The position numbers and the translations under genes are program-made. The notes below the pieces were generated by a model, which was not told where the DNA came from, did not search any database, and worked only from the letters and a program-made list of their open reading frames with translations. From NCBI GenBank assembly GCA_964505005.1, contig CAZDFQ010000001.1, positions 114,458 through 178,457 of the forward strand: a stretch of DNA of 64,000 nt. Reading direction: 5' to 3'. Positions 1 to 64,000 of this stretch are shown piece by piece; the first letter of the stretch is position 1, and every line of letters starts with the position of its first letter. Source of the stretch: an uncultured Candidatus Saccharibacteria bacterium (GTDB taxonomy: Bacteria; Patescibacteriota; Minisyncoccia; UBA6257; 2-01-FULL-56-20).

Positions 1-87
1 TTTTTCACCTCCTCCATCAAACAGAATCGACTCAAAAAACTAATTAAAAATAACATTGTTATATTGCCTAAGTCAACTTTACGAATC

Positions 88-2433
88 TTAATTTTTAACG
101 CTATGGCCGCCGAACTGGTTCCGCAATGCCGATAAAATCTTGCCGATGTAGCTTGGTTTCTTGGCCGAAGCGACCCGGAATTTGAAAGAATCTTTGATAA
201 TCTTCACCGGCACGCCGAGTTTTTTGGCGGTTTTGACCGTCCATTCGCCTTCGCCGGTATGAGCAACTGAACCGGATATTTCTTTAAGTTCCTGGCCGTA
301 TTCGGAAAACGCTTTTTTGAGCCAGTCAACCAAGCGCGACTGGATAACGCTACCGTTATCGTAGATAGCCGCTATTTTCCTCAAATCAAACCCGTATTTT
401 GACTTATTAAGAACCGCGAAGCCCTCGGCCAAGGACTGCATCATCCCGTATTCAATGCCGTTATGAACCATTTTCACGAAATGACCGGCACCGGATTTGC
501 CGACGTAACCGTAGCCGCCGGAAACCGCCAACTCGCGGAAAAGGTGTTCGTATTTTTCATAAACCGATTTCTGGCCGCCGACCATAATCGAAGCGCCATA
601 CCTTGCGCCAGCCGGGCCGCCGGAAACGCCGACATCCAGAAACTCTAGGTCGGCTTTTTTCAATTTTTTGGCTCGCTTTATTGAGTCCTCGAAAAACGAA
701 TTGCCGCCGTCAATGACCACATCGCCTTTTTCAAGTACGGCTAAAAGTTCATCAATGACTTCGTCAACTTTGGCCGATGGCACCATCAGCCAAACCAGCC
801 GCGGCGCCGCGAGCAGATTTTTGAATTCTTTAACATCTTCCGCTGCCAAGCCGCCTCCCTCAACGAATTTTTTCCGCGCCTTCTCGTCTCTATCATAAGC
901 GATTACCCGCCAGCCCTTTTCCAGAAGCCGCAGCCCCATATTCCTGCCCATTTTGCCGAGCCCAATAAGGCCGAGCTCTTTTTTAACGCTTCCTGATTCT
1001 CTTTTAACTTCTTCGATGACCGGAAAAGAACCCGGCTTATAAAACTGGAGCGGCACCAGATTTTTCTTCCAAGCCCTCAAAATTGGGTCAATGAATTTCC
1101 AGCTCGCCGTAATCTCGTCGGTGCTCACAAAAAGCGTCTGGTTGCCGGAAAAAGCGTCAAGAAGCAGCCGCTCGTAAGCGTCAACGAACAATTCTTCCGA
1201 GAAAGCGCTTTTATAATCGAAAGAAAAATCTTTTTCCTCAAGGGCCATTTCTGGACCCGGCCGCTTGACCCAGAAGGAAGTAGTAATTCCTTCTTTTGGC
1301 TGAATGTTATAGCGAAGAACGTTCCGGTAATGTTTCCTTGGCGGGCAGAGACAAGGCGACGGATGCTTGAAAGCGACGACTACTTCGACTTTTGATTCCG
1401 GCAGATATTTTCCGCTTTCCAGCTCTAAAGGGACATCTTCAAAGCGCGGCGTATCCAGAAAGGCGGTGATACGGAAATAAGTTTCCGTCATCGAACCCGG
1501 TTTCACATTTTTTTCTTCCCGATAGCCGTGGTATTGAGCGCGGGAAGTGAATTGTTTAATTTCTTCTTTTTTAAAAATTCTCAAGATTCTCAACACCTCG
1601 GCGCGCTGGCGACGGATGGAATCCGCATCGAAACTCAGAGGATTCTCCATGGTAAAAAGCGCCAGAAGCTGCAGCAGATGGTTTTGGCCGACATCGCGGA
1701 GCGCGCCCACGCCGTCATAAAAACTGCCCCGGCCCTCTAGGCCAGCGGCCTCAAAAAAACGGAAAGAAATCTTTTCAATGGAATTTTTATCCCAGGCCGG
1801 CTCCAAAAAATAATTGGAAAACCGGAAAGCCAAAATATTCTGGACCGTATCTTTAGCGAGATAATGGTCAATCCGGTAAATCTGTTCTTCTCGAAAGAGA
1901 GTCCCGAGCAATTTGTCGAGGGATTCCGCGGTTTTCAAATCCCGGCCAAAAGGTTTTTCGACCAAGACGCGGGTCCAGCCCTCTTCCGGGCTGCAGGGAA
2001 TGGTCAAGCCCGAGTCAGCCAAATTATGAAGGATTTTTTTGTAATAGGTCGGTGGCACCGCCAGATAAAAAAGCTTGTTGCTGCAAGTCCGCCACTCGTT
2101 ATCCCGATAACCGAGTTGTTCAGCCAATTTTTTATAGCCGCTCTTTTTTTCAAAAAATCCCTGGGAATAAATGAACATTTTTCTGAAAGATTCTATCGCT
2201 TCAAGAGAACCGCTTTTTTCTTTTCCGAGCGTCTCTTTGACCATTGACTGGAATTCGGCATCGGATAGATTCTGTCTTGAAAAACCGATGACCTGGAAAA
2301 GCGGCGGCAGAAGTTTTTTCCGATAAAGACGGAAAAGCGCCGGCAGAAGTTTGCGCCGGGCCAAATCGCCAGTGGCGCCGAAAATCACTAGGATGGTGGG
2401 ATTGTATGATTTGAAATCAAGTCGTTCGCTCAT
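88..2433 (-). CDS. zwf: Fused glucose-6-phosphate dehydrogenase (N-terminal) and 6-phosphogluconate dehydrogenase-like (C-terminal) protein. The longest ORF runs to 2487 via a TTG, but the ATG at 2431-2433 (MSERLDF...) avoids overlapping gdhA.
   Basis: The G6PD hallmarks GATGDLARRKL and RIDHYLAKD lie in the N-terminal ~490 aa. The C-terminal ~300 aa carries an NAD(P)-binding LIGLGKMGRNMGLRL motif and has 6PGDH/Gnd-like sequence. Confidence 0.75.
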   Translation of the reverse strand: MSERLDFKSYNPTILVIFGATGDLARRKLLPALFRLYRKKLLPPLFQVIGFSRQNLSDAEFQSMVKETLGKEKSGSLEAIESFRKMFIYSQGFFEKKSGYKKLAEQLGYRDNEWRTCSNKLFYLAVPPTYYKKILHNLADSGLTIPCSPEEGWTRVLVEKPFGRDLKTAESLDKLLGTLFREEQIYRIDHYLAKDTVQNILAFRFSNYFLEPAWDKNSIEKISFRFFEAAGLEGRGSFYDGVGALRDVGQNHLLQLLALFTMENPLSFDADSIRRQRAEVLRILRIFKKEEIKQFTSRAQYHGYREEKNVKPGSMTETYFRITAFLDTPRFEDVPLELESGKYLPESKVEVVVAFKHPSPCLCPPRKHYRNVLRYNIQPKEGITTSFWVKRPGPEMALEEKDFSFDYKSAFSEELFVDAYERLLLDAFSGNQTLFVSTDEITASWKFIDPILRAWKKNLVPLQFYKPGSFPVIEEVKRESGSVKKELGLIGLGKMGRNMGLRLLEKGWRVIAYDRDEKARKKFVEGGGLAAEDVKEFKNLLAAPRLVWLMVPSAKVDEVIDELLAVLEKGDVVIDGGNSFFEDSIKRAKKLKKADLEFLDVGVSGGPAGARYGASIMVGGQKSVYEKYEHLFRELAVSGGYGYVGKSGAGHFVKMVHNGIEYGMMQSLAEGFAVLNKSKYGFDLRKIAAIYDNGSVIQSRLVDWLKKAFSEYGQELKEISGSVAHTGEGEWTVKTAKKLGVPVKIIKDSFKFRVASAKKPSYIGKILSALRNQFGGHSVKN

Positions 2434-2437
2434 TGAA

Positions 2438-3610
2438 TTATTTGAAGGTCGAGACCCGCTGGCCGGCTTTTTTTTCGACTTTAGCAAGGGCTAATTCCCT
2501 GGCCACCGCTCTCGGGCTTCTCCCCTCTTTCAAGCTTTTAGACAAAACCATTCTAGTGCTTTTGACGATTTTTCTTTGAACTAAATCAAACATTTTTTTG
2601 GGATTGTAGCCGCGATACTCGGCGTAAGAAGAAATGACACCACCGGCATTAGCCACGAAATCAGGCACCATCATTATCCCCTTTTTAAAAAGTTCACTTT
2701 CAATGGTTTCGGTCATCGGAATGTTCCCGGCTTCGACAATGATTTTCGCCTTAATTTCGTTCTTGTTCGATTCATTGATGACATCGGTTACTGAAGCCGG
2801 AATCAAAATATCAACCGGGATTTTCCAGAAATCTTGGGATTTAACGGCTGCCTGCGGTAAGGCCTCGCTAAGAGATTCTTTGCCGCTGATAATTTTATCA
2901 ACATTATCTTTGGGAAATCCCTTCTCGTTGAAAATCGCTCCGCTCCTATCTGCCAAAGCAACAACCCTGGCTCCTTTAGCGGTCAGGAACTGATACGCAA
3001 AAGTGCCGACATTGCCAAAACCATGAATGGCGACTGACGATTTATTGATATTAAGACCGAGGAGGGCTGCCGCGGTTTCAGTTGCTTCAGCTACTCCGAA
3101 ACCAGTGCTGCCGAATTCATGAGGGATGCCGCATTTTTCGCCTTTTTTTCCGAACAAGGCCATGCAGTAATTGGCCGGCTTGCCAGTGGCGCTCCGCCAA
3201 TTGCCGGTGGCTTCGACAAACCATTCCATCTCTTCCTCGCCGGTATTGACATCCGGACCGGCAATGTACTGGCGGGGAGTAAAAATCTTTATGGCTCGCG
3301 CAAAACTCTGGATAAATTCTTTTTTAAGTTTATCTGAACCGTCCCTGCCCGCCGTAGCTTCAGCGGAGGCGGGTGGCCAAACTATACCAGCTTTGGCGCC
3401 GCCAAAAGGGATGTCAGCCAAGGCATTTTTCCAGGTCATGGTCCGCGCCAAGCGAAATACTTCCTCGATATTCACATTGTTAGTCATCCGAATCCCGCCT
3501 TTGCCTGGCCCCAAAGCCGTATTATCAATCACCAAAAAACCTTCCATTCCGATTCGGGAATCATAAACTTCCACCAGATATTCTGGGCCGAATTTGTCTT
3601 TAGTTATCAT
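2438..3610 (-). CDS. gdhA: Glutamate dehydrogenase (Glu/Leu/Phe/Val dehydrogenase family).
   Basis: GPGKGGIRM motif; Rossmann motif GFGNVG; length of 390 aa. Confidence 0.8.
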   Translation of the reverse strand: MITKDKFGPEYLVEVYDSRIGMEGFLVIDNTALGPGKGGIRMTNNVNIEEVFRLARTMTWKNALADIPFGGAKAGIVWPPASAEATAGRDGSDKLKKEFIQSFARAIKIFTPRQYIAGPDVNTGEEEMEWFVEATGNWRSATGKPANYCMALFGKKGEKCGIPHEFGSTGFGVAEATETAAALLGLNINKSSVAIHGFGNVGTFAYQFLTAKGARVVALADRSGAIFNEKGFPKDNVDKIISGKESLSEALPQAAVKSQDFWKIPVDILIPASVTDVINESNKNEIKAKIIVEAGNIPMTETIESELFKKGIMMVPDFVANAGGVISSYAEYRGYNPKKMFDLVQRKIVKSTRMVLSKSLKEGRSPRAVARELALAKVEKKAGQRVSTFK

Positions 3611-3771
3611 TTTCTTCCTGAACGGCTAATTTGGTAATTTCCAAATTGCAACTTCTGTGTTCGTGGCACCAAGCTTCGCACTTTTCGGCTGTTTCTTTGC
3701 TAAGATATTTGAAACCGCAATCCTCGCAAACGTATAAATCCCCTTTTTCTCTGGGTAAAATTTTAACCATC

Positions 3772-4044
3772 TTATCTGCCGAGAGCCCAATGTCTCAAAT
3801 TTTCATAAACATCCTCGCCGCAAATGTATTTCCCGGTTTCGGTGTTGAAGAAAAATGGCACGCCGCCGCAAAAGCCCTTATCGTATTCCCTCATTTTTTG
3901 GGCGTTTTCCTCGTTATGCCAAACCTCGTATTTCTCCATGTTCAAACCCTCTTCTTTTTCGAGCCGTTCAACCAGCGAGTCCATCCGGCGGCAGTGCGGA
4001 CACTCTTCGCCGTAAAATTCTAAAAGCATTTTTAAAATCTTCAT
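3772..4044 (-). CDS. Glutaredoxin-like thioredoxin-fold protein with a CPHC active site.
   Basis: CPHC redox motif; ~90 aa; C-terminal GGVP/thioredoxin-fold pattern. Confidence 0.5.
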   Translation of the reverse strand: MKILKMLLEFYGEECPHCRRMDSLVERLEKEEGLNMEKYEVWHNEENAQKMREYDKGFCGGVPFFFNTETGKYICGEDVYENLRHWALGR

Positions 4045-4066
4045 TATCCCGACCTTTAGGAGAATC

Positions 4067-4717
4067 TCATTTTAACAAAACCGCCCGAACTGGCGAGGCC
4101 TCGGCCCCTTTTATTTTAAGCGGCAAGCCGATGAAAAAATAGCGGCCCGGTTTTACCTTCTTAAAATTCAGTCCTTCGTAAATCAAAATTCCGCCCTTGA
4201 GAAGCAGCGGGTGAACCGTATCCGGTCGCAAACGGAATTTTCTGATTGACGGGCCGTCAATGCCCACAGCTTTAATTTTTGACTTTATAAGAACTTTGGC
4301 CGCAGCTTCGTTGATATGGATAAATTTCGGATTAAAGCGCCTGGATTTATTCAGTGAATTTTTCGTTTTTAAGAGGATAATTTCGCCGGTTTTGGGCCGA
4401 ATTTTTCTGATTTCCCTTTCGCTGATTTCGCTTTTGATTTTCGTGAAGTCAACCACCCGGCACCAACCCAGACATTTCCCGAGCTGAATTCTGTCCACCA
4501 GCAAGCCGTTTTTCAAATAATGAAAGGGGGCATCAAGATGGCTCCCGTTGTGAAGACCAAAACTTAAAGAGGACGAATTAGAGCCGTCTTTTTTGAAAAT
4601 TTTATCTCGCCGCAAAATAACCGGCTCGTTGCCGGGATAAAGCGGTTCGCCTTTACTTAAAGGACGGCTGATATCATAGATTCTGATAAATTTTTCGGCG
4701 AATTTTCTCTGAAACAC
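4067..4717 (-). CDS. Putative cyclase / kynurenine formamidase-like hydrolase.
   Basis: HxGxHxDAPxH-like motif (FGLHNGSHLDAPFHY). Confidence 0.55.
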   Translation of the reverse strand: MFQRKFAEKFIRIYDISRPLSKGEPLYPGNEPVILRRDKIFKKDGSNSSSLSFGLHNGSHLDAPFHYLKNGLLVDRIQLGKCLGWCRVVDFTKIKSEISEREIRKIRPKTGEIILLKTKNSLNKSRRFNPKFIHINEAAAKVLIKSKIKAVGIDGPSIRKFRLRPDTVHPLLLKGGILIYEGLNFKKVKPGRYFFIGLPLKIKGAEASPVRAVLLK

Positions 4718-4721
4718 CTTC

Positions 4722-5036
4722 TCATTTTATTTCAAAATTTTCGAATTTTCCAGTCCGCCTGCCTGCCGGCAGGCAGGCTTTGCCGTATGAAAATTCAATC
4801 CGTTCGACATTGGCAAGCGGCGGCCCCTTTTTGCACCATTCCAAAAATCTCTTCAAGTTTTTCTCGTCTCCTTCGGCTTCGATATAAACCGAGCCGTCGT
4901 CTTCATTTCTCGCCAATCCTTTAAGGCCCGACTCGTCGGCTTTAATTTTCGCCGTATGCCTAAAAAATACTCCTTGGACCCGGCCAAAAATTTTAATTCT
5001 AAGAAATTTATCCGCCATATCCTTTTGGATTTTCAA
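4722..5036 (-). CDS. acyP: Acylphosphatase whose C-terminal ~25 codons are encoded by a dispersed repeat (the CCTGCCTGCCGGCAGGCAGG module).
   Basis: Acylphosphatase signature-like VQGVFFR plus G-x-V-x-N-x-x-D-G. The tail ...ACLPAGRRTG is coded by repeat family A. Confidence 0.6.
   Translation of the reverse strand: MKIQKDMADKFLRIKIFGRVQGVFFRHTAKIKADESGLKGLARNEDDGSVYIEAEGDEKNLKRFLEWCKKGPPLANVERIEFSYGKACLPAGRRTGKFENFEIK
4745..4835. repeat. Family A repeat copy (CCTGCCTGCCGGCAGGCAGG module) inside the acyP 3' coding end.
   Basis: The 20-nt perfect palindrome CCTGCCTGCCGGCAGGCAGG plus the ATTGGCAAGCGG arm. Confidence 0.6.
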
Positions 5037-5049
5037 CTTTAACCCCTTA

Positions 5050-5075
5050 TTCTCTAATTCGCTCGAATTAGAGAA
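5050..5075. repeat. Family B palindrome TTCTCTAATTCG-NNN-CGAATTAGAGAA (copy 1 of 6), immediately 3' of the yfiH-like gene stop.
   Basis: 26-nt near-perfect palindrome. The other copies are at 9121-9147, 12976-13000, 14969-14994, 15290-15315 and 41285-41310. Confidence 0.7.
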
Positions 5076-5077
5076 GG

Positions 5078-5830
5078 CTAATTTTTAATGCCGACTACCG
5101 TTGCCATCCGGCCTTCGGGTTCGCCGGTTTTCCGCGACCGATAATGGGAAAAGAAATTTTTGTCAACGATAGTATCCACATCTGCGATTTCAATGTTCTC
5201 TCGGTTTATACCTGCCGAAACAAGCTGATGAATATTATAGCCAACCAAATCTATTCCTGTCTTCCCGTTTTTTGAATCAATCAAAAAATTTTTCCATTCG
5301 TTATGACCAATGATACGTTTCGTTAATTCATCTCCATCAAATAAATATGATTCTTTGCGGACGCCGGGACCGATGCCTACAAAAATATCTTTAGAGTTAC
5401 TTCCCGCTTTCTCAAATTGCTCAATGATTTTTTGAACAAACATCTGCGGCGTATTAATCCTACTCAAATGCGCGAGCGCCAATATTCTTTTTGAGAAATC
5501 ATAGAAAATTATCGGCAGGCAATCGCCAGTTGGCAGAAACAAAAAAAGATTTTTCTCGGCGGTTATGGCGGCGTCAGCTTTCGGCCCGCCATTGGGACCA
5601 TTCACCCCCTGTCCCTTGAACGACTTATCAACTGAAATTATATCGGTGCCGTGGAAATCATCGAGGCGAATGCAATTCTCAAAGCCGATGCCCAGCTTGC
5701 TCAAAAACCTTTTACGATTGTCGACGACTTCTTCGGGCGCCCCGAAAGAAAAAGACATATTGCTGTCGGATTTATCGGAAAAACCGTGAATGAGATTGGG
5801 GAATTTTTTCAAACCCGGCAGTTGATACAT
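5078..5830 (-). CDS. YfiH/PgeF-family (DUF152, laccase-domain) purine-nucleoside phosphorylase / peptidoglycan editing factor.
   Basis: N-terminal IHGFSDKSD(GG) pattern, a conserved His/Cys arrangement, and ~250 aa length. Confidence 0.6.
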   Translation of the reverse strand: MYQLPGLKKFPNLIHGFSDKSDSNMSFSFGAPEEVVDNRKRFLSKLGIGFENCIRLDDFHGTDIISVDKSFKGQGVNGPNGGPKADAAITAEKNLFLFLPTGDCLPIIFYDFSKRILALAHLSRINTPQMFVQKIIEQFEKAGSNSKDIFVGIGPGVRKESYLFDGDELTKRIIGHNEWKNFLIDSKNGKTGIDLVGYNIHQLVSAGINRENIEIADVDTIVDKNFFSHYRSRKTGEPEGRMATVVGIKN

Positions 5831-5881
5831 TTTTCAAATCCTAATATCTAATTATTTAATAATTCGGATGGGCGCATTCGT

Positions 5882-5968
5882 ATGAAGCTTCGCTTCATCA
5901 ATCGGTTCGCTCGGCAATCGCAAGAATTTTATATTCTTGTGTTGCCTCGCTGCCGATTGTAGGACGCT
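5882..5968. repeat. Dispersed repeat family A, copy with the GGCAATCGCAAGAAT core (GAAGCTTCGCTTCATCAATCGGTTCGCTC...TCGCTGCCGATTG).
   Basis: Near-identical copy at 28964-29045. The arms CATCAATCGGTTCGCTC and CTCGCTGCCGATTG are related inverted segments. Confidence 0.7.
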
Positions 5969-6582
5969 ATTCGGATGCCGCCTTTCCGCAAAACCGAGAT
6001 TTTGCCGTGAGCCAATTTAATCAGAGCCGACGGCCGGCTGACAACTTTCCCGGCATCCACATAAAAATCAACTTTGCGGCCGAAATATTTTTGCGCTTCT
6101 TTTATGGTTTTGGCCGGCGGCCGACCTTCGATATTCGCACTCGGCGCCACCAGCGGACCGGTTTTCTTCAATAGCTTGCGGAGGTTATCTTGGGCGGGCA
6201 GTCGGAATGCTAATGTCTTTGTTCCGCGATGAAGATGAGTTGAGCGAAGCGCCAATCGCTTATCGCTAATCGGCAAAATCACGCTTACCTTCCCGGGCCA
6301 AATTTCAGCAAGAATTCTGTTTGTATTTCTATCAAGAGAAATTCCGAAGTGCTTCAGCTCTTTTTTCGAACTGACTAAAACAATCATCGGCTTGTCCGGC
6401 CGGCGCCGGCGCAAACGATAAATCCGGCTGACGGCTTTTTGGGAAAACGCCGAGCCGACAATTCCATAGATGGTGTCAGTGGGGATAACGCCGACTCCGC
6501 CCCTCTTCAGAGTTACGGCAACTTTCGAATTGAGTCCTGAAAAAATTTTCATCAGAAGAGTATCAAAATCAGGAGGGCTCAT
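5929..6582 (-). CDS. tsaC: L-threonylcarbamoyladenylate synthase (YrdC/Sua5 domain, TsaC).
   Basis: PTDTIYGI motif and YrdC-domain length. Confidence 0.7.
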   Translation of the reverse strand: MSPPDFDTLLMKIFSGLNSKVAVTLKRGGVGVIPTDTIYGIVGSAFSQKAVSRIYRLRRRRPDKPMIVLVSSKKELKHFGISLDRNTNRILAEIWPGKVSVILPISDKRLALRSTHLHRGTKTLAFRLPAQDNLRKLLKKTGPLVAPSANIEGRPPAKTIKEAQKYFGRKVDFYVDAGKVVSRPSALIKLAHGKISVLRKGGIRIASYNRQRGNTRI

Positions 6583-6585
6583 TTA

Positions 6586-6624
6586 CTATTATTATATCGC
6601 ATATGCGATATAATAATAGTAATT
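6586..6624. promoter_or_regulatory. Family D AT-rich palindromic element (CTATTATTATAT-CGCATATGCG-ATATAATAATAGTAATT) placed 4 nt upstream of the tsaC start codon. It contains TATAAT on both strands.
   Basis: Conserved arms with a variable palindromic core; other copies at 7518-7556 and 58819-58857. Confidence 0.4.
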
Positions 6625-6654
6625 CGTTCTTGATAAACCTCCTTGAATCTTCTT

Positions 6655-6760
6655 GTATTTGGCAGCGAGTCCGCAAGGAAAACGAATTTTATCTGCGGCG
6701 AGCCCTGCCTTGCCACCTGTCCGGCGACAAACAGGGTAGGCAGGAAACCAAATGAAAAAA
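6655..6760. repeat. Family A repeat copy (degenerate) upstream of tsaC.
   Basis: TTTGGCAGCGAG...GCGGCGAGCCCTGCC...CAGGGTAGGCAGG. Confidence 0.5.
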
Positions 6761-6781
6761 ATGTTACGCGCCGTGACATTT

Positions 6782-7480
6782 TTAGATTTTATAAATAACG
6801 TCTTTCCGTTCCACTACTACCGGCCATTTTCTTTTTCTGGCTATCCGGTACAAATTGGCGTTCGGATTGAAACAAATCGGCTTTTCGACTATTTTCAAAA
6901 ACGGGATATCCGATTCGGTGTCACCGACACCGATGGAATCCTTAAGCGTCAAATTTTCTTTCTCAACCGCCCGTTTTAAAATTTTAGCTTTATCAAAAAT
7001 AAGTTCTTCGTAAAGTATTCTGCCAGTAAAACGATTTTTCGAATCAATCTCCAGCAGCCGGCCGTAAACCTTATCGAAACCGAGGATTTTTCCGAAACGG
7101 CCGACCACATACATCGGCGAATGGGAAATGGCCAAGAGATAATAATTTTTCTTTTTTAATTCTTTCAGCAAATCGCGGGTATAGCGATAGAGGCGGTTTT
7201 TGTGGAAGGAGATAACTTTTTCGACAACCGGCCGAACAGCTTTTTCCGGCACGCCCTTGATATTTTTATCAAATGCCTTGATAACCGCTCCGATGTATTT
7301 TTCGTAGCTGTCTTTCCGGTCGAGCCAGCGTTTGTATTCCCGGGAATAAATTTTACGGACTTTTGCAGGAAAAACACCTTCAAGAATAAGCGCTTCCGCC
7401 AGTTCAATCAACAAACTCGAACGGAAAATCGTCCCGTCAATGTCAAAAACTACGACTTTCCGCTTTATAGATTTATTCAT
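6782..7480 (-). CDS. HAD-superfamily hydrolase (phosphatase).
   Basis: N-terminal DxDGT motif (VVFDIDGTI) and a later GDxxxD-type motif (GVGDTESD). Confidence 0.6.
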   Translation of the reverse strand: MNKSIKRKVVVFDIDGTIFRSSLLIELAEALILEGVFPAKVRKIYSREYKRWLDRKDSYEKYIGAVIKAFDKNIKGVPEKAVRPVVEKVISFHKNRLYRYTRDLLKELKKKNYYLLAISHSPMYVVGRFGKILGFDKVYGRLLEIDSKNRFTGRILYEELIFDKAKILKRAVEKENLTLKDSIGVGDTESDIPFLKIVEKPICFNPNANLYRIARKRKWPVVVERKDVIYKI

Positions 7481-7517
7481 CGTCCAAATTATTAATTAAC
7501 TAAATTCAAGCTGTTTA

Positions 7518-7556
7518 CTATTATTATATTACAATTGTAATATAATAATAGTAATT
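7518..7556. promoter_or_regulatory. Family D element (core TACAATTGTA) between the rnhA stop and the HAD hydrolase start.
   Basis: CTATTATTATATTACAATTGTAATATAATAATAGTAATT. Confidence 0.4.
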
Positions 7557-7562
7557 CAAAAT

Positions 7563-8021
7563 TCAAAGTCCTTCTTCATTCTCATCCAACACTTTATTTA
7601 CGATTCTGTCGGCCCGGCGGTTTTCGCTCCGCGGAATGTGAATAAAAAAAACTTTTTTGAAATCGATTTTCAGGTTCCAAACCTCGAGAAAGAGCGGCTG
7701 AAGCTCCGGCTCTTCGATTTTGTATTCGGCGTTCAGCTGCCGAACCACCAGTTCGCTGTCCAAACGCATTTCTATTTCTGCTTCTCTGGCTTTTTTCTTG
7801 CCGATAAGTTGTTTTATTTTTTTGAGCGCGAAAATCACCGCTAAGTATTCGGCCTGATTATTTGTTTTCTTGCCAAGAAATTCGCCATATTCTTTGCCAC
7901 GAATGTTCCGAATTGGTGATTCGAATTCTATAACAACGCCGAGTGCGGCTGGCCCAGGGTTACCCCTGGAACCGCCGTCCGCATAGACAATTATTTTTTT
8001 CTCGGATAATTTCGCGACCAT
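7563..8021 (-). CDS. rnhA: Ribonuclease HI.
   Basis: ADGGSRGNPGPAA motif with catalytic DEDD pattern; ~150 aa. Confidence 0.75.
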   Translation of the reverse strand: MVAKLSEKKIIVYADGGSRGNPGPAALGVVIEFESPIRNIRGKEYGEFLGKKTNNQAEYLAVIFALKKIKQLIGKKKAREAEIEMRLDSELVVRQLNAEYKIEEPELQPLFLEVWNLKIDFKKVFFIHIPRSENRRADRIVNKVLDENEEGL

Positions 8022-8023
8022 TT

Positions 8024-8962
8024 CTATCTTAAGTTATTAATAATTTTCTGAACCGCGGCTTGAACTAATTTCCTGAATTTAAAAGTTGCACCAGCAGCGT
8101 CGTGATGGCCACCGCCGCCGAAATTTTTTCTCAAAAATTCGCCGAGGTGGACTCTGTTTTCCCAGCGGCGCCAGGGATTGGCACTTAACGATAAACTAAA
8201 TAAGCCATTATTGTATCTTTTAGCCGCCAATCCATAAACGACTTTGGGGTAAATATAAAAAGACGCCACTCTTAATTCCCGAATTTCTGTTCGGGACAAG
8301 TCAATAAAGGTGATTCTGCCGATAAGCTTAAGATTCCGGCGATAAAAAGCAAAAGATTTTTTCCTCTGGGTTTTAAGCTCCGGCAAAAATTTTCTAATCC
8401 GGTTGTCTTTAACGATTTTTTCTAGCGGCAGATTGGCGAGTATTCTGATAAACCACTCGCCGAGTTCGTCTTTGGTTTTCCGGCTATCAATAAATTCTTC
8501 AAGCTGAAGTGCCGGCTCTTTTTTTTCAATGACTTGCTTGGCTGAACGAAAATGAGCGCTATCAATCATATCCAGCCAGCGGGCTAATTCTTTTATGTGT
8601 TTCGGCGGCTGGTAGTCGAAATCTTTTTCCAGCGATTTTACAATCAAGCCGCAACAGGACGGCGCTTTCGGGTCCCAATGAAATAATCGACTCGGTCTGA
8701 ATTTCCTCTGCCAGCCCTTTTTCAAAAAAGTTGTCTCGTGGTGGTCGAACCAAGCGGCGGCTTCCGGATGATAAGGAAAATCAACCACAATCGCCGGATT
8801 GCGCCGATTTGAAGCGGCAATTTTTCTTTTCTGCCAAGAGATATTGAAATCAACAGGATAGAAATTTTTTATTGAATCGCCCCGGCTTTCTAGAAAATTC
8901 AGCATCACGGCGGCTGAAGACCGGCCGTCGAAATCATCGTGAAAATAAATGTCGTAAGTCAT
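8024..8962 (-). CDS. DHH-family phosphoesterase (NrnA-like).
   Basis: HDDFDG (DHH motif I) at the N-terminus and GGGHxxAAG near the C-terminus (DHHA1-like). Confidence 0.6.
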   Translation of the reverse strand: MTYDIYFHDDFDGRSSAAVMLNFLESRGDSIKNFYPVDFNISWQKRKIAASNRRNPAIVVDFPYHPEAAAWFDHHETTFLKKGWQRKFRPSRLFHWDPKAPSCCGLIVKSLEKDFDYQPPKHIKELARWLDMIDSAHFRSAKQVIEKKEPALQLEEFIDSRKTKDELGEWFIRILANLPLEKIVKDNRIRKFLPELKTQRKKSFAFYRRNLKLIGRITFIDLSRTEIRELRVASFYIYPKVVYGLAAKRYNNGLFSLSLSANPWRRWENRVHLGEFLRKNFGGGGHHDAAGATFKFRKLVQAAVQKIINNLR

Positions 8963-8976
8963 AATAATAAGAATTT

Positions 8977-9078
8977 ATGAAGCTTCGCTTCATCAATCGG
9001 TTCCCTGCCTGCCGGCAGGCAGGGCTCGCCGGAAATAAATGTCTTGCATTCACTTCCTTCTCGCTGCCGATTGGAGAA
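8977..9078. repeat. Family A repeat copy with the CCTGCCTGCCGGCAGGCAGG module.
   Basis: GAAGCTTCGCTTCATCAATCGGTTCCCTGCCTGCCGGCAGGCAGGGCTCGCC...TCGCTGCCGATTGG. Confidence 0.7.
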
Positions 9079-9120
9079 AATAGAATTTAGAATGTAGAAG
9101 TGTGAAAAAGATGTTTTTTA

Positions 9121-9147
9121 TTCTACGATTCGCTCGAATTAGAGAAG
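9121..9147. repeat. Family B palindrome copy (variant left arm), 3' of the Cys-rich paralog 1 stop.
   Basis: TTCTACGATTCGCTCGAATTAGAGAAG. Confidence 0.6.
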
Positions 9148-9155
9148 ATAATTTC

Positions 9156-10988
9156 CTACGCTACTTCTTGATTGTAGCATTCTTCGCAATACACGATTTC
9201 CGGACGCTCCGGCGCATAAGCGGTCTCGAACTCATTCGGGCAGGGTTCGGCCCCGTGAAAATGTCTCGTAGTATTTTCATAGACGATTTGCGTTTGGCTC
9301 TTGGCGCTTTGCAAGCCTGTGCACATACATTTCCGCTTCTGCAGTTTCATCGGATTCCGGTTTTTCAATCTTTCGGCATAGCGGCAGCTCGGGCACAAGC
9401 GCGGCAGGGGCAAGCCGAATCTTTTGTAGAAATCGAACTCGTTCCTGATGAACCGAAAAGCGCCGCCGCATCTCAAACAGCCGATGGTCTTGGCCAATAA
9501 ACTCTCGTCTGCGTCTTTGATATGGTCAGGTAAATCAACGGCTGGCACAGCAATCCAGAATTCTCTTTTCTTGGGCTCGCGCCAGAAATAGCCCCTGGCT
9601 TCGGCAGCGGCGCGGCTCAACGGATAATAATCCTGGGCCTTGGTCTCGTTATAGGCGAGCGGCGAAAATTCCGGCGGGAAAAACTCCCCATACTTGTAAA
9701 CAATTTCCCTTGTCTCTTGTCCCTTGCCTGCCCCGTTGGAAGCTTGCTTTCCTGCGGGGTTGCTTGTCACTCGTGAAATATAGGGCATTTCATCCATATG
9801 TCTGACAATTTTCTCCCGCAGAGAAAAATATTCATCTTTTGAATACTCTTTATTGAGAATGCAATACTGCTGTTTTTTCAGGCCAACGCAGCCGAAGAGA
9901 TCGGAAGAAGAATGGCAATTTACTGAATACTCCAAGTCGCGGCAGGCCGGCCAGCAATCAAAACAGAATTTTAAATTATGGCAGCTGTCGCCGCAATTCA
10001 CCGACTCATATATTAGTTCAACATTCTCGCCCCAATTGCTGTAATCATAAGAATCCTTAACATATTGGCTAGTATTATGAATGAATTTGGAATTTTCCAC
10101 GCCGCCCACCTCGTAACAATGACGGGCGTTCTTAGACCAATAAACATAGTCGCCGCTGATGTTAACGCAGTCCGGCGTCGAATGGATGTATTTAACCGGA
10201 AAATGCAAACGGAATTCCTCGAATTCTTTTTTTATTTTGAGAAGCGACTGATAAGAGCCAAGGTTAAATTCTTTGAGTTTTTTCTCGTGGTCCTCTTTGG
10301 TGTAGGGCGTGTTGAAAATATGATATTTTTTATGGCTCAAGCTGACGCAGCCAAAGCAATTCTGACAATCAGTACAATCCACTAAAAACCATGAATTCAG
10401 GCAGTCCGCCGCCTCTTCGCTGAAAAATACCTGATAACAATTGTTGACCCGATAGAGCTCATAACACAATTCACTGGAAAGAGTGCAATAAAAATCGAAA
10501 GAGCTGCGCATTCCAACAAACGCCACGCCGTAGGCACAATCTTCGCCATTGCCGGCGTTAAAACAGAGATAACAATTTTTCAAATAAGACGCCTTGTCAG
10601 AATAATCGCTATTTATCAGCCCCCTTATCGAACGCGAGGGCCAAGGCACCGAATAATAAAGTTCTTTGAACTGCTCGAAAAATGGCCGCGAGAAATCGTA
10701 ATCCCGGCCGTAATCCAGGGGATTCCATTTATCCGACCACCAGTAATCGTGCTCGTAAATTTTAAGCGGCGCTTCTTCTGGCCAGCCCGAAAACAACCCC
10801 TTGCCGGTTAAGCTGTCTTTGTTTCGAAAAAGATTATGCTCATTCCAGAAAATCAGCCGGCGCACGGCCCGGCACTCCGGACACCAGGTCGGCGCCGGCA
10901 CGCTCATTCTTTTGTAAAACTGAAAATCATCCGGCTCAATGACGAATTCCGATTTACAGTTTTGACATATTTTGGTTTCTCGAGTCAT
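9156..10988 (-). CDS. Cysteine-rich paralog 1 (610 aa). Zinc-ribbon-like motifs sit at both termini with internal Cys-rich repeats; family and function unknown.
   Basis: N-terminal CQNCKSEF...FYxKxxVPAPTWCPECR. C-terminal ...FxFYxxxxLPLPRLCPSCR...HFHGxxxCPNEFETAYAPERPEIVYCEECYN. Internal repeated NCFGCVxLxxKxYCIxNKxYSKxEY units. It shares all of these with the ORFs at 11183-12958, 13013-14842 and 38711-40489. Confidence 0.7.
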   Translation of the reverse strand: MTRETKICQNCKSEFVIEPDDFQFYKRMSVPAPTWCPECRAVRRLIFWNEHNLFRNKDSLTGKGLFSGWPEEAPLKIYEHDYWWSDKWNPLDYGRDYDFSRPFFEQFKELYYSVPWPSRSIRGLINSDYSDKASYLKNCYLCFNAGNGEDCAYGVAFVGMRSSFDFYCTLSSELCYELYRVNNCYQVFFSEEAADCLNSWFLVDCTDCQNCFGCVSLSHKKYHIFNTPYTKEDHEKKLKEFNLGSYQSLLKIKKEFEEFRLHFPVKYIHSTPDCVNISGDYVYWSKNARHCYEVGGVENSKFIHNTSQYVKDSYDYSNWGENVELIYESVNCGDSCHNLKFCFDCWPACRDLEYSVNCHSSSDLFGCVGLKKQQYCILNKEYSKDEYFSLREKIVRHMDEMPYISRVTSNPAGKQASNGAGKGQETREIVYKYGEFFPPEFSPLAYNETKAQDYYPLSRAAAEARGYFWREPKKREFWIAVPAVDLPDHIKDADESLLAKTIGCLRCGGAFRFIRNEFDFYKRFGLPLPRLCPSCRYAERLKNRNPMKLQKRKCMCTGLQSAKSQTQIVYENTTRHFHGAEPCPNEFETAYAPERPEIVYCEECYNQEVA

Positions 10989-10994
10989 GTTCTA

Positions 10995-11110
10995 CATTTG
11001 GCAGCGAGGAGAAAAGTGAAAATTAACAATTTTCATTTTGGCCGAGCGAACCAAATGAAAAAACGAAGTTTTTCATATTTGGCAGCGAGAAGCAAAATGA
11101 AAAAATGAAG
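10995..11110. repeat. Family A-derived degenerate repeats (two TTTGGCAGCGAG units) upstream of paralog 1.
   Basis: ACATTTGGCAGCGAGGAGAAAAG...TTTTGGCCGAGCGAACCAAATG...ATATTTGGCAGCGAGAAGCAAAATG. Confidence 0.5.
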
Positions 11111-11155
11111 TTTTTTAATTTTTAGCGCTATGTTACGGCCGCTGTTACACAGTTA

Positions 11156-11177
11156 GTGTTATGCTATAGCATAACAC
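11156..11177. repeat. Family C palindrome GTGTTATGC-N4-GCATAACAC (copy 1 of 4), 6 nt 3' of the paralog 2 stop.
   Basis: Other copies at 44425-44452, 48394-48420 and 48594-48614. The loop nucleotides vary while the arms are conserved. Confidence 0.7.
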
Positions 11178-11182
11178 TTTAT

Positions 11183-12958
11183 TCAGATAACTTCTGCGTT
11201 GTAGCATTCCCGGCAATACACGATTTCCGACCGGTCCGGAGCAAAAGCTGCTTCAAATTCATTAGAGCAATGACTGGCGCCGTGAAAATGTTGCGCCTGA
11301 TTTTTATACACGCTGTTTTCGCTTCCTTGTCCCAGGCACTGACATTTTCTTTTCCAGAAGCGCAAAGGATGCGGCTGGTCCTTTAATTTTTCCCGCAAGC
11401 GGCAGAAAAAACACTGGCGCGGCAAAGGGACATTCATCTGCCTGGAGAATGAAAGTTCCTGCGGAATAATGCGAAAGGCGCGGCCGCAGGTCTTACAGCC
11501 GATGGTTTCTTTCAGAATCGACTCGGAAACATCGCGAATGTGGTCAGGAATATCGTCCGCTGGCAAAGTAATCTGATATTCTGTCGGTTCAACATCTTTC
11601 CATTCGTAACCCTGGGCTAAGGCCTCTTCTTTGCTTAAAGGAAAATAAACAAAGGCAAATGATTCGTTGTAAGCCAATGGCGAAAGCTCGAGTGGGAAAA
11701 ATTCGCCGTAGCGATATACCCTCCCTCGCTTATCTTTATAGGGAGCGGCTGACATTTGCTGGATAATCCTCGGCACAAGTTTTTCGTATTCCTCTTTGGA
11801 ATATTGTTTGTTAAGAATGCAATACTGCTTTTCCCGGAGCGAAACGCAGCCGAAAATATTGCTGCAGGCGTCTATACACATCCAGCCATACTGCACCTCG
11901 CGAAGATTGTCATAACAATTGGCCGTAAATTTTATGTTAAAAATATTCAAGCCGCTCATCGCCACTTCGTAAATCAATTCCGCCACGTCTCCCCAGGCAA
12001 AATAATCATAGGCGCTGGCTACCGGCTTTGTTTCAACAAATGAAACATAGCGAGAATCTTCTACGCCTTTCACCTCGAAGCATTTCTGGCAGTTTTTTGA
12101 TTCAAACACCAAAAGCCCGGTTACGTCCTTGGAAAATTCCTGCCAAGATGTTTTCACCGGATATTTCAGCCAGTGTTTTCTGGCTTCTTCTTTAAGCCAA
12201 GTATAAATTTTATACGAGCCGAGGTCCCATTCTTTGAGTTTTTCAAAATATTCCTCCTTAAGATAGGGCTTATTAAAAATGTAGTATTGTTTGTTCCGAA
12301 GATTGGCTGAAGCAAAACAATTCTGGCAGCCCCAGCACTGCCAGAGAAAAGCCGAGTTGTTCGATTCGTTGGTCCAGTTAAGATTCACGCCGCCATAATC
12401 TTTCCAGCAATGAAACAAGTCATAAGAATATTCGCAGGAATCGGCAAAAACAATGTTATAGCAATCTTTTGAACGATTGACAAAATGGCCATAAGCGCAG
12501 TTCTCAATGTAATCCGCTTCAATAAGAAGATAGCAGTTTTTGCCGTGGCCAAAGAGGTTGTTATACGGCGAAGTCGGCGAAAAAACCGGATAATCGGTCC
12601 ACAGCCCAAGGTGCGGTACGCGCCTCATCAGCTCGTCGAGCTGTTCGAAAAACGGTCTGGAAAAATCGTAGTCGCGGCCGTATTCCAGCGGGTCCCAATT
12701 GTCAGACCACCAACAAGAAGTGCAGTAAACCGTGTAGGGCTTATCTGCCGAGTAAACTGAAATGAATTCTTTACCGCACAAATCGCATTTTCTTTTGTAT
12801 AAACTGGCGAAACTGACCTGAGCCATCCGCCGCTGGAGCCGGCACTCCGGACACCAAGTCGGCGCCGGGACTTTTATTTTCTCGTAGAATAAAAAATCCT
12901 CGGGTTCTATTACGAACTCCGATTTGCAATTCTGACAAACCTTCTTTTCTGACTGCAT
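11183..12958 (-). CDS. Cysteine-rich paralog 2 (591 aa), which retains an extra CxxC...CxxC pair near the N-terminus.
   Basis: It has the same N- and C-terminal motifs as paralog 1. A second ribbon, CDLCGKEF...YCTSCWWSDNW, is present where paralog 1 has lost the cysteines. Confidence 0.7.
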   Translation of the reverse strand: MQSEKKVCQNCKSEFVIEPEDFLFYEKIKVPAPTWCPECRLQRRMAQVSFASLYKRKCDLCGKEFISVYSADKPYTVYCTSCWWSDNWDPLEYGRDYDFSRPFFEQLDELMRRVPHLGLWTDYPVFSPTSPYNNLFGHGKNCYLLIEADYIENCAYGHFVNRSKDCYNIVFADSCEYSYDLFHCWKDYGGVNLNWTNESNNSAFLWQCWGCQNCFASANLRNKQYYIFNKPYLKEEYFEKLKEWDLGSYKIYTWLKEEARKHWLKYPVKTSWQEFSKDVTGLLVFESKNCQKCFEVKGVEDSRYVSFVETKPVASAYDYFAWGDVAELIYEVAMSGLNIFNIKFTANCYDNLREVQYGWMCIDACSNIFGCVSLREKQYCILNKQYSKEEYEKLVPRIIQQMSAAPYKDKRGRVYRYGEFFPLELSPLAYNESFAFVYFPLSKEEALAQGYEWKDVEPTEYQITLPADDIPDHIRDVSESILKETIGCKTCGRAFRIIPQELSFSRQMNVPLPRQCFFCRLREKLKDQPHPLRFWKRKCQCLGQGSENSVYKNQAQHFHGASHCSNEFEAAFAPDRSEIVYCRECYNAEVI

Positions 12959-12975
12959 ATTTTTGAAGTCCCTTA

Positions 12976-13000
12976 TTCTACCATTCGCGCGAATTAGAGA
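12976..13000. repeat. Family B palindrome copy (degenerate), 3' of the paralog 3 stop.
   Basis: TTCTACCATTCGCGCGAATTAGAGA. Confidence 0.55.
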
Positions 13001-13012
13001 TAGAGAAAGATA

Positions 13013-14842
13013 TTATACAACTTCAGCATTATAGCAGGCTTCGCAATAAACGATTTCCGGCCTGTCGGGAGCGTAAGATGTTTCAAATTCATTGGGGCAA
13101 TGGTTAGAGCCATGGAAATGCTTAACAGCATTCTGGTAGATTATTTCTTGGTTCTCGCCGGCCCGCGATGAGCTTGTCGAACCTGCGCATTGGCATTTCC
13201 TGTGCCAGAGTTTGAGAGGATTCCTTTGTTTAATTCTCTGATAATGGCGGCAGTTGGGGCAGAAACGGGGCAAAGGCAGATTCATTTTCCGGTAAAACTG
13301 AAGTTCCTGAGGGATAATTTTGAAGGCCGTGGTGCAGCCGGCCGCTTCTTGTTCAAGAGTCAAACCCTTTCGGGCACCGGCGTTGCTGGCGCATTCGATT
13401 ATTTCATCAAGCATGGAATCCTCGACATCCTTTATGCGGTCTGGCAGTTGGTCGGCGGTCATCGTTATTTTGTAATTTCTTTCTTCGGGTTCTTTCCAGC
13501 CGTAGCCCTGTTTCTCTGCTTCTTCTTTAGTCAGAAGAAAATATTCCTGGGCAATGGTTTCGTTATAGGCGAATGGAGAGAGTTCCGGAGGGAAGAATTC
13601 GCCATACTTATAGATTCTGCCTTTTTTATCTATATAAGGCAGAGAATCCATCTGCTCAATGAGGCGAGGCAATAATTTCTCGTATTCTTCTTTAGGGTAT
13701 TGCTTGTTCAGAATGCAGTAGGATTTGTTGCGGAGGCCGATGCAACCGAAAAGATTAGAAGAATTATGACAATTGAAACTATAAAATACATTGTATGAAC
13801 CATAGACAACGCTTGTGCTGATAAGATGATAGCTCTGTCTGTCTCCTGAATCGAAAACTTCGTACATCAATGAACCTAACCCCGCTCCGGGGCCGGCATC
13901 ATATGAATCTTTCAACTGGACGCCTGCCCATTCAAGAAATTTACAATCTTCGGCTCCCTGAGCAATATCAAAACAAAAATGGCAATTTTTAGAATTTTCA
14001 ATATGGTCGCCGGTGACATCTACTGACCTCTGGATAGAGGCATAGCGATGGATGGATTTTTTTAATTCTTCCCGAAAAAGCGCTCTGAATTTTAAAAGGT
14101 TCGAATATCTTCCTAAATCGAATTTCTCGATTTTTTTAAGATATTCCTCCTTTGAATATTGCTGATTAAAAATGCAATAGGATTTATTTCTGAGATTCAC
14201 ACAACCGAAGCAATTTGAACAATTTTTGCAATCGTAAAGAAAAAAGGAATCGGTGCAATTGCCGCAGTCATTACTAAAAAACAACCGATAGGCCTTTTCA
14301 CAAAAGAGGTCATCGTAGCAAAGTTGCGATTCAATGACAGTATAAAGGTCCATTGAGTCCTTAACATAGAGAATACGATTTGAATACATTGTATTCTCGA
14401 TAAAACCCGAGGCAGAAATAAGGTAGCAGTCCTTACTGTCCATAGCCACATTACAATACTCGCTGTTGATGGCATTAGTGTTAGAAAGAGCAATCAGCGG
14501 GAATTTATCCCGAAGCATCCGGAATTGCCGGAAAAATGGCTGAGAAAAATCGTAATCGCAACCGTAATCGAGCGGATTCCACTTATCCGACCACCAATAT
14601 TTTTGGTCGTAAACCGTAAGTTTTTTTTCGGGAGAATAAATAGAAATAATATCATTACCGAAAGCGTCCTTCCGTTTGTAAAGCATCCTTTCGTTCCTGA
14701 AAGCCATTCTCCTTTTAAGTCGGCACTCCGGACACCAAGTCGGCGCCGGAACCTTGATTTTTTCGTAGAACAGAAAATCCGAAGTGTCTATAGCGAATTC
14801 GCTCTGACAATTTTGACAAACTCTTTTTTCAGAAATAGCCAT
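13013..14842 (-). CDS. Cysteine-rich paralog 3. The ATG at 14840-14842 (MAISEKRVCQNC...) is the likely start; the longest ORF extends to 14878 via a TTG.
   Basis: Conserved family motifs are present. The start was chosen by homology with the paralogs, which all begin M-x4-6-CQNC. Confidence 0.65.
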   Translation of the reverse strand: MAISEKRVCQNCQSEFAIDTSDFLFYEKIKVPAPTWCPECRLKRRMAFRNERMLYKRKDAFGNDIISIYSPEKKLTVYDQKYWWSDKWNPLDYGCDYDFSQPFFRQFRMLRDKFPLIALSNTNAINSEYCNVAMDSKDCYLISASGFIENTMYSNRILYVKDSMDLYTVIESQLCYDDLFCEKAYRLFFSNDCGNCTDSFFLYDCKNCSNCFGCVNLRNKSYCIFNQQYSKEEYLKKIEKFDLGRYSNLLKFRALFREELKKSIHRYASIQRSVDVTGDHIENSKNCHFCFDIAQGAEDCKFLEWAGVQLKDSYDAGPGAGLGSLMYEVFDSGDRQSYHLISTSVVYGSYNVFYSFNCHNSSNLFGCIGLRNKSYCILNKQYPKEEYEKLLPRLIEQMDSLPYIDKKGRIYKYGEFFPPELSPFAYNETIAQEYFLLTKEEAEKQGYGWKEPEERNYKITMTADQLPDRIKDVEDSMLDEIIECASNAGARKGLTLEQEAAGCTTAFKIIPQELQFYRKMNLPLPRFCPNCRHYQRIKQRNPLKLWHRKCQCAGSTSSSRAGENQEIIYQNAVKHFHGSNHCPNEFETSYAPDRPEIVYCEACYNAEVV

Positions 14843-14844
14843 AG

Positions 14845-14958
14845 ATTTCAGTACAAATAGAGCGGAGTCCCGCACCAAGCTTTACTTTGGTGCGCGGGTT
14901 CCGGTTCGATAGGGAACTCGATTTTACAATTCTGGCAGGTCCTGCTCTCTGATTCCAT
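14845..14958 (-). pseudogene. Degraded N-terminal fragment of a further Cys-rich paralog (~37 codons).
   Basis: The minus-strand translation is MESESRTCQNCKIEFPIEPEP...AWCGTPLYLY*. It matches the family N-terminus (CQNCKSEFVIEPEDF...PTWCPEC) but carries deletions and a premature stop. Confidence 0.55.
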
Positions 14959-14968
14959 AATTTTATTA

Positions 14969-14994
14969 TTCTCTAATTCGAGCGAATTAGAGAA
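14969..14994. repeat. Family B palindrome copy overlapping the ArsR-family gene stop.
   Basis: TTCTCTAATTCGAGCGAATTAGAGAA, exact. Confidence 0.7.
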
Positions 14995-15256
14995 GAGTCA
15001 AAATATTCTTGGCAGCCACTGGCTTATCGTCTGCCAAACGATAAAACATCTGCAAACTTCTTTGTTCTTTCTCAACAATATCGGCAGCTGCCAGAATCGC
15101 CAGATGTTTGGAGGTCGCTTTGAAAGAAAGATTTATCTCATCAGCGATTTCTCCAACCGGCGCTTCGCGATGTTCTTTGAGATAGCGGAGAATTGCCAAT
15201 CGCCGCCGATTCGCCAAGGCCTTTAATTGTCTCTCCAATTCTTTTTCTTTCATCAA
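14987..15256 (-). CDS. ArsR/SmtB-family HTH transcriptional regulator.
   Basis: LANRRRLAILRYL...VGEIADEINLSFKATSKHLAIL winged-HTH pattern; 89 aa. Confidence 0.7.
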   Translation of the reverse strand: MMKEKELERQLKALANRRRLAILRYLKEHREAPVGEIADEINLSFKATSKHLAILAAADIVEKEQRSLQMFYRLADDKPVAAKNILTLL

Positions 15257-15289
15257 TCAAATTATACTACATTATCCTTAATTCTCTTA

Positions 15290-15315
15290 TTCTCTAATTC
15301 GAGCGAATTAGAGAA
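15290..15315. repeat. Family B palindrome copy 3' of the pgk stop.
   Basis: TTCTCTAATTCGAGCGAATTAGAGAA, exact. Confidence 0.7.
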
Positions 15316-15344
15316 GAAAACTTTTTTGATTTGAATAGAAAAAT

Positions 15345-16439
15345 TTATTTCCGCAAGGCCTCGATCCCCGGCAGTTTTTCACCGGCCAAGAAATCAAGCA
15401 TTGCGCCGCCGCCGGTGGAGATAAAGCTGAATTTTTTGTCTAGGCGGTGTTTTTTTAAAAACATCACGGTTTCGCCGCCGCCGGCCACGGAAAACGCTTT
15501 TTTGTTGACAGCAATGGCTTTGGCAACCGTCAAAGTGCCTTGAGAAAATTTCTTTTTTTCAATCATCCCCAGCGGCCCGCTCCAGATAATGGTTCTGGCC
15601 GGCCTGATTTTTGAGACAAAAATTTTCTCGGTTTTCGGGCCGATATCCAAGATTTGATTTTGGGAGAGTCGATAATCAACCGGCAAAACGAGATTTTTGT
15701 AGCAAGAAACCATTTTCAGCATTTTTTTGTCGGCTTTTTCCGTGTCAATCAGAGATTTTTTTACATCAGCGCCTCTGACCCATAAAAGCGTGTTGGCGGC
15801 CGCGCCGCCGAGCAAAAACCAATCGGCTTTGTTCCTGAAAAATTTCAAAACGCCGAGTTTGTCATGGGCTTTGGCGCCGCCGAGAATAATCACCAGCGGC
15901 TTTTTCGGTCTTCCCATAATATGGGACAGAAACTTTATTTCTTTTTCCAATTCCAAACCAGCATAACTCGGCAGAAATTGAGTTAGGGCAACCACCGAGG
16001 CGTTCTTCCGGTGAGAAACCGCAAAGGCATCATTCACATAAAAATCTCCGAGGGACGCGAGATTTTTGGCAAGCCGCCTATCATTTTCCTCTTCGCCTTT
16101 CAAAAACCGCAGATTTTCCAGAACAAAGATGGATTTTCTCGGACCTGCTTTTATAAATTTTTTTATTTCGGCAAATCTAAAATACGGTATGAAATTAACT
16201 TCCTTTTTTAATAATCTTTGGAGATTTACCGCGTCTTTTTTCAAGCTCAGTCTTTTTTCAAAGCCATTCGGGCGGCCGCGGTGGCTCAAAATAACTATCC
16301 TGTCAGCTTTTCTTAACAGAAACTTTATCGTCGGAATCGCCGCTTCCAGCCGCCATTCATCTTCAGTGTTGAAGTCAAGACGCAAAAGCACAGTGCCCTT
16401 GAGAAGTTCCGGCCGGACTTTGTTTAAAAGTTGGAACAT
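15345..16439 (-). CDS. pgk: Phosphoglycerate kinase.
   Basis: LLRLDFN N-terminal motif, an internal GGGA glycine-rich motif (FLLGGAAANT), C-terminal STGGGAMLDFLAG-type sequence, 364 aa. Confidence 0.8.
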   Translation of the reverse strand: MFQLLNKVRPELLKGTVLLRLDFNTEDEWRLEAAIPTIKFLLRKADRIVILSHRGRPNGFEKRLSLKKDAVNLQRLLKKEVNFIPYFRFAEIKKFIKAGPRKSIFVLENLRFLKGEEENDRRLAKNLASLGDFYVNDAFAVSHRKNASVVALTQFLPSYAGLELEKEIKFLSHIMGRPKKPLVIILGGAKAHDKLGVLKFFRNKADWFLLGGAAANTLLWVRGADVKKSLIDTEKADKKMLKMVSCYKNLVLPVDYRLSQNQILDIGPKTEKIFVSKIRPARTIIWSGPLGMIEKKKFSQGTLTVAKAIAVNKKAFSVAGGGETVMFLKKHRLDKKFSFISTGGGAMLDFLAGEKLPGIEALRK

Positions 16440-16441
16440 CT

Positions 16442-17128
16442 TTATATGTTTTTGATATGCCGGATTCCGACTTCCGGAAATAAAACATGGTCGGGCAAAG
16501 AAACGACATAAGCCACCAGTTCAGCCACTTCTTCTGGCAAAAGGGCCGAATCCCAGTTTCTTTTTATTTTGCTGCTGCGGAAAAGACTGGTTTTCATAAA
16601 GCCGGGGTAAAGGCCGGTTACCCGAATGCCGACTGGAGAAAGCTCCTGCTGAAGCGACTTGGTAAAGCCGGTGATTGCCCATTTCGAGGTGTTATAGACG
16701 CTCCGTTTGGGTTTGGCGTAAAGCCCGGCTTGAGAAATGACATTGATGATAAGGCCGCTCCCCTGCTTTTTCATATAAGGGATAATCTCCCGGGAAAGCA
16801 GCATTACGCCGAGCGTGTTCACTTTCAGAACTTTTTCGATTTCTGCCGGTTGGTTTTTTTCAAGAAACCCTTCAATCCACAGCCCGGCGTTATTTATCAA
16901 ACAATCGATTCGCCGATATTTTCTGACAACCGCCCGGACAATCCTTCTAATATCGGCTGATTTAGAAACATCGCCCACTTGGAAATCGCATTTAAGCGAC
17001 CGCGAGACCGTCTTTAACCTTCTTCTGTCAGGAGAAAAAATAATCACCCGATGAAACGGAGAAAGTTCCCGGGCGATTGCCTCTCCCAAACCGCTGCTGC
17101 CGCCAGAGATTAAAACCACTTTTCCCAT
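16442..17128 (-). CDS. Short-chain dehydrogenase/reductase (SDR).
   Basis: TGxxxGxG (ISGGSSGLGEAIA), NNAG motif, catalytic YxxxK (YNTSK). Confidence 0.7.
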   Translation of the reverse strand: MGKVVLISGGSSGLGEAIARELSPFHRVIIFSPDRRRLKTVSRSLKCDFQVGDVSKSADIRRIVRAVVRKYRRIDCLINNAGLWIEGFLEKNQPAEIEKVLKVNTLGVMLLSREIIPYMKKQGSGLIINVISQAGLYAKPKRSVYNTSKWAITGFTKSLQQELSPVGIRVTGLYPGFMKTSLFRSSKIKRNWDSALLPEEVAELVAYVVSLPDHVLFPEVGIRHIKNI

Positions 17129-17172
17129 AGCTTTAACTTTAATTATAAATAACCCCCTATTATAATCAAAGA

Positions 17173-18480
17173 ATGGAGAAAAAACGCATTGTCATCCTCG
17201 GAGCCGGCTTCGGCGGCCTTCACGCCGCTTTTTTAATATCCAAAAAACTTAAAAAATTGGGGTTGCTTGGAAAATACGAAGTCATTATCGTTGACCGCAA
17301 CGAGCACCAAACCTATACTCCCCTTTTGTATGAAGCCGCAACCACATCCAAAATGACCGCGGACTCGACCGAGCTCCATTCGGTTGTCGCTTACAGCATT
17401 GCCAAACTGATTAGACGGCTGCCGATAAGATTTATCCAATCAGAAGTAAAAGACATCGACATCCCCCAAGGAGAGGTTAAGCTCGCTAATCAAAGAAAAT
17501 TGGCATCTGATTATCTTGTTCTAGCGTTGGGCTCGGAGGCAAACTATTTCAACATCCCGGGATTAAAAGAAAATTCTCTGCCGTTAAAAACATTCATCGA
17601 CGCGCTCAGAATAAGAGATACGATTCTGAACCTGATTGAAGGCGGAGACAATAACTTAAAAATCGTCATCGGCGGCGGCGGCTCGACCGGCGTGGAACTC
17701 GCCGGCGAACTCAAAATGTGGTGCGGCGAGCTGAGCGACGAAGAATATAATAAATGCCGCATTGACATCGCCGTCATCGAAGCAGCACCGACTATCTTGC
17801 CCGAATTTTCTCCGAAAGTAATCTCGTTGGTCAAAAAACGTTTGTCCTCTCTCGGCGTTAATTTAATCGAAGGCCAAACAATCGAAGAAGTCGGGAAAAA
17901 TGTTATGGTTTTGAAAAGTTCTTCGACCGGGTTCGGTGCCAGCGGCAAAAAAATAAATTTCGATATTCTAATTTGGGCCGGCGGCGTCAAGGCCTCGTCC
18001 CTCATTGAAAATCTCCCCTTAAAAACTGAATCGCGAGGCAGATTCGAAGTTGCCGAAAATATGAGGTGTTTGCCAAAAACCCCGGATTTAAAAATTTATC
18101 CCAAGGTCTACGCCATCGGCGACAACGCCTGCGTCTATGACAAAAACAAAAAACCGATTCCCGGCGTGGCCAGAGCGGCAATCAAAGAAGCTGAAATCGC
18201 GGCGCACAACATCATTGAAGAAATAAAAAATTCAGAGTTCAGAAATTGGAAATTAAAAATTAGAAATTACGCGCCGCGCCAATATCCCTATGTCATTCCG
18301 GTGGGCGGCAAATTCGCGGTTGCCGAAATAGGCTCTTTCGTCCTTTCCGGATTTCTCGGCTGGATTTTCAAAGGACTCGTCGAGCTCAATTATCTTTTGT
18401 CAATTATGCCTGTTTGGAAAGCGCTGTTGGTTTGGTTAAAAGGACTAAAGATATTCATCCAGAACGACCGGCTAGGTTAA
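17173..18480 (+). CDS. FAD/NAD(P)-binding oxidoreductase, type II NADH:quinone oxidoreductase-like.
   Basis: Two dinucleotide-binding motifs (ILGAGFGGL and IVIGGGGSTGVELAGEL) and the GD motif AIGD. Confidence 0.65.
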   Translation: MEKKRIVILGAGFGGLHAAFLISKKLKKLGLLGKYEVIIVDRNEHQTYTPLLYEAATTSKMTADSTELHSVVAYSIAKLIRRLPIRFIQSEVKDIDIPQGEVKLANQRKLASDYLVLALGSEANYFNIPGLKENSLPLKTFIDALRIRDTILNLIEGGDNNLKIVIGGGGSTGVELAGELKMWCGELSDEEYNKCRIDIAVIEAAPTILPEFSPKVISLVKKRLSSLGVNLIEGQTIEEVGKNVMVLKSSSTGFGASGKKINFDILIWAGGVKASSLIENLPLKTESRGRFEVAENMRCLPKTPDLKIYPKVYAIGDNACVYDKNKKPIPGVARAAIKEAEIAAHNIIEEIKNSEFRNWKLKIRNYAPRQYPYVIPVGGKFAVAEIGSFVLSGFLGWIFKGLVELNYLLSIMPVWKALLVWLKGLKIFIQNDRLG

Positions 18481-18640
18481 ATAAAAAAATTGACAAAATA
18501 TTACTAATTTATTATTGTTGTTATCGTTCCTTAAAAACTGAATAATCAAAAACTACCGCAGCAAATGGTGCTTAAATGTTTTTGAACATCACTTGTTGCG
18601 GTAGAGCAAGAATACAACCCAACAACCGAGGAGGTGCGAA

Positions 18641-18817
18641 ATGAAGAAATTTCTCAGGCGAGTTTGGCAAGTGTTTTTCTCTCTATTCGCGGAAGCGATA
18701 GAAGAAAGCGTCCGCGAAATAAAGGAGGGTATCTGTGGAATCGTCAAGATGACGAAGGATGTAAAAAGAGAAGTCGCGTCAGCGGGGAAAGCGCGGGGAG
18801 GAGGCAGAAATGCATAG
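18641..18817 (+). CDS. Small hypothetical protein (58 aa) that overlaps the start of the downstream gene. It is below the 60-aa ORF-track cutoff.
   Basis: The RBS GAGGAGG sits 7 nt upstream of the ATG, and the open frame reads MKKFLRRVWQVFFSLFAEAIEES...GGGRNA*. Its stop (TAG 18815-18817) overlaps the ATG at 18810 of the next gene, implying translational coupling, and a 12-bp-stem hairpin precedes it. Confidence 0.35.
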   Translation: MKKFLRRVWQVFFSLFAEAIEESVREIKEGICGIVKMTKDVKREVASAGKARGGGRNA

Positions 18818-19142
18818 ATGGGTAGCTTTCCTTTTAGTTGTGATAACAGGTTGTGCTCCTCAAACTTCCCAGACAATCCAATGGGTAGGCCCTACTTTAG
18901 ACCTCAACTATCCGACGCCGGAGGAGGTTAAGAGGACCGTCCGAGAAGTATGGCGGGATGCTCAATCAAGGGGATGCCCCAACCAAAACATCGATGTGCT
19001 AGCGAACATCGCTAGGAGTATGAATTCGGAAGGAAATCCCCAAGGCCCCTTCATTTTTGCAACTGTTAGAGCGTTATGTTTGAGAAAGGAGGTGGAGAGG
19101 GAAAAAATAGAAATGCCGCCGCCCTTGAAGAAGGGGTTTTGA
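18810..19142 (+). CDS. Putative small lipoprotein (signal peptide plus lipobox ITGC).
   Basis: N-terminal MHRWVAFLLVVITGCAP is a hydrophobic h-region followed by an L-x-x-C lipobox. Local GC is higher than in its neighbours. Confidence 0.45.
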   Translation: MHRWVAFLLVVITGCAPQTSQTIQWVGPTLDLNYPTPEEVKRTVREVWRDAQSRGCPNQNIDVLANIARSMNSEGNPQGPFIFATVRALCLRKEVEREKIEMPPPLKKGF

Positions 19143-19237
19143 TTCGTCTATCGGCTGGGCGCGTAGTAGTTCCCACGCTACCGCCCCTCACCTAAGTTCG
19201 TCATTCAAGTTTATGATGATTTTAGGTGAGTATATGA

Positions 19238-20998
19238 CTATTTCCTGATTTTCTCCATCGCGTATTTTACATCCACGCCGACTTTTTTGCGGGGGTTGAA
19301 AATGTTGAGCGGGTCGAAAATTTTCTTGACCTCTTCGAAAAGTTTATAAATTTTTTCGCCATACATCATTTTGAGATATGGTCCGCGAATCAAACCGTCA
19401 TTATGCTCGGCAGTGATGGACCCGCCGTATTCGAGAACGAGCTGGTAAATTTTTTCCATAGAATCGAACATAATCCGGGGAACTTCCGGGTCTTTAAGGT
19501 CAACCAGCGGAATAATGTGGAAATTGCCGTTGCCCGGATGGCCGGCAATGGTATAAATCAATTTATCTTTGTGTTCGTCGAGAATGGCGTTCACCTTCGG
19601 CAAAACTTCCGGCAGATATTCCGGCTTGACAATGACGTCGTCAACGAACGGCGCGGCGTATAATCCTTTGATATGACTGTGAAGAAGCGCGAAACTCTGG
19701 CGCCTGATGGTCCAGTATTTTTCCGCTTCTTCTTCGTTTCTGACGGCTCGGACTTGAACCGGAAACTTTTTCGCGGCCTCAATGACTGATTTTATTTTGC
19801 CATTCAATTCTTCTTCATCATCCGAACTCAATTGAACGAGAATGGCCATTCTCGGAATGCCGCCTTTTAAAACCAACCAAAATTCCGGCAGAAATTCGAA
19901 GGCGAGCTTGATGATGTTGCCTTTCATCATTTTAATGAGCGAAGGCAGAAATTTCAGGGCCAGACCAAGCGTTTTGTCGTCATAGGATTCGATGCTTTCT
20001 GGCTTGAAAGGCAGAATCATTTTCACCAGTTCCGGCACCGGCTCGAGAGTTTTAGAGAAAATGACAATGAGTCGTGAAAATTTTTTCTTTCTGACGAGCC
20101 GCAGCTTGGCTTCGGTCACAAGCCCCAGCGTACCCTGACTGCCGACGATAAGTTTTACAAGATTGAAACTCTTTTTGTCCCAGACATTCCAGAGGGCGTA
20201 GCCGGCCGAGTTTTTGGAAACATCCGGCTTGGCTTTTTTGATGGCTTCGTAATTTTTTTCAATAAGTTCGTAAATCTGCTTATAAATTCTGCCTTCGAAA
20301 GATTTTTCTTTTATTTTTTTCTGGAGCTCTTTTGCCGAAAGCGGTTTTATTTCGTGCTCTTCGCCGTCTGCCAAAACAATTTTCAGCGATTCCACATAAT
20401 CCTCGGTTTTTCCATATTCAAGGGTTTTCTCGCCGCCGGAGTTATTGCTGACCATTCCGCCGATGGCGCAAAGGTCTTTGGAAGCCGGAAAAGTCGGAAA
20501 AAGCAGACCTTTCTCGTCAAGGGCTCTCTCCAGGTCGCGATAGTAGACGCCGGGCTCAACCATAACACGACCACTACCCTCGCCAGAACGAGAACCGGAC
20601 ATTCCAACATTCTGCAGAATGTTGGAATGTTTTTTATTGGGAGATGGAGCCGAATCATCGGGAAGGACAACAATTTCCTTTATGTGGTTAAAATACTTAG
20701 TAAATGAAATGACTATCGAATCGTTGAGCGGGCCGCCGGACATATCCGTGCCGGCCGAGCGGGCAGTCAATGATAGCTTAGAGCTTTTTCCGCCCAAGGC
20801 GGATCCGCCTTGGGCGGAAGCTTTTAGTTTAGAGCTTACGAATTTTACGAGATTTTTGACATCTTCAGCGTCTTTCGGAAAAACAACCGCCTGGGGCGTT
20901 ATTTTAAAAATCGAGGCGTCAACGCTATATTCGTCCAAAATTTTCGGCTCAGCAGAAACATCGCCTTTTAGGATTTTTTTCAGGTCATTAATTAACAT
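19238..20998 (-). CDS. FAD-linked oxidase (GlcD / D-lactate dehydrogenase-like) carrying an in-frame palindromic insertion.
   Basis: It has the FAD-binding PCMH-type N-terminal domain and a C-terminal FAD-oxidase domain. A 30-nt perfect palindrome at 20600-20629 codes ...HSNILQNVGM... within a low-complexity SGSRSGEGSG segment. Confidence 0.65.
   Translation of the reverse strand: MLINDLKKILKGDVSAEPKILDEYSVDASIFKITPQAVVFPKDAEDVKNLVKFVSSKLKASAQGGSALGGKSSKLSLTARSAGTDMSGGPLNDSIVISFTKYFNHIKEIVVLPDDSAPSPNKKHSNILQNVGMSGSRSGEGSGRVMVEPGVYYRDLERALDEKGLLFPTFPASKDLCAIGGMVSNNSGGEKTLEYGKTEDYVESLKIVLADGEEHEIKPLSAKELQKKIKEKSFEGRIYKQIYELIEKNYEAIKKAKPDVSKNSAGYALWNVWDKKSFNLVKLIVGSQGTLGLVTEAKLRLVRKKKFSRLIVIFSKTLEPVPELVKMILPFKPESIESYDDKTLGLALKFLPSLIKMMKGNIIKLAFEFLPEFWLVLKGGIPRMAILVQLSSDDEEELNGKIKSVIEAAKKFPVQVRAVRNEEEAEKYWTIRRQSFALLHSHIKGLYAAPFVDDVIVKPEYLPEVLPKVNAILDEHKDKLIYTIAGHPGNGNFHIIPLVDLKDPEVPRIMFDSMEKIYQLVLEYGGSITAEHNDGLIRGPYLKMMYGEKIYKLFEEVKKIFDPLNIFNPRKKVGVDVKYAMEKIRK
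20600..20629. repeat. 30-nt perfect palindrome CATTCCAACATTCTGCAGAATGTTGGAATG, inserted in-frame in the FAD-oxidase CDS.
   Basis: Self-complementary, so both strands encode ...HSNILQNVGM... A related copy is at 38678-38703. Confidence 0.75.
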
Positions 20999-21186
20999 CG
21001 ATTTTCCAACTGTGGATAAATACTTGACTTACTTACGAAATACTTCAAGATATAATTATATTATCACAATAATATGAAACATAGAATTTCTCCCAACAAG
21101 TGGTGGAACTCGCTCTTCACTCAAGGAGCGAGATTTAGGTTGGTATAAAATAACTTCCAGGACCTCCAAGGATTTACGAATCTAAA

Positions 21187-21215
21187 ACCCGCTCCTCGAG
21201 CGGGCGTTTTATTTT
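21187..21215 (+). terminator. Orphan rho-independent-type terminator (CCCGCTCCTCGAGCGGGCG followed by TTTTATTTT) about 37 nt upstream of the 21252 start codon.
   Basis: GC-rich 7-bp stem plus T-run. A-run on the other side. No upstream plus-strand gene. Confidence 0.55.
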
Positions 21216-21251
21216 GTGAAACGCAGAGGCACCTTGAAAAGGAGGATATGA

Positions 21252-22061
21252 ATGGATACTGCCGAACTGAACTGGAGGAAAATCTGTAATGCGGTCAGGC
21301 AGGGACAAAGAGAGATAGCTAACCCTCGGGGGCTGGAATCAGTGATTGATTGCCTGCAGCAGCTGATTCCGAAGTGCGGCCCGGCTTCCCAAACTGCCCA
21401 GATGTGTCAAAGGATTGGCAAGATAATGAGCAACGAAAACTATTCGGTTTTGGCACCCTGCTGCCCGGATTACGCTCACTGTGACAGCCGGTATATCTTT
21501 GGCGGGTTGAGCGGGAACGTTTCCCTTCTCGCCCAGAAACATATCTCTTTCCTCAAAGAGATAAGGCATCTCCTGCCGGGGGCAAATTTCGTTTTGCTCT
21601 ACGCTGACCAAGAATCGGAGGATGAAGCGCTCTTGCAATCCACAAAAACAACTAGAGAAGAATTCCGGGGGTTGGTCCGAAAAAGCGTTGAACAAACACG
21701 AACGGAAGTTGCGGAATTCGGCTGGCAGGTGAGAATGATGACGGAAGAAATCCCGGACATTACCTTAGAAGAAAAGGAGGTTTCCGACTGGATAAGAAAC
21801 AACCTGAAGTTCAAAATAAGGATAAATACGGAAACAATCTACCGAGCCGAGATGTACTGGAAAATCGCGCTATCAGCTGGAAAGCGGTTTTCGGCAGAAG
21901 AGATGACCGAACGAACTATCAGGACAGCGGCTCAATATGTAGCCGTGGGACGTTTCGCGTCCTCTAAAAAGTCCTTGGTCTCTAACCATACAACGGTAAA
22001 TCTCTCCTGGTACCTCCAAACCGAAGCGGCAGTGCTCCACAACCCTGTCGACGTCTATTAG
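21252..22061 (+). CDS. Hypothetical protein (269 aa), preceded by a structured leader.
   Basis: Strong RBS AAGGAGG 6 nt upstream; no recognisable motifs; the composition differs from its neighbours. Confidence 0.5.
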   Translation: MDTAELNWRKICNAVRQGQREIANPRGLESVIDCLQQLIPKCGPASQTAQMCQRIGKIMSNENYSVLAPCCPDYAHCDSRYIFGGLSGNVSLLAQKHISFLKEIRHLLPGANFVLLYADQESEDEALLQSTKTTREEFRGLVRKSVEQTRTEVAEFGWQVRMMTEEIPDITLEEKEVSDWIRNNLKFKIRINTETIYRAEMYWKIALSAGKRFSAEEMTERTIRTAAQYVAVGRFASSKKSLVSNHTTVNLSWYLQTEAAVLHNPVDVY

Positions 22062-22103
22062 CTTGCCGGGAGCTGAACCAAATCAGCTCCCGGCCGCCCA
22101 ACT

Positions 22104-22700
22104 ATGATTAAATTCATTAAAACTCTTGAATACGAAACGCGACCCGAAAATACGGATGTTTTCGATTATTTATGTGATGTTGCCTCGCAAAAAATCGATC
22201 CTCCCACAAAATCAATGAGGCTTTTCGACCTCGAAAGCGACATAGTGATTTACTCTTCCGCCAGACGCGTGGCCGAAACGATAAAAATAAACAATAAAAC
22301 AAGGTACATCAAGACTTCCCTATTAAAGGAGATTCCCTTTGACTTGCGCTCCTTGTGCGCGAAAACAGAGTGGGAACAAGGCGGAAGCGCCGCGGTTCGA
22401 AAGGGCTTTATTAAGGCCTTTATTGACGATACCCTCCTATTGCCAAGGGAGAGAATTTTTAATGAAATCAAAAAAATCTTAGATTTCTGCGCCAAGCAGT
22501 CGACTTTTCAAGAAATCGCCGTCATCTCTCATTCTTTCCGCCTTAAAATATTTGAGGCCTTTATTTATACCGAAGGCGACATAGAAAAAAATTCCTGTCT
22601 TATAAAATGTTTTATCCAACCAGAACAAAAAACTTATGATTTTGGGAAGGGATTTTCGGTGTCTAAAAAGCGAATTTCCTCGCTAGCTTTACGCTTGTAA
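22104..22700 (+). CDS. Hypothetical protein (198 aa), AT-rich. It may be a degenerate histidine-phosphatase-like protein (VISHSFRLK); I cannot assign it.
   Basis: ORF with an AT-rich composition that continues into the R-M island. Confidence 0.4.
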   Translation: MIKFIKTLEYETRPENTDVFDYLCDVASQKIDPPTKSMRLFDLESDIVIYSSARRVAETIKINNKTRYIKTSLLKEIPFDLRSLCAKTEWEQGGSAAVRKGFIKAFIDDTLLLPRERIFNEIKKILDFCAKQSTFQEIAVISHSFRLKIFEAFIYTEGDIEKNSCLIKCFIQPEQKTYDFGKGFSVSKKRISSLALRL

Positions 22701-22732
22701 TTTTTATCTCCCGCAATCGTCTAATTTTTGTT

Positions 22733-22762
22733 GGCCAAGTCATACCAACATTCTTAAGTTTA
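22733..22762. repeat. Direct repeat (copy 1) flanking the small HTH regulator gene: ACCAACATTCTTAAGTTTATAGGTATG.
   Basis: The second copy at 23088-23112 is in the same orientation. The ACCAACATTCT start resembles the 20600 and 38678 palindromes. Confidence 0.6.
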
Positions 22763-22774
22763 TAGGTATGTTTA

Positions 22775-23050
22775 TTATGCCCGCCGGAAGAATTTTAAAA
22801 AGCGTACGAATGTTTGTCCGTATGGAGAAAGCGAATGTTCTACAAATTTACCGCGATATTTTTTATTGATAAGTCCCGCCTGAGAGAGCCGCCGGGTATG
22901 TTCGCCAATCGTTTTCTCGTTTGCTCCTATTTCTTTTACTATATCTTCCAACGTGATTCTGTCTCGATTAGCAATAAGAAGTAATATTTCAATACGATAA
23001 TGATTGGCAACGCCCTTAAGGTGGCGCTCCATCTGTTTTGCGGTCTTCAT
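22775..23050 (-). CDS. Small winged-HTH regulator (ArsR-like, 91 aa) flanked by ~30-nt direct repeats. It is a candidate controller of the adjacent R-M genes.
   Basis: HYRIEILLLIANRDRITLEDIVKEIGANEKTIGEHTRRLSQAGLI HTH pattern. Direct repeats ACCAACATTCTYAAGTTTATARGTATG lie at 22733-22762 and 23088-23112. Confidence 0.6.
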   Translation of the reverse strand: MKTAKQMERHLKGVANHYRIEILLLIANRDRITLEDIVKEIGANEKTIGEHTRRLSQAGLINKKYRGKFVEHSLSPYGQTFVRFLKFFRRA

Positions 23051-23087
23051 TTTACCCGTATCTTTACGATGTATTTAATCATACACA

Positions 23088-23112
23088 ACATACCAACATT
23101 CTCAAGTTTATA
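23088..23112. repeat. Direct repeat (copy 2) upstream of the HTH regulator gene: ACCAACATTCTCAAGTTTATAAGTATG.
   Basis: See copy 1. Confidence 0.6.
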
Positions 23113-23411
23113 AGTATGTTATTTGTTGGTTTAGTTAGAATTGTTTAGTTTAAACTATCGAAATTATTCCTTGAGCCCCTTGATTCTTTCTTCGATTACC
23201 TTCCGGAAATAAGCCCGCAGCTCGAGTGGAGATCTCTGCCGTCTCGCGGACAACACCCCTCTCATCCCCTAAGTCATTTATAAATCACCTCTTCTATTTC
23301 CTGACGCTGTATTTTGGGCTACCTTCTGTTATGCGTCGCTATCGAAACTATTTTAAAAATATCATCTCCGGCTTGAGGTGTCTCATCAATAAGTTCCATA
23401 TACTTAAGCCG

Positions 23412-24350
23412 CTATTTTCTTTTGCTTTTAAGCAATTTCCAGGCCTCGGGATTATTAACTCTGAAGTTAATCTTACTAGAAGAAGTATTTGAATCATCCG
23501 GTAAATATTCTCGTTTATTATTTTTGCTCTGATACAAAATCTTAAATTCGGCATCCTTAAACAAAGAATTATTGATGCCTAATTTATTTTTAATAATATC
23601 TAAGTATTGTTCATTTATTTCATAGCCGATAGAACTTCTGCCTAAAGAAGCCGCGGCCTTCGTAGTTGTCCCGCTCCCCAAAAAGGGATCAAGCACTGTT
23701 TCGCCAACAAAGCTAAACATTTTAATAATCCGCCTTGGTAGTTCTTCTGGAAACATAGCAATATGACCATTTTGTTTTACGCCGGCGAAATTCCAATGGC
23801 CCGTGAAATATTTCCTCCATTCTTCTTTGGTTAGCTTTGATTTTTCTTTAATTTCATCGCTTATATTATTTGGAGATTTTCCTAACTTTTTAAAAATTAA
23901 AATAAATTCATAGTCAATTTCTATCAAGCCGTTGCGAGGATAAGGAAAAGAACCCATTACTGAAGCGCCCCCAGTGGTATTCATTGTTGTTTTTTTCTGC
24001 CAAATAATTGCCCCCATATAATCAAACCCTATTGATTCGCAAAACCTAATTATCTCTTCGCGAATAGGGATTATTTTGTAGCGTCCGTAAGTAACTGCCC
24101 GGGCAAACTGGTCTCCGATGTTAATTATTAAACGGCAACCTGGATAAAGAACGCGATAGCATCCCTGCCACACTTTATTCAAATTCTCTATGTACCCCTC
24201 ATAAGTATCATTAAAACCAATCTGTTCAATTGAGCCGTAATCTTTCAACTGCCAATATGGCGGCGAAGTAACAACAAGGTGAGCTGATTCATCCTTGAGC
24301 TCTGTCATACCGCGCGAATCTCCAACTATTATTTTATGTGTGGTTTTCAT
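23412..24350 (-). CDS. Beta-class DNA methyltransferase (N6-adenine or N4-cytosine; ParB-less).
   Basis: Motif IV SPPY (VVTSPPYWQ) is N-terminal and motif I DPFLGSGTT is C-terminal, which is the beta-class order. Confidence 0.8.
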   Translation of the reverse strand: MKTTHKIIVGDSRGMTELKDESAHLVVTSPPYWQLKDYGSIEQIGFNDTYEGYIENLNKVWQGCYRVLYPGCRLIINIGDQFARAVTYGRYKIIPIREEIIRFCESIGFDYMGAIIWQKKTTMNTTGGASVMGSFPYPRNGLIEIDYEFILIFKKLGKSPNNISDEIKEKSKLTKEEWRKYFTGHWNFAGVKQNGHIAMFPEELPRRIIKMFSFVGETVLDPFLGSGTTTKAAASLGRSSIGYEINEQYLDIIKNKLGINNSLFKDAEFKILYQSKNNKREYLPDDSNTSSSKINFRVNNPEAWKLLKSKRK

Positions 24351-24370
24351 AATTTATATGCTTTCATCAA

Positions 24371-25054
24371 TTATAGCACGTCATCGGCATAAATTTCTAG
24401 GCCGGATTTCGTCTTTTTATAAAAGATAATTTTTACTCCAATTTCTTCTCTAAGAGCATTCTTAGTCTTGTATGTTATCGGTTTTATTGAGACCGGCGTC
24501 TTATCTATAAAACCATCAATTCCTCTGGATTCTTCTTCTGGAGTCGCTAAACGATAAGAGGTATCTTTCAAATTGGCAATCTTTTTCAAAACCGCCTCTT
24601 GGAACCGTAAACCAACAAATGTTTTTTCTAATACTAAATCCTCTACCCAGATTTCAACCATATCTTTGTCTATTCTACCTATTGCCTCTTTTAATTTCTC
24701 AATCATATCATTAATTTTTCCAGAGGCATTTTTAATAGCACTTGGATAATTTTCAAGGCACCATTCTTTCCACGCTCCGTAAGTTTTAGCTTTAGATGAT
24801 TTTACAAGTTCGGAAAGCTGCCCAACAACCCTAGGTCGCGTTCCTTGAGAATTTTGATTAGCAAGATTAATAATTTGGGTTGTATATTTCGGGAATTCTT
24901 TAATCTCACCTATCAGCTCACGAATTAATTCTTCGTTTTTTATTTTAATCATCATGTTTTTACTCCCTCTATCTCTTATAAATCGCTTCTTTGATTTCCT
25001 GCCGGGCTGCCTTAATTCTTTATAATTATGGGCCGTTTTAAGGTCAGAGGACAA
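24371..25054 (-). CDS. Putative type II restriction endonuclease partner of the methyltransferase.
   Basis: It lies 20 nt upstream in the same orientation as the MTase and shares the AT-rich island. A possible PD...(D/S)xK-like segment is GIDGFIDKTPVSIKP. Apart from that possible segment, the call rests on context. Confidence 0.35.
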   Translation of the reverse strand: MSSDLKTAHNYKELRQPGRKSKKRFIRDRGSKNMMIKIKNEELIRELIGEIKEFPKYTTQIINLANQNSQGTRPRVVGQLSELVKSSKAKTYGAWKEWCLENYPSAIKNASGKINDMIEKLKEAIGRIDKDMVEIWVEDLVLEKTFVGLRFQEAVLKKIANLKDTSYRLATPEEESRGIDGFIDKTPVSIKPITYKTKNALREEIGVKIIFYKKTKSGLEIYADDVL

Positions 25055-25152
25055 CCCTATTTCCGCCTTTTTGGTTATCCACAGGTGGCATTGACTTTTG
25101 ACAAGCGCTTGTCATACTATAATTAATCACTACGAAAAAGACCCTTATGCGG

Positions 25153-25686
25153 TTAGTCCGTATCGGGGGCTTTTTCTTTTTGGGCTTGCAAAATCGACCT
25201 CTTATCGTTTATATAAACAATTCTGGCATCGGTTCTCTTTAAAAGAATAGAACATTTTTCCTGAATGCTTGGTGATAGAATAACAATTAATTTATCTCTT
25301 TCTTTCAAAAATTTAACTAAGCCTGCATAGTCGCCGTCGCTCGCGACAATAACAGCTTTCTTGAATTTGTTTTCATAGGCATCGCTTGTCGCCTGTAATA
25401 CTAAATCGGCATCGCAATTGCCTTTCGGTTTACCAGAACCGTCATATACCACCTCTTTAAATATCAAAGTAAATCCGCATTCCTATAAATAAGTATAGAG
25501 ATTTTTATATTTGGGAATCAGGCCTATAAAAATATATGCTCGTTCAATGCCGTACTTTTCTGATAACCAAATCCTAAATCTTTTATAATCTAAAACCCAT
25601 CCGAGTTCTTCCATCGCCTCGTATAAATTAGCTCCATCTAGGTACGCAAAATTATTATTTTCTTTAGACATAGTTCTTATTCCCAA
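25153..25686 (-). pseudogene. NYN/LabA-like (PIN-fold) nuclease-domain gene interrupted by a single in-frame TAG at 25483-25485.
   Basis: The N-terminal half (AYLDGANLYEA...) and C-terminal half (NCDADLVLQ...VIVASDGDYAGLVKFLKER) are in the same frame. Only a TAG plus 5 sense codons separate them. Confidence 0.6.
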
Positions 25687-25705
25687 AAACCGAATTTTAA
25701 ATTCC

Positions 25706-28078
25706 TTATTCCCTTAACCGCTTGTAAATTTCCTCCTCGATTTCTTGGCGGTCCCTGCCGTATTTGGCGCGGGACTGGTTTTTCAGCCGGTCGGCCAGCT
25801 GGCGGTCGCCGCGCTCGAGCGCTAGGGTTTCGATGTTGAACGGCTTGGTGGTTTGGCCATTGACGAGAATTTTCACATAGGCATTGAAATTGTCGATGTT
25901 CAATAAATCGTTCTGGCTGAAAACCGGCTCGAACTGTTTGATCAGAAACTCGGCATCCTGGGCCCCGACCCGGAAAACAATCTGCGAGCCGACATTGCCG
26001 AAAACCGCGTCCCGGATTTTTTCCGTCAGCTGGGCGATGAACTGATGCGCCATCGTCAAGTTCAGGCGATACTTGCGCGCCTCGGAAAGAATCGTGGAAA
26101 TGGAATCAGTGGTGAAATTCTGGAACTCGTCAATGTAGAGATTGAAGTCGCGGCGCTTTTCGACTTCGGGAATGTCCACGCGCGAGAGCGCGGCCATCAA
26201 GAGTTTGCCGCTGAAAATCATCCCCAGCAGGCCGGCATTGATGTCGCCGATCCGGCCCTTGGAAAGATTGACTAAAAGAATCTTGCCTTCATCAATCACA
26301 TAACGGAAATTGAAAGCGGATTTGGGCTGGCCGATGACTGGCCGCATATAATCGTTGGCGATGAAATTGTTGAATTTGGAAGTGATGTAGGGCGTCATAT
26401 TGGCAAGCGAGGCCTCGCCGCCGGCTTTAACCGCTTCTTTCTCCCAGAAATCAATGACCACCGGGTTTTGGATTCTTTCCAGTTTGCGAAGACGATATTC
26501 GCTGTCCGTGAAAATCCGCGGCACTTCAATAAGCGTTGCCGGCTCGTTAGGCATATCTTCCATCAACAGCAGCAAAGCATTCCGCATATACTGTTCGAAC
26601 ATCGGCCCCATGGTTTCCGGCGGAAAAAGCTTGTTGAAAATCCCCTGCATTTCGTTGACGATGAAAGTTTTTTCTTCGGGTCGGTTGAAAGAATATTCGA
26701 GCATATTCAAGCCGAGCGGCCGGAAAATGTCCGCGGTGTCGAAATAAATCACATCTTCGAGGCGATTTGACGGAATATAGCCGAGAGCGTTCTCGGCCAA
26801 ATCGCCGTGCGGGTCAATGATGGCCACGCCTTTACCTTTGGTAATGTCGTCAATAATCATATTGCCAAGCAAGGTGGATTTGCCGGTGCCGGTCTGGCCA
26901 ATGATGTAAATATGCCGGCGGCGGTCATCGTCGGTTATCCGGACCTCGCGGTATTCCCCGCGGAAGCGGCTGCGGCCGATTAAAACACCGGCGGCCGGCA
27001 GATTGGACGGCGGCTCGGATTCTTTGGCTTTGAGCCATTTGATGCGCGGAGTTTCCGTGGAAGAAATCGGCAGATGATAAAGGCTCGCCAGTTCTTCGGA
27101 ATTCAAAATCATGGTTTCCCGGGAACTGAAATTCCGGAAACTCAATTCATAAGCCAGTCGTTGAACATTCCTTGATTTGACAACTTTGAAGTCGTTTCGC
27201 ATCGGGCTGGCGAACTGGCTGAAGCTAGCAATCAGGCCGTCGAGAATGTCGTTCGCCTGGAACGGGGTGCCGCCCGAAGCGGCCAGCCGGACATTGACCT
27301 CGAAAAGCGGCTTAGAAATTTTGGCGGTCAGGGCCTTAACTGCTTCCTCGTCAACGACTTTTTCTTCTTTCTTTTTTTCTTCTTTTTCGGGCGCGAGGGC
27401 TTCTTTCAGTTCCTCGGGCTGGAAAGGAAATTCCTGGCCGAGCACGCGCTTCAAGGGCTTGCCAACTTTCAGGCTTCTGATGTAGGCCTCGATTTTCTTT
27501 TTCTTGTCTTTGTCAGCCGGCTTGACGACGAGCTGGAGCATTGCGCCTTCGCCGACTTCGTTTATTTTGGAAAAAGAACCGGCAATCGCCGCAAAAGTGT
27601 CCAAGCCGATTTCCTGGTAAGTCCTGATGGGCAAAGCGTAACTTTCCGACTGCAAAAGATAAGCAGCCGCCGCGGCTCCCTGAGAATTAAAAATGTTGTA
27701 ATCGTCGGCCGCCCGCTCCACCGAAGCCGCCCGCCACAACCCCTGAATCTGTTTAACAGCCACTTCGCTCAAAACCCGCGGCACCGCCAGATAAAAATGA
27801 ATTTCCTCGCCGATGTGCGGCACCGCCACTTCCAGAACAAAGGGCTTTTTGAGTGCCGCCAAATTGCTCAATAATTGTTCGGTTAAATTTATCTCCTGCT
27901 TGAAATCTTTTTGGGCTGAACCAGCAGCCGGCGCTTCTTTGGGGATTTTTATGAGGAATAAAACCAGGCCAAGGGATTCCCTGAGCCGGCGCTTTTGCCA
28001 GAAACGAAAAATCAAATAAACCGCGGCGGCCAAGGCGCCTATGAATAAAACAACGGCTAAAAATATCAGAAAGGGCAT
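25706..28078 (-). CDS. Membrane-anchored P-loop ATPase of the FtsK/HerA/TraG-VirD4 superfamily (T4SS coupling-protein-like).
   Basis: N-terminal TM helix, Walker A GQTGTGKST, Walker B-like LYIDEFQNF, 790 aa. Confidence 0.45.
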   Translation of the reverse strand: MPFLIFLAVVLFIGALAAAVYLIFRFWQKRRLRESLGLVLFLIKIPKEAPAAGSAQKDFKQEINLTEQLLSNLAALKKPFVLEVAVPHIGEEIHFYLAVPRVLSEVAVKQIQGLWRAASVERAADDYNIFNSQGAAAAAYLLQSESYALPIRTYQEIGLDTFAAIAGSFSKINEVGEGAMLQLVVKPADKDKKKKIEAYIRSLKVGKPLKRVLGQEFPFQPEELKEALAPEKEEKKKEEKVVDEEAVKALTAKISKPLFEVNVRLAASGGTPFQANDILDGLIASFSQFASPMRNDFKVVKSRNVQRLAYELSFRNFSSRETMILNSEELASLYHLPISSTETPRIKWLKAKESEPPSNLPAAGVLIGRSRFRGEYREVRITDDDRRRHIYIIGQTGTGKSTLLGNMIIDDITKGKGVAIIDPHGDLAENALGYIPSNRLEDVIYFDTADIFRPLGLNMLEYSFNRPEEKTFIVNEMQGIFNKLFPPETMGPMFEQYMRNALLLLMEDMPNEPATLIEVPRIFTDSEYRLRKLERIQNPVVIDFWEKEAVKAGGEASLANMTPYITSKFNNFIANDYMRPVIGQPKSAFNFRYVIDEGKILLVNLSKGRIGDINAGLLGMIFSGKLLMAALSRVDIPEVEKRRDFNLYIDEFQNFTTDSISTILSEARKYRLNLTMAHQFIAQLTEKIRDAVFGNVGSQIVFRVGAQDAEFLIKQFEPVFSQNDLLNIDNFNAYVKILVNGQTTKPFNIETLALERGDRQLADRLKNQSRAKYGRDRQEIEEEIYKRLRE

Positions 28079-28097
28079 TATTGAAATTTTTGATTGG

Positions 28098-28535
28098 TCA
28101 TTCGCCGGTCCAGCTCAAGAGCCATTTGGGTTTTATCATGATGATGATTCGCGAACCGCCGGCTTCCATAAGCTCTTGGAAATACTTGCCGGCCTTTTCT
28201 TTGGGAAGGTAGCGATGAGCCAGCCGTTCCAGAAGTTTGCCATCAGTATCGTCTTCGATTGTTGCCTCGCCGTAGCCGATGACTGCTTTATAAGGCAATT
28301 GATGTTCGGCAATAGAGAAACCGGCGCGGGGATTGGTTGCCAGATTTCTGGCTTTCTTTCGTTCTCTCGTCGTGCTTATCCGGAAATTTTTTCCGTCGTA
28401 TTCAAACCAAACCGGCGTCACATGCGGATAGCCTTCCGACGTAATAGTCGCCAAATCCAGCAGATGCGGCTCGGAAAGAAATTTGCGCAATTGTTCCGGA
28501 GTCATTTGGGAAGTGATGGGATTCGATTTAGTCAT
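28098..28535 (-). CDS. Pyridoxamine 5'-phosphate oxidase-family (FMN-binding split barrel) protein.
   Basis: ~145 aa; LATITSEGYPHVTPVWF pattern typical of the PNPOx-like fold. Confidence 0.55.
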   Translation of the reverse strand: MTKSNPITSQMTPEQLRKFLSEPHLLDLATITSEGYPHVTPVWFEYDGKNFRISTTRERKKARNLATNPRAGFSIAEHQLPYKAVIGYGEATIEDDTDGKLLERLAHRYLPKEKAGKYFQELMEAGGSRIIIMIKPKWLLSWTGE

Positions 28536-28538
28536 TTT

Positions 28539-28940
28539 TTATTTAAGAATTCCTCGTTTTTGCAATTCCGGATAAAGCTTGTTGGCCAAAGCGTCGTGGA
28601 AAGCGTCCAAGACGAACGGGCTGGATTTTTTGGCTTCGGCCGCGGCTTTTTCGAGACCGTGGTGAATTGCCAAATCAAGGAGATATTCGACTTCAAGTTT
28701 TGCTTCTGCCGGCGCCTCCTGAAGATAAGCCGGCAGGCCCGAGGGCTGCTGGGGCGAAGCCGGAGCTGACGCCGCTGGCGGCGCGCCGGTTAAGGCCTGG
28801 ATGGTTTTCTTGACCAGCTCGCGCTCGGTCAAACGGCCGGCTTCCGGCCCTTCGCGGCGTTTAGCTATTTCTTCAGCCAGCCGTTTGATGTCGGCCTCCA
28901 GGGCTTCGTGTTGAAATTCTTGTGAAGGTTGTTCAGCCAT
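28539..28940 (-). CDS. Hypothetical protein (133 aa), Ala/Pro-rich.
   Basis: ORF only; no recognisable motifs. Confidence 0.35.
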   Translation of the reverse strand: MAEQPSQEFQHEALEADIKRLAEEIAKRREGPEAGRLTERELVKKTIQALTGAPPAASAPASPQQPSGLPAYLQEAPAEAKLEVEYLLDLAIHHGLEKAAAEAKKSSPFVLDAFHDALANKLYPELQKRGILK

Positions 28941-28963
28941 AAGAATTTGAGAATGTAGAATGT

Positions 28964-29045
28964 ATGAAGCTCTGCTTCATCAATCGGTTCGCTCGGCAAT
29001 CGCAAGAATTTCATATTCTTGTGTCGCCTCGCTGCCGATTGTAGA
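28964..29045. repeat. Family A repeat copy, near-identical to the 5882-5968 copy.
   Basis: ATGAAGCTCTGCTTCATCAATCGGTTCGCTCGGCAATCGCAAGAATTTCATATTCTTGTGTCGCCTCGCTGCCGATTG. Confidence 0.75.
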
Positions 29046-29054
29046 ATGTAGAAT

Positions 29055-30881
<1,827 letters not shown>

Positions 30882-30886
30882 GAAAG

Positions 30887-31585
30887 ATGCTGCCACGGCT
30901 AATAATTCTCCATGGCTGGGGCCAGAACAAACAATTCTGGGCGGAATTCGCCAGCCGCTTTCCCAAAGACCAAGTATTGATTCTGGATTTGCCTGGCTTT
31001 AGCAGCCCTCTGACCGCTACCTATGTAAAGGATGAAAAAATTATCGATGTTACCAGCTGGGGCATCCCCGAATATGCTGACTGGCTTAAAAATAAAATTG
31101 AAAATCTGAAAGAAAAAAATATCGTGCTTTTGGGTCATTCGTTCGGCGGCCGAATCGCCAGTTTAGCGGCGAGCGACAACCCCGGCTGGCTAAAAGGCCT
31201 AATTCTCTACGCCAGCCCCTGTCTTTACCGGCCGAGTTTTTACATTCGTTTTAGAATCGCGCTGGCGAAATTGGCCAAAAAAATCGGCTTTACCAAAATC
31301 GGCAAACCCCAAGAATTGCAGGAAGCTGAACAAAACAAAATAGCCGGAGTTTTCCGGCGAGCCGTTTCTTTTGACCAAACTGACCTTCTGCCTAAAATCA
31401 AAGTGCCGACTTTAATTATCTGGGGGGAAAAAGATGCTGAAGTGCCATTGAAAATCGGTCAGGAAATGAATAATTTGATTAAGGGCAGCCGTTTGGTAGT
31501 AATGGATGCTGTCGGCCACAATGCCCATCTTGAAAATCCCAATCTTTTCTATGGAATCGTCAAAAAATTTATCGAGAATCTTTGA
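30887..31585 (+). CDS. Alpha/beta-fold hydrolase.
   Basis: Nucleophile elbow GHSFGG; catalytic His near the C-terminus (VGHNAHLE). Confidence 0.65.
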   Translation: MLPRLIILHGWGQNKQFWAEFASRFPKDQVLILDLPGFSSPLTATYVKDEKIIDVTSWGIPEYADWLKNKIENLKEKNIVLLGHSFGGRIASLAASDNPGWLKGLILYASPCLYRPSFYIRFRIALAKLAKKIGFTKIGKPQELQEAEQNKIAGVFRRAVSFDQTDLLPKIKVPTLIIWGEKDAEVPLKIGQEMNNLIKGSRLVVMDAVGHNAHLENPNLFYGIVKKFIENL

Positions 31586-31689
31586 AATAATTTAATAACC
31601 CCTAAAAATTTGCATCATTCGCATCCATTCGTAGATTAGTATTATATTCAAGCCGCTTGGTATCGATGCCAATATACAAATGATGCTAC

Positions 31690-31790
31690 AATTGGCAACG
31701 AGGAGAAAGTAAATGAGAATACATTTATTTTCGGCGAGCCCTGCCTGCCGGCAGGCAGGGAACCGATTGAGGAAACGAAGTTTCAATGAT
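31690..31790. repeat. Family A repeat copy (reverse orientation, CCTGCCTGCCGGCAGGCAGG module).
   Basis: AATTGGCAACGAGGAGAAAG...GGCGAGCCCTGCCTGCCGGCAGGCAGGGAACCGATTGAGGAAACGAAG. Confidence 0.65.
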
Positions 31791-31805
31791 ACGAATGACT
31801 AATTT

Positions 31806-33197
31806 ATGAAACAGTTTCTTAATATTCTGCTACCGTTCAGCGACTTTCTCTACATTCTTCAACAGGAAGATTACAATACCCAGCGCTTTTTCAAATGGCT
31901 GCCGCGGTTTTTCTGGCGAAGAAATTTTCAGAAGCGCGACCGGCTCAAATACACGAAACGGGCAACGGCCACTTTGCTCACTGCGGCGATTGTTTGGCTG
32001 GTCTCTTTAATTTTCGCAATGAGCGCTTTTCGTTTTCGGATTTTACCAGAACTGCTGATAATTTTTTCATCTCTTCTTTTGATTCCGCTTTTTGTGGCCT
32101 TGGCCAACATTTTATTGATTCCTGTTTCTAACTTATTGAAAATACCGCTCATTCGCCGGGCCAGCGACAAACTAAAACAGCAAAAAGATTTGCGCATCAT
32201 TGCGGTGGCCGGCAGTTTCGGCAAAACCACCACCAAGAATTTCATCGAGCAGCTGGTTCGCTACAACTATCCGACTCAGCTCATCTCCGGCAACATCAAT
32301 ACCACTTTAGGAATAGCCAACTGGCTCAACAGTAACTTGAAACCCGCTACCAAACTTCTCATTGTGGAAATGGACGCTTACAAAGCCGGAGAAATCAGAC
32401 AAAGCTGCTTCATTGCGCCGCCGGATATTGCCATTCTCACGAACATCGGCGACCAGCACCTGGAGCGCTTCGGCAGCAAAGAAAAATTAGCCGGTGCTTT
32501 AAAAGAGATTTTCTTATATGCCAAACAGAATGCCAAGCTGCTCTGCACCGAACAAACGGCTTCAGCCATCAATCTTGTGGTGAGGCCGTCGAACCATTTT
32601 CAGCACCAAGCCAGCCAAGAAATGATAATTGTCGGCCTTGATGCTCTTTCTTTGCCGGAGAATGTCAGAAAATCCATCGTCAGCCGTTTTTCAATTTCCA
32701 ATCGCGTTAATCTGGCTTTTGCCGTCAGAACCGCGGAACTTTTGAACATCCCTCAAAAATTCATTATTGACACCTTGCTGAAATTAGAAATTCCGGCCAG
32801 ACGGCAGAATATAACGGAATTCTCCGGCTATGACTGCGTGGACGATTCATACAACATCAGCTTCACCACCAGCCAAGCCGGAATTAATTTTGCAAGAGAA
32901 TTTGCCAGGCAAAAAAGAAAAAAATTGTTGGTGATTACCGCCGGCATTCCGGAACTCGCGCCAACTGACCGGGACAAAAATGAGGCCTTGGGAAAAATCC
33001 TGGCGGGAAAAGCCGATTATGTCGCGGTCCTGAAAAGCATTTTCTGGAAAGACCTTGTCAAAGGTCTGGCTGATTCGGATAAATATTCAGTTTTTGAGAG
33101 CTTGAAAAGTTTTCTGAAAGAAGCTGACAAGAAATTCCCGCCTCAAGAATGGGTGATTCTTTTGCAGCCGGAGCTGACGGATCTCTATTACGGATAG
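31806..33197 (+). CDS. Mur-ligase-family protein (MurF-like) with an unusual N-terminal transmembrane extension.
   Basis: P-loop AVAGSFGKTTTK; Mur-ligase central and C-terminal domains; two predicted TM helices within the first ~110 aa. Confidence 0.55.
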   Translation: MKQFLNILLPFSDFLYILQQEDYNTQRFFKWLPRFFWRRNFQKRDRLKYTKRATATLLTAAIVWLVSLIFAMSAFRFRILPELLIIFSSLLLIPLFVALANILLIPVSNLLKIPLIRRASDKLKQQKDLRIIAVAGSFGKTTTKNFIEQLVRYNYPTQLISGNINTTLGIANWLNSNLKPATKLLIVEMDAYKAGEIRQSCFIAPPDIAILTNIGDQHLERFGSKEKLAGALKEIFLYAKQNAKLLCTEQTASAINLVVRPSNHFQHQASQEMIIVGLDALSLPENVRKSIVSRFSISNRVNLAFAVRTAELLNIPQKFIIDTLLKLEIPARRQNITEFSGYDCVDDSYNISFTTSQAGINFAREFARQKRKKLLVITAGIPELAPTDRDKNEALGKILAGKADYVAVLKSIFWKDLVKGLADSDKYSVFESLKSFLKEADKKFPPQEWVILLQPELTDLYYG

Positions 33198-33346
33198 CCA
33201 CGGATATAAGACTGATAGCCACGGATCACGGATCCGTGATTAGTGACTATTCGCCCGCTATCAGGGGCAATTAGTGTTTTCGTCTCGATTTAAATTCTGC
33301 CTGCCGAGCCGCCCTCGCGCTTGATATATTTCGGGGGAAGAAAAAG

Positions 33347-33379
33347 GCGGCTAACAAACATTGTGGCTTGTTAGCCGCC
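33347..33379. terminator. Hairpin between the convergent murF-like and cysS genes (GGCGGCTAACAA-N9-TTGTTAGCCGCC). Likely a bidirectional terminator.
   Basis: 12-bp stem located between convergent stop codons. Confidence 0.5.
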
Positions 33380-33436
33380 CTATGTTGTAAGGCTGTCTCG
33401 CATGGCGGTTATCTCCAGTAGATTTTAACTGAAAAC

Positions 33437-34843
33437 CTATAACCCCCTGCGGACAACCTTTGGACCGGCAGGCGCGTCCCTGACCTCGTACCCTTTTTCG
33501 AGTATCTCCTGACGCAAGCGGTCTGACTCTTTCCACTGCCTGTTTCTTCTCAATGATTCCCGATCTCGAACAAGCACCATGACTTCCTCCGGGATTTCTC
33601 CGGCAGAAGAATGCGCAAGTCCCAGATTGAGAACCCTATCGAATTCCAGGAGAGTAGCCCTCTTCTTTTCTGGAGTCAAAGAAGAGTCAGCGACTTCCCA
33701 CAACAGTGCTATCGCTTGAGGAGTGTTGAGGTCGTTGTTTACTCGAATCTTGAACTCCTTGAGAAGTTTTTCGTCGGGGATGGCATGGCCGTTCCCCCAA
33801 CTCAAAACTTTTTCGCGCAGAGACATCAGGGCTTTTTGAGCCCCCTTAATGCCTCGCCAAGTGAAGTTCAAGCTTGAGCGGTAGTGAGAAGTCAGAGCAA
33901 GATAGCGAAAGGCGAGTGGGTCGTAACCTCTCTGAACGACGTCTTTCAGGGTTACGAAATTTCCCTCGCTTTTTGCCATCTTTTTACCTTCGCTTGTCAG
34001 GAAAGCAACGTGCAACCAGTAGCGGGCGAACTGTTTGCCGGTGGCCGCTTCCGACTGTGCTATCTCGTTGGTGTGGTGAATCGGGATGTGATCGACGCCG
34101 CCCGTGTGGATGTCGATTGTTTCTCCCAAATACTTCATCGCCATGGCACTGCACTCGAGGTGCCATCCCGGAAATCCAACTCCCCAGGGGCTCGGCCATT
34201 CCATCTGCCTTTTTTCGCTCTTGGGAGAGAATTTCCACAGAGCGAAATCGGTCGGGTTCTTTTTCCCCCCGAGGTCAACTCGAGCTCCCGGCTCGATGCC
34301 CTCGACATCTAACCGAGCGAGGTAGCCGTAATTTGGCAGCCGACTGGTGTCGAAATAGACTCCATCGGAAGTCAAATACGTATATCCCGCTTTCTCCAAC
34401 CGCCGGACCAAAGCTATCTGATCATCAATATGATCAGTCGCCTTGCTCCAAACTGTCGGCGGCTCTACGCCAAGGTCGAGCAGATTCTGCTTGAAGATCT
34501 CCGTGTAGAATTCGGCGATCTCAAACGCAGACCGCTTCTGCTTGCGAGCGCTTAGTTCAATCTTGTCTTCGCCGGAGTCAGCGTCAGAGGTCAAGTGCCC
34601 TACGTCCGTGATGTTGATTACGTGCCGCACTTGGTATCCATTGAGCTCAAACATTTTGCGGAGCGTGTCCGCAAAAATGTAAGCCCGGAGATTCCCAATG
34701 TGCGGATAATCATACACCGTTGGTCCGCAGGTGTATACCTTGACCTTGCCTTGCTCAAGTGGGATGAACTGCCTTTTTTCTCTTTGATAAGTATCAAAGA
34801 GATAGATGGGGCTATTCATGTGTTTTCTCCTTTCTTGTTTCAC
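33437..34843 (-). CDS. cysS: Cysteinyl-tRNA synthetase.
   Basis: HIGN (HIGH-type) motif, KMAKSEGN (KMSKS-type), zinc-ligand cysteines; 468 aa. Confidence 0.85.
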   Translation of the reverse strand: MKQERRKHMNSPIYLFDTYQREKRQFIPLEQGKVKVYTCGPTVYDYPHIGNLRAYIFADTLRKMFELNGYQVRHVINITDVGHLTSDADSGEDKIELSARKQKRSAFEIAEFYTEIFKQNLLDLGVEPPTVWSKATDHIDDQIALVRRLEKAGYTYLTSDGVYFDTSRLPNYGYLARLDVEGIEPGARVDLGGKKNPTDFALWKFSPKSEKRQMEWPSPWGVGFPGWHLECSAMAMKYLGETIDIHTGGVDHIPIHHTNEIAQSEAATGKQFARYWLHVAFLTSEGKKMAKSEGNFVTLKDVVQRGYDPLAFRYLALTSHYRSSLNFTWRGIKGAQKALMSLREKVLSWGNGHAIPDEKLLKEFKIRVNNDLNTPQAIALLWEVADSSLTPEKKRATLLEFDRVLNLGLAHSSAGEIPEEVMVLVRDRESLRRNRQWKESDRLRQEILEKGYEVRDAPAGPKVVRRGL

Positions 34844-34942
34844 GATTATGATGGATAGCCCTTTGCGTAAAACTCACAAGGAACTATCTATCTTATATCA
34901 CCTTTTTGTATTGAAGTCAATAGTAAAAGATATGTATAAATT

Positions 34943-35827
34943 CTAGCTATTTATTAGCCGATGAGCAATGAGTTTTACTTTGCTCTTGAAAGATTCAAGC
35001 TGTTTCGGTTTGTCAATTAACATTTTTTCAAAAAGCCCGGTTATATCTTTCACCCCCTTGCAACCTTCTAACTCCTCATCAAATTTATCAATTGTGATAT
35101 TGCTTAATTCTGGAAAAATCGCCTCCAATAAACCTGTCTTTTTAATCTTTGTAATGAATGAACGAACATCTGCGGACTTAACAATCGCCTTGAATATATT
35201 GAAATAAGAATGTTCTTTGGCATAAACGATATGGAAGCACTCTTTATGCTCCCACGATTTTATTCTTTTGGATAACGACTTTGAAAACAAGAAAAGTTTC
35301 TTGTTTTTACGAAAATCAATATTAAAACGGGCGCAAAGATTTAAAAGCCGCGACGCCAGTATAAACGGATTTTCTCCATCAACCGAAATAACCGGCATTA
35401 GTTCTTTCTTCTTTAAAGCATTTATGGAATCGTACGGATCGTATATTTTCCCGGACGGAAAGTGCCAAAAAATACTTTCCCAATTAAAATGTCCCAGATA
35501 TTTAATATCTTTGACTATAGCTATGTCCAAATGGATCGGCTTTCTAACGGTGACTATTTGAAATGCCTTATTAAGCTTCAAGTAGTAAGGCCCTTTCCTG
35601 ATGATAGAGAAACTGTTGGCCCCCAGCGTCCTTAGAACAGATTTAAACTTCCTCTCGCCGCCTATAATCGCCAAGTCATAGTCGTTTATCTTAAAGTTAA
35701 CCCCCAAACTTTTCGCTACCTCTTTGTATGTTATACTGCCGCCTAGCCAAAATCCAGTTAAACCGCTTTTCTTTGATATATGTTCAAGAATTAGAAATTG
35801 CCTCCTATTGACATGCGAATTTGTCAT
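34943..35827 (-). CDS. Hypothetical protein with a possible Pol-beta-type nucleotidyltransferase motif (GGS...DYD); AT-rich island gene.
   Basis: LGGSITY...(17 aa)...DYDLAII, with a later HLDIAIV acidic residue. Overlaps the decarboxylase gene by 4 nt. GC is far lower than in flanking genes. Confidence 0.3.
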   Translation of the reverse strand: MTNSHVNRRQFLILEHISKKSGLTGFWLGGSITYKEVAKSLGVNFKINDYDLAIIGGERKFKSVLRTLGANSFSIIRKGPYYLKLNKAFQIVTVRKPIHLDIAIVKDIKYLGHFNWESIFWHFPSGKIYDPYDSINALKKKELMPVISVDGENPFILASRLLNLCARFNIDFRKNKKLFLFSKSLSKRIKSWEHKECFHIVYAKEHSYFNIFKAIVKSADVRSFITKIKKTGLLEAIFPELSNITIDKFDEELEGCKGVKDITGLFEKMLIDKPKQLESFKSKVKLIAHRLINS

Positions 35828-37485
35828 CTCTTTTTGGAAACACGAAAATCAGACAATTGCTTTTTTAACTTTCCGACTTCCTCTTCTACACTACTGAAAT
35901 CCATATGCGGAGAAACAAAGCAATATTTTAATCCCGAAATGGATTTCCCTGTTTTTGTCTTGTAGAAACTCTTTGAGAAAGAGCAACCCAGACGTTTAAT
36001 GTTTCCATCGCCTTTAAGACAGAATTCATAAAAAGATTTTACATCTTCGTTAATTCGATCCAATAAATCACTATCCCCATCAGTGAGTTCCAGAAATTCT
36101 TTCCAAGTCATTTTTTTATTGCTAGGAGATATTAGTATCATGGTATTGAATCCTAAGGCATGAGGGTTACCGACCAAAAAATCGTCCTCGGCGGAAATTA
36201 AATCTCTAAAGACTTTAGTATAAAAAATTTGATTCGCAAGAAATCTCCTGAAACCGTTTTTGCCCATAGATAATAGAGAGCCTACAGCTGAAAGTGCTTC
36301 GCCGGCGGAACGAGAAGTTTCAAGAGTGATATCCGAAGGATCTTCTAACGACCAGTCAGTGCCGAGATGATGTGTATCAATACCTCTTTCTTTTTTAGAG
36401 AGCAGAAGTAATTCACTCCTATTGTTTGAAACAAAAAGACCGCATGGGGTTGGGCAACCGCCCATTCCCTTGTGGAAATCTACACCCCACGAGTCAGCTC
36501 TTCTTAATTGATATACTCTCTCAAATTGTTTCTTTATGATTGGTAATATTTCCGGTGGGATTTTTAGAGGATTCAATTCAAAGTTATATCCGTTAAACAT
36601 TAACCAAATCCATCCGATAACAGAATCAACGTGAATGTGCGGGGTGAAAGAAAGTTTATATTCTCTGACGAGTTTATCTCTCAATTCTACGAATGCGTTA
36701 ATATCGTCAACAGCAAAATCATAGAACGGACCTCCATTTATCTGGAATCCTGCGATAATCCCGCCCTTTTCGATTATAGATCTTGCTTTTACTTCCGCGT
36801 CTTCAACAATGGATCTGCTTTCTTCATCTGACTCAATTTGCACTAAACGATCAATGCCTACACCAAGCCAGTCACCAACCGTCTTATGTGAAAAATGAGC
36901 TTTTTCGGTAATCATTATGTATAAGTTAGAGGGAACTCCAATCTTTCCGGCGTTAGGAACCGCTTTATTGATAGAAAGTTTCATAGCATACATATTTGAA
37001 GCGGTGCCACCAAACGAAAAGAGTGCTTTGACTTTATCTTGAGGTAGGCCTATAAGATCAGCCATCATTTCGGAAATAACTTTTTCCGTAAGCAAACAAT
37101 TTCCGGCAAAATCGGTGCTTATATTATGTATGTTCATTTCTTGCCCTAAACTCAAAAGAGTTTGGGCTACCGTATTAACCGGTGCGCAAATGTTATATTG
37201 TAGTTTCGGGCTGCGCCAGTTAGGCGCACCCGGGAAAAATCCTCCAATCGCCATAAATATTATCTTTTCAGGCGACATTCCTTCTTCGGGAATTTTATTT
37301 GGGATTTTCTCAAAATTACCTTTCTGTTTTAGAAGCCATGGCTTGTTAGAGCTTTTGAAAATTTTCTGTAACTTTTTTAAGCCGAGAGCTAAAAACCTTA
37401 ACGAAGTTTTTGCCCCGATTGAGGTTGGAAATAAAATTCTTAGACGCCTCCTATAAAAATTTGGCCATGGGTGTTTATCTTTCAT
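35824..37485 (-). CDS. Group II pyridoxal-phosphate-dependent decarboxylase (glutamate/tyrosine decarboxylase / SPL-like).
   Basis: GGTASNMYA motif; PLP-lysine motif SWGVDFHKGMGG; 553 aa; AT-rich. Confidence 0.6.
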   Translation of the reverse strand: MKDKHPWPNFYRRRLRILFPTSIGAKTSLRFLALGLKKLQKIFKSSNKPWLLKQKGNFEKIPNKIPEEGMSPEKIIFMAIGGFFPGAPNWRSPKLQYNICAPVNTVAQTLLSLGQEMNIHNISTDFAGNCLLTEKVISEMMADLIGLPQDKVKALFSFGGTASNMYAMKLSINKAVPNAGKIGVPSNLYIMITEKAHFSHKTVGDWLGVGIDRLVQIESDEESRSIVEDAEVKARSIIEKGGIIAGFQINGGPFYDFAVDDINAFVELRDKLVREYKLSFTPHIHVDSVIGWIWLMFNGYNFELNPLKIPPEILPIIKKQFERVYQLRRADSWGVDFHKGMGGCPTPCGLFVSNNRSELLLLSKKERGIDTHHLGTDWSLEDPSDITLETSRSAGEALSAVGSLLSMGKNGFRRFLANQIFYTKVFRDLISAEDDFLVGNPHALGFNTMILISPSNKKMTWKEFLELTDGDSDLLDRINEDVKSFYEFCLKGDGNIKRLGCSFSKSFYKTKTGKSISGLKYCFVSPHMDFSSVEEEVGKLKKQLSDFRVSKKR

Positions 37486-37535
37486 AGGTTTTAAGAGATT
37501 TTAAAAGATTTTAAGAGAATTCTATGGCTCTAAGG

Positions 37536-38678
37536 TCAAGACACGAATTTTCCCACAATGTCGGTTTCATATTCCAAACGCCGGCTTTTGGCTTCAGCCG
37601 CGTCAACTACGGCTTGTTCGATTAAATCGGAAATTTGCTGTTTGAAAGAAATACCGCTCGCTTCCCAGAGATAAAAAGCCATTGAGCCGGGAATGGGATT
37701 AATTTCGGTAAGATAAAGTTTTTTATCATTGGTGTACATAAAATCAATCCGCACCATTCCCTTGCACCGGCAGGCCACAAAGGCCTTTTTGGCCGATTCC
37801 TGCAAACGCTTTTTCAGGTCATCGTCTATTTTGGCCGGTAATTCCCTTTGCAAAGACGCCATGCCGGCGCCGGTTTTTTTGCCGCCCCGCTGGTATTTAT
37901 CGGCAAAACTCAAGATTTCATCTTTGGAAAAAGGCCGCTCGATTTCGCTCGCTTCTACTTTGCCGCCAACGACCCTGACGCTGCAGTTGTATTCGACAAA
38001 CGAAGAAAGATATTTTTCCACCAGAATTTCATTGTCAATAAAAGCTGCTTCCAGCAAAAATTTTTCCAGCTCCACTTCGCTGCGGCTGATTTTAATGCCG
38101 ATGCTTGACCCCAGATGAACCGGCTTGATGATGGCCGGTAAACCGAGTTTTTGAATGATTTTTTTGCTGGAGTTTTCCACATCTTCTTTAATTTCAAAAG
38201 AAAATAATCTCGAGCCGGGCGCGGTCTCAATCCCGGCTTCGCTGACGACCTGTTTCGTCAAATACTTGTTCATCGTCAACACTGACGCTTCCTGATTGGG
38301 AGAAGTGAAAGGAATGCCGATGGTTTCAAAAAGCCCCTGGAGAGGGCCGCTTTCTCCCTGGCCGCCGTGGAAAGCGAAATAAGCCGCATAAGGATAAATT
38401 TTTTTAGGCAACCAGCGGCCGGTTTTCATAAAACCGCCGCGGGCATCCAAGCCGAACACTACCGGCTTCCGGGAAGAGCGGAAAAAGCCGCTCCGATTTT
38501 TAAGCTGCGGCAGATAAAGAATCTCGCCTTTTTTGGCCAGATAAATCACATAAGGCTCGTAAAGGCCGGTGTCAATATTTTCAAGAACCTGCAGACCGGT
38601 AATGACTGAAACCTCGTGCTCGGAAGACACGCCGCCGAAAGCGATGATAACGGGTTTAACCATAAGATAATCAGACAT
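37536..38678 (-). CDS. ddl: D-alanine--D-alanine ligase (ATP-grasp).
   Basis: N-terminal IIAFGGVSSEHEVSVITG; ATP-grasp C-terminal domain; 380 aa. Confidence 0.7.
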   Translation of the reverse strand: MSDYLMVKPVIIAFGGVSSEHEVSVITGLQVLENIDTGLYEPYVIYLAKKGEILYLPQLKNRSGFFRSSRKPVVFGLDARGGFMKTGRWLPKKIYPYAAYFAFHGGQGESGPLQGLFETIGIPFTSPNQEASVLTMNKYLTKQVVSEAGIETAPGSRLFSFEIKEDVENSSKKIIQKLGLPAIIKPVHLGSSIGIKISRSEVELEKFLLEAAFIDNEILVEKYLSSFVEYNCSVRVVGGKVEASEIERPFSKDEILSFADKYQRGGKKTGAGMASLQRELPAKIDDDLKKRLQESAKKAFVACRCKGMVRIDFMYTNDKKLYLTEINPIPGSMAFYLWEASGISFKQQISDLIEQAVVDAAEAKSRRLEYETDIVGKFVS

Positions 38679-38703
38679 TCTAACATTCTGCAGAATGTTA
38701 GAA
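38678..38703. repeat. 26-nt perfect palindrome TTCTAACATTCTGCAGAATGTTAGAA between the paralog 4 stop and the ddl start codon.
   Basis: It shares the AACATTCTGCAGAATGTT core with the 20600 copy. It differs by a symmetric (compensatory) A/C..G/T change in the arms. Confidence 0.7.
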
Positions 38704-38710
38704 TATTAAT

Positions 38711-40489
38711 TTAGACCACTTCGATATTATAGCATTTCTCACAATAAACAATCTCCGGCCTTTCCGGCGCGTAAGCCGTCTCAAATTCATTCGGACAATG
38801 ATTAACGCCGTGAAAATGGCTGGTTTGATTTTGATAAACCGCATTCTCTGATTGCTCGCCCGCACACTGACATTTCCGATGCCACAGCTGTAATGGGTTC
38901 AACCACTTCAGCCGTTCTTCGTGCCGGCAGTTCGGACAAAGACGAGGTAGAGGGAGGTTCATTATTTTATAAAATTGAACTTCTGCTTGCGTAATTTTAA
39001 ATGCCGAAGTGCACTGATGTTCACACCCGCTCTTATGCAAACAACCAATGACTTCCTCGGTTAGTTCATCAGGAATATCTCGGACGTTATCTGGCAGTTT
39101 TTCAGCCAGTAAACTGATGCGATAATTCTTCTCTTCATAATCTTTCCATGGGAACCCCTCATCAATAGTCTCTTTTTTGTTAAGCGGATAATACAATTGC
39201 GCAACTGTTTCATTATAAGCAAAAGGAGAAAACTCTGGCGGAAAAAATTCTCCAAAGCGATATTCTAATCCTCGAGCACCGCGATAGGGTATCTCTATCA
39301 TTTGTCGTTTAATTCCTGAAACAAGACGCTCATATTCGCTTTCAGAATACTGCTTATTAAAAATGCAGTATGATTTTTGTCGCAGGCTGATACAGCCGAA
39401 AACATCATGGCAGTTATCTATATACTCGGAATAACATACATTATGACCAGTCCAACAACGATTGGTAAACGTTACGCGGTAAACTGAAAGGGCAATGTTT
39501 AAATCTTCATATAAAAGCTCGGCGTTTTCTCCGGCAGTATCCACATCATACACATCGTGGATATTATTCAAAATATGAAGCGAATATTTACAATTCTCCG
39601 CCTGATAGGCAAAAAAGCAATGCCGGCAGTTTCTAACGTCAGTCATATAATTGCCCGTTGAATTAACTCCGTTAATAATATCAACAAAACGCCGCGGTTG
39701 GGTTAGATAAAAAGCTTCTACTTTTTTTGCCGCTTTTTCAATCCCGGTTCGGGTTATCAAGTTGAAACTGTTTAAAGTTTCCTCATACTCTTCTTTAGTA
39801 AGTTGTTTATTAAAAATGCAATATTTTTTGTGACGAATATTAATGCAACCGAAACAATTGTGGCAATCAAAGCAATATTTTAAAAACCAGCTCTCGCTGC
39901 AGTTGTATATGGCGGGGTAACTATAACGCACCTTGAACGAATCGAAAGCGGCATTGGTCTCATAGCAGAGTTCTACGCGAGTGCCATAAGCATTATCCAC
40001 ACTATCTTTGCAGTGTTGCATCCAATAGCCGTGCTGAAGATTTTCGTTATAGGAACTCTCTACAAGAAAGTAGCAATTTTTATTATTGGTTGACAAATGA
40101 GAGTAATGAGTATTTAGGCTGTTGCGATTTATGAGAGCGATTCTCGGCACTTTATCTGACAGCTTTTTCCACTGCTCGAAAAACGGTTTTGAGAAATCAT
40201 ATTCCTGGCCGTAAAAAAGAGGGTCCCAGTGGTCTGACCAGTAGCATTCTTGACAATAAATCGGAAAGGGAGCTGAGACGGAATAAATTGAGATAACGTC
40301 TTTTTTGCAAAGCCCGCATTGGCGGCGATAAAAATTCCGCTCATTGCGAAAAACAGCGCGCCTCGCTGTTCGGCACTCCGGGCACCAAGTGGGCGGCGGG
40401 ACGCGGAGGCGATCGTAGAAATTAAAGTCATCCGACTCAATCGTGAACCGGTTCTTACAGTTCTGGCAAGTTTTTGTTTCAGGGGTCAT
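38711..40489 (-). CDS. Cysteine-rich paralog 4 (592 aa) of the family at 9.1-14.9 kb.
   Basis: N-terminal CQNCKNRFTIESDDFNFYDRLRVPPPTWCPECR and C-terminal ...LPLPRLCPNCR...HFHGVNHCPNEFETAYAPERPEIVYCEKCYN. Confidence 0.7.
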   Translation of the reverse strand: MTPETKTCQNCKNRFTIESDDFNFYDRLRVPPPTWCPECRTARRAVFRNERNFYRRQCGLCKKDVISIYSVSAPFPIYCQECYWSDHWDPLFYGQEYDFSKPFFEQWKKLSDKVPRIALINRNSLNTHYSHLSTNNKNCYFLVESSYNENLQHGYWMQHCKDSVDNAYGTRVELCYETNAAFDSFKVRYSYPAIYNCSESWFLKYCFDCHNCFGCINIRHKKYCIFNKQLTKEEYEETLNSFNLITRTGIEKAAKKVEAFYLTQPRRFVDIINGVNSTGNYMTDVRNCRHCFFAYQAENCKYSLHILNNIHDVYDVDTAGENAELLYEDLNIALSVYRVTFTNRCWTGHNVCYSEYIDNCHDVFGCISLRQKSYCIFNKQYSESEYERLVSGIKRQMIEIPYRGARGLEYRFGEFFPPEFSPFAYNETVAQLYYPLNKKETIDEGFPWKDYEEKNYRISLLAEKLPDNVRDIPDELTEEVIGCLHKSGCEHQCTSAFKITQAEVQFYKIMNLPLPRLCPNCRHEERLKWLNPLQLWHRKCQCAGEQSENAVYQNQTSHFHGVNHCPNEFETAYAPERPEIVYCEKCYNIEVV

Positions 40490-40520
40490 AGTTCGCCTGG
40501 TGACATTTTGACCGGCGGAA

Positions 40521-40832
40521 CTAAACCTTTATAATCTCCAGTTCAGTGTACGGCTGGCGGTGGCCTTTTTTCTTGCGATAGCGGGTTTTGGAGTGATAAC
40601 GGAAAACGATTTTCTTTTTGGCTCTCCCTTGTTTTACGATTTTGGCTTCAACTTTTCCGCCGTTAAGATAAGGAGTGCCGATTTTGACATCATCGCCGTC
40701 AACGCGCAAAAGGACTTTGTCAAAAACAAAATTACCGCCTTCTCCGGCAGCCAATTTTTCAACTCTGATTTTTTGGCCGGGAGAAGTTTTGTATTGTTTG
40801 CCGCCGGTCTCGATGATGGCAAATGAAGACAT
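40521..40832 (-). CDS. rplU: 50S ribosomal protein L21.
   Basis: MSSFAIIETGGKQYKTSPGQKIRVEKL, canonical L21 N-terminus; 103 aa. Confidence 0.85.
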   Translation of the reverse strand: MSSFAIIETGGKQYKTSPGQKIRVEKLAAGEGGNFVFDKVLLRVDGDDVKIGTPYLNGGKVEAKIVKQGRAKKKIVFRYHSKTRYRKKKGHRQPYTELEIIKV

Positions 40833-40923
40833 AGAGTATCGATGCGAATATACTAATATACTAATTATACAAATGCAAGGTTATTGGAATTTCTTTCTTG
40901 CATCAGTATCGATACAAGCAATT

Positions 40924-41262
40924 TCAGTTCACGCTGATAATTGCGGCAAAGCCGATGAAAATCAAGATACTTACGAAAAGGCCAGCCGCGGCCACTAACT
41001 TTCCCCAAAACCAATCTTTTTTTTCAAACTCAAAAGCCAAGAAGAAATCAGCAATGACGGTGATGATTCCTAAAATCGCTATGGCTGTCAAATCCTTTAA
41101 GCTGCCTATCTGATTGATGCTGGAATCGTTGAAATGAAGAATCAGCGGCTGGGAAATCTTCCGCAAAGTCAAAAAGGCCCAGAGCCAGCCGCTGGCTACA
41201 AAAAAAATACTCAGAAAAAACGCCGCGCTGATAATTTTAAATTTCAAAAATTTTTTGAACAT
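40924..41262 (-). CDS. Hypothetical small membrane protein (3 predicted TM helices).
   Basis: Hydrophobic segments; no motifs. Confidence 0.4.
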   Translation of the reverse strand: MFKKFLKFKIISAAFFLSIFFVASGWLWAFLTLRKISQPLILHFNDSSINQIGSLKDLTAIAILGIITVIADFFLAFEFEKKDWFWGKLVAAAGLFVSILIFIGFAAIISVN

Positions 41263-41284
41263 CGGTGCATTCCTTTGTATCTTA

Positions 41285-41310
41285 TTCTCTAATTCGAGCG
41301 AATTAGAGAA
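41285..41310. repeat. Family B palindrome copy 3' of the galT-like gene, next to a tandem octamer repeat.
   Basis: TTCTCTAATTCGAGCGAATTAGAGAA, exact. Confidence 0.7.
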
Positions 41311-41324
41311 ATAAACTTATAGTC

Positions 41325-41390
41325 CTTCTTCTTATTTCTTATTTCTTATTTCTCATTTCTCATTTCTTATTTCTTATTTCTTATTTCTTT
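41325..41390. repeat. Tandem octamer repeat (TTCTTATT/TTCTCATT, about 8 units) overlapping the last codons and stop of the galT-like gene.
   Basis: Periodic 8-nt units are readable directly. Confidence 0.7.
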
Positions 41391-42406
41391 AACATCTTCG
41401 CCGCTTCATTGGGGTCAACGACATTTATTTCCACGCCGGTACTGAGTTCGAAACCAGCTGGAATGGAAATTTTCGGCAGAATTTCAATGTGCCAGTGGTA
41501 ATGTCTGTAGGCCGATTGATATTTTAACGGCGCGGTATGGATGAAAAAATTCAAATCCGGGTCGCGAAGATTTTTCCTGATTTTCCGGAGCGTCAGCTGC
41601 AAAATGGAAACAACCGGCTGAAGTTGAGCAGCCGGCGTCTTTTCGAAATACGACTGGTGTTTCAAAGGAAAAACTCTGATTTCAAATGGCTGGCGGGAAA
41701 CAAATGGCGCAATCGCCACGGCAAAAGAATTTTTGGCAATTATCCGTTTTTTGTTTTTCTCTTCGAATCTGAGCATCTCGCAATGAACGCAGCGCCGGTG
41801 TTTTTTGAAATAATGGTGCGAACCGGTGAGCGAATGCTGGACATCGGGTGGAATAATCGGCAAGGTTAGCATCTGATAATGAGGATGAGAAAGCGAAGCG
41901 CCGGCGCTTCCCCCGTAGTTGAAAAAAGTGGAAGTATAGGCGAAACATTTATCTTTGGAAAGTCGGCGGTAGCGACTCTGAATCATTTTGAAAGCCTCGG
42001 TTGCTTCTTCGAATTTCAAATCAGGGAGGTTGCGTTCATGGTCTCTGGTAATTACCAGTTCATGGTTTCCAATCCCGCTTAAAATTTCGTAGGGTCCCCG
42101 AGTGAAAGACGAAGCGCAGACCTCCCGATGGATGAGGGCCGGATATTTGTTGGGGATAACGGCGATGCGCCAGCTCCGACGCTTGCGGTCGGAGTCCCGA
42201 CCAGCGGCGTCGGGATTCTTCTCTTTAGGATATATATCAATCGGCGGCCAATTACCTGATTTTTCCAAATCTTCAAAAGGGCAAGTTGATGGCGGCGATA
42301 TCGGCCGTTTTTTCTTTTTGGGCAAAAGGCCATGCGGCCGCTTGGCCCGCTCCGGCGCCAGAATTATCCAGTCGCCGGAAATCAAATCTTGTCGAAATTC
42401 AGACAT
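41381..42406 (-). CDS. Galactose-1-phosphate uridylyltransferase-like (GalT/HIT-like nucleotidyltransferase).
   Basis: HPHYQ (HxHxQ) active-site motif; N-terminal Cys/His metal-site remnants; ~340 aa. Confidence 0.55.
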   Translation of the reverse strand: MSEFRQDLISGDWIILAPERAKRPHGLLPKKKKRPISPPSTCPFEDLEKSGNWPPIDIYPKEKNPDAAGRDSDRKRRSWRIAVIPNKYPALIHREVCASSFTRGPYEILSGIGNHELVITRDHERNLPDLKFEEATEAFKMIQSRYRRLSKDKCFAYTSTFFNYGGSAGASLSHPHYQMLTLPIIPPDVQHSLTGSHHYFKKHRRCVHCEMLRFEEKNKKRIIAKNSFAVAIAPFVSRQPFEIRVFPLKHQSYFEKTPAAQLQPVVSILQLTLRKIRKNLRDPDLNFFIHTAPLKYQSAYRHYHWHIEILPKISIPAGFELSTGVEINVVDPNEAAKMLKK

Positions 42407-42414
42407 AATTCAAA

Positions 42415-42518
42415 CATCAGCATATATCAGCCGTCATCAGCATTTATCAGCGTCAAGAGTCCTGTTCTACATCTCAAACGCTGATTTATGCTGATTTGCA
42501 ACTGATTAATGCTGATAA
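42415..42518. repeat. Long imperfect inverted repeat built from ATCAGC-containing 10-mers (four ATCAGC units, 26-nt spacer, four GCTGAT units), downstream of mrdA.
   Basis: CATCAGCATATATCAGCCGTCATCAGCATTTATCAGCGT...ACGCTGATTTATGCTGATTTGCAACTGATTAATGCTGAT, with ~10-nt periodicity. Confidence 0.65.
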
Positions 42519-44389
42519 GTTTTTATCCTGTTCCAATAATACCAGTTCAAAACGTCTTTGGCTATTGGCACAGCGTTCAAACTGCCTTCGCGGGAGTTTT
42601 CGACGAGAACCAGGATGGCGATTTGCGGATTGTCGGCCGGAGCATAACCGACGAAGAAAGCATTCTCTTGTTGGTTGCTCATTATTTGGGCGCTGCCGGT
42701 TTTGGCTTCAACCGGAAATCCTAAATCAGCCAGAAGATTGGCGGTGCCTAGCGGAGAGGTCACGGCCTGACGCATCCCTCTTCTGACTTCCTGAAATTGC
42801 GATTCAAAAGAAGACAAATCAGTTAGAATCTTCGGCTGGCTGTCCTTATTTATCCTCGGCTGATAAATTTTTCCGCCGTTGGCAATCGCGCTGATATAGT
42901 TCAAAAGCTGAATTGGCGTTAAAAGCAAATCACCTTGACCGATGCTGACGTTATAAGTGTCGCCGAGCAGCCAAGGCTTGGAGGTTTTCTTTTCTTTCCA
43001 GTCCGGGGACGGCAGAAAGCCTTTGGCTTCGCCCGGCAAATCAATGCCGGTTAAATTGCCGAGGCCGAATTTTTGCCACCACTCTCGCAAGCGGCTGATG
43101 CCGAGGCCTGGTTTTAAATCCGGGCCGCCGCCACCGACTTCGTAAAAATAGACATTCGATGATTGGGCGATGGCCGCCGATAAATCAACCCATCCCTGCT
43201 CGCGCCAATCAAGAAAGCGCGTTGGCGAATCAGGATTATAGGGATTGGGAATATCGAGATAGCCGGGTGAAAAAATTTTCACGGTCGGGGTGATGACTCC
43301 TTCCTTTAACGCCGCCACTCCAGCGAGCGGTTTGATTGTTGAACCAGGATTGTAGAAGCCGCCAATGGCGCGGTTGAAAAGCGGCTGGTCGGAAGAATTC
43401 AAAATTCTCTGTTTTTCTTCATTGCGGCCGCTTCCGCCTAAAATGTTATTATCAAAAACCGGGAAGCTAACCATTGCCAACACCTCGCCATTCTGCGGGT
43501 TCAACGCCAAACCGACTCCTTTTGTCCGGCCGAGAAAATCTAAGCCAGTCTTCAACCGCTGATAAAAATATTTCTGGAAATCGGCATCAATGGTCAGCTG
43601 AAGCGATTTCCCTGTCTGAGGAGTAGTTATCTCTTTGTCGCCGATAGGCCGACCTCGAGCATCGCGTTTCTGAACAATTCTGCCAGCCTCCCCTTTAAGA
43701 AGATCGTTATAAAATAGTTCGGCGCCGGCTTTGCCTATTATTTCATCCCCGCGGAGTTCGGGGCTGGCTGCCAAATCAGCGGCTGAAACGAAACCCGTAT
43801 AACCAATAACTGATGAAAAAACTTCTCCCGCGGCGTACCGTCTTATAAAACCGTCTTCCCCAACCAGCGCCGGCAAATCTAAGCCTTTCAATTTCACGGC
43901 TCGTTCCTGACTCAGGTTAGTCCTCAAAACAATCAGATTGTTCCCGCTGCCAACGTCATTTTTTTCAATCTCAGACCAGACCTCATCCGCTGTTAAACCG
44001 AGGATATCGTTTATGGCCTCAAACGTTTCTTTTTGAAGATCGGGTTTGTGAAGGAACTCATTAACATCAAGAACCGCCGAAAAAACCGGCAGATTCTCAG
44101 CCAAAATTTTGCCGGAGCGGTCATAAATAAGACCCCGGGGAGCCGGCAGAATCTCGACCTGGTTAAGATTGGCCTCAGCTCGGCTGACATAAATTTCTGA
44201 TTTGAGAACTCCCAAATAAAAAATCCGGCCGATGACGATTAAGCCGATAATGAAAATCAGGGCGCTCCAGTAGACAAGCGGTTTATTGCTGAGCGGCACT
44301 TCAACCAAGCCGAAGTCCTTCTGCCATTCTTCGCTCAATGATTCTTCTAAATCAACGGCGTTTTCCCTAATTCTATGGCTATTTTTCAT
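42506..44389 (-). CDS. mrdA: Penicillin-binding protein 2 (class B transpeptidase).
   Basis: N-terminal TM helix; SxxK (STIKP), SxN (SSN), KTG (KTGSA); downstream of mreBCD. Confidence 0.8.
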   Translation of the reverse strand: MKNSHRIRENAVDLEESLSEEWQKDFGLVEVPLSNKPLVYWSALIFIIGLIVIGRIFYLGVLKSEIYVSRAEANLNQVEILPAPRGLIYDRSGKILAENLPVFSAVLDVNEFLHKPDLQKETFEAINDILGLTADEVWSEIEKNDVGSGNNLIVLRTNLSQERAVKLKGLDLPALVGEDGFIRRYAAGEVFSSVIGYTGFVSAADLAASPELRGDEIIGKAGAELFYNDLLKGEAGRIVQKRDARGRPIGDKEITTPQTGKSLQLTIDADFQKYFYQRLKTGLDFLGRTKGVGLALNPQNGEVLAMVSFPVFDNNILGGSGRNEEKQRILNSSDQPLFNRAIGGFYNPGSTIKPLAGVAALKEGVITPTVKIFSPGYLDIPNPYNPDSPTRFLDWREQGWVDLSAAIAQSSNVYFYEVGGGGPDLKPGLGISRLREWWQKFGLGNLTGIDLPGEAKGFLPSPDWKEKKTSKPWLLGDTYNVSIGQGDLLLTPIQLLNYISAIANGGKIYQPRINKDSQPKILTDLSSFESQFQEVRRGMRQAVTSPLGTANLLADLGFPVEAKTGSAQIMSNQQENAFFVGYAPADNPQIAILVLVENSREGSLNAVPIAKDVLNWYYWNRIKTYQH

Positions 44390-44424
44390 TGTCTCATTTT
44401 GTGTATAGTTAAAAATTCATTTGG

Positions 44425-44452
44425 CCGGTGTTATGCTGTAGCATAACACCGG
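44425..44452. repeat. Family C palindrome copy between mreD and mrdA.
   Basis: CCGGTGTTATGCTGTAGCATAACACCGG. Confidence 0.7.
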
Positions 44453-44549
44453 ACCTTGCTATCACCTCCTACCTTTATGGATGAGGAACTCCCGCGAGGA
44501 ACTCCCGGTGAGTTAAAATTATTTGAGGATAATGTGGCGCAAATAGTAT

Positions 44550-45050
44550 TCAGATTCTAATGGAGTAAAAATAGCGAAAAACCTGGAAAATAAAAATGCC
44601 GAAGATTGACGCCCAAATAATGATTTCCGCAAAAAACAGCGGATTATTTACCAAAGAAATGTAATTCGAAGCTCCGTAAAATACAAGAAAGGCAGAGATA
44701 ATTGCTAAAAAATGGTTTATTTCGACTCTCCAAAGGAAATATCTTTTTGTCGCCGAAACCAAAAGCGGCAGAGCTATCAATAAAAAGATTTCTAAACTGA
44801 TAGCTGGCTGCCAGTTCAAAATAATCGCACTGAGCAAACTCAGAAATAAAACTTCCAGAGAGCCGAAATAAAAAGCTAAAGTTATAAGGGTGGCCAGCGC
44901 AAAATCCGGAGACCAGCCAAAAAAAAATTTAATTTCGGCCTGAAGGATTGAAGCTATGAAGACAACGAGAACGGCCGATAGAAATTTGACCGCTCTCGCC
45001 TCGAGAGCCCTGAATTTTACCATCCTATTCATTGTAATTTTCCGTAACAA
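44550..45050 (-). CDS. mreD: Rod shape-determining protein MreD (polytopic membrane protein).
   Basis: Synteny after mreC; ~160 aa with multiple TM helices. Confidence 0.55.
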   Translation of the reverse strand: MLRKITMNRMVKFRALEARAVKFLSAVLVVFIASILQAEIKFFFGWSPDFALATLITLAFYFGSLEVLFLSLLSAIILNWQPAISLEIFLLIALPLLVSATKRYFLWRVEINHFLAIISAFLVFYGASNYISLVNNPLFFAEIIIWASIFGIFIFQVFRYFYSIRI

Positions 45051-45768
45051 TGAAAAGCGATTTTAAATCCGCGGGGTTATAATTCGTCTCTATGTCCGCT
45101 TCTTTAAAAAACTGATTGGCAGAAATCCGAGGGTTAGCCAAAACGCCGAGCGTCAAACCATAGGGCAATTTTGGCTCTGTCGAATAAACGGCGTCTCCCT
45201 CAGCCACTTCAACGTCTTTAGGTATTAAAAACAACTCGGGTTCATTGCCGCCTTTAAGAAGAGCGCTGACTCCGTTTTTGCCTATTCTGACGCTCATCTG
45301 AAATCGCGAATCATAAATTGTCTCAACCAGCGAAGTATTTTCAAAAACTTTTTCTACTTTCCCCGCGAATATCGGGCTCGCCATAATCGGCTCGCTGCTA
45401 ACCAAAGGGAAAATCACGGCTGCCTGCCCTGATTTTGCTCCCTGCTTTTCGCCGGCGTTAACCAAAATCTCATTTTTAAAATTGAAAGGATAACTGGAAT
45501 AAACCAGGGCGCCTAATAACGAATTCTTGGTCGGCCAACCGGCGAGCGGCAGTCCGCCGGCTGGCGGATTCTGCAACTCCTGAAGTTTGGCAATCTCCGC
45601 TTTCAGCGATTCGTTCTCCAAAAGAAGATTTTGTTCTGTCCCAAGCGACTGCTGAGCAGTCCGGTAAAAAAATGACTGAATTTTCCAGCCAAACGAAGGA
45701 TATAAAAGGAATAAAAAAGCGGCGATTAAAATTAAAGCGAGTAAAAACCAGTTCTCTTTTTTCATCAT
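45025..45768 (-). CDS. mreC: Rod shape-determining protein MreC.
   Basis: N-terminal TM helix, coiled coil (LENESLKAEIAKLQEL), beta-rich C-terminus; synteny. Confidence 0.65.
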   Translation of the reverse strand: MMKKENWFLLALILIAAFLFLLYPSFGWKIQSFFYRTAQQSLGTEQNLLLENESLKAEIAKLQELQNPPAGGLPLAGWPTKNSLLGALVYSSYPFNFKNEILVNAGEKQGAKSGQAAVIFPLVSSEPIMASPIFAGKVEKVFENTSLVETIYDSRFQMSVRIGKNGVSALLKGGNEPELFLIPKDVEVAEGDAVYSTEPKLPYGLTLGVLANPRISANQFFKEADIETNYNPADLKSLFIVTENYNE

Positions 45769-45774
45769 CAGTAT

Positions 45775-45880
45775 TAATCAGCTATATCGGTATTAATCAG
45801 CGTTGACAATTTGTTTGGGTGAAATAAAATCTTTACCGCTGATTGATGCTGATATTGCCGATATATGCTGATAAAATTTA
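45775..45880. repeat. Second ATCAGC/GCTGAT periodic inverted-repeat element, between mreB and mreC.
   Basis: CATCAGTATTAATCAGCTATATCGGTATTAATCAGCG...CGCTGATTGATGCTGATATTGCCGATATATGCTGAT. Confidence 0.65.
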
Positions 45881-46933
45881 CAGCGAAATTTCAAGGGGTT
45901 TTAAAGGACTGGCTAAAAATTGCTGATGACCTTGAAAATCATCGATAATCCGTCCCAGCCCTCTGGCGACCGCTCGCAAGGGGTCATCAACAACTCTCGC
46001 CGCCACTTGAGTTTCTTTAGCGATTAATTCGTCCAAGCCACGGAGAAGCGCGCCGCCGCCAGAAAGATAGATTCCTTCTTTCAACATATCGCCAACGAGT
46101 TCCGGTGGCGTCGCTTCGATTATCTCGCGCAAAGCTTCAATAATGAAACGGAGGGATTTGGAAAGCGCCGCTCGGATGTGGCTGTTTTTAACGACTATCT
46201 CTTTGGGCAAACCAGTAGAAAAATCTCGACCGCGGATAACGGTCTCCAGACGTTCATCCAAAGGAATGGCTGAACCGACGGCGATTTTGGCAAATTCGGC
46301 TGTGGGTTCGCCGACAGCCAATCGGAATTCGTCTCTCAAAAACTTGGCAATGTCATCATTGAATTTATCGCCGGCGACTTTAAGAGTTCGGGAAACAACG
46401 GTGCCGCTAAGGGAAATTACGGCAATATCAGTCGTGCCACCGCCGATGTCGACAATCAAGTTGGCCAGAGGCGACTCCACCGGTAAACCGGCGCCGAGAG
46501 CCGCAGCCAGCGGCGAAGAAACAAGATAAACTTTGGCGCAGCCGGCGGTTACGGCCGCATCTTCGACCGATTTCCGTTCTACTTCAGTTAAATCATCAGG
46601 GGCAGCCAAGACCGCCCGCCGGATGCCGGCAAATAAATTGTTCCCGTTCAACCGCTTAAGAAACTGACGGAGTAGTTCCTGAGTCATATCGAAATCAGAA
46701 ATAACGCCGTTGACCAGCGGTCTAATGACGTTAATGTGCCCCGGCGTTCGGCCGATCATTTTTTTGGCTTCCTCGCCGACCGCCAAAATTTCATTCGTCT
46801 TGTTATTGACCGCGGCCACCGTCGGCTCGTTCACTACCACTCCTTTATTTTTCTGGTAAATAAGAGAGTTAGCGGTGCCAAGGTCAATTCCGATTTCTTT
46901 GAAAAAATTATGGAAAATAGTCATAGCTTGCAA
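45878..46933 (-). CDS. mreB: Rod shape-determining actin homologue MreB.
   Basis: IGIDLGTANSLIY N-terminus; actin-fold motifs; 351 aa. Confidence 0.85.
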   Translation of the reverse strand: MQAMTIFHNFFKEIGIDLGTANSLIYQKNKGVVVNEPTVAAVNNKTNEILAVGEEAKKMIGRTPGHINVIRPLVNGVISDFDMTQELLRQFLKRLNGNNLFAGIRRAVLAAPDDLTEVERKSVEDAAVTAGCAKVYLVSSPLAAALGAGLPVESPLANLIVDIGGGTTDIAVISLSGTVVSRTLKVAGDKFNDDIAKFLRDEFRLAVGEPTAEFAKIAVGSAIPLDERLETVIRGRDFSTGLPKEIVVKNSHIRAALSKSLRFIIEALREIIEATPPELVGDMLKEGIYLSGGGALLRGLDELIAKETQVAARVVDDPLRAVARGLGRIIDDFQGHQQFLASPLKPLEISL

Positions 46934-47011
46934 TATCTATAAGTATCAATCTGTATCTTGTTGATATTCATTGATGCTCGCTCCGCGATACTAAAATATT
47001 ACTGGGATTTA

Positions 47012-48235
47012 TCACTTTTTTAATAAATTAATTAATTCTGCCTGGTTTATCAATCTTGTTTTCTCTTCGTTCCGGCGCTTGATTTCCACCTGAGCGCCGG
47101 TTTTAGGGCTGACTATGAGCCGAAGCGGCAAGCCAAGGAAATCGGCCTCAACGAGCTTTTCGCCGGCGGAAAGCGACCTTTCGTCGTAGAGTACTTCAAT
47201 GTTCTTTTTTTGTAAATCGGTGTAAAGTTTTTCAGCCGTGGCGCCGGGAAACTCGAGAAGATGAACGCTGAACGGCGCCACGCTTTCCGGCCAGATGATT
47301 CCTTTGTCGTCATGCGAAACCTCAACAATGGCGCCCAGCAATCGGGTCAAACCGATGCCGTAACACCCCATTTCCACATCCTTCTCCCGCCCTTTTTCAT
47401 CTTTATATTTCAAACCAAAAGGGACAGAATACTTGGTTTTCAATTTAAAAATATTGCCGACCTCAATGGCTTTTTCTGGTTTTAATTTCTTATTGCCGCA
47501 CTGCGGACAGGAATTCTGCTCTTTGATTATTTCTTTATTGACCGCCAGCCGGCACTTAGCGCAGAGATAAACAACATCTTCGCCGGCCGAGGTTAGGGTC
47601 TGGAATTCATGGGAATATTTGGAAAAAGTCCCGCCGGAAGCGAAAGTCAGGTAAGTCAAGCGGCCTATGCCGACCCGCCTGAAAACATTGAAATAGGCCT
47701 TTTTCATGAGCTCGTAATATCTATCCAAGTCATTCTCGTCAACATGGAACGAATAAAGGTCTTTCATCAAAAATTCCCGCGTCCGCAGCAGTCCGGACTT
47801 GACGCGGGGTTCGTCGCGGAACTTATTCTGAATCTGAAAAACAGATTGCGGCAAATCTTTCCAGGAAAAAACGAATTTTTTGAGCAAGGGTGAAACGATT
47901 TCTTCGTGGGTCGGCCCCAAAGCATATTCCATTTTCGAATAATAACTCCTGAACCTGAAAAGAGAGTCGTAAACTTCCCAACGGCCGGTTTTCTGCCAAT
48001 TGGCTTTGGGCTGGAGCGTGGGCATCAAGATTTCCTGGCCCCCGGCGGCTTCCATTTCTTCCCGGATGATGTTTTCGATTTTCTTCAGCACCCGAAATCC
48101 CAGCGGCAAAATGGAATAGACGCCGGCCATCACTTTGTCGATGAAGCCGGCGCGAATCAAAAGCCGGGCGCTTATCGCTTCCTCGTCTCGGGGAAAACTC
48201 CGTTTAACTTTGGTAAAAAGCTTCGACTGGAACAT
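47012..48235 (-). CDS. proS: Prolyl-tRNA synthetase, short form lacking the INS editing domain. A small CxxC...CxxC ribbon sits at the INS position.
   Basis: ISARLLIRAGFI...YSILPLGFRVLKKIENIIREEM N-terminus; class II motifs; C-terminal anticodon-binding domain; 407 aa. Confidence 0.75.
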   Translation of the reverse strand: MFQSKLFTKVKRSFPRDEEAISARLLIRAGFIDKVMAGVYSILPLGFRVLKKIENIIREEMEAAGGQEILMPTLQPKANWQKTGRWEVYDSLFRFRSYYSKMEYALGPTHEEIVSPLLKKFVFSWKDLPQSVFQIQNKFRDEPRVKSGLLRTREFLMKDLYSFHVDENDLDRYYELMKKAYFNVFRRVGIGRLTYLTFASGGTFSKYSHEFQTLTSAGEDVVYLCAKCRLAVNKEIIKEQNSCPQCGNKKLKPEKAIEVGNIFKLKTKYSVPFGLKYKDEKGREKDVEMGCYGIGLTRLLGAIVEVSHDDKGIIWPESVAPFSVHLLEFPGATAEKLYTDLQKKNIEVLYDERSLSAGEKLVEADFLGLPLRLIVSPKTGAQVEIKRRNEEKTRLINQAELINLLKK

Positions 48236-48393
48236 GCTGAATATAAAACAATGTTATCATAACAATTGTTGATAGGCAAAATCCGTTTTATCTGCGCCGC
48301 TGGGCCATCGCCGTTATGATGTGCCCTAGCGACAGGCCGACTTATTGCTGCGCTTTTCATTTTACTCGGCGGCCTTATGAAAAAAGTTTAATC

Positions 48394-48420
48394 AAGTGTT
48401 ATGCCTGGGCATAACACTTG
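48394..48420. repeat. Family C palindrome copy (first of a pair 170 nt apart) between mraY and proS.
   Basis: CAAGTGTTATGCCTGGGCATAACACTTG. Confidence 0.7.
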
Positions 48421-48593
48421 ATTATTCCGTCGCGTTATAAATAGCCGGCTATCTCGACTGCTGATAAAACCTATTTGGAGATGCGAATATCGCCGATTTT
48501 GAAAAGGTTGTGGGAGTGAAGAGTTATAGAAGCGAGAGGATTATGGAAGTTGAACTTCAATAGAGGGTTTCAATAATAGTTGCTTACTAGAAG

Positions 48594-48614
48594 TGTTATG
48601 CCCGGGCATAACAG
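48594..48614. repeat. Family C palindrome copy (second of the pair) 42 nt 3' of the mraY stop.
   Basis: GTGTTATGCCCGGGCATAACAG. Confidence 0.65.
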
Positions 48615-48655
48615 GGCTTACTCCCTCCTTCATCTTCTGATTTAATATTTAAATT

Positions 48656-49729
48656 TCAAAAAAATCTTGCCAGAAAGAAAAGCACCAGGCCGAAGGCCGC
48701 GGCCACGGCCGAAACAATCCAGAAACGCATCGTCACTTGGGACTCGGGCCAGCCGAGTGCCTGAAAATGATGGTGAATCGGCGCGGATAAAAACACTTTT
48801 TTATGGAAAAATTTTTTGGAAGCGAGCTGGATGATGACTGAGGCGGACTCGACCGCTAAGACGAAACCGATGAGCGGAAGGAAAAGAACGGAGTTAGTCA
48901 GGAAAGCGATGACGGCCAAGGTCACGGTCAATCCCATAATGCCGGTCTCGCCCATATAGAATTTGGCCGGATGGACATTAAACCAGAGATAAGTGGCGAG
49001 AGCCCCGACAATCACGATAATGAAAGCCACCAGGTCATAAGCGCCGCGGGCATAGGCAATGACACCAAAAGCTGCAAAAATCGGCGCCAAAACGCCGGCT
49101 GACAGACCGTCCAAGCCGTCGACCACACTTGAAGAAAAAGTCGCCAGCACCACCAGTACAAAAAGAAGAATGTACCAGCCGTCGATTTCGATGTTCCCGT
49201 AAAAAGGAATATAAATGCTCGACCATTCCAATTTGAAATAGAACCACCAGGCGCCGAGCAAAGCAATCGAAGTCACTAACAAAAGACGAACTTTTAATCT
49301 GATGCCGCCGCCGATGTATTTGCCCTTGTTCTTAACAACCAGAATATCGTCAATCAAACCAAGAAGTGAAGCGGAGGCCAGCGCGAAAAGCGGCAGATAG
49401 GTCTGGGAGCGGGAGACAAAATTCATTCCGGTCCAAAAAGGGCCGCCGAAAAATTTGTCTGCTAAAAACATTAAGCTGGTCACCACCAACACGGTCCACC
49501 AAATGAGAATGCCGCCCATCCGCGGCGTGCTTATCTCTTTCTCGGCGTGAAGTTTCGTGAAAATGGGCGTTTTTTCTCCGCCGAAAGTTTCTTCCCGCGG
49601 TTTTTTCTTCCAAGCCTTGAATTTATAAAGAATTCTAATCAGAACCGGCGCGGAAATAATTGCCACCGCGAACGAAAGGATGAAAAGCAGCAGCGTCCGG
49701 ACTATTAAGAAGACAGGAACTTGATACAT
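48656..49729 (-). CDS. mraY: Phospho-N-acetylmuramoyl-pentapeptide transferase (GT4 / MraY family).
   Basis: Polytopic membrane protein; DDxxD-type (LIDDILV) and GLDGL motifs; 357 aa. Confidence 0.7.
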   Translation of the reverse strand: MYQVPVFLIVRTLLLFILSFAVAIISAPVLIRILYKFKAWKKKPREETFGGEKTPIFTKLHAEKEISTPRMGGILIWWTVLVVTSLMFLADKFFGGPFWTGMNFVSRSQTYLPLFALASASLLGLIDDILVVKNKGKYIGGGIRLKVRLLLVTSIALLGAWWFYFKLEWSSIYIPFYGNIEIDGWYILLFVLVVLATFSSSVVDGLDGLSAGVLAPIFAAFGVIAYARGAYDLVAFIIVIVGALATYLWFNVHPAKFYMGETGIMGLTVTLAVIAFLTNSVLFLPLIGFVLAVESASVIIQLASKKFFHKKVFLSAPIHHHFQALGWPESQVTMRFWIVSAVAAAFGLVLFFLARFF

Positions 49730-49773
49730 CTTAGTTAAAAATCTCTAATTTCTAAATCCTAATTTCTAAATAA

Positions 49774-49790
49774 TCCGCCAGGTGGCGGAT
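49774..49790 (-). terminator. Hairpin ATCCGCCAGGTGGCGGAT downstream of the dacA-like gene (minus strand), followed by T-rich sequence.
   Basis: 7-bp GC stem; T-rich sequence follows on the minus strand. Confidence 0.4.
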
Positions 49791-49858
49791 AAATGACCAA
49801 AATCCAAAATTAAAAATTTTTGAAATTTGAATTTTGAGATTGTTTAGGATTTAGGGGT

Positions 49859-50938
49859 TTATCGATTTGCCGTTCGCCGGAAATTATTCTTGAACCATTC
49901 GAAAATTCTCTCGGTTTCGCCGAAGCGGTTAGCGGTACCGAGGACGACTATTAAAATCGGCCGGCGCTCGTAAGAAAAAACGGAAACGAGATTGCCGCTG
50001 GCTTCATCAGTATAGCCGGTTTTGCCGCCGAGAAAATCGCTTTGGCCGGCAAAAATATTGATGTTGCCGATGGTCGTTTTCCGGCCGGAATTCAGTTCTG
50101 TAATGAGACCGACTTTCCGACGTGTGAGTTCAAAAATTTTGGGCTCGTTCCGCTCGATGAAAATCGCCAGTTTTTTGATGTCTTCAGCGGTTGACTGATT
50201 GACGACGGAGAGACCAGTTGGTCCCTCGTAATGAGTGGAACTCATACCTAATTCTCTTGATTTTTCATTCATAAGAGAAACGAATTTATCAAGACCATAA
50301 TTGTCAGCCAAGGCCTGAGCGGCTTCGTTCTTGGAAAGAAGGAGCATCGTGCTTATAACATCGTTTACCGAATAGACGTAACCGGCTTTGAAGAACTCAT
50401 TTTCTTCAGCGTTGGCAAAATCAGCCGCTGACAAAGTAAGACGGCTTTTCGAATCGAGGTTTTCCGTAGCCACCACAGCAGTCATCAGTTTGGTCAGCGA
50501 TGCCAGAGGCCAGCGCTTATCAGAGTTAAAAGAAAAATAGGTTTCGCCGGAACCAAGATCTGTCACTAAAGCTGCTTCGGCATTCACGACCGGGGGTGGG
50601 TCGTTCGTGAAATAGTAAAAAAACGGCGTTGGCAGCATTCCGGAAGAACTAAGGGAAACATTTCGAGAATTATTTAAATAATCAACATTGTCAACGGCGG
50701 GCCCCAATTCACTGGTCGCCTTCCCGACAGTCGAAGCAGAACCGTTAAAACCCGGATTTCGACTGATATCAGCGACGGCGGCGACTCCTTTCAAAAAAGG
50801 CACCGTGTCAGGCCCAAAAAACTTCAATCGGCTATCCCCAGAGACATCATTGTTATATTGGAAGCCGCTAAAACGGCTGCCGAGAAATATCATAAAAACG
50901 ATTGCTATAGCAAAAAAAATTTTTTGGAAATTGGTCAT
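49859..50938 (-). CDS. D-alanyl-D-alanine carboxypeptidase (PBP5/DacA-like serine peptidase).
   Basis: SxxK (ASLTKLMT), SxN region, KTG (GKTGYT); N-terminal signal/TM helix. Confidence 0.7.
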   Translation of the reverse strand: MTNFQKIFFAIAIVFMIFLGSRFSGFQYNNDVSGDSRLKFFGPDTVPFLKGVAAVADISRNPGFNGSASTVGKATSELGPAVDNVDYLNNSRNVSLSSSGMLPTPFFYYFTNDPPPVVNAEAALVTDLGSGETYFSFNSDKRWPLASLTKLMTAVVATENLDSKSRLTLSAADFANAEENEFFKAGYVYSVNDVISTMLLLSKNEAAQALADNYGLDKFVSLMNEKSRELGMSSTHYEGPTGLSVVNQSTAEDIKKLAIFIERNEPKIFELTRRKVGLITELNSGRKTTIGNINIFAGQSDFLGGKTGYTDEASGNLVSVFSYERRPILIVVLGTANRFGETERIFEWFKNNFRRTANR

Positions 50939-50940
50939 AA

Positions 50941-51075
50941 AAGTTCAAAATGCAAAAATCTCAGCCCGAGGCAGTCCCTGCTCGTCCGGCAGGCGGGCGG
51001 CAGGCGGGCGCCTTTGGCGGGAAAATGCAAAATGACAATGTAAAATTAAAAATTATTAAAATCGGATTTGAAATT
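50941..51075. repeat. Partial copy (one arm plus centre) of the 52684 MITE-like element, between the dacA-like gene and scpB.
   Basis: AAAGTTCAAAATGCAAAAATCTCAGCCCGAGGC...GCCTTTGGCGGGAAAATGCAAAATGACAAT...AAAATTATTAAAATCGGATTTGAAATTAA. Confidence 0.6.
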
Positions 51076-51817
51076 AAGCAATCGAATTCGGCATTTCATT
51101 TTTTGGAATTTCGCTTTCTGTCGCCTCCGGCGCGCCAGGAAGCTCCGCTTCATCAATCGGTTCGGCCCGCCCGCCTGAGTTGCTCTCAGACAAGTCGGGC
51201 GCGGTCGCCGAAAACAAACTGGTGTTTACTTTCTTCTCGCTGCCGATTGGGAGAAGAAGCGACCGGAATTTTTCATAATCCGGCAATTCTTCTTTTTTGC
51301 TGAGACCCAGATGTTTAAAAAGCTCGAAGCTTAGCTGATAAAGATAAGCCGCGGGATTGTTAGGATCGGCGAATCTTTCGAGCAGACCGCGGAGAAGAAG
51401 GTTTCTCAAAGTAAAAGATGAATTGACTCCACGGCGATATTCTATTTCGCTTCTCGAAATAGGGCCGAGATAAGCCACTATAGAAAGTACCTCCAAACTG
51501 GCCGGCGTTAAATCCTCGCTGAGTTCTTCCTTGACAATATTTTCCAAAAATTTTCCGAAGGCTGGTTTGGTAACCAATTGAATCTTACCGCTGTCGCTGA
51601 TTAAAGCCAATCCCCGGTCTTCGGTTTGCAGCCGCTTTTCGAACTCCTCAAGAAGAGGAGAGGCTTCTTTTTGGGGTAAGTCAAGCATCTTGACGACTTT
51701 CTCCCGACTTAAGGGCTCGCCGTAAATAAAAAGAAGCGCCTCCAGTTCAGCTAATTTTTGTTCCAAATTCATAGTATAGATTACGCCACTCGAATATCCC
51801 GAAAACACCCGAATCAC
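51074..51817 (-). CDS. scpB: Segregation and condensation protein B, with a C-terminal tail encoded by repeat family A.
   Basis: LEALLFIYGEPLS motif and two winged-helix domains. The tail ...AEPIDEAE... corresponds to the dispersed repeat. Confidence 0.75.
   Translation of the reverse strand: MIRVFSGYSSGVIYTMNLEQKLAELEALLFIYGEPLSREKVVKMLDLPQKEASPLLEEFEKRLQTEDRGLALISDSGKIQLVTKPAFGKFLENIVKEELSEDLTPASLEVLSIVAYLGPISRSEIEYRRGVNSSFTLRNLLLRGLLERFADPNNPAAYLYQLSFELFKHLGLSKKEELPDYEKFRSLLLPIGSEKKVNTSLFSATAPDLSESNSGGRAEPIDEAELPGAPEATESEIPKNEMPNSIA
51139..51250. repeat. Family A repeat copy inside the scpB 3' coding end.
   Basis: AGCTCCGCTTCATCAATCGGTTCGGCCCGCCCGCC...TCTCGCTGCCGATTGGGAG. Confidence 0.6.
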
Positions 51818-51860
51818 TCAAATAAGAAAAATCTTTCGAGGCATTCGAGTGGAATTTGAG

Positions 51861-52631
51861 TCATTTGAGTCGCTTAATCATTATATCAGAAAACCGGCTC
51901 TTTTGTTCTATCTGAATAAGCCGTTCGTGAGCCAAATGAAGAATCGCCAGAAAAATAGCAATCATCTCCGCTCGCTGGCCTTTTTTGGAAATCTGGCGAA
52001 AGCTCAACTCGCCTATTTCCTGAATCCGATTGATTATTTCTTTGATTTTTTCTTCAATAGAAATAATTTCTTTGGCGACTGTTTCTTCTTCATAAAAATT
52101 CTTGAAAATTTCGAAAATTTTTTGAAGCGCGTTGGTTAGGGCGGCGACTGAAAGATTCTGGCCTGGATAAAAAAACTTCGTCTTCTCGCCGGCGCCGGTC
52201 GGACTGAAACCGGCTGGAATTGCTCCGGTTGAACTCAAAAAATACGGCCGGCTGAATTCGAAATCGCCGGTTCTCCACAATCTAAAAAGGTGGTTCATCG
52301 CCGGCTTGAATTCTTTGTAGAGTTTTAGGCGGTTTTCTAAATCTCTGATTTCCGCCTGCTCCTCGTCGGTCAAAGAAATGTCGGGCAAAAGCGATTTTGA
52401 TTTTATGAAAACCAAGCGGCTGGCAATCTGAATGAAATCCGCCAATAAACGCAAATACTCCGTCTTGTTGTCGCCGGCTATTTTCTCCAGCTTCCTCAAA
52501 TAAGAAAGGAAATCGTCGGTTACCTCAGCTAAACTGATTTCCGTAATTTCGAGCCTCCTTGCTTCAATCAATTCAAGCAGTTTATCAAGCGGCCCCTGAA
52601 AATTTTCCAGTTTTAGTTCGTAGAACATCAT
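51861..52631 (-). CDS. scpA: Segregation and condensation protein A (kleisin).
   Basis: FQGPLDKLLELIEARRLEITEISLAEVTDDFLSYL N-terminus; immediately upstream of scpB. Confidence 0.75.
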   Translation of the reverse strand: MMFYELKLENFQGPLDKLLELIEARRLEITEISLAEVTDDFLSYLRKLEKIAGDNKTEYLRLLADFIQIASRLVFIKSKSLLPDISLTDEEQAEIRDLENRLKLYKEFKPAMNHLFRLWRTGDFEFSRPYFLSSTGAIPAGFSPTGAGEKTKFFYPGQNLSVAALTNALQKIFEIFKNFYEEETVAKEIISIEEKIKEIINRIQEIGELSFRQISKKGQRAEMIAIFLAILHLAHERLIQIEQKSRFSDIMIKRLK

Positions 52632-52683
52632 CTCAGGCTTGCTGTTATACTAAATTATAACACTTGGAATTATTTGCTAAATT

Positions 52684-52905
52684 TAAAGTTCAAAAATCTC
52701 AGCCCGAGGCTGATCCGCCTTTGGCGGAAAAATTAAAAATGACAATCCAAAATCAGAAATTATCAATTTATTAAAATCGGATTTTGAAATTAATACATTT
52801 TGTAATTTTGAATTGTCATTTTCCCGCCAAAGGCGCCTGCCGGCCGGACGGGCAGGAATCCGTCTCGGGCTGAGATTTTTGCATTTTGTATTTTGCATTT
52901 TTATA
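52684..52905. repeat. ~220-bp MITE-like element with long inverted arms (AAATCTCAGCCCGAGG...CCTTTGGCGGGAAAATGACAAT around an AT-rich centre).
   Basis: Left arm 52688-52745 and right arm 52807-52885 are reverse complements with indels. A partial copy lies at 50941-51075. Confidence 0.65.
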
Positions 52906-54223
52906 AGGAGTAATAATTGTTCGCCGGGTCCCAGAACAGCCAGCCGGCAAAATCAGTGGCGGTGCCTGAAGAAGCATTAAAAACATCCTTAACGGCCTGA
53001 ACCTCCTGTTCAATCATCGCTGAATTATAAACGGCGCCCAAATCAAAGGCCTGCAACCACGGCCGTAACTTGGAATTATGAATGATGAATGATGAATTGG
53101 GGATTTGGGCTGTTGTACTTGTCGTGCTCGTTTCATTATTCATAATTCCTGATTCATAATTCTTAAGTCGTTTCAACGCCTGCTCCAATGAATATTTTAT
53201 GACTTCATAAGGATATTTGGCCGGATTTTTATAACCAAGGAACTCTGAAGCATAATGTGAAGGGTAAACCATCGGATCGACATAATCAAAATAGGGATAA
53301 GCATCTTCGATAACTTGACCAATGCCCATATCGTCCCAGTTATCGACAGTGGAGAGTCCAAAAAAGTCGGCTGAAATTTTGGCCTCGGGAAGATTTTCTC
53401 TCAGATAAGCGAAGAAATTTTTAATAATTTTACGACGAGGGATTTTCTGGTCCCAAAAGGGATAACTGATGATACTGAGGTCGCCATCGGAAACAAAACG
53501 GATGTAATCAAAATTTATTTCGTCAAACCCGCGGTTCAAAGCGTCTTTGGCAATGGCGATATTATAATCCCAGACCGGCGGGGCCGCGGCATCCAGCCAA
53601 GCCAATCCCCGCTTATCGGTCCAAACCTTGCCGGTGGTTTTATTTTTAAGCGCCCATTCCGGATGGGCCTTGGCTAAAACCGGGTCCTGAAAAACCGTGA
53701 TTCGGCCGATAACATAGATGTTTTTATCATGAAGTTTTTTAATCAGCGCATTGGGCCTTGAAAGGCGCAGCTGGTTCTCGGCGCCGCTGGCCCTGGCTTC
53801 CGGAACATCCACGGCGTAAGACACATAGCCGGAATAATCTTTTATATCAATTACCACGGCATTGAGCCCTTTTTTAGCGATTAAATCGAGCAAGTAATTC
53901 AATTTTGAATCAGAACCAGCTGACCAGCCTGTCAGATAAATGCCTTTGACGATTTCCGGAGGATTGGTCAGCCGCGGCTGATTAGGAAGGTCATTTGAAG
54001 AATTATTGGAAATTATTGCTGACAAATTTGGGATATTTCGCGAGAGCTCGGTCGAAGTAGGGGTCGAGGCTTCGGGAACATACAAATCCGGAACAGACTG
54101 CCTGATGGCGGCGTTAAGTTCCGAATCCGGATTATCCAAGATAATGATTCGCTGGGGCAAAAACAAAAATAAGCTGACGCCAGCTAAAATAACGACCACT
54201 GAGGCGACTGCTAAAACTTTCAT
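52901..54223 (-). CDS. Putative TIM-barrel glycoside-hydrolase-like protein (DUF4015-like) with an N-terminal TM helix.
   Basis: GIYLTGWSAGS...NAVVIDIKDYSGY pattern; 440 aa. Confidence 0.45.
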   Translation of the reverse strand: MKVLAVASVVVILAGVSLFLFLPQRIIILDNPDSELNAAIRQSVPDLYVPEASTPTSTELSRNIPNLSAIISNNSSNDLPNQPRLTNPPEIVKGIYLTGWSAGSDSKLNYLLDLIAKKGLNAVVIDIKDYSGYVSYAVDVPEARASGAENQLRLSRPNALIKKLHDKNIYVIGRITVFQDPVLAKAHPEWALKNKTTGKVWTDKRGLAWLDAAAPPVWDYNIAIAKDALNRGFDEINFDYIRFVSDGDLSIISYPFWDQKIPRRKIIKNFFAYLRENLPEAKISADFFGLSTVDNWDDMGIGQVIEDAYPYFDYVDPMVYPSHYASEFLGYKNPAKYPYEVIKYSLEQALKRLKNYESGIMNNETSTTSTTAQIPNSSFIIHNSKLRPWLQAFDLGAVYNSAMIEQEVQAVKDVFNASSGTATDFAGWLFWDPANNYYSL

Positions 54224-54248
54224 ATTACAACTAATTCTATTCCACCCC

Positions 54249-55775
54249 TTATTCCCATTCCATGGTGGCCGGCGGCTTATTGGTTATGTCGTAAACAACC
54301 CGATTTACTTCTTTAATCTCATTGGTTATTCGCGTGGAAATTTTTTCTAAAATTGAAAAAGGAATTTCAGCAAAATTAGCGGTCATAGCGTCTTGCGATT
54401 CCACTATCCGCACGACCACGGGGTATTTATAACTTCGTTCGTCGCCCTGGATGCCGACGCTTCTTATCGGCAACAAAACCGCGAAGCTCATCCAGATTTT
54501 TCCCCAAAATCCCGACTTTTTCAACTCATCTTCGATTATTTTACCCGCTTGTCTGACGATTTCTACTTTATCGGGCGTTACCTCGCCGATTATTCTTATT
54601 GCCAAGCCCGGACCCGGAAAAACCTGCCGGCTGATTATTTGTTTCGGCAGACCGATGGCGCGGGCGATTTTCCTTACTTCGTCTTTATATAAGTCTCGGA
54701 GTGGTTCATAAACCTTCAATTTCAAATTTTCGGGAAATCCGCCCACATTGTGATGCGATTTTATTCTTGATGAGTACTTGGTTAAACCGCTTTCAATCCT
54801 GTCCGAATAAATCGTCCCCTGAACAAGAAATTTCGCCTTTTCTTTCTTCGCAATTCTATAAAAAATATCCGCAAAAAGTCTTCCGATAATTTTTCTTTTT
54901 CGCTCCGGAGAAGTGATTCCTTTGAGCGCCCGGAAAAATTGTTTTTCAGCCCGGATAATTTTCAGATTTAAATTTCTTCTCCCAAATGCTCTTTTTATAA
55001 ATTCCGTCTCTCTTTCTCTCATCAAGCCGGTGTCAACATAAACCGCAGTCAAATTTTTTCCGATTGCTCGGCTAACCAAAGCCACGGCAACTGAAGAATC
55101 AACACCGCCGGAAAGACCGATTATGGCTTTATTGCCCCCTATTGTCTCCTGCGCTTCTTTTATAATGTTTCTGACAGTTATTCTCGGCGACAACGATTTT
55201 TTGCACCGGCAAACGCCGGAAACGAAATTTTTTAGGATTTTATCTCCTTTTTCCGTATGGCTTACTTCCGGATGAAACTGGACCCCGAAAATTTTTTTAT
55301 CTCTACTGGCAAAAGCTGCTATTTTTGAATGCTCGGTGCCGGCCAGCGGAGAAAACGATTGGGGAAGCGAGGCGACTATATCGCGGTGATTCATCCAAAC
55401 ATTCAGAGATTTTCCGAGACCAGCCAAAATAGCGACAGAGGTACTGATATTCAGTTTCATCAAGCCGTACTCGCCAGATTTTCCAGACACAATTCGGCCG
55501 CCCATTTTATGGACAATAAGCTGATGGCCGTAGCAAATGCCTAAGATGGGCAAACGAAGTTTTAAGATTTTTCTATCAAATTTCGGGGCATTCTTGTCGT
55601 AGACCGAGCGGGCGCCGCCGGAGAGAACAATCCCTTTTATCTCTTTATCGCTTCCTAATTGACTGGCTGGCACATTTGAAGGAAAAATTTTGGTGGTTGC
55701 TCCAAGGTCTCTGAGCCGGCGCGAAATCAGATGGCAATATTGTCCGCCGAAATCCAAAATGGCGATTTTATCCAT
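54249..55775 (-). CDS. guaA: GMP synthase (glutamine-hydrolysing).
   Basis: N-terminal class I GATase (ILDFGGQY, catalytic Cys ICYGHQ), ATP-PPase SGGVDSSV motif, C-terminal dimerisation domain. Confidence 0.85.
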   Translation of the reverse strand: MDKIAILDFGGQYCHLISRRLRDLGATTKIFPSNVPASQLGSDKEIKGIVLSGGARSVYDKNAPKFDRKILKLRLPILGICYGHQLIVHKMGGRIVSGKSGEYGLMKLNISTSVAILAGLGKSLNVWMNHRDIVASLPQSFSPLAGTEHSKIAAFASRDKKIFGVQFHPEVSHTEKGDKILKNFVSGVCRCKKSLSPRITVRNIIKEAQETIGGNKAIIGLSGGVDSSVAVALVSRAIGKNLTAVYVDTGLMRERETEFIKRAFGRRNLNLKIIRAEKQFFRALKGITSPERKRKIIGRLFADIFYRIAKKEKAKFLVQGTIYSDRIESGLTKYSSRIKSHHNVGGFPENLKLKVYEPLRDLYKDEVRKIARAIGLPKQIISRQVFPGPGLAIRIIGEVTPDKVEIVRQAGKIIEDELKKSGFWGKIWMSFAVLLPIRSVGIQGDERSYKYPVVVRIVESQDAMTANFAEIPFSILEKISTRITNEIKEVNRVVYDITNKPPATMEWE

Positions 55776-55880
55776 ATTTGCTTTTGTAGATTATAACTTG
55801 GCAGTTGCTGAAAGCAACGATTTACCGTAAAATAAATCCGTTCAGGATTTAGAACTTAGAGATTAGAGATTTTAATTGAT

Positions 55881-56984
55881 ATGGCTTTGGCGCTCTACCG
55901 CAAATATCGGCCGAAAAAACTCGACGAACTGTTAGGCCAGGAAACCAATGTCGAGATTCTCAAAAACGCTGCCAGCCAGAACCGGCTGGGTCAGGCCTAT
56001 CTTTTCTACGGTCCAAGAGGCACGGGTAAAACCACCACGGCCCGGCTGATTGCCAAACTGTTGAACTGCGAGCGCCGGCACCAAGACCCGGAATTCCAGA
56101 AACTCGGCGAACCCTGCAATGAATGCCGGAGTTGCAAAGAAATCGACTCTAATATTTCATTCGATGTCGTGGAAATCGACGCGGCTTCGAACCGCGGCAT
56201 TGACGAAATCCGGAATCTTAAAGAAAGCGTCAAAACCGCGCCGGTCGGCAGCCGATTCAAGGTCTACATCATTGACGAAGCCCATATGCTGACTGGTCCG
56301 GCTTTTAATGCGCTTTTAAAAACCCTGGAAGAGCCGCCAGCGCATGCCATTTTCGTGCTGGCGACCACGGAATACGAAAAAATGCCGGCCACGATTACTT
56401 CGCGCGCTCAGCGCTTTCTTTTTAGAAAACTTCCCAAAGCAAAGATTCTTGAAAAACTCACTGGTATCGCCAAGGCGGAAAAAATTGACATTGAACCAGC
56501 GGCCTTAGAGTTGGTGGCGGCCGCGGCTGAAGGCAGTTTCCGCGACGCCGAATCGCTGCTTGACCAAATCAGCTCGTTCCATTCCAAAATCGATTTGCCA
56601 ACCGCCGAACGACTGACTGGCCGGACTGGTTTCAAAAAAATCGAGGAACTGGCCGAACTTATCGTCAAAAACAATCTCCAGGGCTCGCTCGACTATCTTT
56701 TACAAATCAACGAAGAGGGGCACAACCTCATCCAGCTGACCAAAGACCTGATTCATTATTTAAGAAAGATTCTCTCGCTTAAACTTAATCCAAATCTGGA
56801 AAAAATTTTTGAACTGGAGCTGACCTCGGACGAAATTCTCCGTCTAAAAAAAATGACGCTTCACGCTGAGCCGGCAAAAATAATCAAACTGCTCAAGGCC
56901 TTCATCCGCGCTTATTCAGAAATGCGCTACAGTCCGTTTTTGACAATCCCCTTGGAGATTGCCTTAATAGAAAATCTGTCTTGA
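55881..56984 (+). CDS. dnaX: DNA polymerase III gamma/tau subunit (short form, domains I-III only).
   Basis: Walker A GPRGTGKTT, zinc module CNECRSCKEI, SRC motif region; 367 aa. Confidence 0.75.
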   Translation: MALALYRKYRPKKLDELLGQETNVEILKNAASQNRLGQAYLFYGPRGTGKTTTARLIAKLLNCERRHQDPEFQKLGEPCNECRSCKEIDSNISFDVVEIDAASNRGIDEIRNLKESVKTAPVGSRFKVYIIDEAHMLTGPAFNALLKTLEEPPAHAIFVLATTEYEKMPATITSRAQRFLFRKLPKAKILEKLTGIAKAEKIDIEPAALELVAAAAEGSFRDAESLLDQISSFHSKIDLPTAERLTGRTGFKKIEELAELIVKNNLQGSLDYLLQINEEGHNLIQLTKDLIHYLRKILSLKLNPNLEKIFELELTSDEILRLKKMTLHAEPAKIIKLLKAFIRAYSEMRYSPFLTIPLEIALIENLS

Positions 56985-56993
56985 ACGAAGCTA

Positions 56994-58505
56994 TTACCAC
57001 TGACTCGCCGAGTTCTGCGGCGTGGGCGCGGCCGAAATATGAAAAGAATTGCTGCTCCAAGAATCGCGGACATAGCTTTCATCTTTGGGAATCTCGTTCC
57101 AGCTAACTTCATCGGTTTTGACGCCGCCTGAATCATAAAGAATAACGGCGTTTTGGGTGTAAGCCAGGGTGTAGGATTTGGGCCATAAAACATCGGGAGT
57201 CAGCGGCAGTGTAGCGCTGGCATTGGCTGCCAAAAAGTAGTGGTTTGGCAGGATTTTCAAACCCTCCAACCGCGAAGCGGCGACCAAAATTGATTCTGAG
57301 CCGGTCGAGCTTCGTTTTTTGATGGACCAGCCAGTTAAATCAATCGCCTGGCTGCCGGCATTATAAAGTTCCACAAATTCGTCATAAGAACTAACGTTGC
57401 TGCCAGCCATTATTTCGCTTATCAGAATGCGGCTGGCTAGAATCTGGCTGCCGCTGCTGACAGCCGAAGAATTTTGCGTTCCAGTAGCCGTCGTTGAGGC
57501 GGTGTTATTATCAATTGTTGAGGCCGGAATTTCTGACTGGGGCATCGACGTTACCGACCCTGAAATTTCAAATGCCATTGTATTTTCCGCTTTGGGCGTG
57601 CCGCCGGGGTTGGCACTCGTGTGCCAGCTCAAATCCAAGAAACTTCGTTCCATTGTCTTCTTGGCAGAGTTATCGCCGGCCGGCCATTTTTTGGAAGCAT
57701 CTATTTCGTCAGCTAGTTCGCATTCCGGCGAAAAAATTTTCAGCCGGACACCGCTGTTCGCCAGGGCGCCGCTATAAATTTTATCTGCCGGAACATTCGG
57801 CGCCGAATTGTCGTCGCTTCTTTCCAAAAGAAAAAGTCCGCCGGCTTTCAAATAATCTTTTTCTTCAAAAATAATTTTTATATTTTCATCGCTTGATAAA
57901 ATATGCCAGCTGGCCAAACTCAAATCGCGGCCGGAATTATTTTTCAGTTCCAGCCATTCATCGCCGCTGTTTTCTTTACTGCCCATCCAAGCGAGCTCGC
58001 TGAACAAAATTTTGTGGCTAGGAGATTGGACAACTGAAAAATTGCAAGCGACCGATGACGATTTTTTATTTTCCGAATTTTCGGAAATAGTCGTTTCTGG
58101 AACCGAGGCGCTTGAAGAAGAACTATTTTTATTGACGCTCGATTTAGTATCAGAATTTTCTGAAAATGAATTTAGGTTATTAGATTTTCCGGCAACCGAT
58201 TTCCCAAGAGCTCTTGTTGACAAAAATTTGTTTTCTCCAACAGAAACAGAACTACTTGCTTCCCTATTTTCTCCCAAATCAATTTCCATCGCCGGTTTAT
58301 TCTCCCCGGCTGAAAATATCTCCTTGAATGTTCCGGAAACAAGTCCGGCGGTCCGCTGAAAAAAATTTTGCGAACTATCAGCCGAAGAAAATTTCCACGA
58401 AACAAAGGCGATGGAAACGATAAACAATCCTCCCAAAATAACGACCAGGGCCAAAGCCGAAACCCCGGCCCGCCGAAAATTACTTTTTTCTGCCAGTTCC
58501 GGCAT
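56994..58505 (-). CDS. Secreted or membrane-anchored protein with two lamin-tail domains (LTD).
   Basis: N-terminal TM helix, then a Ser/Asn-rich linker. Two LTD-like motifs are present: LFSELAWMG...DEWLELKNNSGRDLSLASW and ILISEIMAG...DEFVELYNAGSQAIDLTGW. Confidence 0.6.
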   Translation of the reverse strand: MPELAEKSNFRRAGVSALALVVILGGLFIVSIAFVSWKFSSADSSQNFFQRTAGLVSGTFKEIFSAGENKPAMEIDLGENREASSSVSVGENKFLSTRALGKSVAGKSNNLNSFSENSDTKSSVNKNSSSSSASVPETTISENSENKKSSSVACNFSVVQSPSHKILFSELAWMGSKENSGDEWLELKNNSGRDLSLASWHILSSDENIKIIFEEKDYLKAGGLFLLERSDDNSAPNVPADKIYSGALANSGVRLKIFSPECELADEIDASKKWPAGDNSAKKTMERSFLDLSWHTSANPGGTPKAENTMAFEISGSVTSMPQSEIPASTIDNNTASTTATGTQNSSAVSSGSQILASRILISEIMAGSNVSSYDEFVELYNAGSQAIDLTGWSIKKRSSTGSESILVAASRLEGLKILPNHYFLAANASATLPLTPDVLWPKSYTLAYTQNAVILYDSGGVKTDEVSWNEIPKDESYVRDSWSSNSFHISAAPTPQNSASQW

Positions 58506-58559
58506 AAATTTAAGAAATTTCCCCTAAAATTAACCGCCGAAAAACTTTTATCTATTTTA

Positions 58560-58740
58560 CAATCGGCAGCGAGGCAACACAAGAATAAGTAAATTCTTGC
58601 GATTGCCGAGCGAACCGATTGATGAAACGAAGTTTCATTCAATCGGCAGCGAGAAGAAAGCAAATGAGAATATATTTGTTTTTGACGAGCCCTGCCTGCC
58701 GGCGGACAGGGAGCCGATTGATGAAGTTAAAGTTTCATGA
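58560..58740. repeat. Two tandem family A copies (one of each core type) in reverse orientation.
   Basis: AATCGGCAGCGAGGCAACACAAGAAT...CGAGCGAACCGATTGATGAAACGAAG is followed by AATCGGCAGCGAGAAGAAAG...CCTGCCTGCCGGCGGACAGGGAGCCGATTGATGAAG. Confidence 0.7.
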
Positions 58741-58818
58741 GATAGCCCCCGATTTTCTCAAAAACCTCGAAGTCGCCATTGCCGAGCAACTTATCTCCGG
58801 CACATCTTACCCGCTTTA

Positions 58819-58857
58819 CTATTACTAAATCACAATTGTGATTTAATAATAGTAATT
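58819..58857. promoter_or_regulatory. Family D element (core CACAATTGTG) in the divergent intergenic region between the LTD gene and nrdJ.
   Basis: CTATTACTAAATCACAATTGTGATTTAATAATAGTAATT. Confidence 0.35.
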
Positions 58858-59241
58858 TTGCCTCTGCTTCTATTTCTGTCTAGGTCTGTTTAGGCAAAAA
58901 AGACCAACGGTGGCTTTCCTTCTTCTAAAAATCTCCTCGGTCTCAGTTTCTTCCTTATTATAAGGCAGGGCTCAGACAAATTTTGCGACAAATCAGAACA
59001 AAAAATGACTTTAAAAGGCCTTGGAGCCAGCCGAAATGGGAAATTCGTTCTTTTTTCCAATAAAAATTTCGAAGAAGTCGATAAATTTCGACTTAATTCT
59101 TGGCAGCGGAGAAAAATTTTGCCAATTATCCAGAAAAATGTTTTTCTATGACTTTTTGGGGAAAAATCCCTCTTGATTTCGCTGAGCCGGAAAGTGGTAA
59201 AATGAAAGCCGAAAGGTTTAAAGAAAATTTCTCGCCTCGCC

Positions 59242-62200
59242 ATGAAAGAAACGAAAAAAAAATTTCAATCAACCGCCGCTCAGCCGAACCACCGCTGGTT
59301 AACTGAAGCTGAAATGGGAAAAGTCAACGCCTCATTTTCGGAAAACGCCCTGAAAATGATGAAAAAGCGCTATCTTCTGACTGATGACAGCGGTCGCCAA
59401 GAAACGCCGGCAGAAATGTTTCATCGCGTGGCCCAGGCTTTAGCCCAGGTTGAAAAAAAATACGGTCATGATGATAAGTTTGTCGACAAAACTGAAAAAG
59501 AATTTTTCGAAATTCTGTCAAAAAAAGAATACACCCCAGCCGGCCGAACTTTAACCAATGTCGGCGGACCAACGCCGCTCGTCGCCAACTGCATCGTTCT
59601 GCCGATAATGGACTCGATGGAGAGTATTTTTCAGACCCTGAAGGACGCGGCTCTTCTTCAGCAGGCTGGTTCGGGACTGGGTTTTGATTTTTCCCATTTG
59701 CGGCCGGCCATGTCGCCCACCAAAAAATCGCGCGGTGTTTCTTCGGGCCCGGTTTCCTTTTTGAAAGTTTATGACGCGGCTTTCGGAACCATCAAGCAGC
59801 AGGGGCGGCACGGCGCCAATATGGCGATGATGGATGTCCGGCATCTTGATATTCTGGATTTCATCCGCGCCAAAAAAATTGAGGGCGAAATAAGAAATTT
59901 CAACATCTCAGTCAAGCTCACCGACGAGTTTATGAAAAAACTACTCGAGAGTCCGGACGAAAAATGGCTCGGCGAATGGAACGGCCAGAAAATGAAACCT
60001 CACAAAGTTCTCCGCGCGCCGAACGGCTCGGTCTTCGCTGCCGAAGAAATCGACATCACGGTCAAAGAAATTTTTGACGAAATCGTCAATTACGCCTGGT
60101 TGAACGGCGAACCGGGAATCGTTTTCATCGACGAAGTCAATCGCACCAACCCTCTGCCCGGTCTCGGCCCCATCGACTGCTCCAATCCTTGTGTAATTGG
60201 CGAAACATTGGTGGCGACAGAAAGAGGATTCATCAAGATGGAGGAACTTGCAGAAAGTTATGTTTCAGGCGGAATTAAAATTTCAGTTGATAACCGCCTG
60301 CCGAAAGCAGTGAAAATTTCCTCGTTAAACAGGATCTCAATCAGTCAAGGAGGAACAATTCGCGAAACAATGCCGCTGATTGATTTCTCTCGATTAGGAA
60401 GCGCATCTGGAGAAATGCTCCGCGCTTTTCCAACCGGCATTAAACCAGTATATAAACTAACCACCAAATCCGGTTATGAACTGGAGGCCACTGCTGACCA
60501 TAAAATATTTACGCCCCGGGGGAAAGTGCCACTTCTCGAATTGAGAGCTGGCGATAAAGTTCTCATCCAATCAAATGAAGGGCTATGGAACAATGATTTT
60601 CAACTGCCTTTCGATTATCCGAATGTAATTGAAGGCAAAAACAGACATATTTACCACTACAATTTCCCGAAAACTTGGAGCAAAGAGTTGGGCCGAGTTC
60701 TCGGCTGGCTTATTGGCGACGGCTGGCTCAGAGACAAAAAGCGCGAATACGCGGTTGGTTTTACATTTTCCGAAGACGATAAGGAGGTGATGAGCGAATT
60801 TAGAGATATTTTGAACGATTGGTATAAAAACAGCGAGCGAAAAGAGATTAAAAGGAAAAATGACGTCTATCATCTGATATATGGTTCAAAGGACTTTGTG
60901 GAGTTTTTCAAAAAACTTGGCGTTAAACCAGTTTTGGCAGCAGAAAAAGAAGTGCCCGCCTCTTTGTGGCGAGCGCCGGCCGAGGCGGTCAGCGGATTTC
61001 TGCAAGGCATTTTCAGTGCCGATGGCACAATCAACATCTATGAAAAAAATCAGACGCGCTACATCCGCTTAACGTCAAAATCAGAGAAATTACTCAAACA
61101 AATTCAAATTCTTCTTATCAACTTCGGCATTCGCTCAACGATTTATAACAGAACAAGAAAACCGCGGCTGGCTTTCGGTTATAAAAACGACGGTATTTTA
61201 TATGAGCTGGAAATTTCCCGCGATAACATACCTATTTTTCTGAGTAAAATCGGTTTCCTTGGAACGCATTACAAAGTTAAAGCCAAAACGCTTAAAGAAA
61301 AATCGTATTACCGAGAATATTTTGAAGACAAAATAGAAAAAATTAAATATATCGGTAAAAAGAGGGTTTACGATTTGACTGAAGCAACCACGCATTCATT
61401 TATCGCTAACGGCATCATCATCTCAAATTGCGGCGAACAATTTTTGCATCACTACGACAACTGCAACCTTGGCTCCATCAATTTAGCGGCTTTCGTTAAA
61501 GACGGTCGCGTGGACTGGGGCCAGCTGCGCCGCGTAACGAGAATCGCCGCACGGCTGATGGACAACGTTATTGACATTTTTGATTTTCCGATTCAGCAGG
61601 TCACTGACCTCGCGAGAAAAAACCGGCGCATCGGCCTCGGCATTATGGGTTTTGCCGATATGCTTTATCAGCTGGGTATTGCCTACAACTCCCCGGAAGG
61701 GCAGAAGTTGGCCGAAAAAACAATGAGAACCATTACGGAAACAGCCCACCAGATGTCCCAGGAACTCGCCAAAGAAAAAGGCGCTTTCCCGAATTTACCT
61801 TTGAGCGTTTTTGCCAAGAAAAAAATTAAAATGCGCAATGCGGCCCTGACCACCGTGGCGCCAACCGGTTCAATCTCGATGATGCTTGATTGTTCCTCGG
61901 GCGTGGAGCCGAATTTCGCCCTCTCTTATGTCAAGCAGGACAAAGACGGCCACCAGTATCACTATTTCAACCGCTATTTCGAACAAGCGCTCAAAAAATA
62001 CCAATTCAGCGAAGCTAAAATAAAAGAAATCAAAGATGAAATAATCAAGACCGGCAGCATCCAACGCCTGACCGACCTAGCCGAAGAACTGCGGCGAACC
62101 TTCGTGGTGGCTATGGATATTTCGGCCGAAGACCACATCAAGATGCAGGCCAGTTTCCAGCGTTATGTGGACAATTCCATTTCCAAAACCATCAACTTTC

Positions 62201-62967
62201 CCAATTCCGCAACCAAAGAAGATGTGTTCACGGGTTTTGTGCTGGCTTGGAAAATGAAGTGCAAGGCCTGCACTGTTTACCGCGATGCGAGCCGCGAAGT
62301 GCAGATTTTGAACCTCGGCACCGGCGAAAACATCAAGGCGCCGACCGAACTCGGGGCTAAAAAATCCGCCGAGGCGCCGCTTCAGATTCCGGCTGACAAG
62401 AACCGCCTGGAAGCCCGGCAGCGGCCCGAAGTGCTGACCGGCAAAACCTACCGGATGAAAACCGGCTACGGCAATCTTTATGTGACCATCAATAACGACG
62501 AGAAAGGAGTGCCGTTCGAGGTCTTCGCGGTTATTGGTAAGAGTGGCGGATTTTTCCAAGAGCAAAGCGAAGGCATCTGCCGACTGATTTCGCTTTCTCT
62601 CCGGACCGGCGTAAAAATCGAAGAAATCATCGACAACTTAAAAGGCATCCGCGGACCTATGCCGACCATCACCGACAAAGGCACGATTCTCTCCCTGCCG
62701 GATGCCATCGGTCAAATCCTGGAAGAGCATGCGCGGACCAACGGCGGCCACAATCCCCTTCTTCAGGAGCATTCGCCCACTGAGCCGATGATGCTTCAAG
62801 AAAAAGAACCGGCCAATGTCGCGGCTTTGCCCCAGAGCTACGAGGCCTCCAAAAAATCGCTAGCTGATTACGGATTTATGCCCGGCTGTCCGGACTGCGG
62901 CGCACCGCTGATTATGAGCGAGGGTTGTCTAAGCTGCCGCAGCTGCGGATTTACAAGATGCTTCTAA
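59242..62967 (+). CDS. nrdJ: Class II (adenosylcobalamin-dependent) ribonucleotide reductase NrdJ, interrupted by an intein and ending in a C-terminal zinc ribbon.
   Basis: Exteins splice to ...SNP|CGEQ... (the NPCGEQ catalytic motif). RNR ten-strand barrel motifs; C-terminal CPDCGAPL...CLSCRSC. 1241 aa including a 413-aa intein. Confidence 0.8.
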   Translation: MKETKKKFQSTAAQPNHRWLTEAEMGKVNASFSENALKMMKKRYLLTDDSGRQETPAEMFHRVAQALAQVEKKYGHDDKFVDKTEKEFFEILSKKEYTPAGRTLTNVGGPTPLVANCIVLPIMDSMESIFQTLKDAALLQQAGSGLGFDFSHLRPAMSPTKKSRGVSSGPVSFLKVYDAAFGTIKQQGRHGANMAMMDVRHLDILDFIRAKKIEGEIRNFNISVKLTDEFMKKLLESPDEKWLGEWNGQKMKPHKVLRAPNGSVFAAEEIDITVKEIFDEIVNYAWLNGEPGIVFIDEVNRTNPLPGLGPIDCSNPCVIGETLVATERGFIKMEELAESYVSGGIKISVDNRLPKAVKISSLNRISISQGGTIRETMPLIDFSRLGSASGEMLRAFPTGIKPVYKLTTKSGYELEATADHKIFTPRGKVPLLELRAGDKVLIQSNEGLWNNDFQLPFDYPNVIEGKNRHIYHYNFPKTWSKELGRVLGWLIGDGWLRDKKREYAVGFTFSEDDKEVMSEFRDILNDWYKNSERKEIKRKNDVYHLIYGSKDFVEFFKKLGVKPVLAAEKEVPASLWRAPAEAVSGFLQGIFSADGTINIYEKNQTRYIRLTSKSEKLLKQIQILLINFGIRSTIYNRTRKPRLAFGYKNDGILYELEISRDNIPIFLSKIGFLGTHYKVKAKTLKEKSYYREYFEDKIEKIKYIGKKRVYDLTEATTHSFIANGIIISNCGEQFLHHYDNCNLGSINLAAFVKDGRVDWGQLRRVTRIAARLMDNVIDIFDFPIQQVTDLARKNRRIGLGIMGFADMLYQLGIAYNSPEGQKLAEKTMRTITETAHQMSQELAKEKGAFPNLPLSVFAKKKIKMRNAALTTVAPTGSISMMLDCSSGVEPNFALSYVKQDKDGHQYHYFNRYFEQALKKYQFSEAKIKEIKDEIIKTGSIQRLTDLAEELRRTFVVAMDISAEDHIKMQASFQRYVDNSISKTINFPNSATKEDVFTGFVLAWKMKCKACTVYRDASREVQILNLGTGENIKAPTELGAKKSAEAPLQIPADKNRLEARQRPEVLTGKTYRMKTGYGNLYVTINNDEKGVPFEVFAVIGKSGGFFQEQSEGICRLISLSLRTGVKIEEIIDNLKGIRGPMPTITDKGTILSLPDAIGQILEEHARTNGGHNPLLQEHSPTEPMMLQEKEPANVAALPQSYEASKKSLADYGFMPGCPDCGAPLIMSEGCLSCRSCGFTRCF
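60190..61428 (+). mobile_element. Intein (413 aa) with a LAGLIDADG homing-endonuclease domain, inserted at the catalytic Cys of the NPCGEQ motif of NrdJ.
   Basis: It starts CVIGETLVAT and ends ...GIIISN, followed by Cys. Endonuclease motifs are LGWLIGDGWL and LQGIFSADGTI. The frame is continuous with the exteins. Confidence 0.75.
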
Positions 62968-62977
62968 TCTGCTGAAC

Positions 62978-63077
62978 AAATCTCAAAATTCTAATCTCTA
63001 ATTTCTAAACAATATCAAATTCATAATTTCAAATTTCAAAAATTGTTTAGAGATTAGGATTTAGAGATTAGAAATTT
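62978..63077. repeat. Imperfect inverted repeat built from CTAATCTCTAA(A)TTTCTAAACAAT arms, 3' of nrdJ. Related segments lie at 49741-49770, 49835-49860 and 55845-55878.
   Basis: Left arm CTAATCTCTAATTTCTAAACAAT and right arm ATTGTTTAGAGATTAGGATTTAGAGATTAG. Confidence 0.5.
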
Positions 63078-63095
63078 CCGATAATGCCCCAGGAT

Positions 63096-63122
63096 GAAAA
63101 ATCCGCCCCAGGCGGATTTTTC
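63096..63122. terminator. Terminator hairpin downstream of nrdJ (AAAAATCCGCC-CCAG-GGCGGATTTTT).
   Basis: Perfect stem flanked by an A-run and a T-run; could act bidirectionally. Confidence 0.6.
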
Positions 63123-63151
63123 ATTTACCGGAACTTGGCGAGGGAGTTTGA

Positions 63152-63259
63152 CCCCGCACCTTTTCCAGAAACAATTTTGCTTTTACACGATTTAAAGACG
63201 GAGTCGCCTATCGGCTCTGAAAATGCCTAGGCACTATCTCTGCTAGAAAAGGTGCGGGG
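63152..63259. ncRNA. Candidate structured RNA (~108 nt) closed by a 14-bp perfect helix (CCCCGCACCTTTTC / GAAAAGGTGCGGGG), between the nrdJ terminator and tRNA-Asn. Its identity and strand are unknown.
   Basis: A long perfect closing stem encloses a ~80-nt interior containing the smaller palindrome TGCCTAGGCA. It lies in a non-coding gap next to a tRNA. Confidence 0.3.
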
Positions 63260-63296
63260 TTTGAAAAATTTTGTGGAGTTGGTAAAATTTCCGTAT

Positions 63297-63371
63297 TCCG
63301 GCGTAGCACAACGGTAGTGCGGCTCCCTGTTAAGGAGAGGGTTGTAGGTTCGAATCCTACCGCCGGAGCCA
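63297..63371 (+). tRNA. tRNA-Asn (anticodon GTT), CCA-encoded.
   Basis: Acceptor stem TCCGGCG/CGCCGGA, D-arm TAGCACAACGGTAGTGC, anticodon loop CTGTTAA, T-arm GGTTCGAATCC, 3' GCCA. Confidence 0.8.
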
Positions 63372-63748
63372 TAAAGCTAGATACGAGCTCTGAATTTTGA
63401 GATGAAAGTGTTCGCTCGCGGGCAAAAAATGGAGGGGTTTTAGGGAGAGGAAACGCCTTGCCCGCGAGCGTAGTCCCGCCGCCCGCGCGTAGCGCTGAAC
63501 CGAGCAGAAAAATTGTTTTTTCCTTTTAGAAGAATTTTTTGGTGGCGCGCGCAAAGAAAAAATGTAAAGATAATTTTTCTGCGAGGCTGGCCGCGGTTCA
63601 ACGGAGGTTTCGCTCTTGCCCGTCCGTAGCTTTAGCGAAGGCGGGTTTTGGATCTGTGTATCAGGTTTGGTAAAATAATTTTAAAAGCATGCCCCGTAGG
63701 GAATTTATTCTCCTTCAGGGTTTAGGCGGAAATTAAATCGGGAGTCAA

Positions 63749-64000
63749 ATGACAAAAAGAGTACTCATTGCTGTTATCGTACTCTTCCTCGCCACCGCGA
63801 GCGGCTATTTCTATTGGCGCCTGACGCGCCCGGAGCCGGTCGCCTGCACGCTCGACGCCAAACAGTGCCCCGACGGCTCTTGGGTCGGCCGCGTAGTGCC
63901 CAAGTGCGAATTCGCCGTCTGCCCGGCTCCGGATATGGACATCTCAAGCTGGAAGTCAAAAACGACCGCCGAGGGCGTGAGCTTCCGCTATCCGGAAAAG
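63749..64000 (+). CDS. Partial CDS (5' end only; continues beyond the window) encoding an N-terminally membrane-anchored, Cys-containing protein in high-GC DNA.
   Basis: RBS GGGAG 5 nt upstream of the ATG. The 84 codons to the window edge contain no stop. A hydrophobic N-terminus (VLIAVIVLFLATASGYFYW) follows. GC-rich third positions contrast with the rest of the window. Confidence 0.5.
   Translation, partial: MTKRVLIAVIVLFLATASGYFYWRLTRPEPVACTLDAKQCPDGSWVGRVVPKCEFAVCPAPDMDISSWKSKTTAEGVSFRYPEK

Follow-up and report, generated by a model that had tools for sequence, protein, structure and literature searches.

A conserved gene pair beside cysS in a Candidatus Saccharibacteria bacterium, encoding a decarboxylase homologue and a nucleotidyltransferase-like protein, as a possible small-molecule module

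Two overlapping genes, located upstream of the cysteinyl-tRNA synthetase (CysRS) gene cysS in a 64,000-nt stretch of DNA (the window) from an uncultured Candidatus Saccharibacteria bacterium, encode a homologue of the group II PLP-dependent decarboxylases (DEC) and a nucleotidyltransferase-like protein (NTL) with a predicted class II fold, and the two genes recur together, often near an aminoacyl-tRNA synthetase (aaRS) gene, in bacteria and archaea. Our leading interpretation, held tentatively and at a little under an even chance, is that the pair may be an accessory small-molecule module, which makes an amine, activates it with a nucleotide and is genetically coupled to the cognate aaRS. A full-text search of the literature found no description of the pair or of a decarboxylase/nucleotidyltransferase/aaRS cluster.

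Organization of the locus

In the window, DEC (553 aa; 35824-37485, an open reading frame matching PF00282) and NTL (294 aa; open reading frame 34943-35827) are both encoded on the minus strand. DEC is the upstream gene, and its TGA stop codon overlaps the ATG start codon of NTL (a 4-nt ATGA overlap of the two genes at 35824-35827, minus strand; AGATGACAA), which is consistent with translational coupling. The pair is flanked by ddl (37536-38678) and, on its downstream side, by cysS (33437-34843, minus strand), both identified by Pfam. The latter encodes a canonical CysRS with a tRNA-synt_1e domain (E 3e-95) as well as CysS_C and DALR_2 anticodon-binding domains. Its start codon is probably ATG 34819 rather than GTG 34843, given the Shine-Dalgarno sequence aaaggag and the 460-aa call in a related locus (L011).

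No terminator-like site was found on the minus strand in the intergenic spacers of ddl, DEC, NTL and cysS, which would allow read-through of all four as a single unit; a terminator-like hairpin, with a 16-bp stem followed by a T run, is present just past cysS (33344-33381, minus strand), and the sole other minus-strand match (35231-35255) falls within NTL. The spacer between NTL and cysS (34844-34942, minus strand), read by eye, holds the cysS Shine-Dalgarno sequence and a sigma-70-like TTGACT-17-TATAAG; this site upstream of cysS was seen by direct reading, is not listed by the consensus scan, and is to be taken as suggestive only. The spacer between ddl and DEC (37486-37535, minus strand) contains three tandem 10-nt units of repeat family D1 (37480-37519). 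Searches near the pair for a tRNA(Cys) gene or an Rfam family gave none, and around it no convincing flanking direct repeats were found as footprints of a mobile element. Related loci have no tRNA genes consistently nearby.

DEC and NTL as divergent homologues of known enzymes

DEC matches PF00282 with 40.5 bits (cutoff 27; E 1.9e-10) over profile positions 7-361 of 375, and contains the motifs GGTASN and DFHKGMGG, which upholds its initial annotation as a group II PLP-dependent decarboxylase. Three residues do not vary in an alignment of 22 diverse homologues, namely K339 of DFHK, D287 of HVDS and H197 of AHFSH; by motif analogy we take them to be the PLP lysine, the aspartate directed to the pyridine nitrogen and the histidine stacking on the ring, respectively. 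The nearest solved structures are those of DABA decarboxylase (2qma), GAD65/67, GADL1, DesA and CSAD, with scores of just 45-82 bits. DEC shares with the known group II decarboxylases the PF00282 fold and the PLP-binding residues, but differs from them in forming a separate clade and in its extended conserved N-terminus, and no conserved tyrosine was recognised in its catalytic loop. Residues 345-385 contain no invariant tyrosine, and H372 in this segment is nearly invariant; alignment of the loop to the solved enzymes is unreliable. Its sequence places DEC as a divergent homologue of the group II PLP-dependent amino-acid decarboxylases, with a predicted decarboxylase activity. The low scores to all characterised decarboxylases and the failure to find an invariant catalytic-loop tyrosine in the alignment were counted against the interpretation of the pair as an amine-forming module.

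NTL carries the signature GGS (residues 29-31), 17 residues, DYD (49-51), from which a Pol-beta-type nucleotidyltransferase had been proposed at the outset. G30, S31, D49 and D51, and a third acidic residue, D101, are invariant among 30 NTL homologues. A Foldseek search with the AlphaFold2 model of NTL (pLDDT 94.1) gave 3wfq, 3wfr, 3wfp, 3wfo, 3wfs and 3aqm as top matches (E 5e-6 to 3wfq, 3wfr, 3wfp and 3aqm; probability 1.0, ∼275 aligned columns). The entries 3wfo-3wfs, labelled 'tRNA processing enzyme' or 'Poly A polymerase', are presumably of the Aquifex aeolicus enzyme, and 3aqm, labelled 'bacterial protein', is presumably E. coli PAP I. With hhalign, residues 115-248 align to a bona fide CCA enzyme (P0265; probability 95%, E 3.4e-8), and homologous stretches in NTL are found for the motif C, motif D and FPEL segments of the class II nucleotidyltransferases. 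The proposed Pol-beta fold is thus borne out, with the class II CCA-adding/poly(A) polymerase group as its subfamily, and the remark that the protein has no other recognisable motif can no longer be maintained, since class II motifs are retained.

True CCA enzymes are the weakest matches of the NTL profile. A Pfam search found no family, PF01743 included, for the NTL of the window, and a fused relative (P0142) scores 19.2 bits against PF01743, under the cutoff of 23. The class II consensus motifs D and B read EDxxR and RDFTxN. At the position of motif D NTL has E152-N153-P154-F-I-L-A-S-R160 (ENPxxxxSR), with the Asp and first Arg of the EDxxR pocket replaced, and at the position of motif B it has HFNWES. 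The protein counts 294 residues, compared with 406-436 for the CCA enzymes P0265 and P0262 and 388-463 for the matched solved class II chains; its C-terminus lies ∼50 residues past FPEL, and homology to the CCA enzymes stops shortly after that segment, which makes NTL too short for a tRNA CCA enzyme. As modelled, NTL is the head and neck of a class II tRNA nucleotidyltransferase/poly(A) polymerase without the tRNA-binding body and tail. It has the head-plus-neck fold, the G-S...DxD pattern and the third carboxylate in common with the class II tRNA nucleotidyltransferases and PAP I, but has a PLP decarboxylase as its partner, which is not observed with CCA enzymes; the tRNA CCA-adding scaffold would thus appear to have been shortened and put to use in a new setting. 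Such proteins are rare, with 109 representatives at 50% identity among 1.84 billion proteins and no curated model. More than 60 residues are invariant in DEC and 28 in NTL, which indicates purifying selection on both.

Conservation, aaRS linkage and origin of the pair

Pairing was counted in 61 dereplicated DEC-family loci having at least 1 kb of downstream sequence. NTL is the next gene after DEC in 35 of the 61 loci, is fused to it in one and lies nearby in four; the DEC/NTL junctions in related loci overlap in 30 of 36 cases, by 4-44 nt, and further natural DEC-NTL fusions are present in P0142, P0241 and L072. CPR bacteria and DPANN archaea carry the pair, as do a few other organisms, and it is conserved at 35-85% identity over bacteria and archaea. 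This survey, which had been proposed together with the initial annotation, disposes of the possibility that the two genes are never found together elsewhere.

An aaRS gene is located within 3-4 genes in 21 of the 31 loci with large flanks (MetRS in 14, CysRS in seven). In the clade to which the window belongs, the CysRS clade, the order DEC, NTL, cysS is found in every locus with enough flank, and the cluster is minimal, consisting of DEC, NTL, sometimes a methyltransferase (SAM-dependent methyltransferase-like, 8 loci) and CysRS. The type of aaRS matches the DEC clade, CysRS in the one and MetRS in its sister, and is accompanied by clade-specific residues in the substrate-motif region of DEC. 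Gene order and strand vary between the linked loci, and the MetRS involved are of two unrelated types. Accordingly cysS, at first taken for a simple flank, is part of a conserved arrangement and is the sole neighbour conserved with the pair. A role of the aaRS genes as mere recombination anchors was considered and rejected: protein identities of ∼50% cannot explain the bacterial-archaeal cases, and neither can they explain the two unrelated MetRS types. The tRNA-enzyme ancestry of NTL and its aaRS adjacency also fit an RNA substrate, a point counted against the small-molecule interpretation.

The neighbourhoods in relatives are richer, and contain GT2, GT4, GT1, APH-like kinases, a carbamoyltransferase, a methyltransferase and a sulfotransferase; some loci have a MiaB-like methylthiotransferase and radical-SAM proteins. 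NTL is fused to GT2 in P0222, P0249 and the Solirubrobacter loci L015 and L104, and to a histidine phosphatase in P0183. In five loci a MobA-like NTP transferase takes the position of NTL, and in L080 it is taken by an NTP_transf_2 protein, after which comes an APH-like kinase. The MetRS sister clade is where the fusions of NTL to GT2 or phosphatase and the MobA-like replacement occur. A 293-aa protein following GT1 in the NTP_transf_3 loci was considered as a hidden NTL, and turned out to be a GT2. The Solirubrobacter cluster includes a WbsX glycosyltransferase, a sulfotransferase, an APS kinase and sugar epimerases. The operon of Solirubrobacter soli begins with the gene of the linked MetRS, an enzyme of the archaeal/eukaryotic type that is atypical for Actinobacteria and scores 418 bits to P. 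abyssi MetRS versus 154-174 bits to mycobacterial MetRS. The window unit contains no kinase, NTP_transferase-family cytidylyltransferase or transferase of the Lic type; such genes are found only in sister-clade loci. As the window clade is without a glycosyltransferase or kinase, any glycan logic is taken over from the sister clade, which likewise was counted against the small-molecule interpretation.

With respect to composition, the pair stands out as the AT-rich two-gene island described at first, with a GC content of 0.378 versus 0.449 for the window, at the 2.6th percentile among 2.5-kb windows. At third codon positions DEC has a GC content (GC3) of 0.34 (z -2.35) and NTL one of 0.41 (z -1.27), compared with 0.60 in the flanking cysS and 0.53 in ddl. 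The sole other equally AT-rich stretch in the window, at 23.4-25.1 kb, is a restriction-modification pair. A relative with an 85%-identical CysRS has no DEC/NTL pair beside cysS, and several relatives carry disrupted DEC copies, either frameshifted or interrupted by nonsense codons; in L010 a remnant of NTL is present and DEC is absent. The deviant composition, the close relative without the pair at cysS and the disrupted copies point to an accessory status. At the same time DEC, NTL and CysRS co-diverge among relatives (r = 0.86 for the identities of DEC versus NTL), which argues for an old resident rather than a recent arrival. Of the horizontal acquisition suggested earlier, the deviant composition and the absence beside cysS in a close relative stand, but not a recent date; on the present sequence comparisons the pair is a long-standing accessory resident. 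The closest homologues of the window CysRS are those of Paceibacterota and Liptonbacteria. That cysS and the pair were recently transferred as one block was rejected in view of the native GC3 of cysS and its nearest relationship to ordinary Paceibacterota CysRS.

Possible functions of the pair

In the proposed mechanism DEC would convert an amino acid to an amine by PLP-dependent decarboxylation, the substrate probably being cysteine or a close three-carbon analogue in the CysRS clade, and a methionine-like, four-carbon amino acid in the MetRS sister clade. NTL is a cut-down class II descendant that keeps the metal-binding carboxylates and has a remodelled nucleotide pocket, and with NTP it probably nucleotidylates, and so activates, the product of DEC, its phosphate ester or its acceptor, presumably a small molecule. 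In the larger cluster versions the activated group would then be passed to glycosyltransferases. The pair is probably co-transcribed with the neighbouring cognate aaRS gene, here cysS, and the two probably adjoin because the pathway taps or disturbs the amino-acid pool that the aaRS also uses. A role in small-molecule modification, already among the earlier suggestions, fits the contexts of the relatives. A route by PLP-dependent beta/gamma-replacement, forming Cys or Met from an O-nucleotidylated precursor, was set aside in view of the decarboxylase-type active site of DEC and the glycosyltransferase-rich sister loci.

Known pathways offer partial precedents. In Lic1 phosphocholine decoration LicA is the kinase, LicC the cytidylyltransferase and LicD the transferase, and Campylobacter capsules carry ethanolamine-phosphate and phosphoramidate modifications. 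The sister-clade loci similarly combine an amine-forming PLP enzyme, an APH-like kinase, a nucleotidyltransferase, glycosyltransferases and a phosphatase, but the nucleotidyltransferase of the pair has a class II CCA-like fold, and the window cluster is without kinase or transferase. We know of no nucleotide-activated phospho-amine decoration pathway that is linked to an aaRS gene. MshC, a CysRS paralogue, is a biosynthetic ligase in mycothiol synthesis, and thus another enzyme of the CysRS type that is tied to the thiol or amine chemistry of small molecules; in contrast to it, the window CysRS retains the anticodon-binding domains and all catalytic motifs, and looks housekeeping.

A more specific proposal, to which we give about one chance in four, is that the pair forms the core of an undescribed aaRS-coupled pathway, in which Cys-type and Met-type decarboxylase clades act with a small-molecule class II nucleotidyltransferase, and in which the product uses Cys-/Met-AMP or Cys-/Met-tRNA, or acts on the synthetase. 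Such a pathway would account for the synthetase gene accompanying the pair in bacteria as well as archaea. To our knowledge no class II enzyme nucleotidylates small molecules, a further point counted against the small-molecule interpretation; if the proposal is true, NTL would be the first small-molecule-directed member of the class, and in CPR and DPANN symbionts the aaRS would be functionally linked in a new way to secondary or envelope metabolism.

It is rather unlikely that the pair is directed at tRNA. In that case NTL would still act on RNA, for example at the 3' end, in the acceptor stem or at a base of tRNA(Cys), or of tRNA(Met) in the sister clade. DEC would provide an amine for hypermodification, and the neighbours of the methyltransferase, MiaB-like, radical-SAM and glycosyltransferase kinds would be further tRNA-modifying enzymes. 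The homology of NTL to class II tRNA nucleotidyltransferases, the tight, clade-specific linkage to CysRS or MetRS genes and the MiaB-like and radical-SAM neighbours of some loci agree with such a role, as does the glycosylation of queuosine in tRNA by GT2 and GT4 enzymes. However, NTL has no tRNA-holding body and tail, the GT2 and histidine phosphatase fusions and the MobA-like replacement point to phosphorylated small molecules, the Solirubrobacter cluster resembles glycan synthesis, tRNA genes are not consistently near, and the module is dispensable in close relatives.

Less probable still is an antimetabolite, an amino-acid analogue or aminoacyl-adenylate-like product acting on the CysRS or MetRS of other cells, for example of episymbiont hosts, with the adjacent aaRS serving for self-protection or compensation. 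The concept of translation-fidelity genes within amino-acid-analogue clusters is found in PMC13149037. The DEC clade is indeed tracked by the aaRS type, the MetRS heading the S. soli operon is of the type expected of an extra cluster-borne copy, and tailoring enzymes typical of nucleoside and aminoglycoside clusters lie nearby. A partial parallel is microcin C, in which the adenylyltransferase MccB, the SAM-dependent transferase MccD and the PLP decarboxylase MccE give rise to an aaRS-targeting aminoacyl-adenylate mimic. The parts list is the same, including the methyltransferase-like enzyme of eight CysRS-clade loci and an aaRS connection, but all three microcin enzymes have other folds, and the microcin C target is an aaRS of other cells that is not encoded in the cluster. 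The DEC/NTL cluster, moreover, has no conserved exporter or precursor-peptide gene. The CysRS of the window has a native composition, and its nearest relatives are ordinary Paceibacterota CysRS; a CysRS 85% identical to it is encoded without the pair, and on chemical grounds a decarboxylated amino acid joined to a nucleotide would be a poor aminoacyl-adenylate mimic.

Two further explanations are very improbable. That the genes have no joint function, being unrelated or decaying neighbours with an aaRS adjacency inherited by descent, would suit the interrupted DEC copies and the NTL remnant in L010, and shared descent alone would also make the DEC, NTL and CysRS identities co-vary, but it is contradicted by the stop/start overlaps, the several fusion architectures, the conservation over bacteria and archaea, the renewed formation of the aaRS link in other gene orders, in either orientation and with MetRS of two unrelated types, and the purifying selection indicated by the invariant residues. 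A defence or signalling cassette, as envisaged in the initial annotation, would have NTL produce a nucleotide signal or modify the nucleic acid of an invader, with the decarboxylase as effector. It has in its favour only the general precedent of Pol-beta nucleotidyltransferases in defence systems and the AT-rich island character, but no PADLOC-DB 2.0 model matches DEC or NTL at E <= 0.1, tblastn with NTL, the only one of the two proteins used, gave no homologue among 50,697 phage and 72,556 plasmid records, and the neighbours are housekeeping or glycan genes, the stable position beside an aaRS gene being the only recurring feature.

As CPR and DPANN genomes are tiny, a conserved accessory module common to both domains is probably relevant to the symbiotic lifestyle, where it could serve in surface decoration, metabolite exchange or antagonism. 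The clade-specific link to CysRS or MetRS could reveal an extra-translational use of aaRS or new amino-acid-derived nucleotide conjugates. If a culture is available, S. soli, a named species with a sequenced genome (GCA_000423665.1) and the cluster in its large form, may provide an experimental entry point.

The DEC-NTL locus and its proteins

On the minus strand the genes follow in the order ddl (37536-38678), DEC (35824-37485), NTL (34943-35827) and cysS (33437-34843, with the real start likely the ATG at 34819), in which DEC is a 553-residue group II pyridoxal phosphate (PLP) decarboxylase homologue and NTL a 294-residue nucleotidyltransferase-like protein. The stop codon of DEC and the start codon of NTL have ATGA in common. 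This overlapping arrangement between cysS and ddl, as well as the motifs that the initial annotation quoted for both proteins, is found in the sequence, and the pair is AT-rich compared to its flanks as had been claimed: its GC content is 0.378 versus 0.449 for the window (2.6th percentile among 2.5-kb windows), with GC3 values of 0.34 (DEC) and 0.41 (NTL) versus 0.60 (cysS) and 0.53 (ddl). A strong hairpin terminator lies 3′ of cysS (33344-33381, minus strand), and no terminator-like sites were found on this strand in the spacers from ddl to cysS; the sole other minus-strand match (35231-35255) is located inside NTL. A promoter-like TTGACT-17-TATAAG element lies between NTL and cysS. The 50-nt ddl-DEC spacer is filled by three tandem 10-nt units (TTTAAGAGAT-like, 37480-37519), which may form a regulatory site.

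The Pfam score of DEC for group II PLP decarboxylases lies above the threshold, in agreement with its original assignment. DEC retains the lysine that binds PLP (K339 in DFHK), the aspartate of HVD and the histidine of AHFSH, all of which are invariant in 22 diverse homologues. The nearest solved enzymes are DABA decarboxylase, GAD65/67, GADL1, DesA and CSAD. Since the scores against any solved enzyme reach 45–82 bits at most, DEC represents a separate subfamily.

A Pfam search with NTL matched no family, and the NTL family lacks a curated model. The AlphaFold2 model of NTL, built on 30 homologues, is confident (pLDDT 94, pTM 0.90), and its only significant Foldseek neighbours are class II tRNA nucleotidyltransferase entries, i.e., 3wfo-3wfs and 3aqm, the former from Aquifex aeolicus and the latter Escherichia coli poly(A) polymerase I. 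When profiles were compared, NTL residues 115-248 aligned with the region of motifs B, C and D and with the FPEL segment of a bona fide CCA-adding enzyme (probability 95%, E 3e-8). The structure prediction and the profile alignment thus substantiate the nucleotidyltransferase fold that had been surmised. Residues G30-S31, D49-x-D51 and D101 are invariant, motif D is changed to ENPxxxxSR, and the chain ends ∼50 residues past the neck, so that the tRNA-holding domains are absent. NTL is a relative of the CCA enzymes, not itself a CCA enzyme.

Pairing and association with tRNA synthetases

The NTL family is rare: 42 clusters (90% identity) were obtained from 5.8 billion proteins, and 109 representatives (50% identity) from 1.84 billion. 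Named sources are bacterial (Liptonbacteria and the Parcubacteria group, both CPR, and an Oligoflexia-like 'proteobacterium') and archaeal (the DPANN groups Nanoarchaeia, Woesearchaeota and Pacearchaeota). The analysis annotated 98 loci, and pairing was counted over the 61 DEC-family loci that remained after dereplication and had 1 kb or more of downstream sequence. NTL lies directly next to DEC on the same strand in 35 of the 61 loci, is fused to it in one and lies nearby in four; a MobA-like NTP transferase occupies its position in five, and 16 loci, mostly of one outgroup clade, contain neither. The two genes overlap by 4–44 nt in 30 of 36 cases. Natural fusions show three architectures: DEC-NTL (P0142, P0241, L072), NTL-GT2 glycosyltransferase (P0222, P0249, Solirubrobacter) and NTL-histidine phosphatase (P0183). 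DEC and NTL identities also correlate across loci (r = 0.86). The recurrent pairing, the fusions and this correlation therefore establish that the pair, first noticed in the window, is found together elsewhere.

In the clade to which the DEC of the window belongs, every locus with enough flank shows the order DEC, NTL, sometimes a SAM-dependent methyltransferase, and cysteinyl-tRNA synthetase (CysRS), an order common to bacteria and archaea. The sister clade (35–44% identity) adjoins methionyl-tRNA synthetase (MetRS), not CysRS, in the arrangements MetRS-DEC-NTL-GT2, DEC-NTP_transf_3-MetRS-GT1-GT2 and GT4-kinase-GT4-DEC-MetRS, the last with a 4-nt DEC/MetRS overlap. Among 31 dereplicated loci with large flanks, MetRS occurs within 3–4 genes in 14 and CysRS in seven, and no other synthetases were seen at this distance. 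In a genome of ∼1,000 genes, the estimated chance that a given gene lies so near is <1%. The synthetase type tracks the DEC tree. It also tracks clade-specific DEC residues in a region that forms the lining of the substrate pocket of related decarboxylases; these read NICAP / IHNI..DFAGNCL / FSHK in members of the CysRS clade and NVGAP / IYNINDGLAGNAL / FSHx in those of the MetRS clade. The MetRS enzymes linked to DEC belong to two highly divergent types, that of Pyrococcus and that of Aquifex/Thermus.

A large version of the cluster is present in Solirubrobacter soli (AUIK01000024.1, 92-14305). A series that starts with MetRS and continues with NTL-GT2, methyltransferase, WbsX-type glycosyltransferase, GT2 and sulfotransferase is accompanied by DEC, a histidine phosphatase, an NTP_transf_3 protein, APS kinase, a radical SAM/SPASM protein and two sugar epimerases or dehydratases. 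The linked MetRS is far closer to archaeal/eukaryotic enzymes than to mycobacterial ones; it may be an extra, cluster-borne copy. If a culture is available, S. soli could be an experimentally tractable model.

Other features were observed around the synthetase genes. The closest relative of the window locus (L019) has its DEC-NTL-methyltransferase-cysS genes within a tRNA-rich stretch, with tRNA-Ile(UAU) and tRNA-Cys genes at 12994-13066 and 4067-4139. Downstream of cysS in a DPANN archaeon (L001, 10389-12120) lie genes for a form III-like RuBisCO large subunit and a NUDIX hydrolase. A Patescibacteria relative without DEC-NTL (L102) contains two CysRS-like genes 1.2 kb apart, at 7001-8416 (plus strand, 471 residues) and 9653-10912 (minus strand, 419 residues, with DALR_2), and a radical-SAM gene between them.

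Proposed role and alternatives

A small-molecule role is suggested by NTL being fused to a glycosyltransferase or a phosphatase, by the MobA-like cytidylyl/guanylyl-transferase that takes its place in some loci, and by the kinase, glycosyltransferase and tailoring genes nearby (recurrently APH-like kinases, GT2, GT4, GT1, carbamoyltransferase, methyltransferase and sulfotransferase). Small-molecule modification is thereby favoured among the functions initially considered. DEC would produce an amine, the small molecule containing it would receive nucleotide activation, and in the larger clusters the activated group would then be transferred to a glycoconjugate; the window carries the minimal version, in which DEC and NTL adjoin cysS. 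The different synthetase partners of the two clades, CysRS and MetRS, suggest DEC substrates that are cysteine-like and methionine-like, respectively. Joint expression with the cognate synthetase might then reflect that the pathway competes with, uses or perturbs the substrate pool of that enzyme.

A modification system directed at tRNA(Cys/Met) is unlikely, being weakened by the lack of tRNA-binding domains in NTL and by the glycan-type gene contexts. Somewhat less likely still is an antimetabolite that targets the synthetase, with the linked copy serving for self-protection. A defence cassette, another initial option, obtained no support from searches with defence models or for phage and plasmid homologues of NTL and is highly improbable. 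Chance adjacency is equally improbable.

DEC and NTL each fall within known superfamilies. No description of their pairing and fusions was found in the searchable literature, and no counterpart of the CysRS/MetRS coupling is known. The pair is best read as a variant on nucleotide-activating small-molecule pathways, and a more unusual function has an appreciable probability.

Possible acquisition and decay of the module

The proposed horizontal acquisition is partly supported by the deviant composition and by a Paceibacterota relative with an 85% identical CysRS, in which DEC-NTL is absent beside cysS, but it is tempered by the co-divergence of the three genes. Identities to the window for DEC, NTL and CysRS are 85, 67 and 87% in L019, 64, 52 and 64% in L025 and 62, 46 and 53% in the archaeal L001, with r = 0.87 between DEC and CysRS. 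As these values fall together among relatives, the three genes have a long shared history. The CysRS of the window has a native composition and is most similar to ordinary enzymes from Paceibacterota and Liptonbacteria.

The only window stretch comparably AT-rich is a restriction-modification pair at 23.4–25.1 kb, which is an internal reference for the composition of acquired DNA in this genome. This second island (23412-25054, minus strand; GC 0.35–0.37, GC3 z −2.2 and −3.0) carries genes for an N6/N4 DNA methylase and an MjaI-like restriction endonuclease, probably an acquired cassette, and adjoins a gene for a 790-residue VirD4/TraG/HerA-like ATPase (25706-28078, minus strand).

Several DEC copies in the CysRS clade are interrupted, by an extra TTGC unit within a short TTGC repeat (L004, 4983-4990), by the same in-frame TAG in two independent samples (L008, 2090-2092, and L021) or by frameshifts (L022, L034 and L064), one of them at a G6 run. 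These represent either frequent decay or assembly errors. L010 contains an NTL remnant without DEC (7926-8609). The disrupted copies and this remnant thus point to an accessory module that is often lost.

A gene some 4 kb upstream of DEC-NTL (41381-42406, minus strand) encodes a HIT-domain, GalT-like and Ap4A-phosphorylase-like protein (DUF4921), a nucleotide-phosphorylase-type enzyme; no such protein was found near other DEC-NTL loci. Directly upstream of ddl, a 592-residue cysteine-rich protein (38711-40489, minus strand; GC3 0.42, somewhat low) contains repeated CxxC zinc-ribbon-like motifs with only a weak zf_Tbcl match, and in L029 a 38% identical homologue precedes CysRS-DEC, two genes upstream.

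Follow-up and report, generated by a model that had tools for sequence, protein, structure and literature searches.

What would large, Cys-rich proteins be doing in several copies in Patescibacteria, whose genomes are about 0.6-1 Mb in size and have shed most biosynthesis? The question is raised by the gene at 38711-40489 on the minus strand of the window (the whole 64-kb stretch of DNA analysed here), which we term copy D. This gene starts with ATG and encodes a full-length family member of 592 amino acids, of which 35 are Cys (5.9%), and it scores 891 bits with the family HMM over profile positions 1-591. Its translation contains verbatim both terminal signatures quoted in the preliminary description, the N-terminal CQNCKNRFTIESDDFNFY...PPPTWCPECR and the C-terminal LPLPRLCPNCR...CPNEFETAYAPERPEIVYCEKCYN. 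At least four intact copies had been proposed for this stretch, and the family HMM identifies exactly four full-length copies, all on the minus strand. Copies A (9156-10988; 610 amino acids, 34 Cys), B (11183-12958; 591 amino acids, 32 Cys) and C (13013-14878; 621 amino acids from a TTG start), each assigned by the family HMM and by alignment, lie in tandem at 9156-14878, and copy D is 23.8 kb from copy C, in accordance with the roughly 24 kb first given. The true start of copy C is likelier to be the ATG at 14842 (MAISEKRVCQNC..., 609 amino acids). Upstream of copy C, a 36-codon open reading frame at 14848-14958 (minus strand; MESESRTCQNCKIEFPIEPE...) is an N-terminal remnant of a fifth copy that matches profile positions 1-20 only (hmmsearch E=3.6e-5). 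Together the four genes amount to 7.25 kb, or 11% of the window, and because related genomes carry up to nine copies in 17-22 kb, the earlier suggestion that a notable share of the genome is given over to the family is plausible.

Copy D aligns end to end with the three tandem copies at 43-46% identity, with 31-36% in the core, and all pairs of the four copies fall at 43-49% over their full length and 31-38% in their cores (residues 120-400). The better conservation of the termini (49-67%) than of the cores would be expected from domain shuffling, in which common terminal ribbons are joined to unrelated cores. However, the cores align without large gaps and have invariant Cys and Tyr in common, and each copy matches the HMM along profile positions 1-591, so that shuffling can be dismissed. 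Mapping of the Cys residues on the alignment, as the preliminary description had proposed, gives 20 that are invariant in all four copies, while the Cys58/61/79/82 quartet is kept (D and B) or lost (A and C) as one unit. As judged from these alignments, the four copies are true and ancient paralogues, in support of the family relationship first put forward. Since each window copy is closer to copies in other genomes (50-56% identity) than to its paralogues in the same genome (43-49%), they represent ancient subfamilies and not recent duplicates.

The proteins are laid out as ribbon A, an optional ribbon B, two modules, an acidic middle region, ribbon A', a Cys/His insert and ribbon B', and the corresponding coordinates for copy D are all on the minus strand. 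Ribbon A (residues 1-47; 40349-40489), a weak match to zf_Tbcl, contains the invariant C8, C11, C36 and C39 and leads into a conserved Arg-rich helix (R40, R43, R44). Both C8-x2-C11...C36-x2-C39, with its two CxxC knuckles in a Cys4 layout, and C518-x2-C521 are invariant, the former in 118 sequences. Optional ribbon B (residues 48-90; 40220-40348), found in D and B, has an exact CxxC-x17-CxxC spacing (C58, C61, C79, C82). Module 1 with its helices (residues 120-262; 39704-40132) is beta-solenoid-like according to DSSP of the model, as is module 2 with its helix (residues 263-400; 39290-39703), and the two are homologous (hhalign probability 99.9%, E=2.7e-37), both built of beta-rich repeats in which an aromatic residue recurs at intervals of about 11-13 positions. 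Conservation in module 1 is 0.41-0.51 in the body and 0.73 at the end, where the module closes with a conserved C206-x2-C209-x2-C212-FG-C215 motif. The acidic middle region (residues 401-478; 39056-39289) has conservation of 0.77-0.83, a median pI of 4.8 and the consensus PY..YKYGEFFPPELSPFAYNETIAQ.., which reads RFGEFFPPEFSPFAYNETVAQ in copy D; within the fetched loci it is confined to family members. The remainder (residues 479-592; 38714-39055), delimited by Cys/His pattern and hhalign, comprises ribbon A' (C483, H485, C489, C493, C518, C521), a basic Cys/His insert (C540, C542, H558, H560) and ribbon B' (C565-x17-C583-x2-C586, with His in place of the first knuckle Cys). Ribbon A is homologous to ribbon A' (hhalign E=7e-15), and ribbon B is related to ribbon B', the last in the chain (E=1.9e-6). 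The AlphaFold (AF2) model of copy D has a pLDDT of 92.6 and a pTM of 0.90, and module 2 modelled separately reaches a pLDDT of 89.4. The family protein has no signal peptide and no membrane segment (KD19 at most 1.0) and is predicted to be soluble. We infer that the ribbons bind structural zinc, with four to five predicted sites per chain; small CxxC-x17-CxxC proteins of Methanosarcina mazei have been found experimentally to bind zinc (PMC12704099).

Matches to known domain models are confined to the ribbons. PF13451 zf_Tbcl (gathering cutoff 24 bits) matches copy A with 29 bits at residues 500-541 and copies B, C and D with 19.1, 16.6 and 14.8 bits, while the best matches to zf_Tbcl_2 (PF23477, cutoff 27 bits) and TIGR04272 (cutoff 36 bits) are those of copy B at residues 562-588, at 19.8 and 18.5 bits and thus below cutoff, with none in copy D. 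At E<=0.01, zf_Tbcl is found in 19 of 78 family members and zf_Tbcl_2 in 8 of 78, and a search of NCBIfam returned TIGR04272 alone, below threshold. The four terminal ribbons share the two-knuckle CxxC...CxxC arrangement of these models, and ribbon B their exact x17 spacing, but each model spans only about 40 residues, and the family core of about 400 residues (modules and middle region) is covered by no Pfam or NCBIfam model. A sequence search of the PDB with a profile of the four copies gave nothing relevant. Left-handed beta-helix enzymes, matched by full-length Foldseek against the PDB at E~4e-4, were rejected as generic repeat similarity (TM ~0.08, rmsd 16-20 Å), a single-module model gave no significant PDB match (beta-helix proteins throughout, with E no better than 0.19 and TMq no higher than 0.37), and Foldseek against BFVD gave local zinc-ribbon matches only. 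No structure in the PDB is truly related to the fold predicted for copy D. Beta-helix and beta-solenoid proteins (AlbG, Qnr, MfpA; CARP/TBCC/RP2; left-handed acyltransferases) are the sole Foldseek neighbours of the modules, at the values just given, and the family differs from them further in the Cys-containing motif at its module ends. Pentapeptide-repeat DNA mimics are quadrilateral right-handed beta-helices of A(D/N)LXX repeats with an acidic surface, in contrast to the family, with a pI of about 6.4 for the whole protein, about 9 for the basic C-terminal ribbons and a median of 5.3-6.9 for the modules. Left-handed hexapeptide transferases have no superimposable fold (TM 0.08, rmsd >16 Å), and neither the Hexapep nor the Pentapeptide Pfam models match the family.

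The abundance of Cys (5-6%, with 20 invariant positions) could be taken to indicate a buffer or store for Zn or Cu, a large metallothionein-like reservoir, or a thiol redox protein. Directly upstream of the window array lies a gene for an ArsR-family HTH regulator of 88 amino acids (14990-15253, minus strand; HTH_5 E=7e-10), flanked by two identical palindromes at 14969-14994 and 15290-15315; ArsR-like neighbours with a CxC motif occur in four other loci, and CutA1 (divalent ion tolerance) lies between an ATPase gene and a family copy in four loci. Metallothionein-like sponges, however, are short, with Cys around 20-30% and little regular secondary structure, whereas here the Cys residues are arranged as in structural ribbons, within a well-folded model of 590 amino acids (pLDDT 92.6). 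Neither a Cys nor a His sensing site is present in the window ArsR protein, ArsR and CutA1 are far rarer neighbours than the ATPase described below (4 versus 26 adjacent slots), and storage would leave the variable modules and old subfamilies unexplained, and as such we consider a metal or redox function very unlikely.

The family is very large: clustering at 50% identity gives 5,275 clusters, and its matches number more than 6,600. All matches with organism names are from Patescibacteria, the family is known almost solely from Patescibacteria/Paceibacteria, its annotation is always "hypothetical", and our literature searches found no description of it. It is an unnamed and uncharacterised family, essentially restricted to Paceibacteria, whose core is covered by no curated model. 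A viral or mobile origin was rejected, as tblastn against 50,697 phage records gave no family match and IMG/VR contained no relative; in PHROGs copy D had no match and copy A a single marginal one over 30 residues (E=0.003). Tandem arrays of two to nine copies on the same strand are present in 42 of the 82 loci that we fetched, and other family contexts include neighbours encoding ribosomal proteins and aminoacyl-tRNA synthetases.

Copy D itself is in such a housekeeping context. Pfam matches to both flanks bear out the placement between ddl and rplU in the preliminary description: ddl is at 37536-38678 (Dala_Dala_lig_C E=2e-40) and rplU at 40521-40832 (Ribosomal_L21p E=1e-34), and the three genes are all on the minus strand in the order rplU-D-ddl, with intergenic gaps of 31 and 32 nt. 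The dispersed palindrome reported directly after the stop codon of copy D is likewise present, as a perfect 28-bp palindrome (ATTCTAACATTCTGCAGAATGTTAGAAT, 38677-38704) that fills the gap between this stop codon and the ddl ATG, with a second copy at 20599-20630 (2 mismatches; chance expectation 0 matches). The corresponding RNA is predicted to fold into a hairpin whose 3' arm contains the ddl AUG (-17.1 kcal/mol, z=-3.7). This operon-like context suggests that copy D is probably expressed constitutively and acts in trans with an ATPase encoded 10.6 kb away. The same surroundings could instead point to zinc-ribbon factors that bind nucleic acid, or act in translation or transcription, independently of any ATPase, the adjacency to ATPase genes being inherited synteny. 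Consistent with this are the ribbons followed by invariant Arg/Lys-rich helices, the basic C-terminal ribbons, the close spacing of copy D with rplU and ddl, the best promoter-like site, which is upstream of rplU, the closest orthologue of copy D, which comes after a ribosomal-protein cluster, and a sigma-r4/HARE-HTH gene that recurs near family cassettes. But rplU-D adjacency is not kept in other genomes, for which reason a ribosomal-operon link was rejected as a family trait, and the overall pI is near neutral. Housekeeping factors of this type are rarely kept in three to nine diverged copies in genomes below 1 Mb, and the ATPase adjacency recurs in several candidate phyla, so that an ATPase-independent role does not seem a likely account of the family.

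The ATPase in question is a VirD4/TrwB/TraG-like (T4CP-type) P-loop ATPase, represented in the window by a protein of 790 amino acids (25706-28078, minus strand) with matches above cutoff to DUF87, TrwB_AAD_bind (27.3 bits, cutoff 20.5), TraG-D_C (26.3 bits, cutoff 22) and T4SS-DNA_transf (21.1 bits, cutoff 20.1). It has an N-terminal membrane anchor, and in its homologue from one of the fetched loci (L016), which is 74% identical and lies between family copies, the N-terminus is hydrophobic, with KRRLR after it. Window and L016 have in common the order ATPase-FAD oxidase-PGK-array. Between the two, identity is 74% for the ATPase, 62.5% for the FAD oxidase and 65% for PGK but only 40-47% for position-matched family copies, so that evolution is faster in the family than in the genes around it. 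In the window no family copy adjoins the ATPase gene, the distance being 10.6-10.8 kb. Across the fetched loci, however, this ATPase is the top neighbour cluster, with 44 genes in 26 of the 82 loci at a median gap of 135 bp, all but two of them (42/44) on the same strand. It occupies 26 of the 197 immediately adjacent slots, while the next cluster fills 4 (p=2.6e-9 in a Fisher test, odds ratio 6.7; because the loci share phylogeny, these counts are not independent), and its density near the family is about 50-fold above the published figure of about 2 T4CPs per genome (PMC12102498). The other 56 loci have no ATPase within the locus sequence examined. ATPase genes thus intersperse the family arrays well beyond chance expectation, in a linkage that is purely genomic and statistical and not universal. 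It recurs in several candidate phyla, with a recurrent cassette of ATPase, small open reading frame and then family copies. Some of the linked ATPases carry zf_Tbcl_2 (E=1e-14), and a CxxC-x17-CxxC finger of linked ATPases matches family profile positions 45-91, which correspond to ribbon B, although weakly (E~1e-4).

Substrate recruitment is the normal task of T4CPs, and the T4SS has an important part in the epibiotic lifestyle (PMC12102498). The family genes adjoin ATPase genes as the genes of T4CP substrates or adaptors do, and a zinc finger is common to both proteins. Unlike known T4CP clients, family loci lack a relaxase, nearby virB genes or a known T4SS signal, and no known client resembles the family in sequence or fold. 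It could be proposed that the family proteins are effectors, passed by the VirD4-like ATPase to a patescibacterial T4SS or another export route and acting in or on the host, the arrays being an arsenal. Such a role would fit the gene linkage, the presence of many copies in arrays and the evolution of the cores, which is faster than that of the housekeeping genes around them. However, most Patescibacteria T4CPs lie away from virB4 (148 of 5,713 are near it), they may be exapted to other functions, and in the one organism tested the T4CP was non-essential (PMC12102498). In our own data, virB genes are not recurrent among the family neighbours in the fetched loci, and no VirB-like protein was found among the approximately 39 window proteins scanned against Pfam. 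Proteins of 590 amino acids with four to five predicted zinc sites and 20 invariant Cys would also be poorly suited to unfolding-dependent export and to an oxidising exterior. Their C-terminus is a conserved acidic zinc ribbon, unlike the typical disordered, positively charged T4SS signal, and they fall into old subfamilies, conserved in different genera and not strain-variable. We therefore regard an effector role as unlikely. An ASCE-type ATPase gene followed by arrays of diversified paralogues recalls EssC, the FtsK/SpoIIIE-type ATPase of type VII secretion, but by analogy only, as there is no homology, the family members are large zinc proteins and not WXG/LXG helical hairpins, and other T7SS components are absent.

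The ATPase also matches PADLOC mad8 (E=1e-15), HerA models and, over its full length, phrog_5156, and in the window its gene lies in low-GC DNA beside those for a methylase and a restriction enzyme of the MjaI type. Together with a PemK toxin gene inside the array of another fetched locus (L003) and the fast evolution of the family core, this could suggest an anti-phage or conflict system in which variable modules sense invaders and a HerA/FtsK-superfamily ATPase is the motor or effector. Such a function is rather unlikely given that copies D and A have no match in PADLOC-DB, that PHROGs gave nothing beyond the marginal match of copy A, that the family is missing from phage records and viral contigs, and that its proteins contain no nuclease or other effector domain; nor are defence islands typically marked by as many as nine copies in tandem, by subfamilies of long standing or by housekeeping surroundings.

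We tentatively favour, with somewhat less than even confidence, a role for the family proteins as cytoplasmic, zinc-stabilised partners (adaptors or clients) of orphan VirD4-like ATPases, with module surfaces specific to each paralogue. In the cytoplasm of Patescibacteria they would work with these orphan hexameric ATPases, which resemble type IV coupling proteins. A docking surface common to all paralogues, for ATPase and/or nucleic acid, may be formed by the middle region together with the conserved ribbon ends and their invariant Arg/Lys-rich helices, while the fast-evolving faces of the two modules could give each paralogue its own target specificity. This would account for the joint retention of several old subfamilies. 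A possible but doubtful extension of this proposal is that the family and the orphan VirD4-like ATPases constitute an undescribed, Paceibacteria-specific ATPase-coupled system, in which diversified zinc-ribbon/beta-solenoid adaptors would pick cargoes (DNA, RNA or proteins) for a motor exapted from conjugation, joined in places by the sigma-r4/HARE-HTH regulator and a small membrane protein.

This 1.8-kb gene is present in three to nine copies in many Paceibacteria, and the retention of these copies in small genomes argues for an important lineage-specific function. Patescibacteria encode orphan T4CPs by the thousand, far from virB4 and without relaxases, and what these do is an explicit question in the field, for which the family provides, through gene linkage, a concrete candidate partner. 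Even if the reading of the ATPase linkage fails, the family would be a good structural and biochemical target, with a new beta-solenoid-like module and four to five predicted zinc sites. If real, the ATPase-coupled system would be a major unrecognised part of the exchange of material between these ultra-small symbionts and their hosts.

The open reading frame at 38711-40489 (minus strand; copy D) is real, beginning with ATG and encoding 592 residues, 35 of them cysteines, and it carries verbatim the N- and C-terminal signatures by which the preliminary description placed it in the Cys-rich family. Counted with a family HMM, the window holds exactly four full-length copies, all on the minus strand: the tandem copies A (9156-10988), B (11183-12958) and C (13013-14878, with ATG at 14842 the likelier start), and copy D, 23.8 kb from C, as against the 24 kb first given. 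Together the four genes take up 11% of the window. Just upstream of copy C the HMM also detects a 36-codon ORF (14848-14958, minus strand; MESESRTCQNCKIEFPIEPEPAHQ...) that contains only the first 20 family residues followed by an imperfect hairpin, and that either marks where a fifth copy was deleted or perhaps serves copy C as a short upstream ORF. The claim that these are real paralogues was right, as the four proteins can be aligned over their whole length with 43-49% pairwise identity. The N-terminal ribbons share 49-65% identity, the C-terminal ribbons 54-67% and the core (residues 120-400) 31-38%, so the cores are homologous as well, and shuffling of shared termini onto unrelated cores is refuted. 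Mapping of cysteines across the copies found 20 to be invariant, while D and B keep the quartet C58/C61/C79/C82 and A and C lack all four of its members, the pattern that a dispensable Cys4 site should give.

The paralogy is ancient. Each window copy is 50-56% identical to copies in other genomes, exceeding its identity to its own in-genome paralogues, a pattern that excludes both recent amplification and homogenisation by gene conversion and argues that the copies represent old, maintained subfamilies; one locus from another genome (L003) holds C-, A-, B- and D-like copies. Tandem expansion is widespread: among 82 loci, each of at most 22 kb, one had no full-length copy, 39 had one, 15 two, 16 three, four had four, three had five, one had six, one eight and two nine. 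Multi-copy loci are nearly always same-strand tandems, and the 3+1 arrangement of the window is therefore typical of the clade. More than 6,600 family matches were found among 5.8 billion proteins, and the best 120 of these are all 507-633 residues long at 44-59% identity, with 99-100% coverage in nearly all. Named matches are without exception "hypothetical protein" and from Patescibacteria (Wolfe-, Lipton-, Jorgensen-, Niyogi- and Staskawiczbacteria, Paceibacterota and Minisyncoccia). When 1.84 billion cluster representatives were searched exhaustively with a profile, 5,275 clusters matched at E<=1e-3 and 2,293 at E<=1e-30, and two subtypes could be distinguished, with and without profile segment ~541-562. 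GTDB species representatives yielded at least 573 relatives, and the 78 loci returned were all from Patescibacteria-type MAGs except for one 2-kb contig binned as Gammaproteobacteria, probably through mis-binning. Precomputed Pfam domains are present in almost none of the family matches, and Pfam applied to 78 members covers small ribbons only (zf_Tbcl in 19 of 78, zf_Tbcl_2 in 8 of 78). NCBIfam, PADLOC and PHROGs gave no usable match, the family was not found in 50,697 phage records or in IMG/VR contigs, and literature searches returned no description of it. We regard the family as very large, unmodelled and Paceibacteria-specific, and were unable to assign it to a described family or system.

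Copy D lies between rplU (40521-40832) and ddl (37536-38678), identities that Pfam backs. The three share the minus strand, with intervals of just 31 and 32 nt, and are likely co-transcribed, as rplU is preceded by the top promoter-like site of that strand. The palindrome described after the copy D stop is a perfect one of 28 bp (38677-38704), occupying nearly all of the 32-nt gap, with a computed RNA fold of -17.1 kcal/mol (z=-3.7). The 3' arm of this hairpin extends into the annotated ddl ATG (38678-38676), no clear Shine-Dalgarno sequence was found upstream of that ATG, and five codons further on there is a second in-frame ATG; ddl translation could be affected by the hairpin, or the hairpin could mark a site of mRNA processing. 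A second copy of the palindrome at 20599-20630, where none is expected by chance, differs by two mismatches that keep the palindromic symmetry. It is one of two 32-bp perfect palindromes (the other at 20788-20819) within a FAD-linked oxidase ORF (19238-20998, minus strand), both coinciding with in-frame insertions when set against the 66%-identical orthologue in the Liptonbacteria locus L016 (e.g. the 11-residue ASAQGGSALGG), and both resembling Rickettsia palindromic elements, which insert into coding sequences. Perfect palindromes of at least four other dispersed families, with stems of 10-20 bp, are mostly intergenic, several right after gene ends: TTCTCTAATTCG-NN-CGAATTAGAGAA (four copies), [G/C]CCTGCCTGCCGGCAGGCAGG[G/C] (three), GTGTTATGC...GCATAACAC (four, one directly after the copy B stop) and a 40-bp AT-rich pair. 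Dispersed palindromes lie at 4757-4778, 5050-5075, 6583-6622, 7515-7554, 9003-9024, 11155-11178, 14969-14994, 15290-15315, 31739-31760, 41285-41310, 44425-44452, 48389-48424 and 48594-48613, and resemble REP-type elements, terminators or operators. Elsewhere in the window, a TTG-initiated ORF of 799 residues (88-2487, minus strand) combines G6PD_N and G6PD_C (residues 34-487) with 6-phosphogluconate-dehydrogenase-like NAD-binding and C-terminal domains (505-778), and would be a fusion of two oxidative pentose-phosphate dehydrogenases. A 608-residue multi-pass membrane protein (29055-30881, plus strand) without a Pfam match carries, at two positions, a near-identical internal repeat of ~47 residues (QMTNQAQ.PNDKNFSNL.F.RPSQPKRLLRWSRRFDWRFGFWIL), which may be a further case of an element inserted or duplicated within coding sequence.

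The family protein has a confidently predicted fold (AlphaFold2, 118-sequence alignment; pLDDT 92.6, pTM 0.90) for which no structural match was found. Profile-profile comparison revealed homology within the protein between two modules, residues 116-262 and 263-400 (probability 99.9%, E=2.7e-37), between ribbons A (1-47) and A' (476-531; E=7e-15) and between ribbon B (48-90) and the last ribbon, B' (555-592; E=1.9e-6), and the order is therefore A, B, linker, module, module, acidic middle, A', basic Cys/His insert and B'. The termini, the module ends (C..C.NCFGC..L..K.YCI.NK.Y.KEEY) and the acidic middle (residues 401-478; consensus YKYGEFFPPELSPFAYNET...) are highly conserved (0.7-0.85), the module bodies poorly (0.40-0.51). 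From the lack of any hydrophobic segment and an overall pI of ~6.4 (A' and the insert are basic, pI ~9) we conclude that the protein is soluble and cytoplasmic. In ribbon B the spacing is exactly CxxC-x17-CxxC, that of small archaeal proteins in which zinc was detected by ICP-MS (PMC12704099), and by analogy the family would bind zinc.

When neighbouring ORFs of the 82 loci were clustered, one cluster stood out, with 44 genes in 26 loci, identified by Pfam as TrwB/TraG/VirD4-type coupling-protein (T4CP) ATPases. They lie a median of 135 bp from the nearest family copy (27 of 44 within 300 bp, 42 of 44 on the same strand) and hold 26 of 197 immediately adjacent slots, the runner-up cluster holding 4. 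The linkage is statistical: adjacency within loci has a Fisher odds ratio of 6.7 (p=2.6e-9), on counts that are non-independent as the loci are phylogenetically related, and, if a genome is taken to hold 800 genes, ATPase density is ~50-fold above the published figure of ~2 T4CPs per patescibacterial genome. Gene maps reveal interleaved cassettes (sigma-r4/HARE-HTH, ATPase, small membrane protein or CutA1, copy, copy, ATPase and so on), and some of the ATPases are soluble with a strong zf_Tbcl_2 finger (E=1e-14) that aligns with the family profile at ribbon B. A survey published in 2025 on type IV secretion systems of Patescibacteria reported 5,713 VirD4-like T4CPs in 2,918 genomes, 148 of them near virB4, with very few relaxases, and suggested T4CP exaptation; it examined T4CP neighbours for relaxases only (PMC12102498). 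From gene neighbourhood we tentatively propose that the family proteins work with T4CP-like ATPases in the cytoplasm, as their zinc-stabilised adaptors or clients. The conserved ribbon ends, with their Arg/Lys-rich helices, and the acidic middle would form a common docking or nucleic-acid-binding part, and the variable module faces would provide paralogue-specific recognition. Linkage is not universal, 56 of 82 loci having no ATPase within the fetched sequence. It is unlikely that the proteins are instead exported effectors, and a role as ATPase-independent nucleic-acid or translation-associated factors seems similarly improbable. In Nomurabacteria-type loci (L050, L052 and L076, also L061 and L015) cassettes are interleaved with grpE, dnaK and dnaJ, in the order DnaK...ATPase-copy...ATPase-DnaJ-copy, which reflects lineage synteny or else hints at a link to chaperones.

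The VirD4-like ATPase of the window (25706-28078, minus strand, 790 residues) has no family copy directly adjacent, and is 74% identical to that of L016, where the order is copy-copy-ATPase-FAD oxidase-PGK-copy-copy. The window has the same backbone (ATPase...FAD oxidase...PGK...C-B-A), stretched by insertions. Between the two loci the ATPase, PGK and oxidase are 62-74% identical and the family copies only 40-47%, so the family evolves faster than its neighbours. An MjaI-type restriction endonuclease (E=4e-64) and N6/N4 DNA methylase pair (23412-25054, minus strand), in a stretch of low GC (0.39) just downstream of the ATPase, is probably an inserted island breaking the L016-type synteny. The ATPase matches phrog_5156 over almost its full length (E=5e-79) and has relatives at 22-26% identity in large Bacillus phages, e.g. 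phage G gp156. Resemblance of the ATPase to mad8/HerA models and phrog_5156, and R-M and PemK genes among the neighbours, would suit a defence or conflict module, a reading that we consider distinctly doubtful. An ArsR-family regulator gene (14990-15253, minus strand; 88 residues, no cysteine) lies directly upstream of the array between two identical 26-bp palindromes, and a few other loci have CutA1 genes, and ArsR-like genes bearing a CxC motif, beside family copies; such neighbours would fit metal buffering, which is very improbable. The proposed partnership with coupling-protein ATPases, and with it any status as a system, rests on gene-neighbourhood statistics. The finding extends beyond four paralogues in one window to a large unmodelled family specifically associated with orphan coupling-protein ATPases.

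Follow-up and report, generated by a model that had tools for sequence, protein, structure and literature searches.

The high-pathogenicity island of Yersinia and E. coli is linked to an asn-tRNA gene. In Prochlorococcus, tycheposons combine an integrase with full-length and partial tRNAs, a minority of them employing a large serine recombinase (10.1101/2020.12.28.424599). The locus considered here lies towards the end of a 64-kb stretch of DNA (the window, i.e. the whole stretch that was analysed) and resembles tRNA-linked islands and tycheposons in its position directly 3′ of a tRNA gene, that for asparagine, and in that this flank varies among related genomes, some of which have a recombinase gene abutting the tRNA or a partial copy of the tRNA. 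The present genome differs in having no integrase, no partial tRNA and no mobility genes, and in that only 1.3 kb of its sequence is odd in composition. Phage-type large serine recombinases (PHROG 95; Pfam Resolvase, Recombinase and Zn_ribbon_recom) occur at the equivalent position in four related contigs (L010, L011, L068 and L069), but are absent from the window and from a 9.3-kb extension of it. The arrangement in L069, where the recombinase gene lies between ~155-bp inverted repeats, differs from the usual attL/attR arrangement. The interval is nothing categorically new, being another tRNA-adjacent variable region; tRNA-adjacent hotspots are little described in this phylum.

We consider it probable (about 0.7) that the DNA 3′ of tRNA-Asn is an ordinary chromosomal stretch, in which the trailer of the tRNA and a spacer lead to a resident gene for a surface protein, in a member of the Patescibacteria (CPR; Paceibacteria/Liptonbacteria-like). 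The original prediction had proposed either an integrated foreign element or an assembly junction. According to the preferred reading, tRNA-Asn, with its own promoter-like site, would be followed by a 377-bp non-coding spacer with three stem-loops, which separates it from the coding sequence, and then by a promoter region, a ribosome-binding site and the surface-protein gene (Table 1). The apparent GC shift would reflect the GC-rich stem of one hairpin together with the GC-rich coding sequences of a 302-aa gene and the adjacent small gene, over ~1.3 kb, past which the composition of the genome would be back to normal. The spacer hairpins may contribute to the termination of the tRNA transcript or to its 3′ processing, and may shield the downstream gene. 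No integration machinery is tied to tRNA-Asn in this genome; the position directly 3′ of it is variable at the level of the lineage. Counter to the ordinary reading are that the 1.3-kb segment is a compositional outlier, with a gene whose GC3 is above that of every full-length gene of the window, that no relative has a homologue of this gene beside its tRNA-Asn, and that the closest lineage carries a recombinase at exactly this position.

Table 1. Features at and beyond the 3′ flank of tRNA-Asn (window positions; L070 is the contig that extends the window)
Feature	Positions	Strand	Basis
Promoter-like site, TTGAAA-16 nt-TAAAAT with TG extension	63261-63288	+	Consensus scan, 10/12 matches
tRNA-Asn, anticodon GTT	63297-63371	+	ARAGORN; Rfam RF00005, 66.6 bits vs threshold 29
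GC-rich hairpin	63413-63470	.	Perfect 13-bp stem, 63413-63425 with 63458-63470; fold
AT-rich imperfect palindrome with GC core	63504-63582	.	24-nt arms, 83% complementary; -26.2 kcal/mol, z = -2.1
Weak terminator-like hairpin, GCCCGTC...GGCGGG then TTTT	63618-63654	+	Read from sequence
Ribosome-binding site GGGAG, 4 nt 5′ of ATG	63740-63744	+	Read from sequence
302-aa gene, first 84 codons in window	63749-64000	+	Translation; full-length protein P0127
L070 downstream genes: small ORFs of unknown function; LexA-like repressor/DNA methyltransferase fusion; two unknown genes			
L070 downstream genes, continued: DUF3175; ATP-cone protein; YggU/DUF167; conserved 99-aa gene; ABC transporter; PspC			

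The tRNA gene that the original prediction had placed at 63297-63371 was recovered by both ARAGORN and the Rfam model, and is the sole tRNA in the window. The promoter-like site ends 9 nt before it and, as judged by its consensus match alone, is a putative promoter. The GC-rich hairpin that had been noted at 63413-63470 is likewise present; its perfect stem has a GC content of 0.77 and closes a 32-nt loop with a small inner stem, and its predicted fold (-33.7 kcal/mol) is significant with respect to shuffled sequences (z = -3.2; 1 of 200 shuffles as good). As a GC-rich perfect stem in non-coding DNA 3′ of a gene, it is similar to intrinsic terminators and REP-like palindromes, but differs from them in being single-copy and in having a long loop and no U-tract; no T-run follows it on either strand, and it is not the short stem-loop plus U-tract of an intrinsic terminator. 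The fold of the terminator-like hairpin further downstream (-14.9 kcal/mol, z = -0.7) is no better than those of shuffles, and a simple terminator scan made no calls, at this hairpin or elsewhere. Perfect stems of at least 11 bp number 15 in the window, versus ~0.2 in shuffles; since this genome abounds in perfect palindromes between its genes, a hairpin 3′ of tRNA-Asn is in character. Two minus-strand ORFs, at 63357-63554 and 63440-63601, match nothing in Pfam and are unlikely to be genes. The possibility that the GC-rich hairpin is a collapsed inverted-repeat pair of an element of the type present in L069 was rejected, there being no sequence similarity.

The GC content of the whole window, taken as background, is 0.449, and values per kb range from 0.36 to 0.52 and those of gene GC3 from 0.30 to 0.64, i.e. 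varied composition is normal for this genome. The AT-rich intergenic DNA described 5′ of the tRNA is borne out by a GC content of 0.37 over 62950-63296. The claim of an abrupt shift to strongly GC-rich DNA from about 63400 stands in so far as it points to a GC-rich hairpin and coding sequence, but not in terms of a continuous block, because successive 100-bp segments 3′ of the tRNA have GC contents of 0.62, 0.40, 0.48, 0.43, 0.70 and 0.58. The shift is two local peaks, one at the hairpin (which accounts for the value of 0.62 at 63401-63500) and the other at the start of the gene, with AT-rich spacer between them. Over 63372-64000 as a whole the GC content is 0.526, which is at the 97th percentile among 629-bp windows of the stretch; the maximum for the 64 kb on this scale (0.566, starting at 62280) is within the upstream ribonucleotide reductase (RNR) gene, the 3′ end of which, 1 kb upstream, equals the tRNA-Asn flank in GC richness. 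The first 84 codons from 63749 have a GC content of 0.60 and a GC3 of 0.75; the latter ranks within the top 0.4% for windows of 84 codons inside genes, and is also reached by the RNR gene, at 62278. Since GC is patchy and the RNR gene is equally GC-rich, "abrupt shift to high-GC DNA" is an overstatement, although the sequence features underlying it are real. The comparison of tetranucleotide usage that had been recommended places 63372-64000 at the unremarkable 12th percentile among same-size chunks.

The partial plus-strand coding sequence with GC-rich third positions that was described from 63749 is supported by its ribosome-binding site and by its GC3. When the 84-residue fragment was used as query in an exhaustive HMMER search, a 302-aa protein, P0127, was identified, which is 100% identical to it over residues 1-84; a word-index protein search with the same fragment returned only small proteins sharing a motif. 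The full gene, at 226-1134 of the extending contig L070, ends at window-equivalent position 64657 and has a GC content of 0.58 and a GC3 of 0.69, the latter higher than that of all 52 full-length ORFs called in the window (maximum 0.64) and of 12 of the 13 other genes on L070, the exception being a 99-aa gene at L070 9067-9366 (0.72). Its values at the first and second codon positions (GC1 0.54, GC2 0.50), in a protein rich in Cys, Pro, Gly and Ala, imply that the GC excess is partly driven by the protein. The protein comprises an N-terminal membrane anchor, one copy of a Cys motif (C-x2-DAKQCPDGSWVGR-x3-PKCEF-x2-CP, residues 32-58) and then a domain of unknown function. The motif is of the form C-x2-[DE]A[KM]xCPDGSxVGRxxPxCEFxxCP, placed after an N-terminal membrane anchor, as is found in a large family, for which 6,518 cluster representatives match at E ≤ 0.001, and 751 at E ≤ 1e-10; many of them carry the motif more than once, and a protein may have up to 11 copies. 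No Pfam model matched these secreted or anchored Cys-repeat "CPDGS" proteins, examples of which were aligned by eye, and for the 302-aa protein there were no relatives in IMG/VR and no match to a PHROG family. P0187 and other relatives that share this architecture are interpreted here as CPR-type proteins, and the family looks typical of Patescibacteria. The gene for P0187 has no adjoining tRNA and is located beside a type I restriction-modification system.

Two Logan contigs contain the gene for P0127, i.e. L070 (9,777 bp, from run SRR5161805) and L071 (SRR5161795), both of which start at 63524, in the left arm of the palindrome at 63504-63582. L070 matches window positions 63524-64000 at 100% identity and adds 9.3 kb past the window end. 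It is very probably the continuation of the source contig, given the identical overlap of 477 bp and that three proteins list the same NCBI contig, of 222,204 bp, which is the longest listed for each of them, i.e. for DnaX (window 55881-56984), P0127 and a 99-aa protein encoded on L070. A search of metagenome contigs with a 30-mer from the window end gave no match. When calculated per 250 bp, GC contents of 0.49-0.60 are confined to window-equivalent positions 63774-65023; the rise extends over ~1.3 kb, corresponding to the 302-aa gene and an adjacent 99-aa gene (GC ~0.56), to window-equivalent ~65042. After this segment the GC content is 0.34-0.50 for ~4 kb and then fluctuates near the genome mean. 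In tetranucleotide usage, the 1.3-kb segment correlates with the window at 0.53, which places it in the bottom 1% among chunks of its size, whereas the value for the next 8.3 kb (L070 1514-9777) is 0.966, compared with 0.972 +/- 0.011 for the null, i.e. host-like; only the 1.3 kb is atypical.

The conserved 99-aa protein of L070 has 360 homologues at E ≤ 1e-5, the named ones being from Patescibacteria. The LexA-like fusion (502 aa; L070 2138-3646, minus strand; window-equivalent 65661-67169) combines a LexA DNA-binding domain and an S24 peptidase with a type II N6/N4 DNA methyltransferase; it could represent a restriction-modification module that is linked to the SOS response or regulates itself. 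A protein of like architecture (475 aa, 36% identical) is encoded near the conserved 99-aa gene in two other contigs, L073 and L074, where the fusion gene adjoins one for an Endonuclease_7/His-Me nuclease.

With respect to the island proposed at tRNA-Asn, an integrase and an att repeat are both missing over the 9.3 kb downstream. No integrase or recombinase is encoded among the 14 genes of L070; there are no phage or mobility genes in the 9.3 kb, no tRNA genes on the extension and no recombinase domain in any ORF of 63372-64000, and a tblastn search of the window for a recombinase remnant gave a spurious 13-residue match over the tRNA itself. The check for a direct repeat of the tRNA 3′ end, using its last 45 nt, found no 25-mer (≤3 mismatches) and no 16-mer (≤1 mismatch) from 10 kb upstream to 9.3 kb downstream, where the search range ends; the 16-mer search recovers an 18-nt repeat of this kind in a related contig (L003). 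Repeats linking the spacer to the DNA after the GC-rich genes, which would point to a cassette with repeats at its flanks, were looked for and are absent. The extent of the GC rise, which had been named beforehand as a ground for dismissing the island, is limited to the ~1.3 kb and its two small genes. Because the GC rise is local and there is neither an integrase nor an att repeat, the island does not withstand the refutation test put forward with it, and an integrated island is not supported in this genome. The wider idea that the tRNA is an integration site holds in part, in that there is no sign of an element at the tRNA in this genome but the 3′ flank of tRNA-Asn is a hotspot in relatives.

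The order RNR then tRNA-Asn is kept in at least 15 related loci, in which the tRNA-Asn that follows RNR is 76-91% identical to that of the window. The RNR gene (59242-62967) encodes an adenosylcobalamin-dependent (class II) enzyme and is interrupted by a LAGLIDADG intein; the closest RNR proteins, which are 73-79% identical in amino acid sequence, are from metagenome-assembled genomes of Candidatus Liptonbacteria, Paceibacterota and other Patescibacteria. DNA similarity to every relative ends at the tRNA 3′ end, and the genes downstream of it differ in all of these (at least 15) loci, of which the nearest has an RNR just 79% identical; in none of the relatives is there a homologue of the 302-aa protein downstream of tRNA-Asn. 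In the closest lineage (L010, L068 and L069; RNR 79% identical) and in L011, a gene for a large serine recombinase lies on the minus strand with its 3′ end over that of tRNA-Asn. The L011 recombinase matches the phage integrase family phrog_95 (6.5e-75), and relatives of that in L069 are located at the ends of IMG/VR viral contigs. Partial copies of the tRNA are present in L003, as an 18-nt direct repeat of its 3′ end ~205 bp downstream, and in L022, as a 50-nt partial tRNA-Asn 28 bp after the contig's own tRNA (L022 4727-4803). Four contigs (L001, L017, L020 and L023) end within 90 bp of the tRNA, and groups of relatives share right-flank genes at differing distances from it. L016 shares the conserved 99-aa gene (69% identity), at a distance from the tRNA of 8.9 kb in L016 and 6.5 kb in the present genome, and the genes between the tRNA and the 99-aa gene in L016 are unrelated to those on L070. 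The recombinase genes, partial tRNA copies, contig ends and varied genes in relatives together indicate, from comparison of sequences, that the tRNA-Asn 3′ flank is a genuine hotspot of integration and variability in this lineage.

The recombinase gene at L069 4717-6497 (present also in L010 and L068) encodes a complete protein of 511 aa with Resolvase, Recombinase and Zn ribbon domains. The inverted repeats that enclose it (4752-4906 and 6352-6497) are 95-96% identical, and the proximal one includes the last 7 nt of tRNA-Asn. That the sites are inverted, not direct, suggests an invertible or unusual transposon-like unit rather than the standard attL/attR of a prophage. The fragment in L022, the genome of which has a GC content of 29%, is identical at 49 of 50 positions to the tRNA-Asn of L001 (L001 13441-13475), from a genome of 47% GC, and is preceded by an 18-mer, TGGTGCGGGGTAAATGCC, also present directly 3′ of the L001 tRNA; the fragment has the look of a trace left by an element in passing from one distant member of the Patescibacteria to another. 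In L027 (1783-2042), a group I intron of ~180 nt (RF00028, 69.1 bits vs 50) is located in the anticodon loop of tRNA-Asn, and the split tRNA is missed by ARAGORN.

The most serious competitor of the ordinary reading, though we think it doubtful, is that horizontal transfer into the hotspot brought in either the two GC-rich genes (~63749-65042) or the entire 6.5 kb that reach to the conserved 99-aa gene. The result would be an old islet without an integrase, its recombinase and att repeat having since been lost or decayed. Both the tetranucleotide usage of the 1.3-kb segment and the GC3 of the 302-aa gene are in keeping with this possibility, but part of the GC excess comes from protein composition, as GC1 and GC2 attest. 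Both GC-rich genes are missing from this position in every relative, and L016 shares the left flank and the right anchor with entirely different genes intervening; the relatives are distant, however, such that loss of gene order may be ordinary drift, and the right anchor is a single small gene, which in the L001/L075 genome has another location. Also in favour are the relatives in which the tRNA-Asn 3′ end is overlapped by a gene for a large serine recombinase, those with partial tRNA copies and the four contigs that stop near the tRNA; set against these are the 9.3 kb downstream, with their lack of an integrase, att repeat, phage gene or mobility gene. The neighbourhood of the LexA-methyltransferase and 99-aa genes recurs in L073 and L074, implying that part of the 6.5 kb is ancestral. 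A bolder version of horizontal acquisition, for which we have similarly low expectations, is that the tRNA-Asn 3′ flank is a landing pad throughout the Paceibacteria/Liptonbacteria-like lineage and that the GC-rich two-gene cassette is stranded cargo of a former element. It is equally tentative that this cassette would consist of the Cys-repeat surface protein and a 99-aa zinc-ribbon-like protein, and the suggestion that the former element was like those still intact in sister lineages, with a gene for a phage-type large serine recombinase overlapping the tRNA end, is as speculative.

An assembly junction was the other proposal of the original prediction, and we regard a chimeric join, in which the tRNA side would be wrongly connected to the gene side within 63372-63524, as very unlikely. 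It is true that two independent Logan assemblies (SRR5161805 and SRR5161795) start a contig at exactly 63524, that relatives' contigs often break directly 3′ of tRNA-Asn, and that no Logan protein covers 58621-63523, the RNR protein being unrecorded and its best homologue 79% identical. Logan contigs also break at 58620, however, and since that break falls in a 65-nt repeat with three copies in the window, the breaks are better ascribed to branching of the assembly graph than taken as evidence of a misjoin. The same two runs hold contigs identical to window 52704-58620 (5.6-5.9 kb, ending at 58620), such that both flanks are present at 100% identity in each run; the 222,204-bp NCBI contig is listed for DnaX as well as for the 302-aa and 99-aa proteins; the composition downstream matches that of the window; and the window reads through 63524 without anomaly. 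We give similarly little credence to the idea that the spacer at 63372-63660 is a small structured RNA or a REP/MITE-like palindromic element rather than a plain tRNA trailer. The significant fold of the GC-rich hairpin, the wealth of intergenic palindromes in the window and the resemblance of one arm of the 65-nt repeat (GTTCGCTCGGCAA) to a hairpin arm (GTTCGCTCGCGGGCAA) are compatible with such an element; but Rfam found in the spacer only the tRNA and sub-threshold noise, with no other family at E ≤ 1, the z-score for the fold of the whole spacer is only -1.4 for the plus strand and -2.4 for the minus strand, the spacer does not recur within the window or L070, and the spacer is conserved in none of the more than 70 related loci fetched.

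If the ordinary chromosomal reading is correct, the window needs no annotation here beyond tRNA-Asn followed by a surface-protein gene, and the flagged interval itself matters little. More broadly in the lineage, it appears that reduced CPR genomes retain at least one tRNA-linked hotspot at which recombinase-bearing elements come and go and at which assemblies tend to break; this knowledge bears on how these symbionts gain surface proteins and defence genes, as well as on how the completeness and contiguity of CPR metagenome-assembled genomes are judged. Were the cassette to be stranded cargo, the locus would be the seed of a tycheposon-like island, and this in bacteria whose ultra-small genomes are commonly regarded as having few mobile elements.

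The clearest mobile DNA near the tRNA-Asn flank is the RNR intein (~60380-61430), of ~350-400 aa, with Pfam Intein_splicing and LAGLIDADG_3 domains and a GC content of 0.30-0.44; the closest RNR homologues found, at 795-870 aa, are from their length without it. The RNR gene is preceded by ~735 bp (58506-59241) with no convincing ORF and no Rfam match at the gathering threshold, an unusually long gap for a compact genome. The RNR stop codon is followed by a long, AT-rich inverted repeat (62979-63082), the arms of which recur near 49740-49830, 41231 and 55848, then a textbook bidirectional terminator at 63094-63124 (ATGAAAAATCCGCC-CCA-GGCGGATTTTTCAT, z = -6.4) and, 5′ of the tRNA promoter, a 112-nt structured element at 63150-63261 (-45.3 kcal/mol, z = -5.3), which belongs to no Rfam family and has an 18-bp closing stem (ACCCCGCACCTTTTCCAG / CTAGAAAAGGTGCGGGGT). 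In L001, L003 and L011, protein-coding genes are located between RNR and the tRNA, those in L001 and L003 being GGDEF-like as judged by eye.

Palindromes of several types are also present elsewhere in the window. Perfect intergenic examples are, among others, at 5050-5075, 14969-14994, 15290-15315 and 41285-41310, a palindrome of the form TTCTCTAATTCG-NN-CGAATTAGAGAA has four copies, and two 19-bp AT-rich palindromes are at 6583 and 7515. A palindromic intergenic repeat of ~65 nt (TTCATCAATCGGTTCGCTCGGCAATCGCAAGAATTT...ATTCTTGTGTTGCCTCGCTGCCGATTGTA) occurs at 58554-58620 (minus strand), 28982-29047 (plus strand) and 5900-5961 (plus strand); its copies are 94-95% identical, a Logan contig (L007) ends inside one of them, and the repeat looks REP- or MITE-like.
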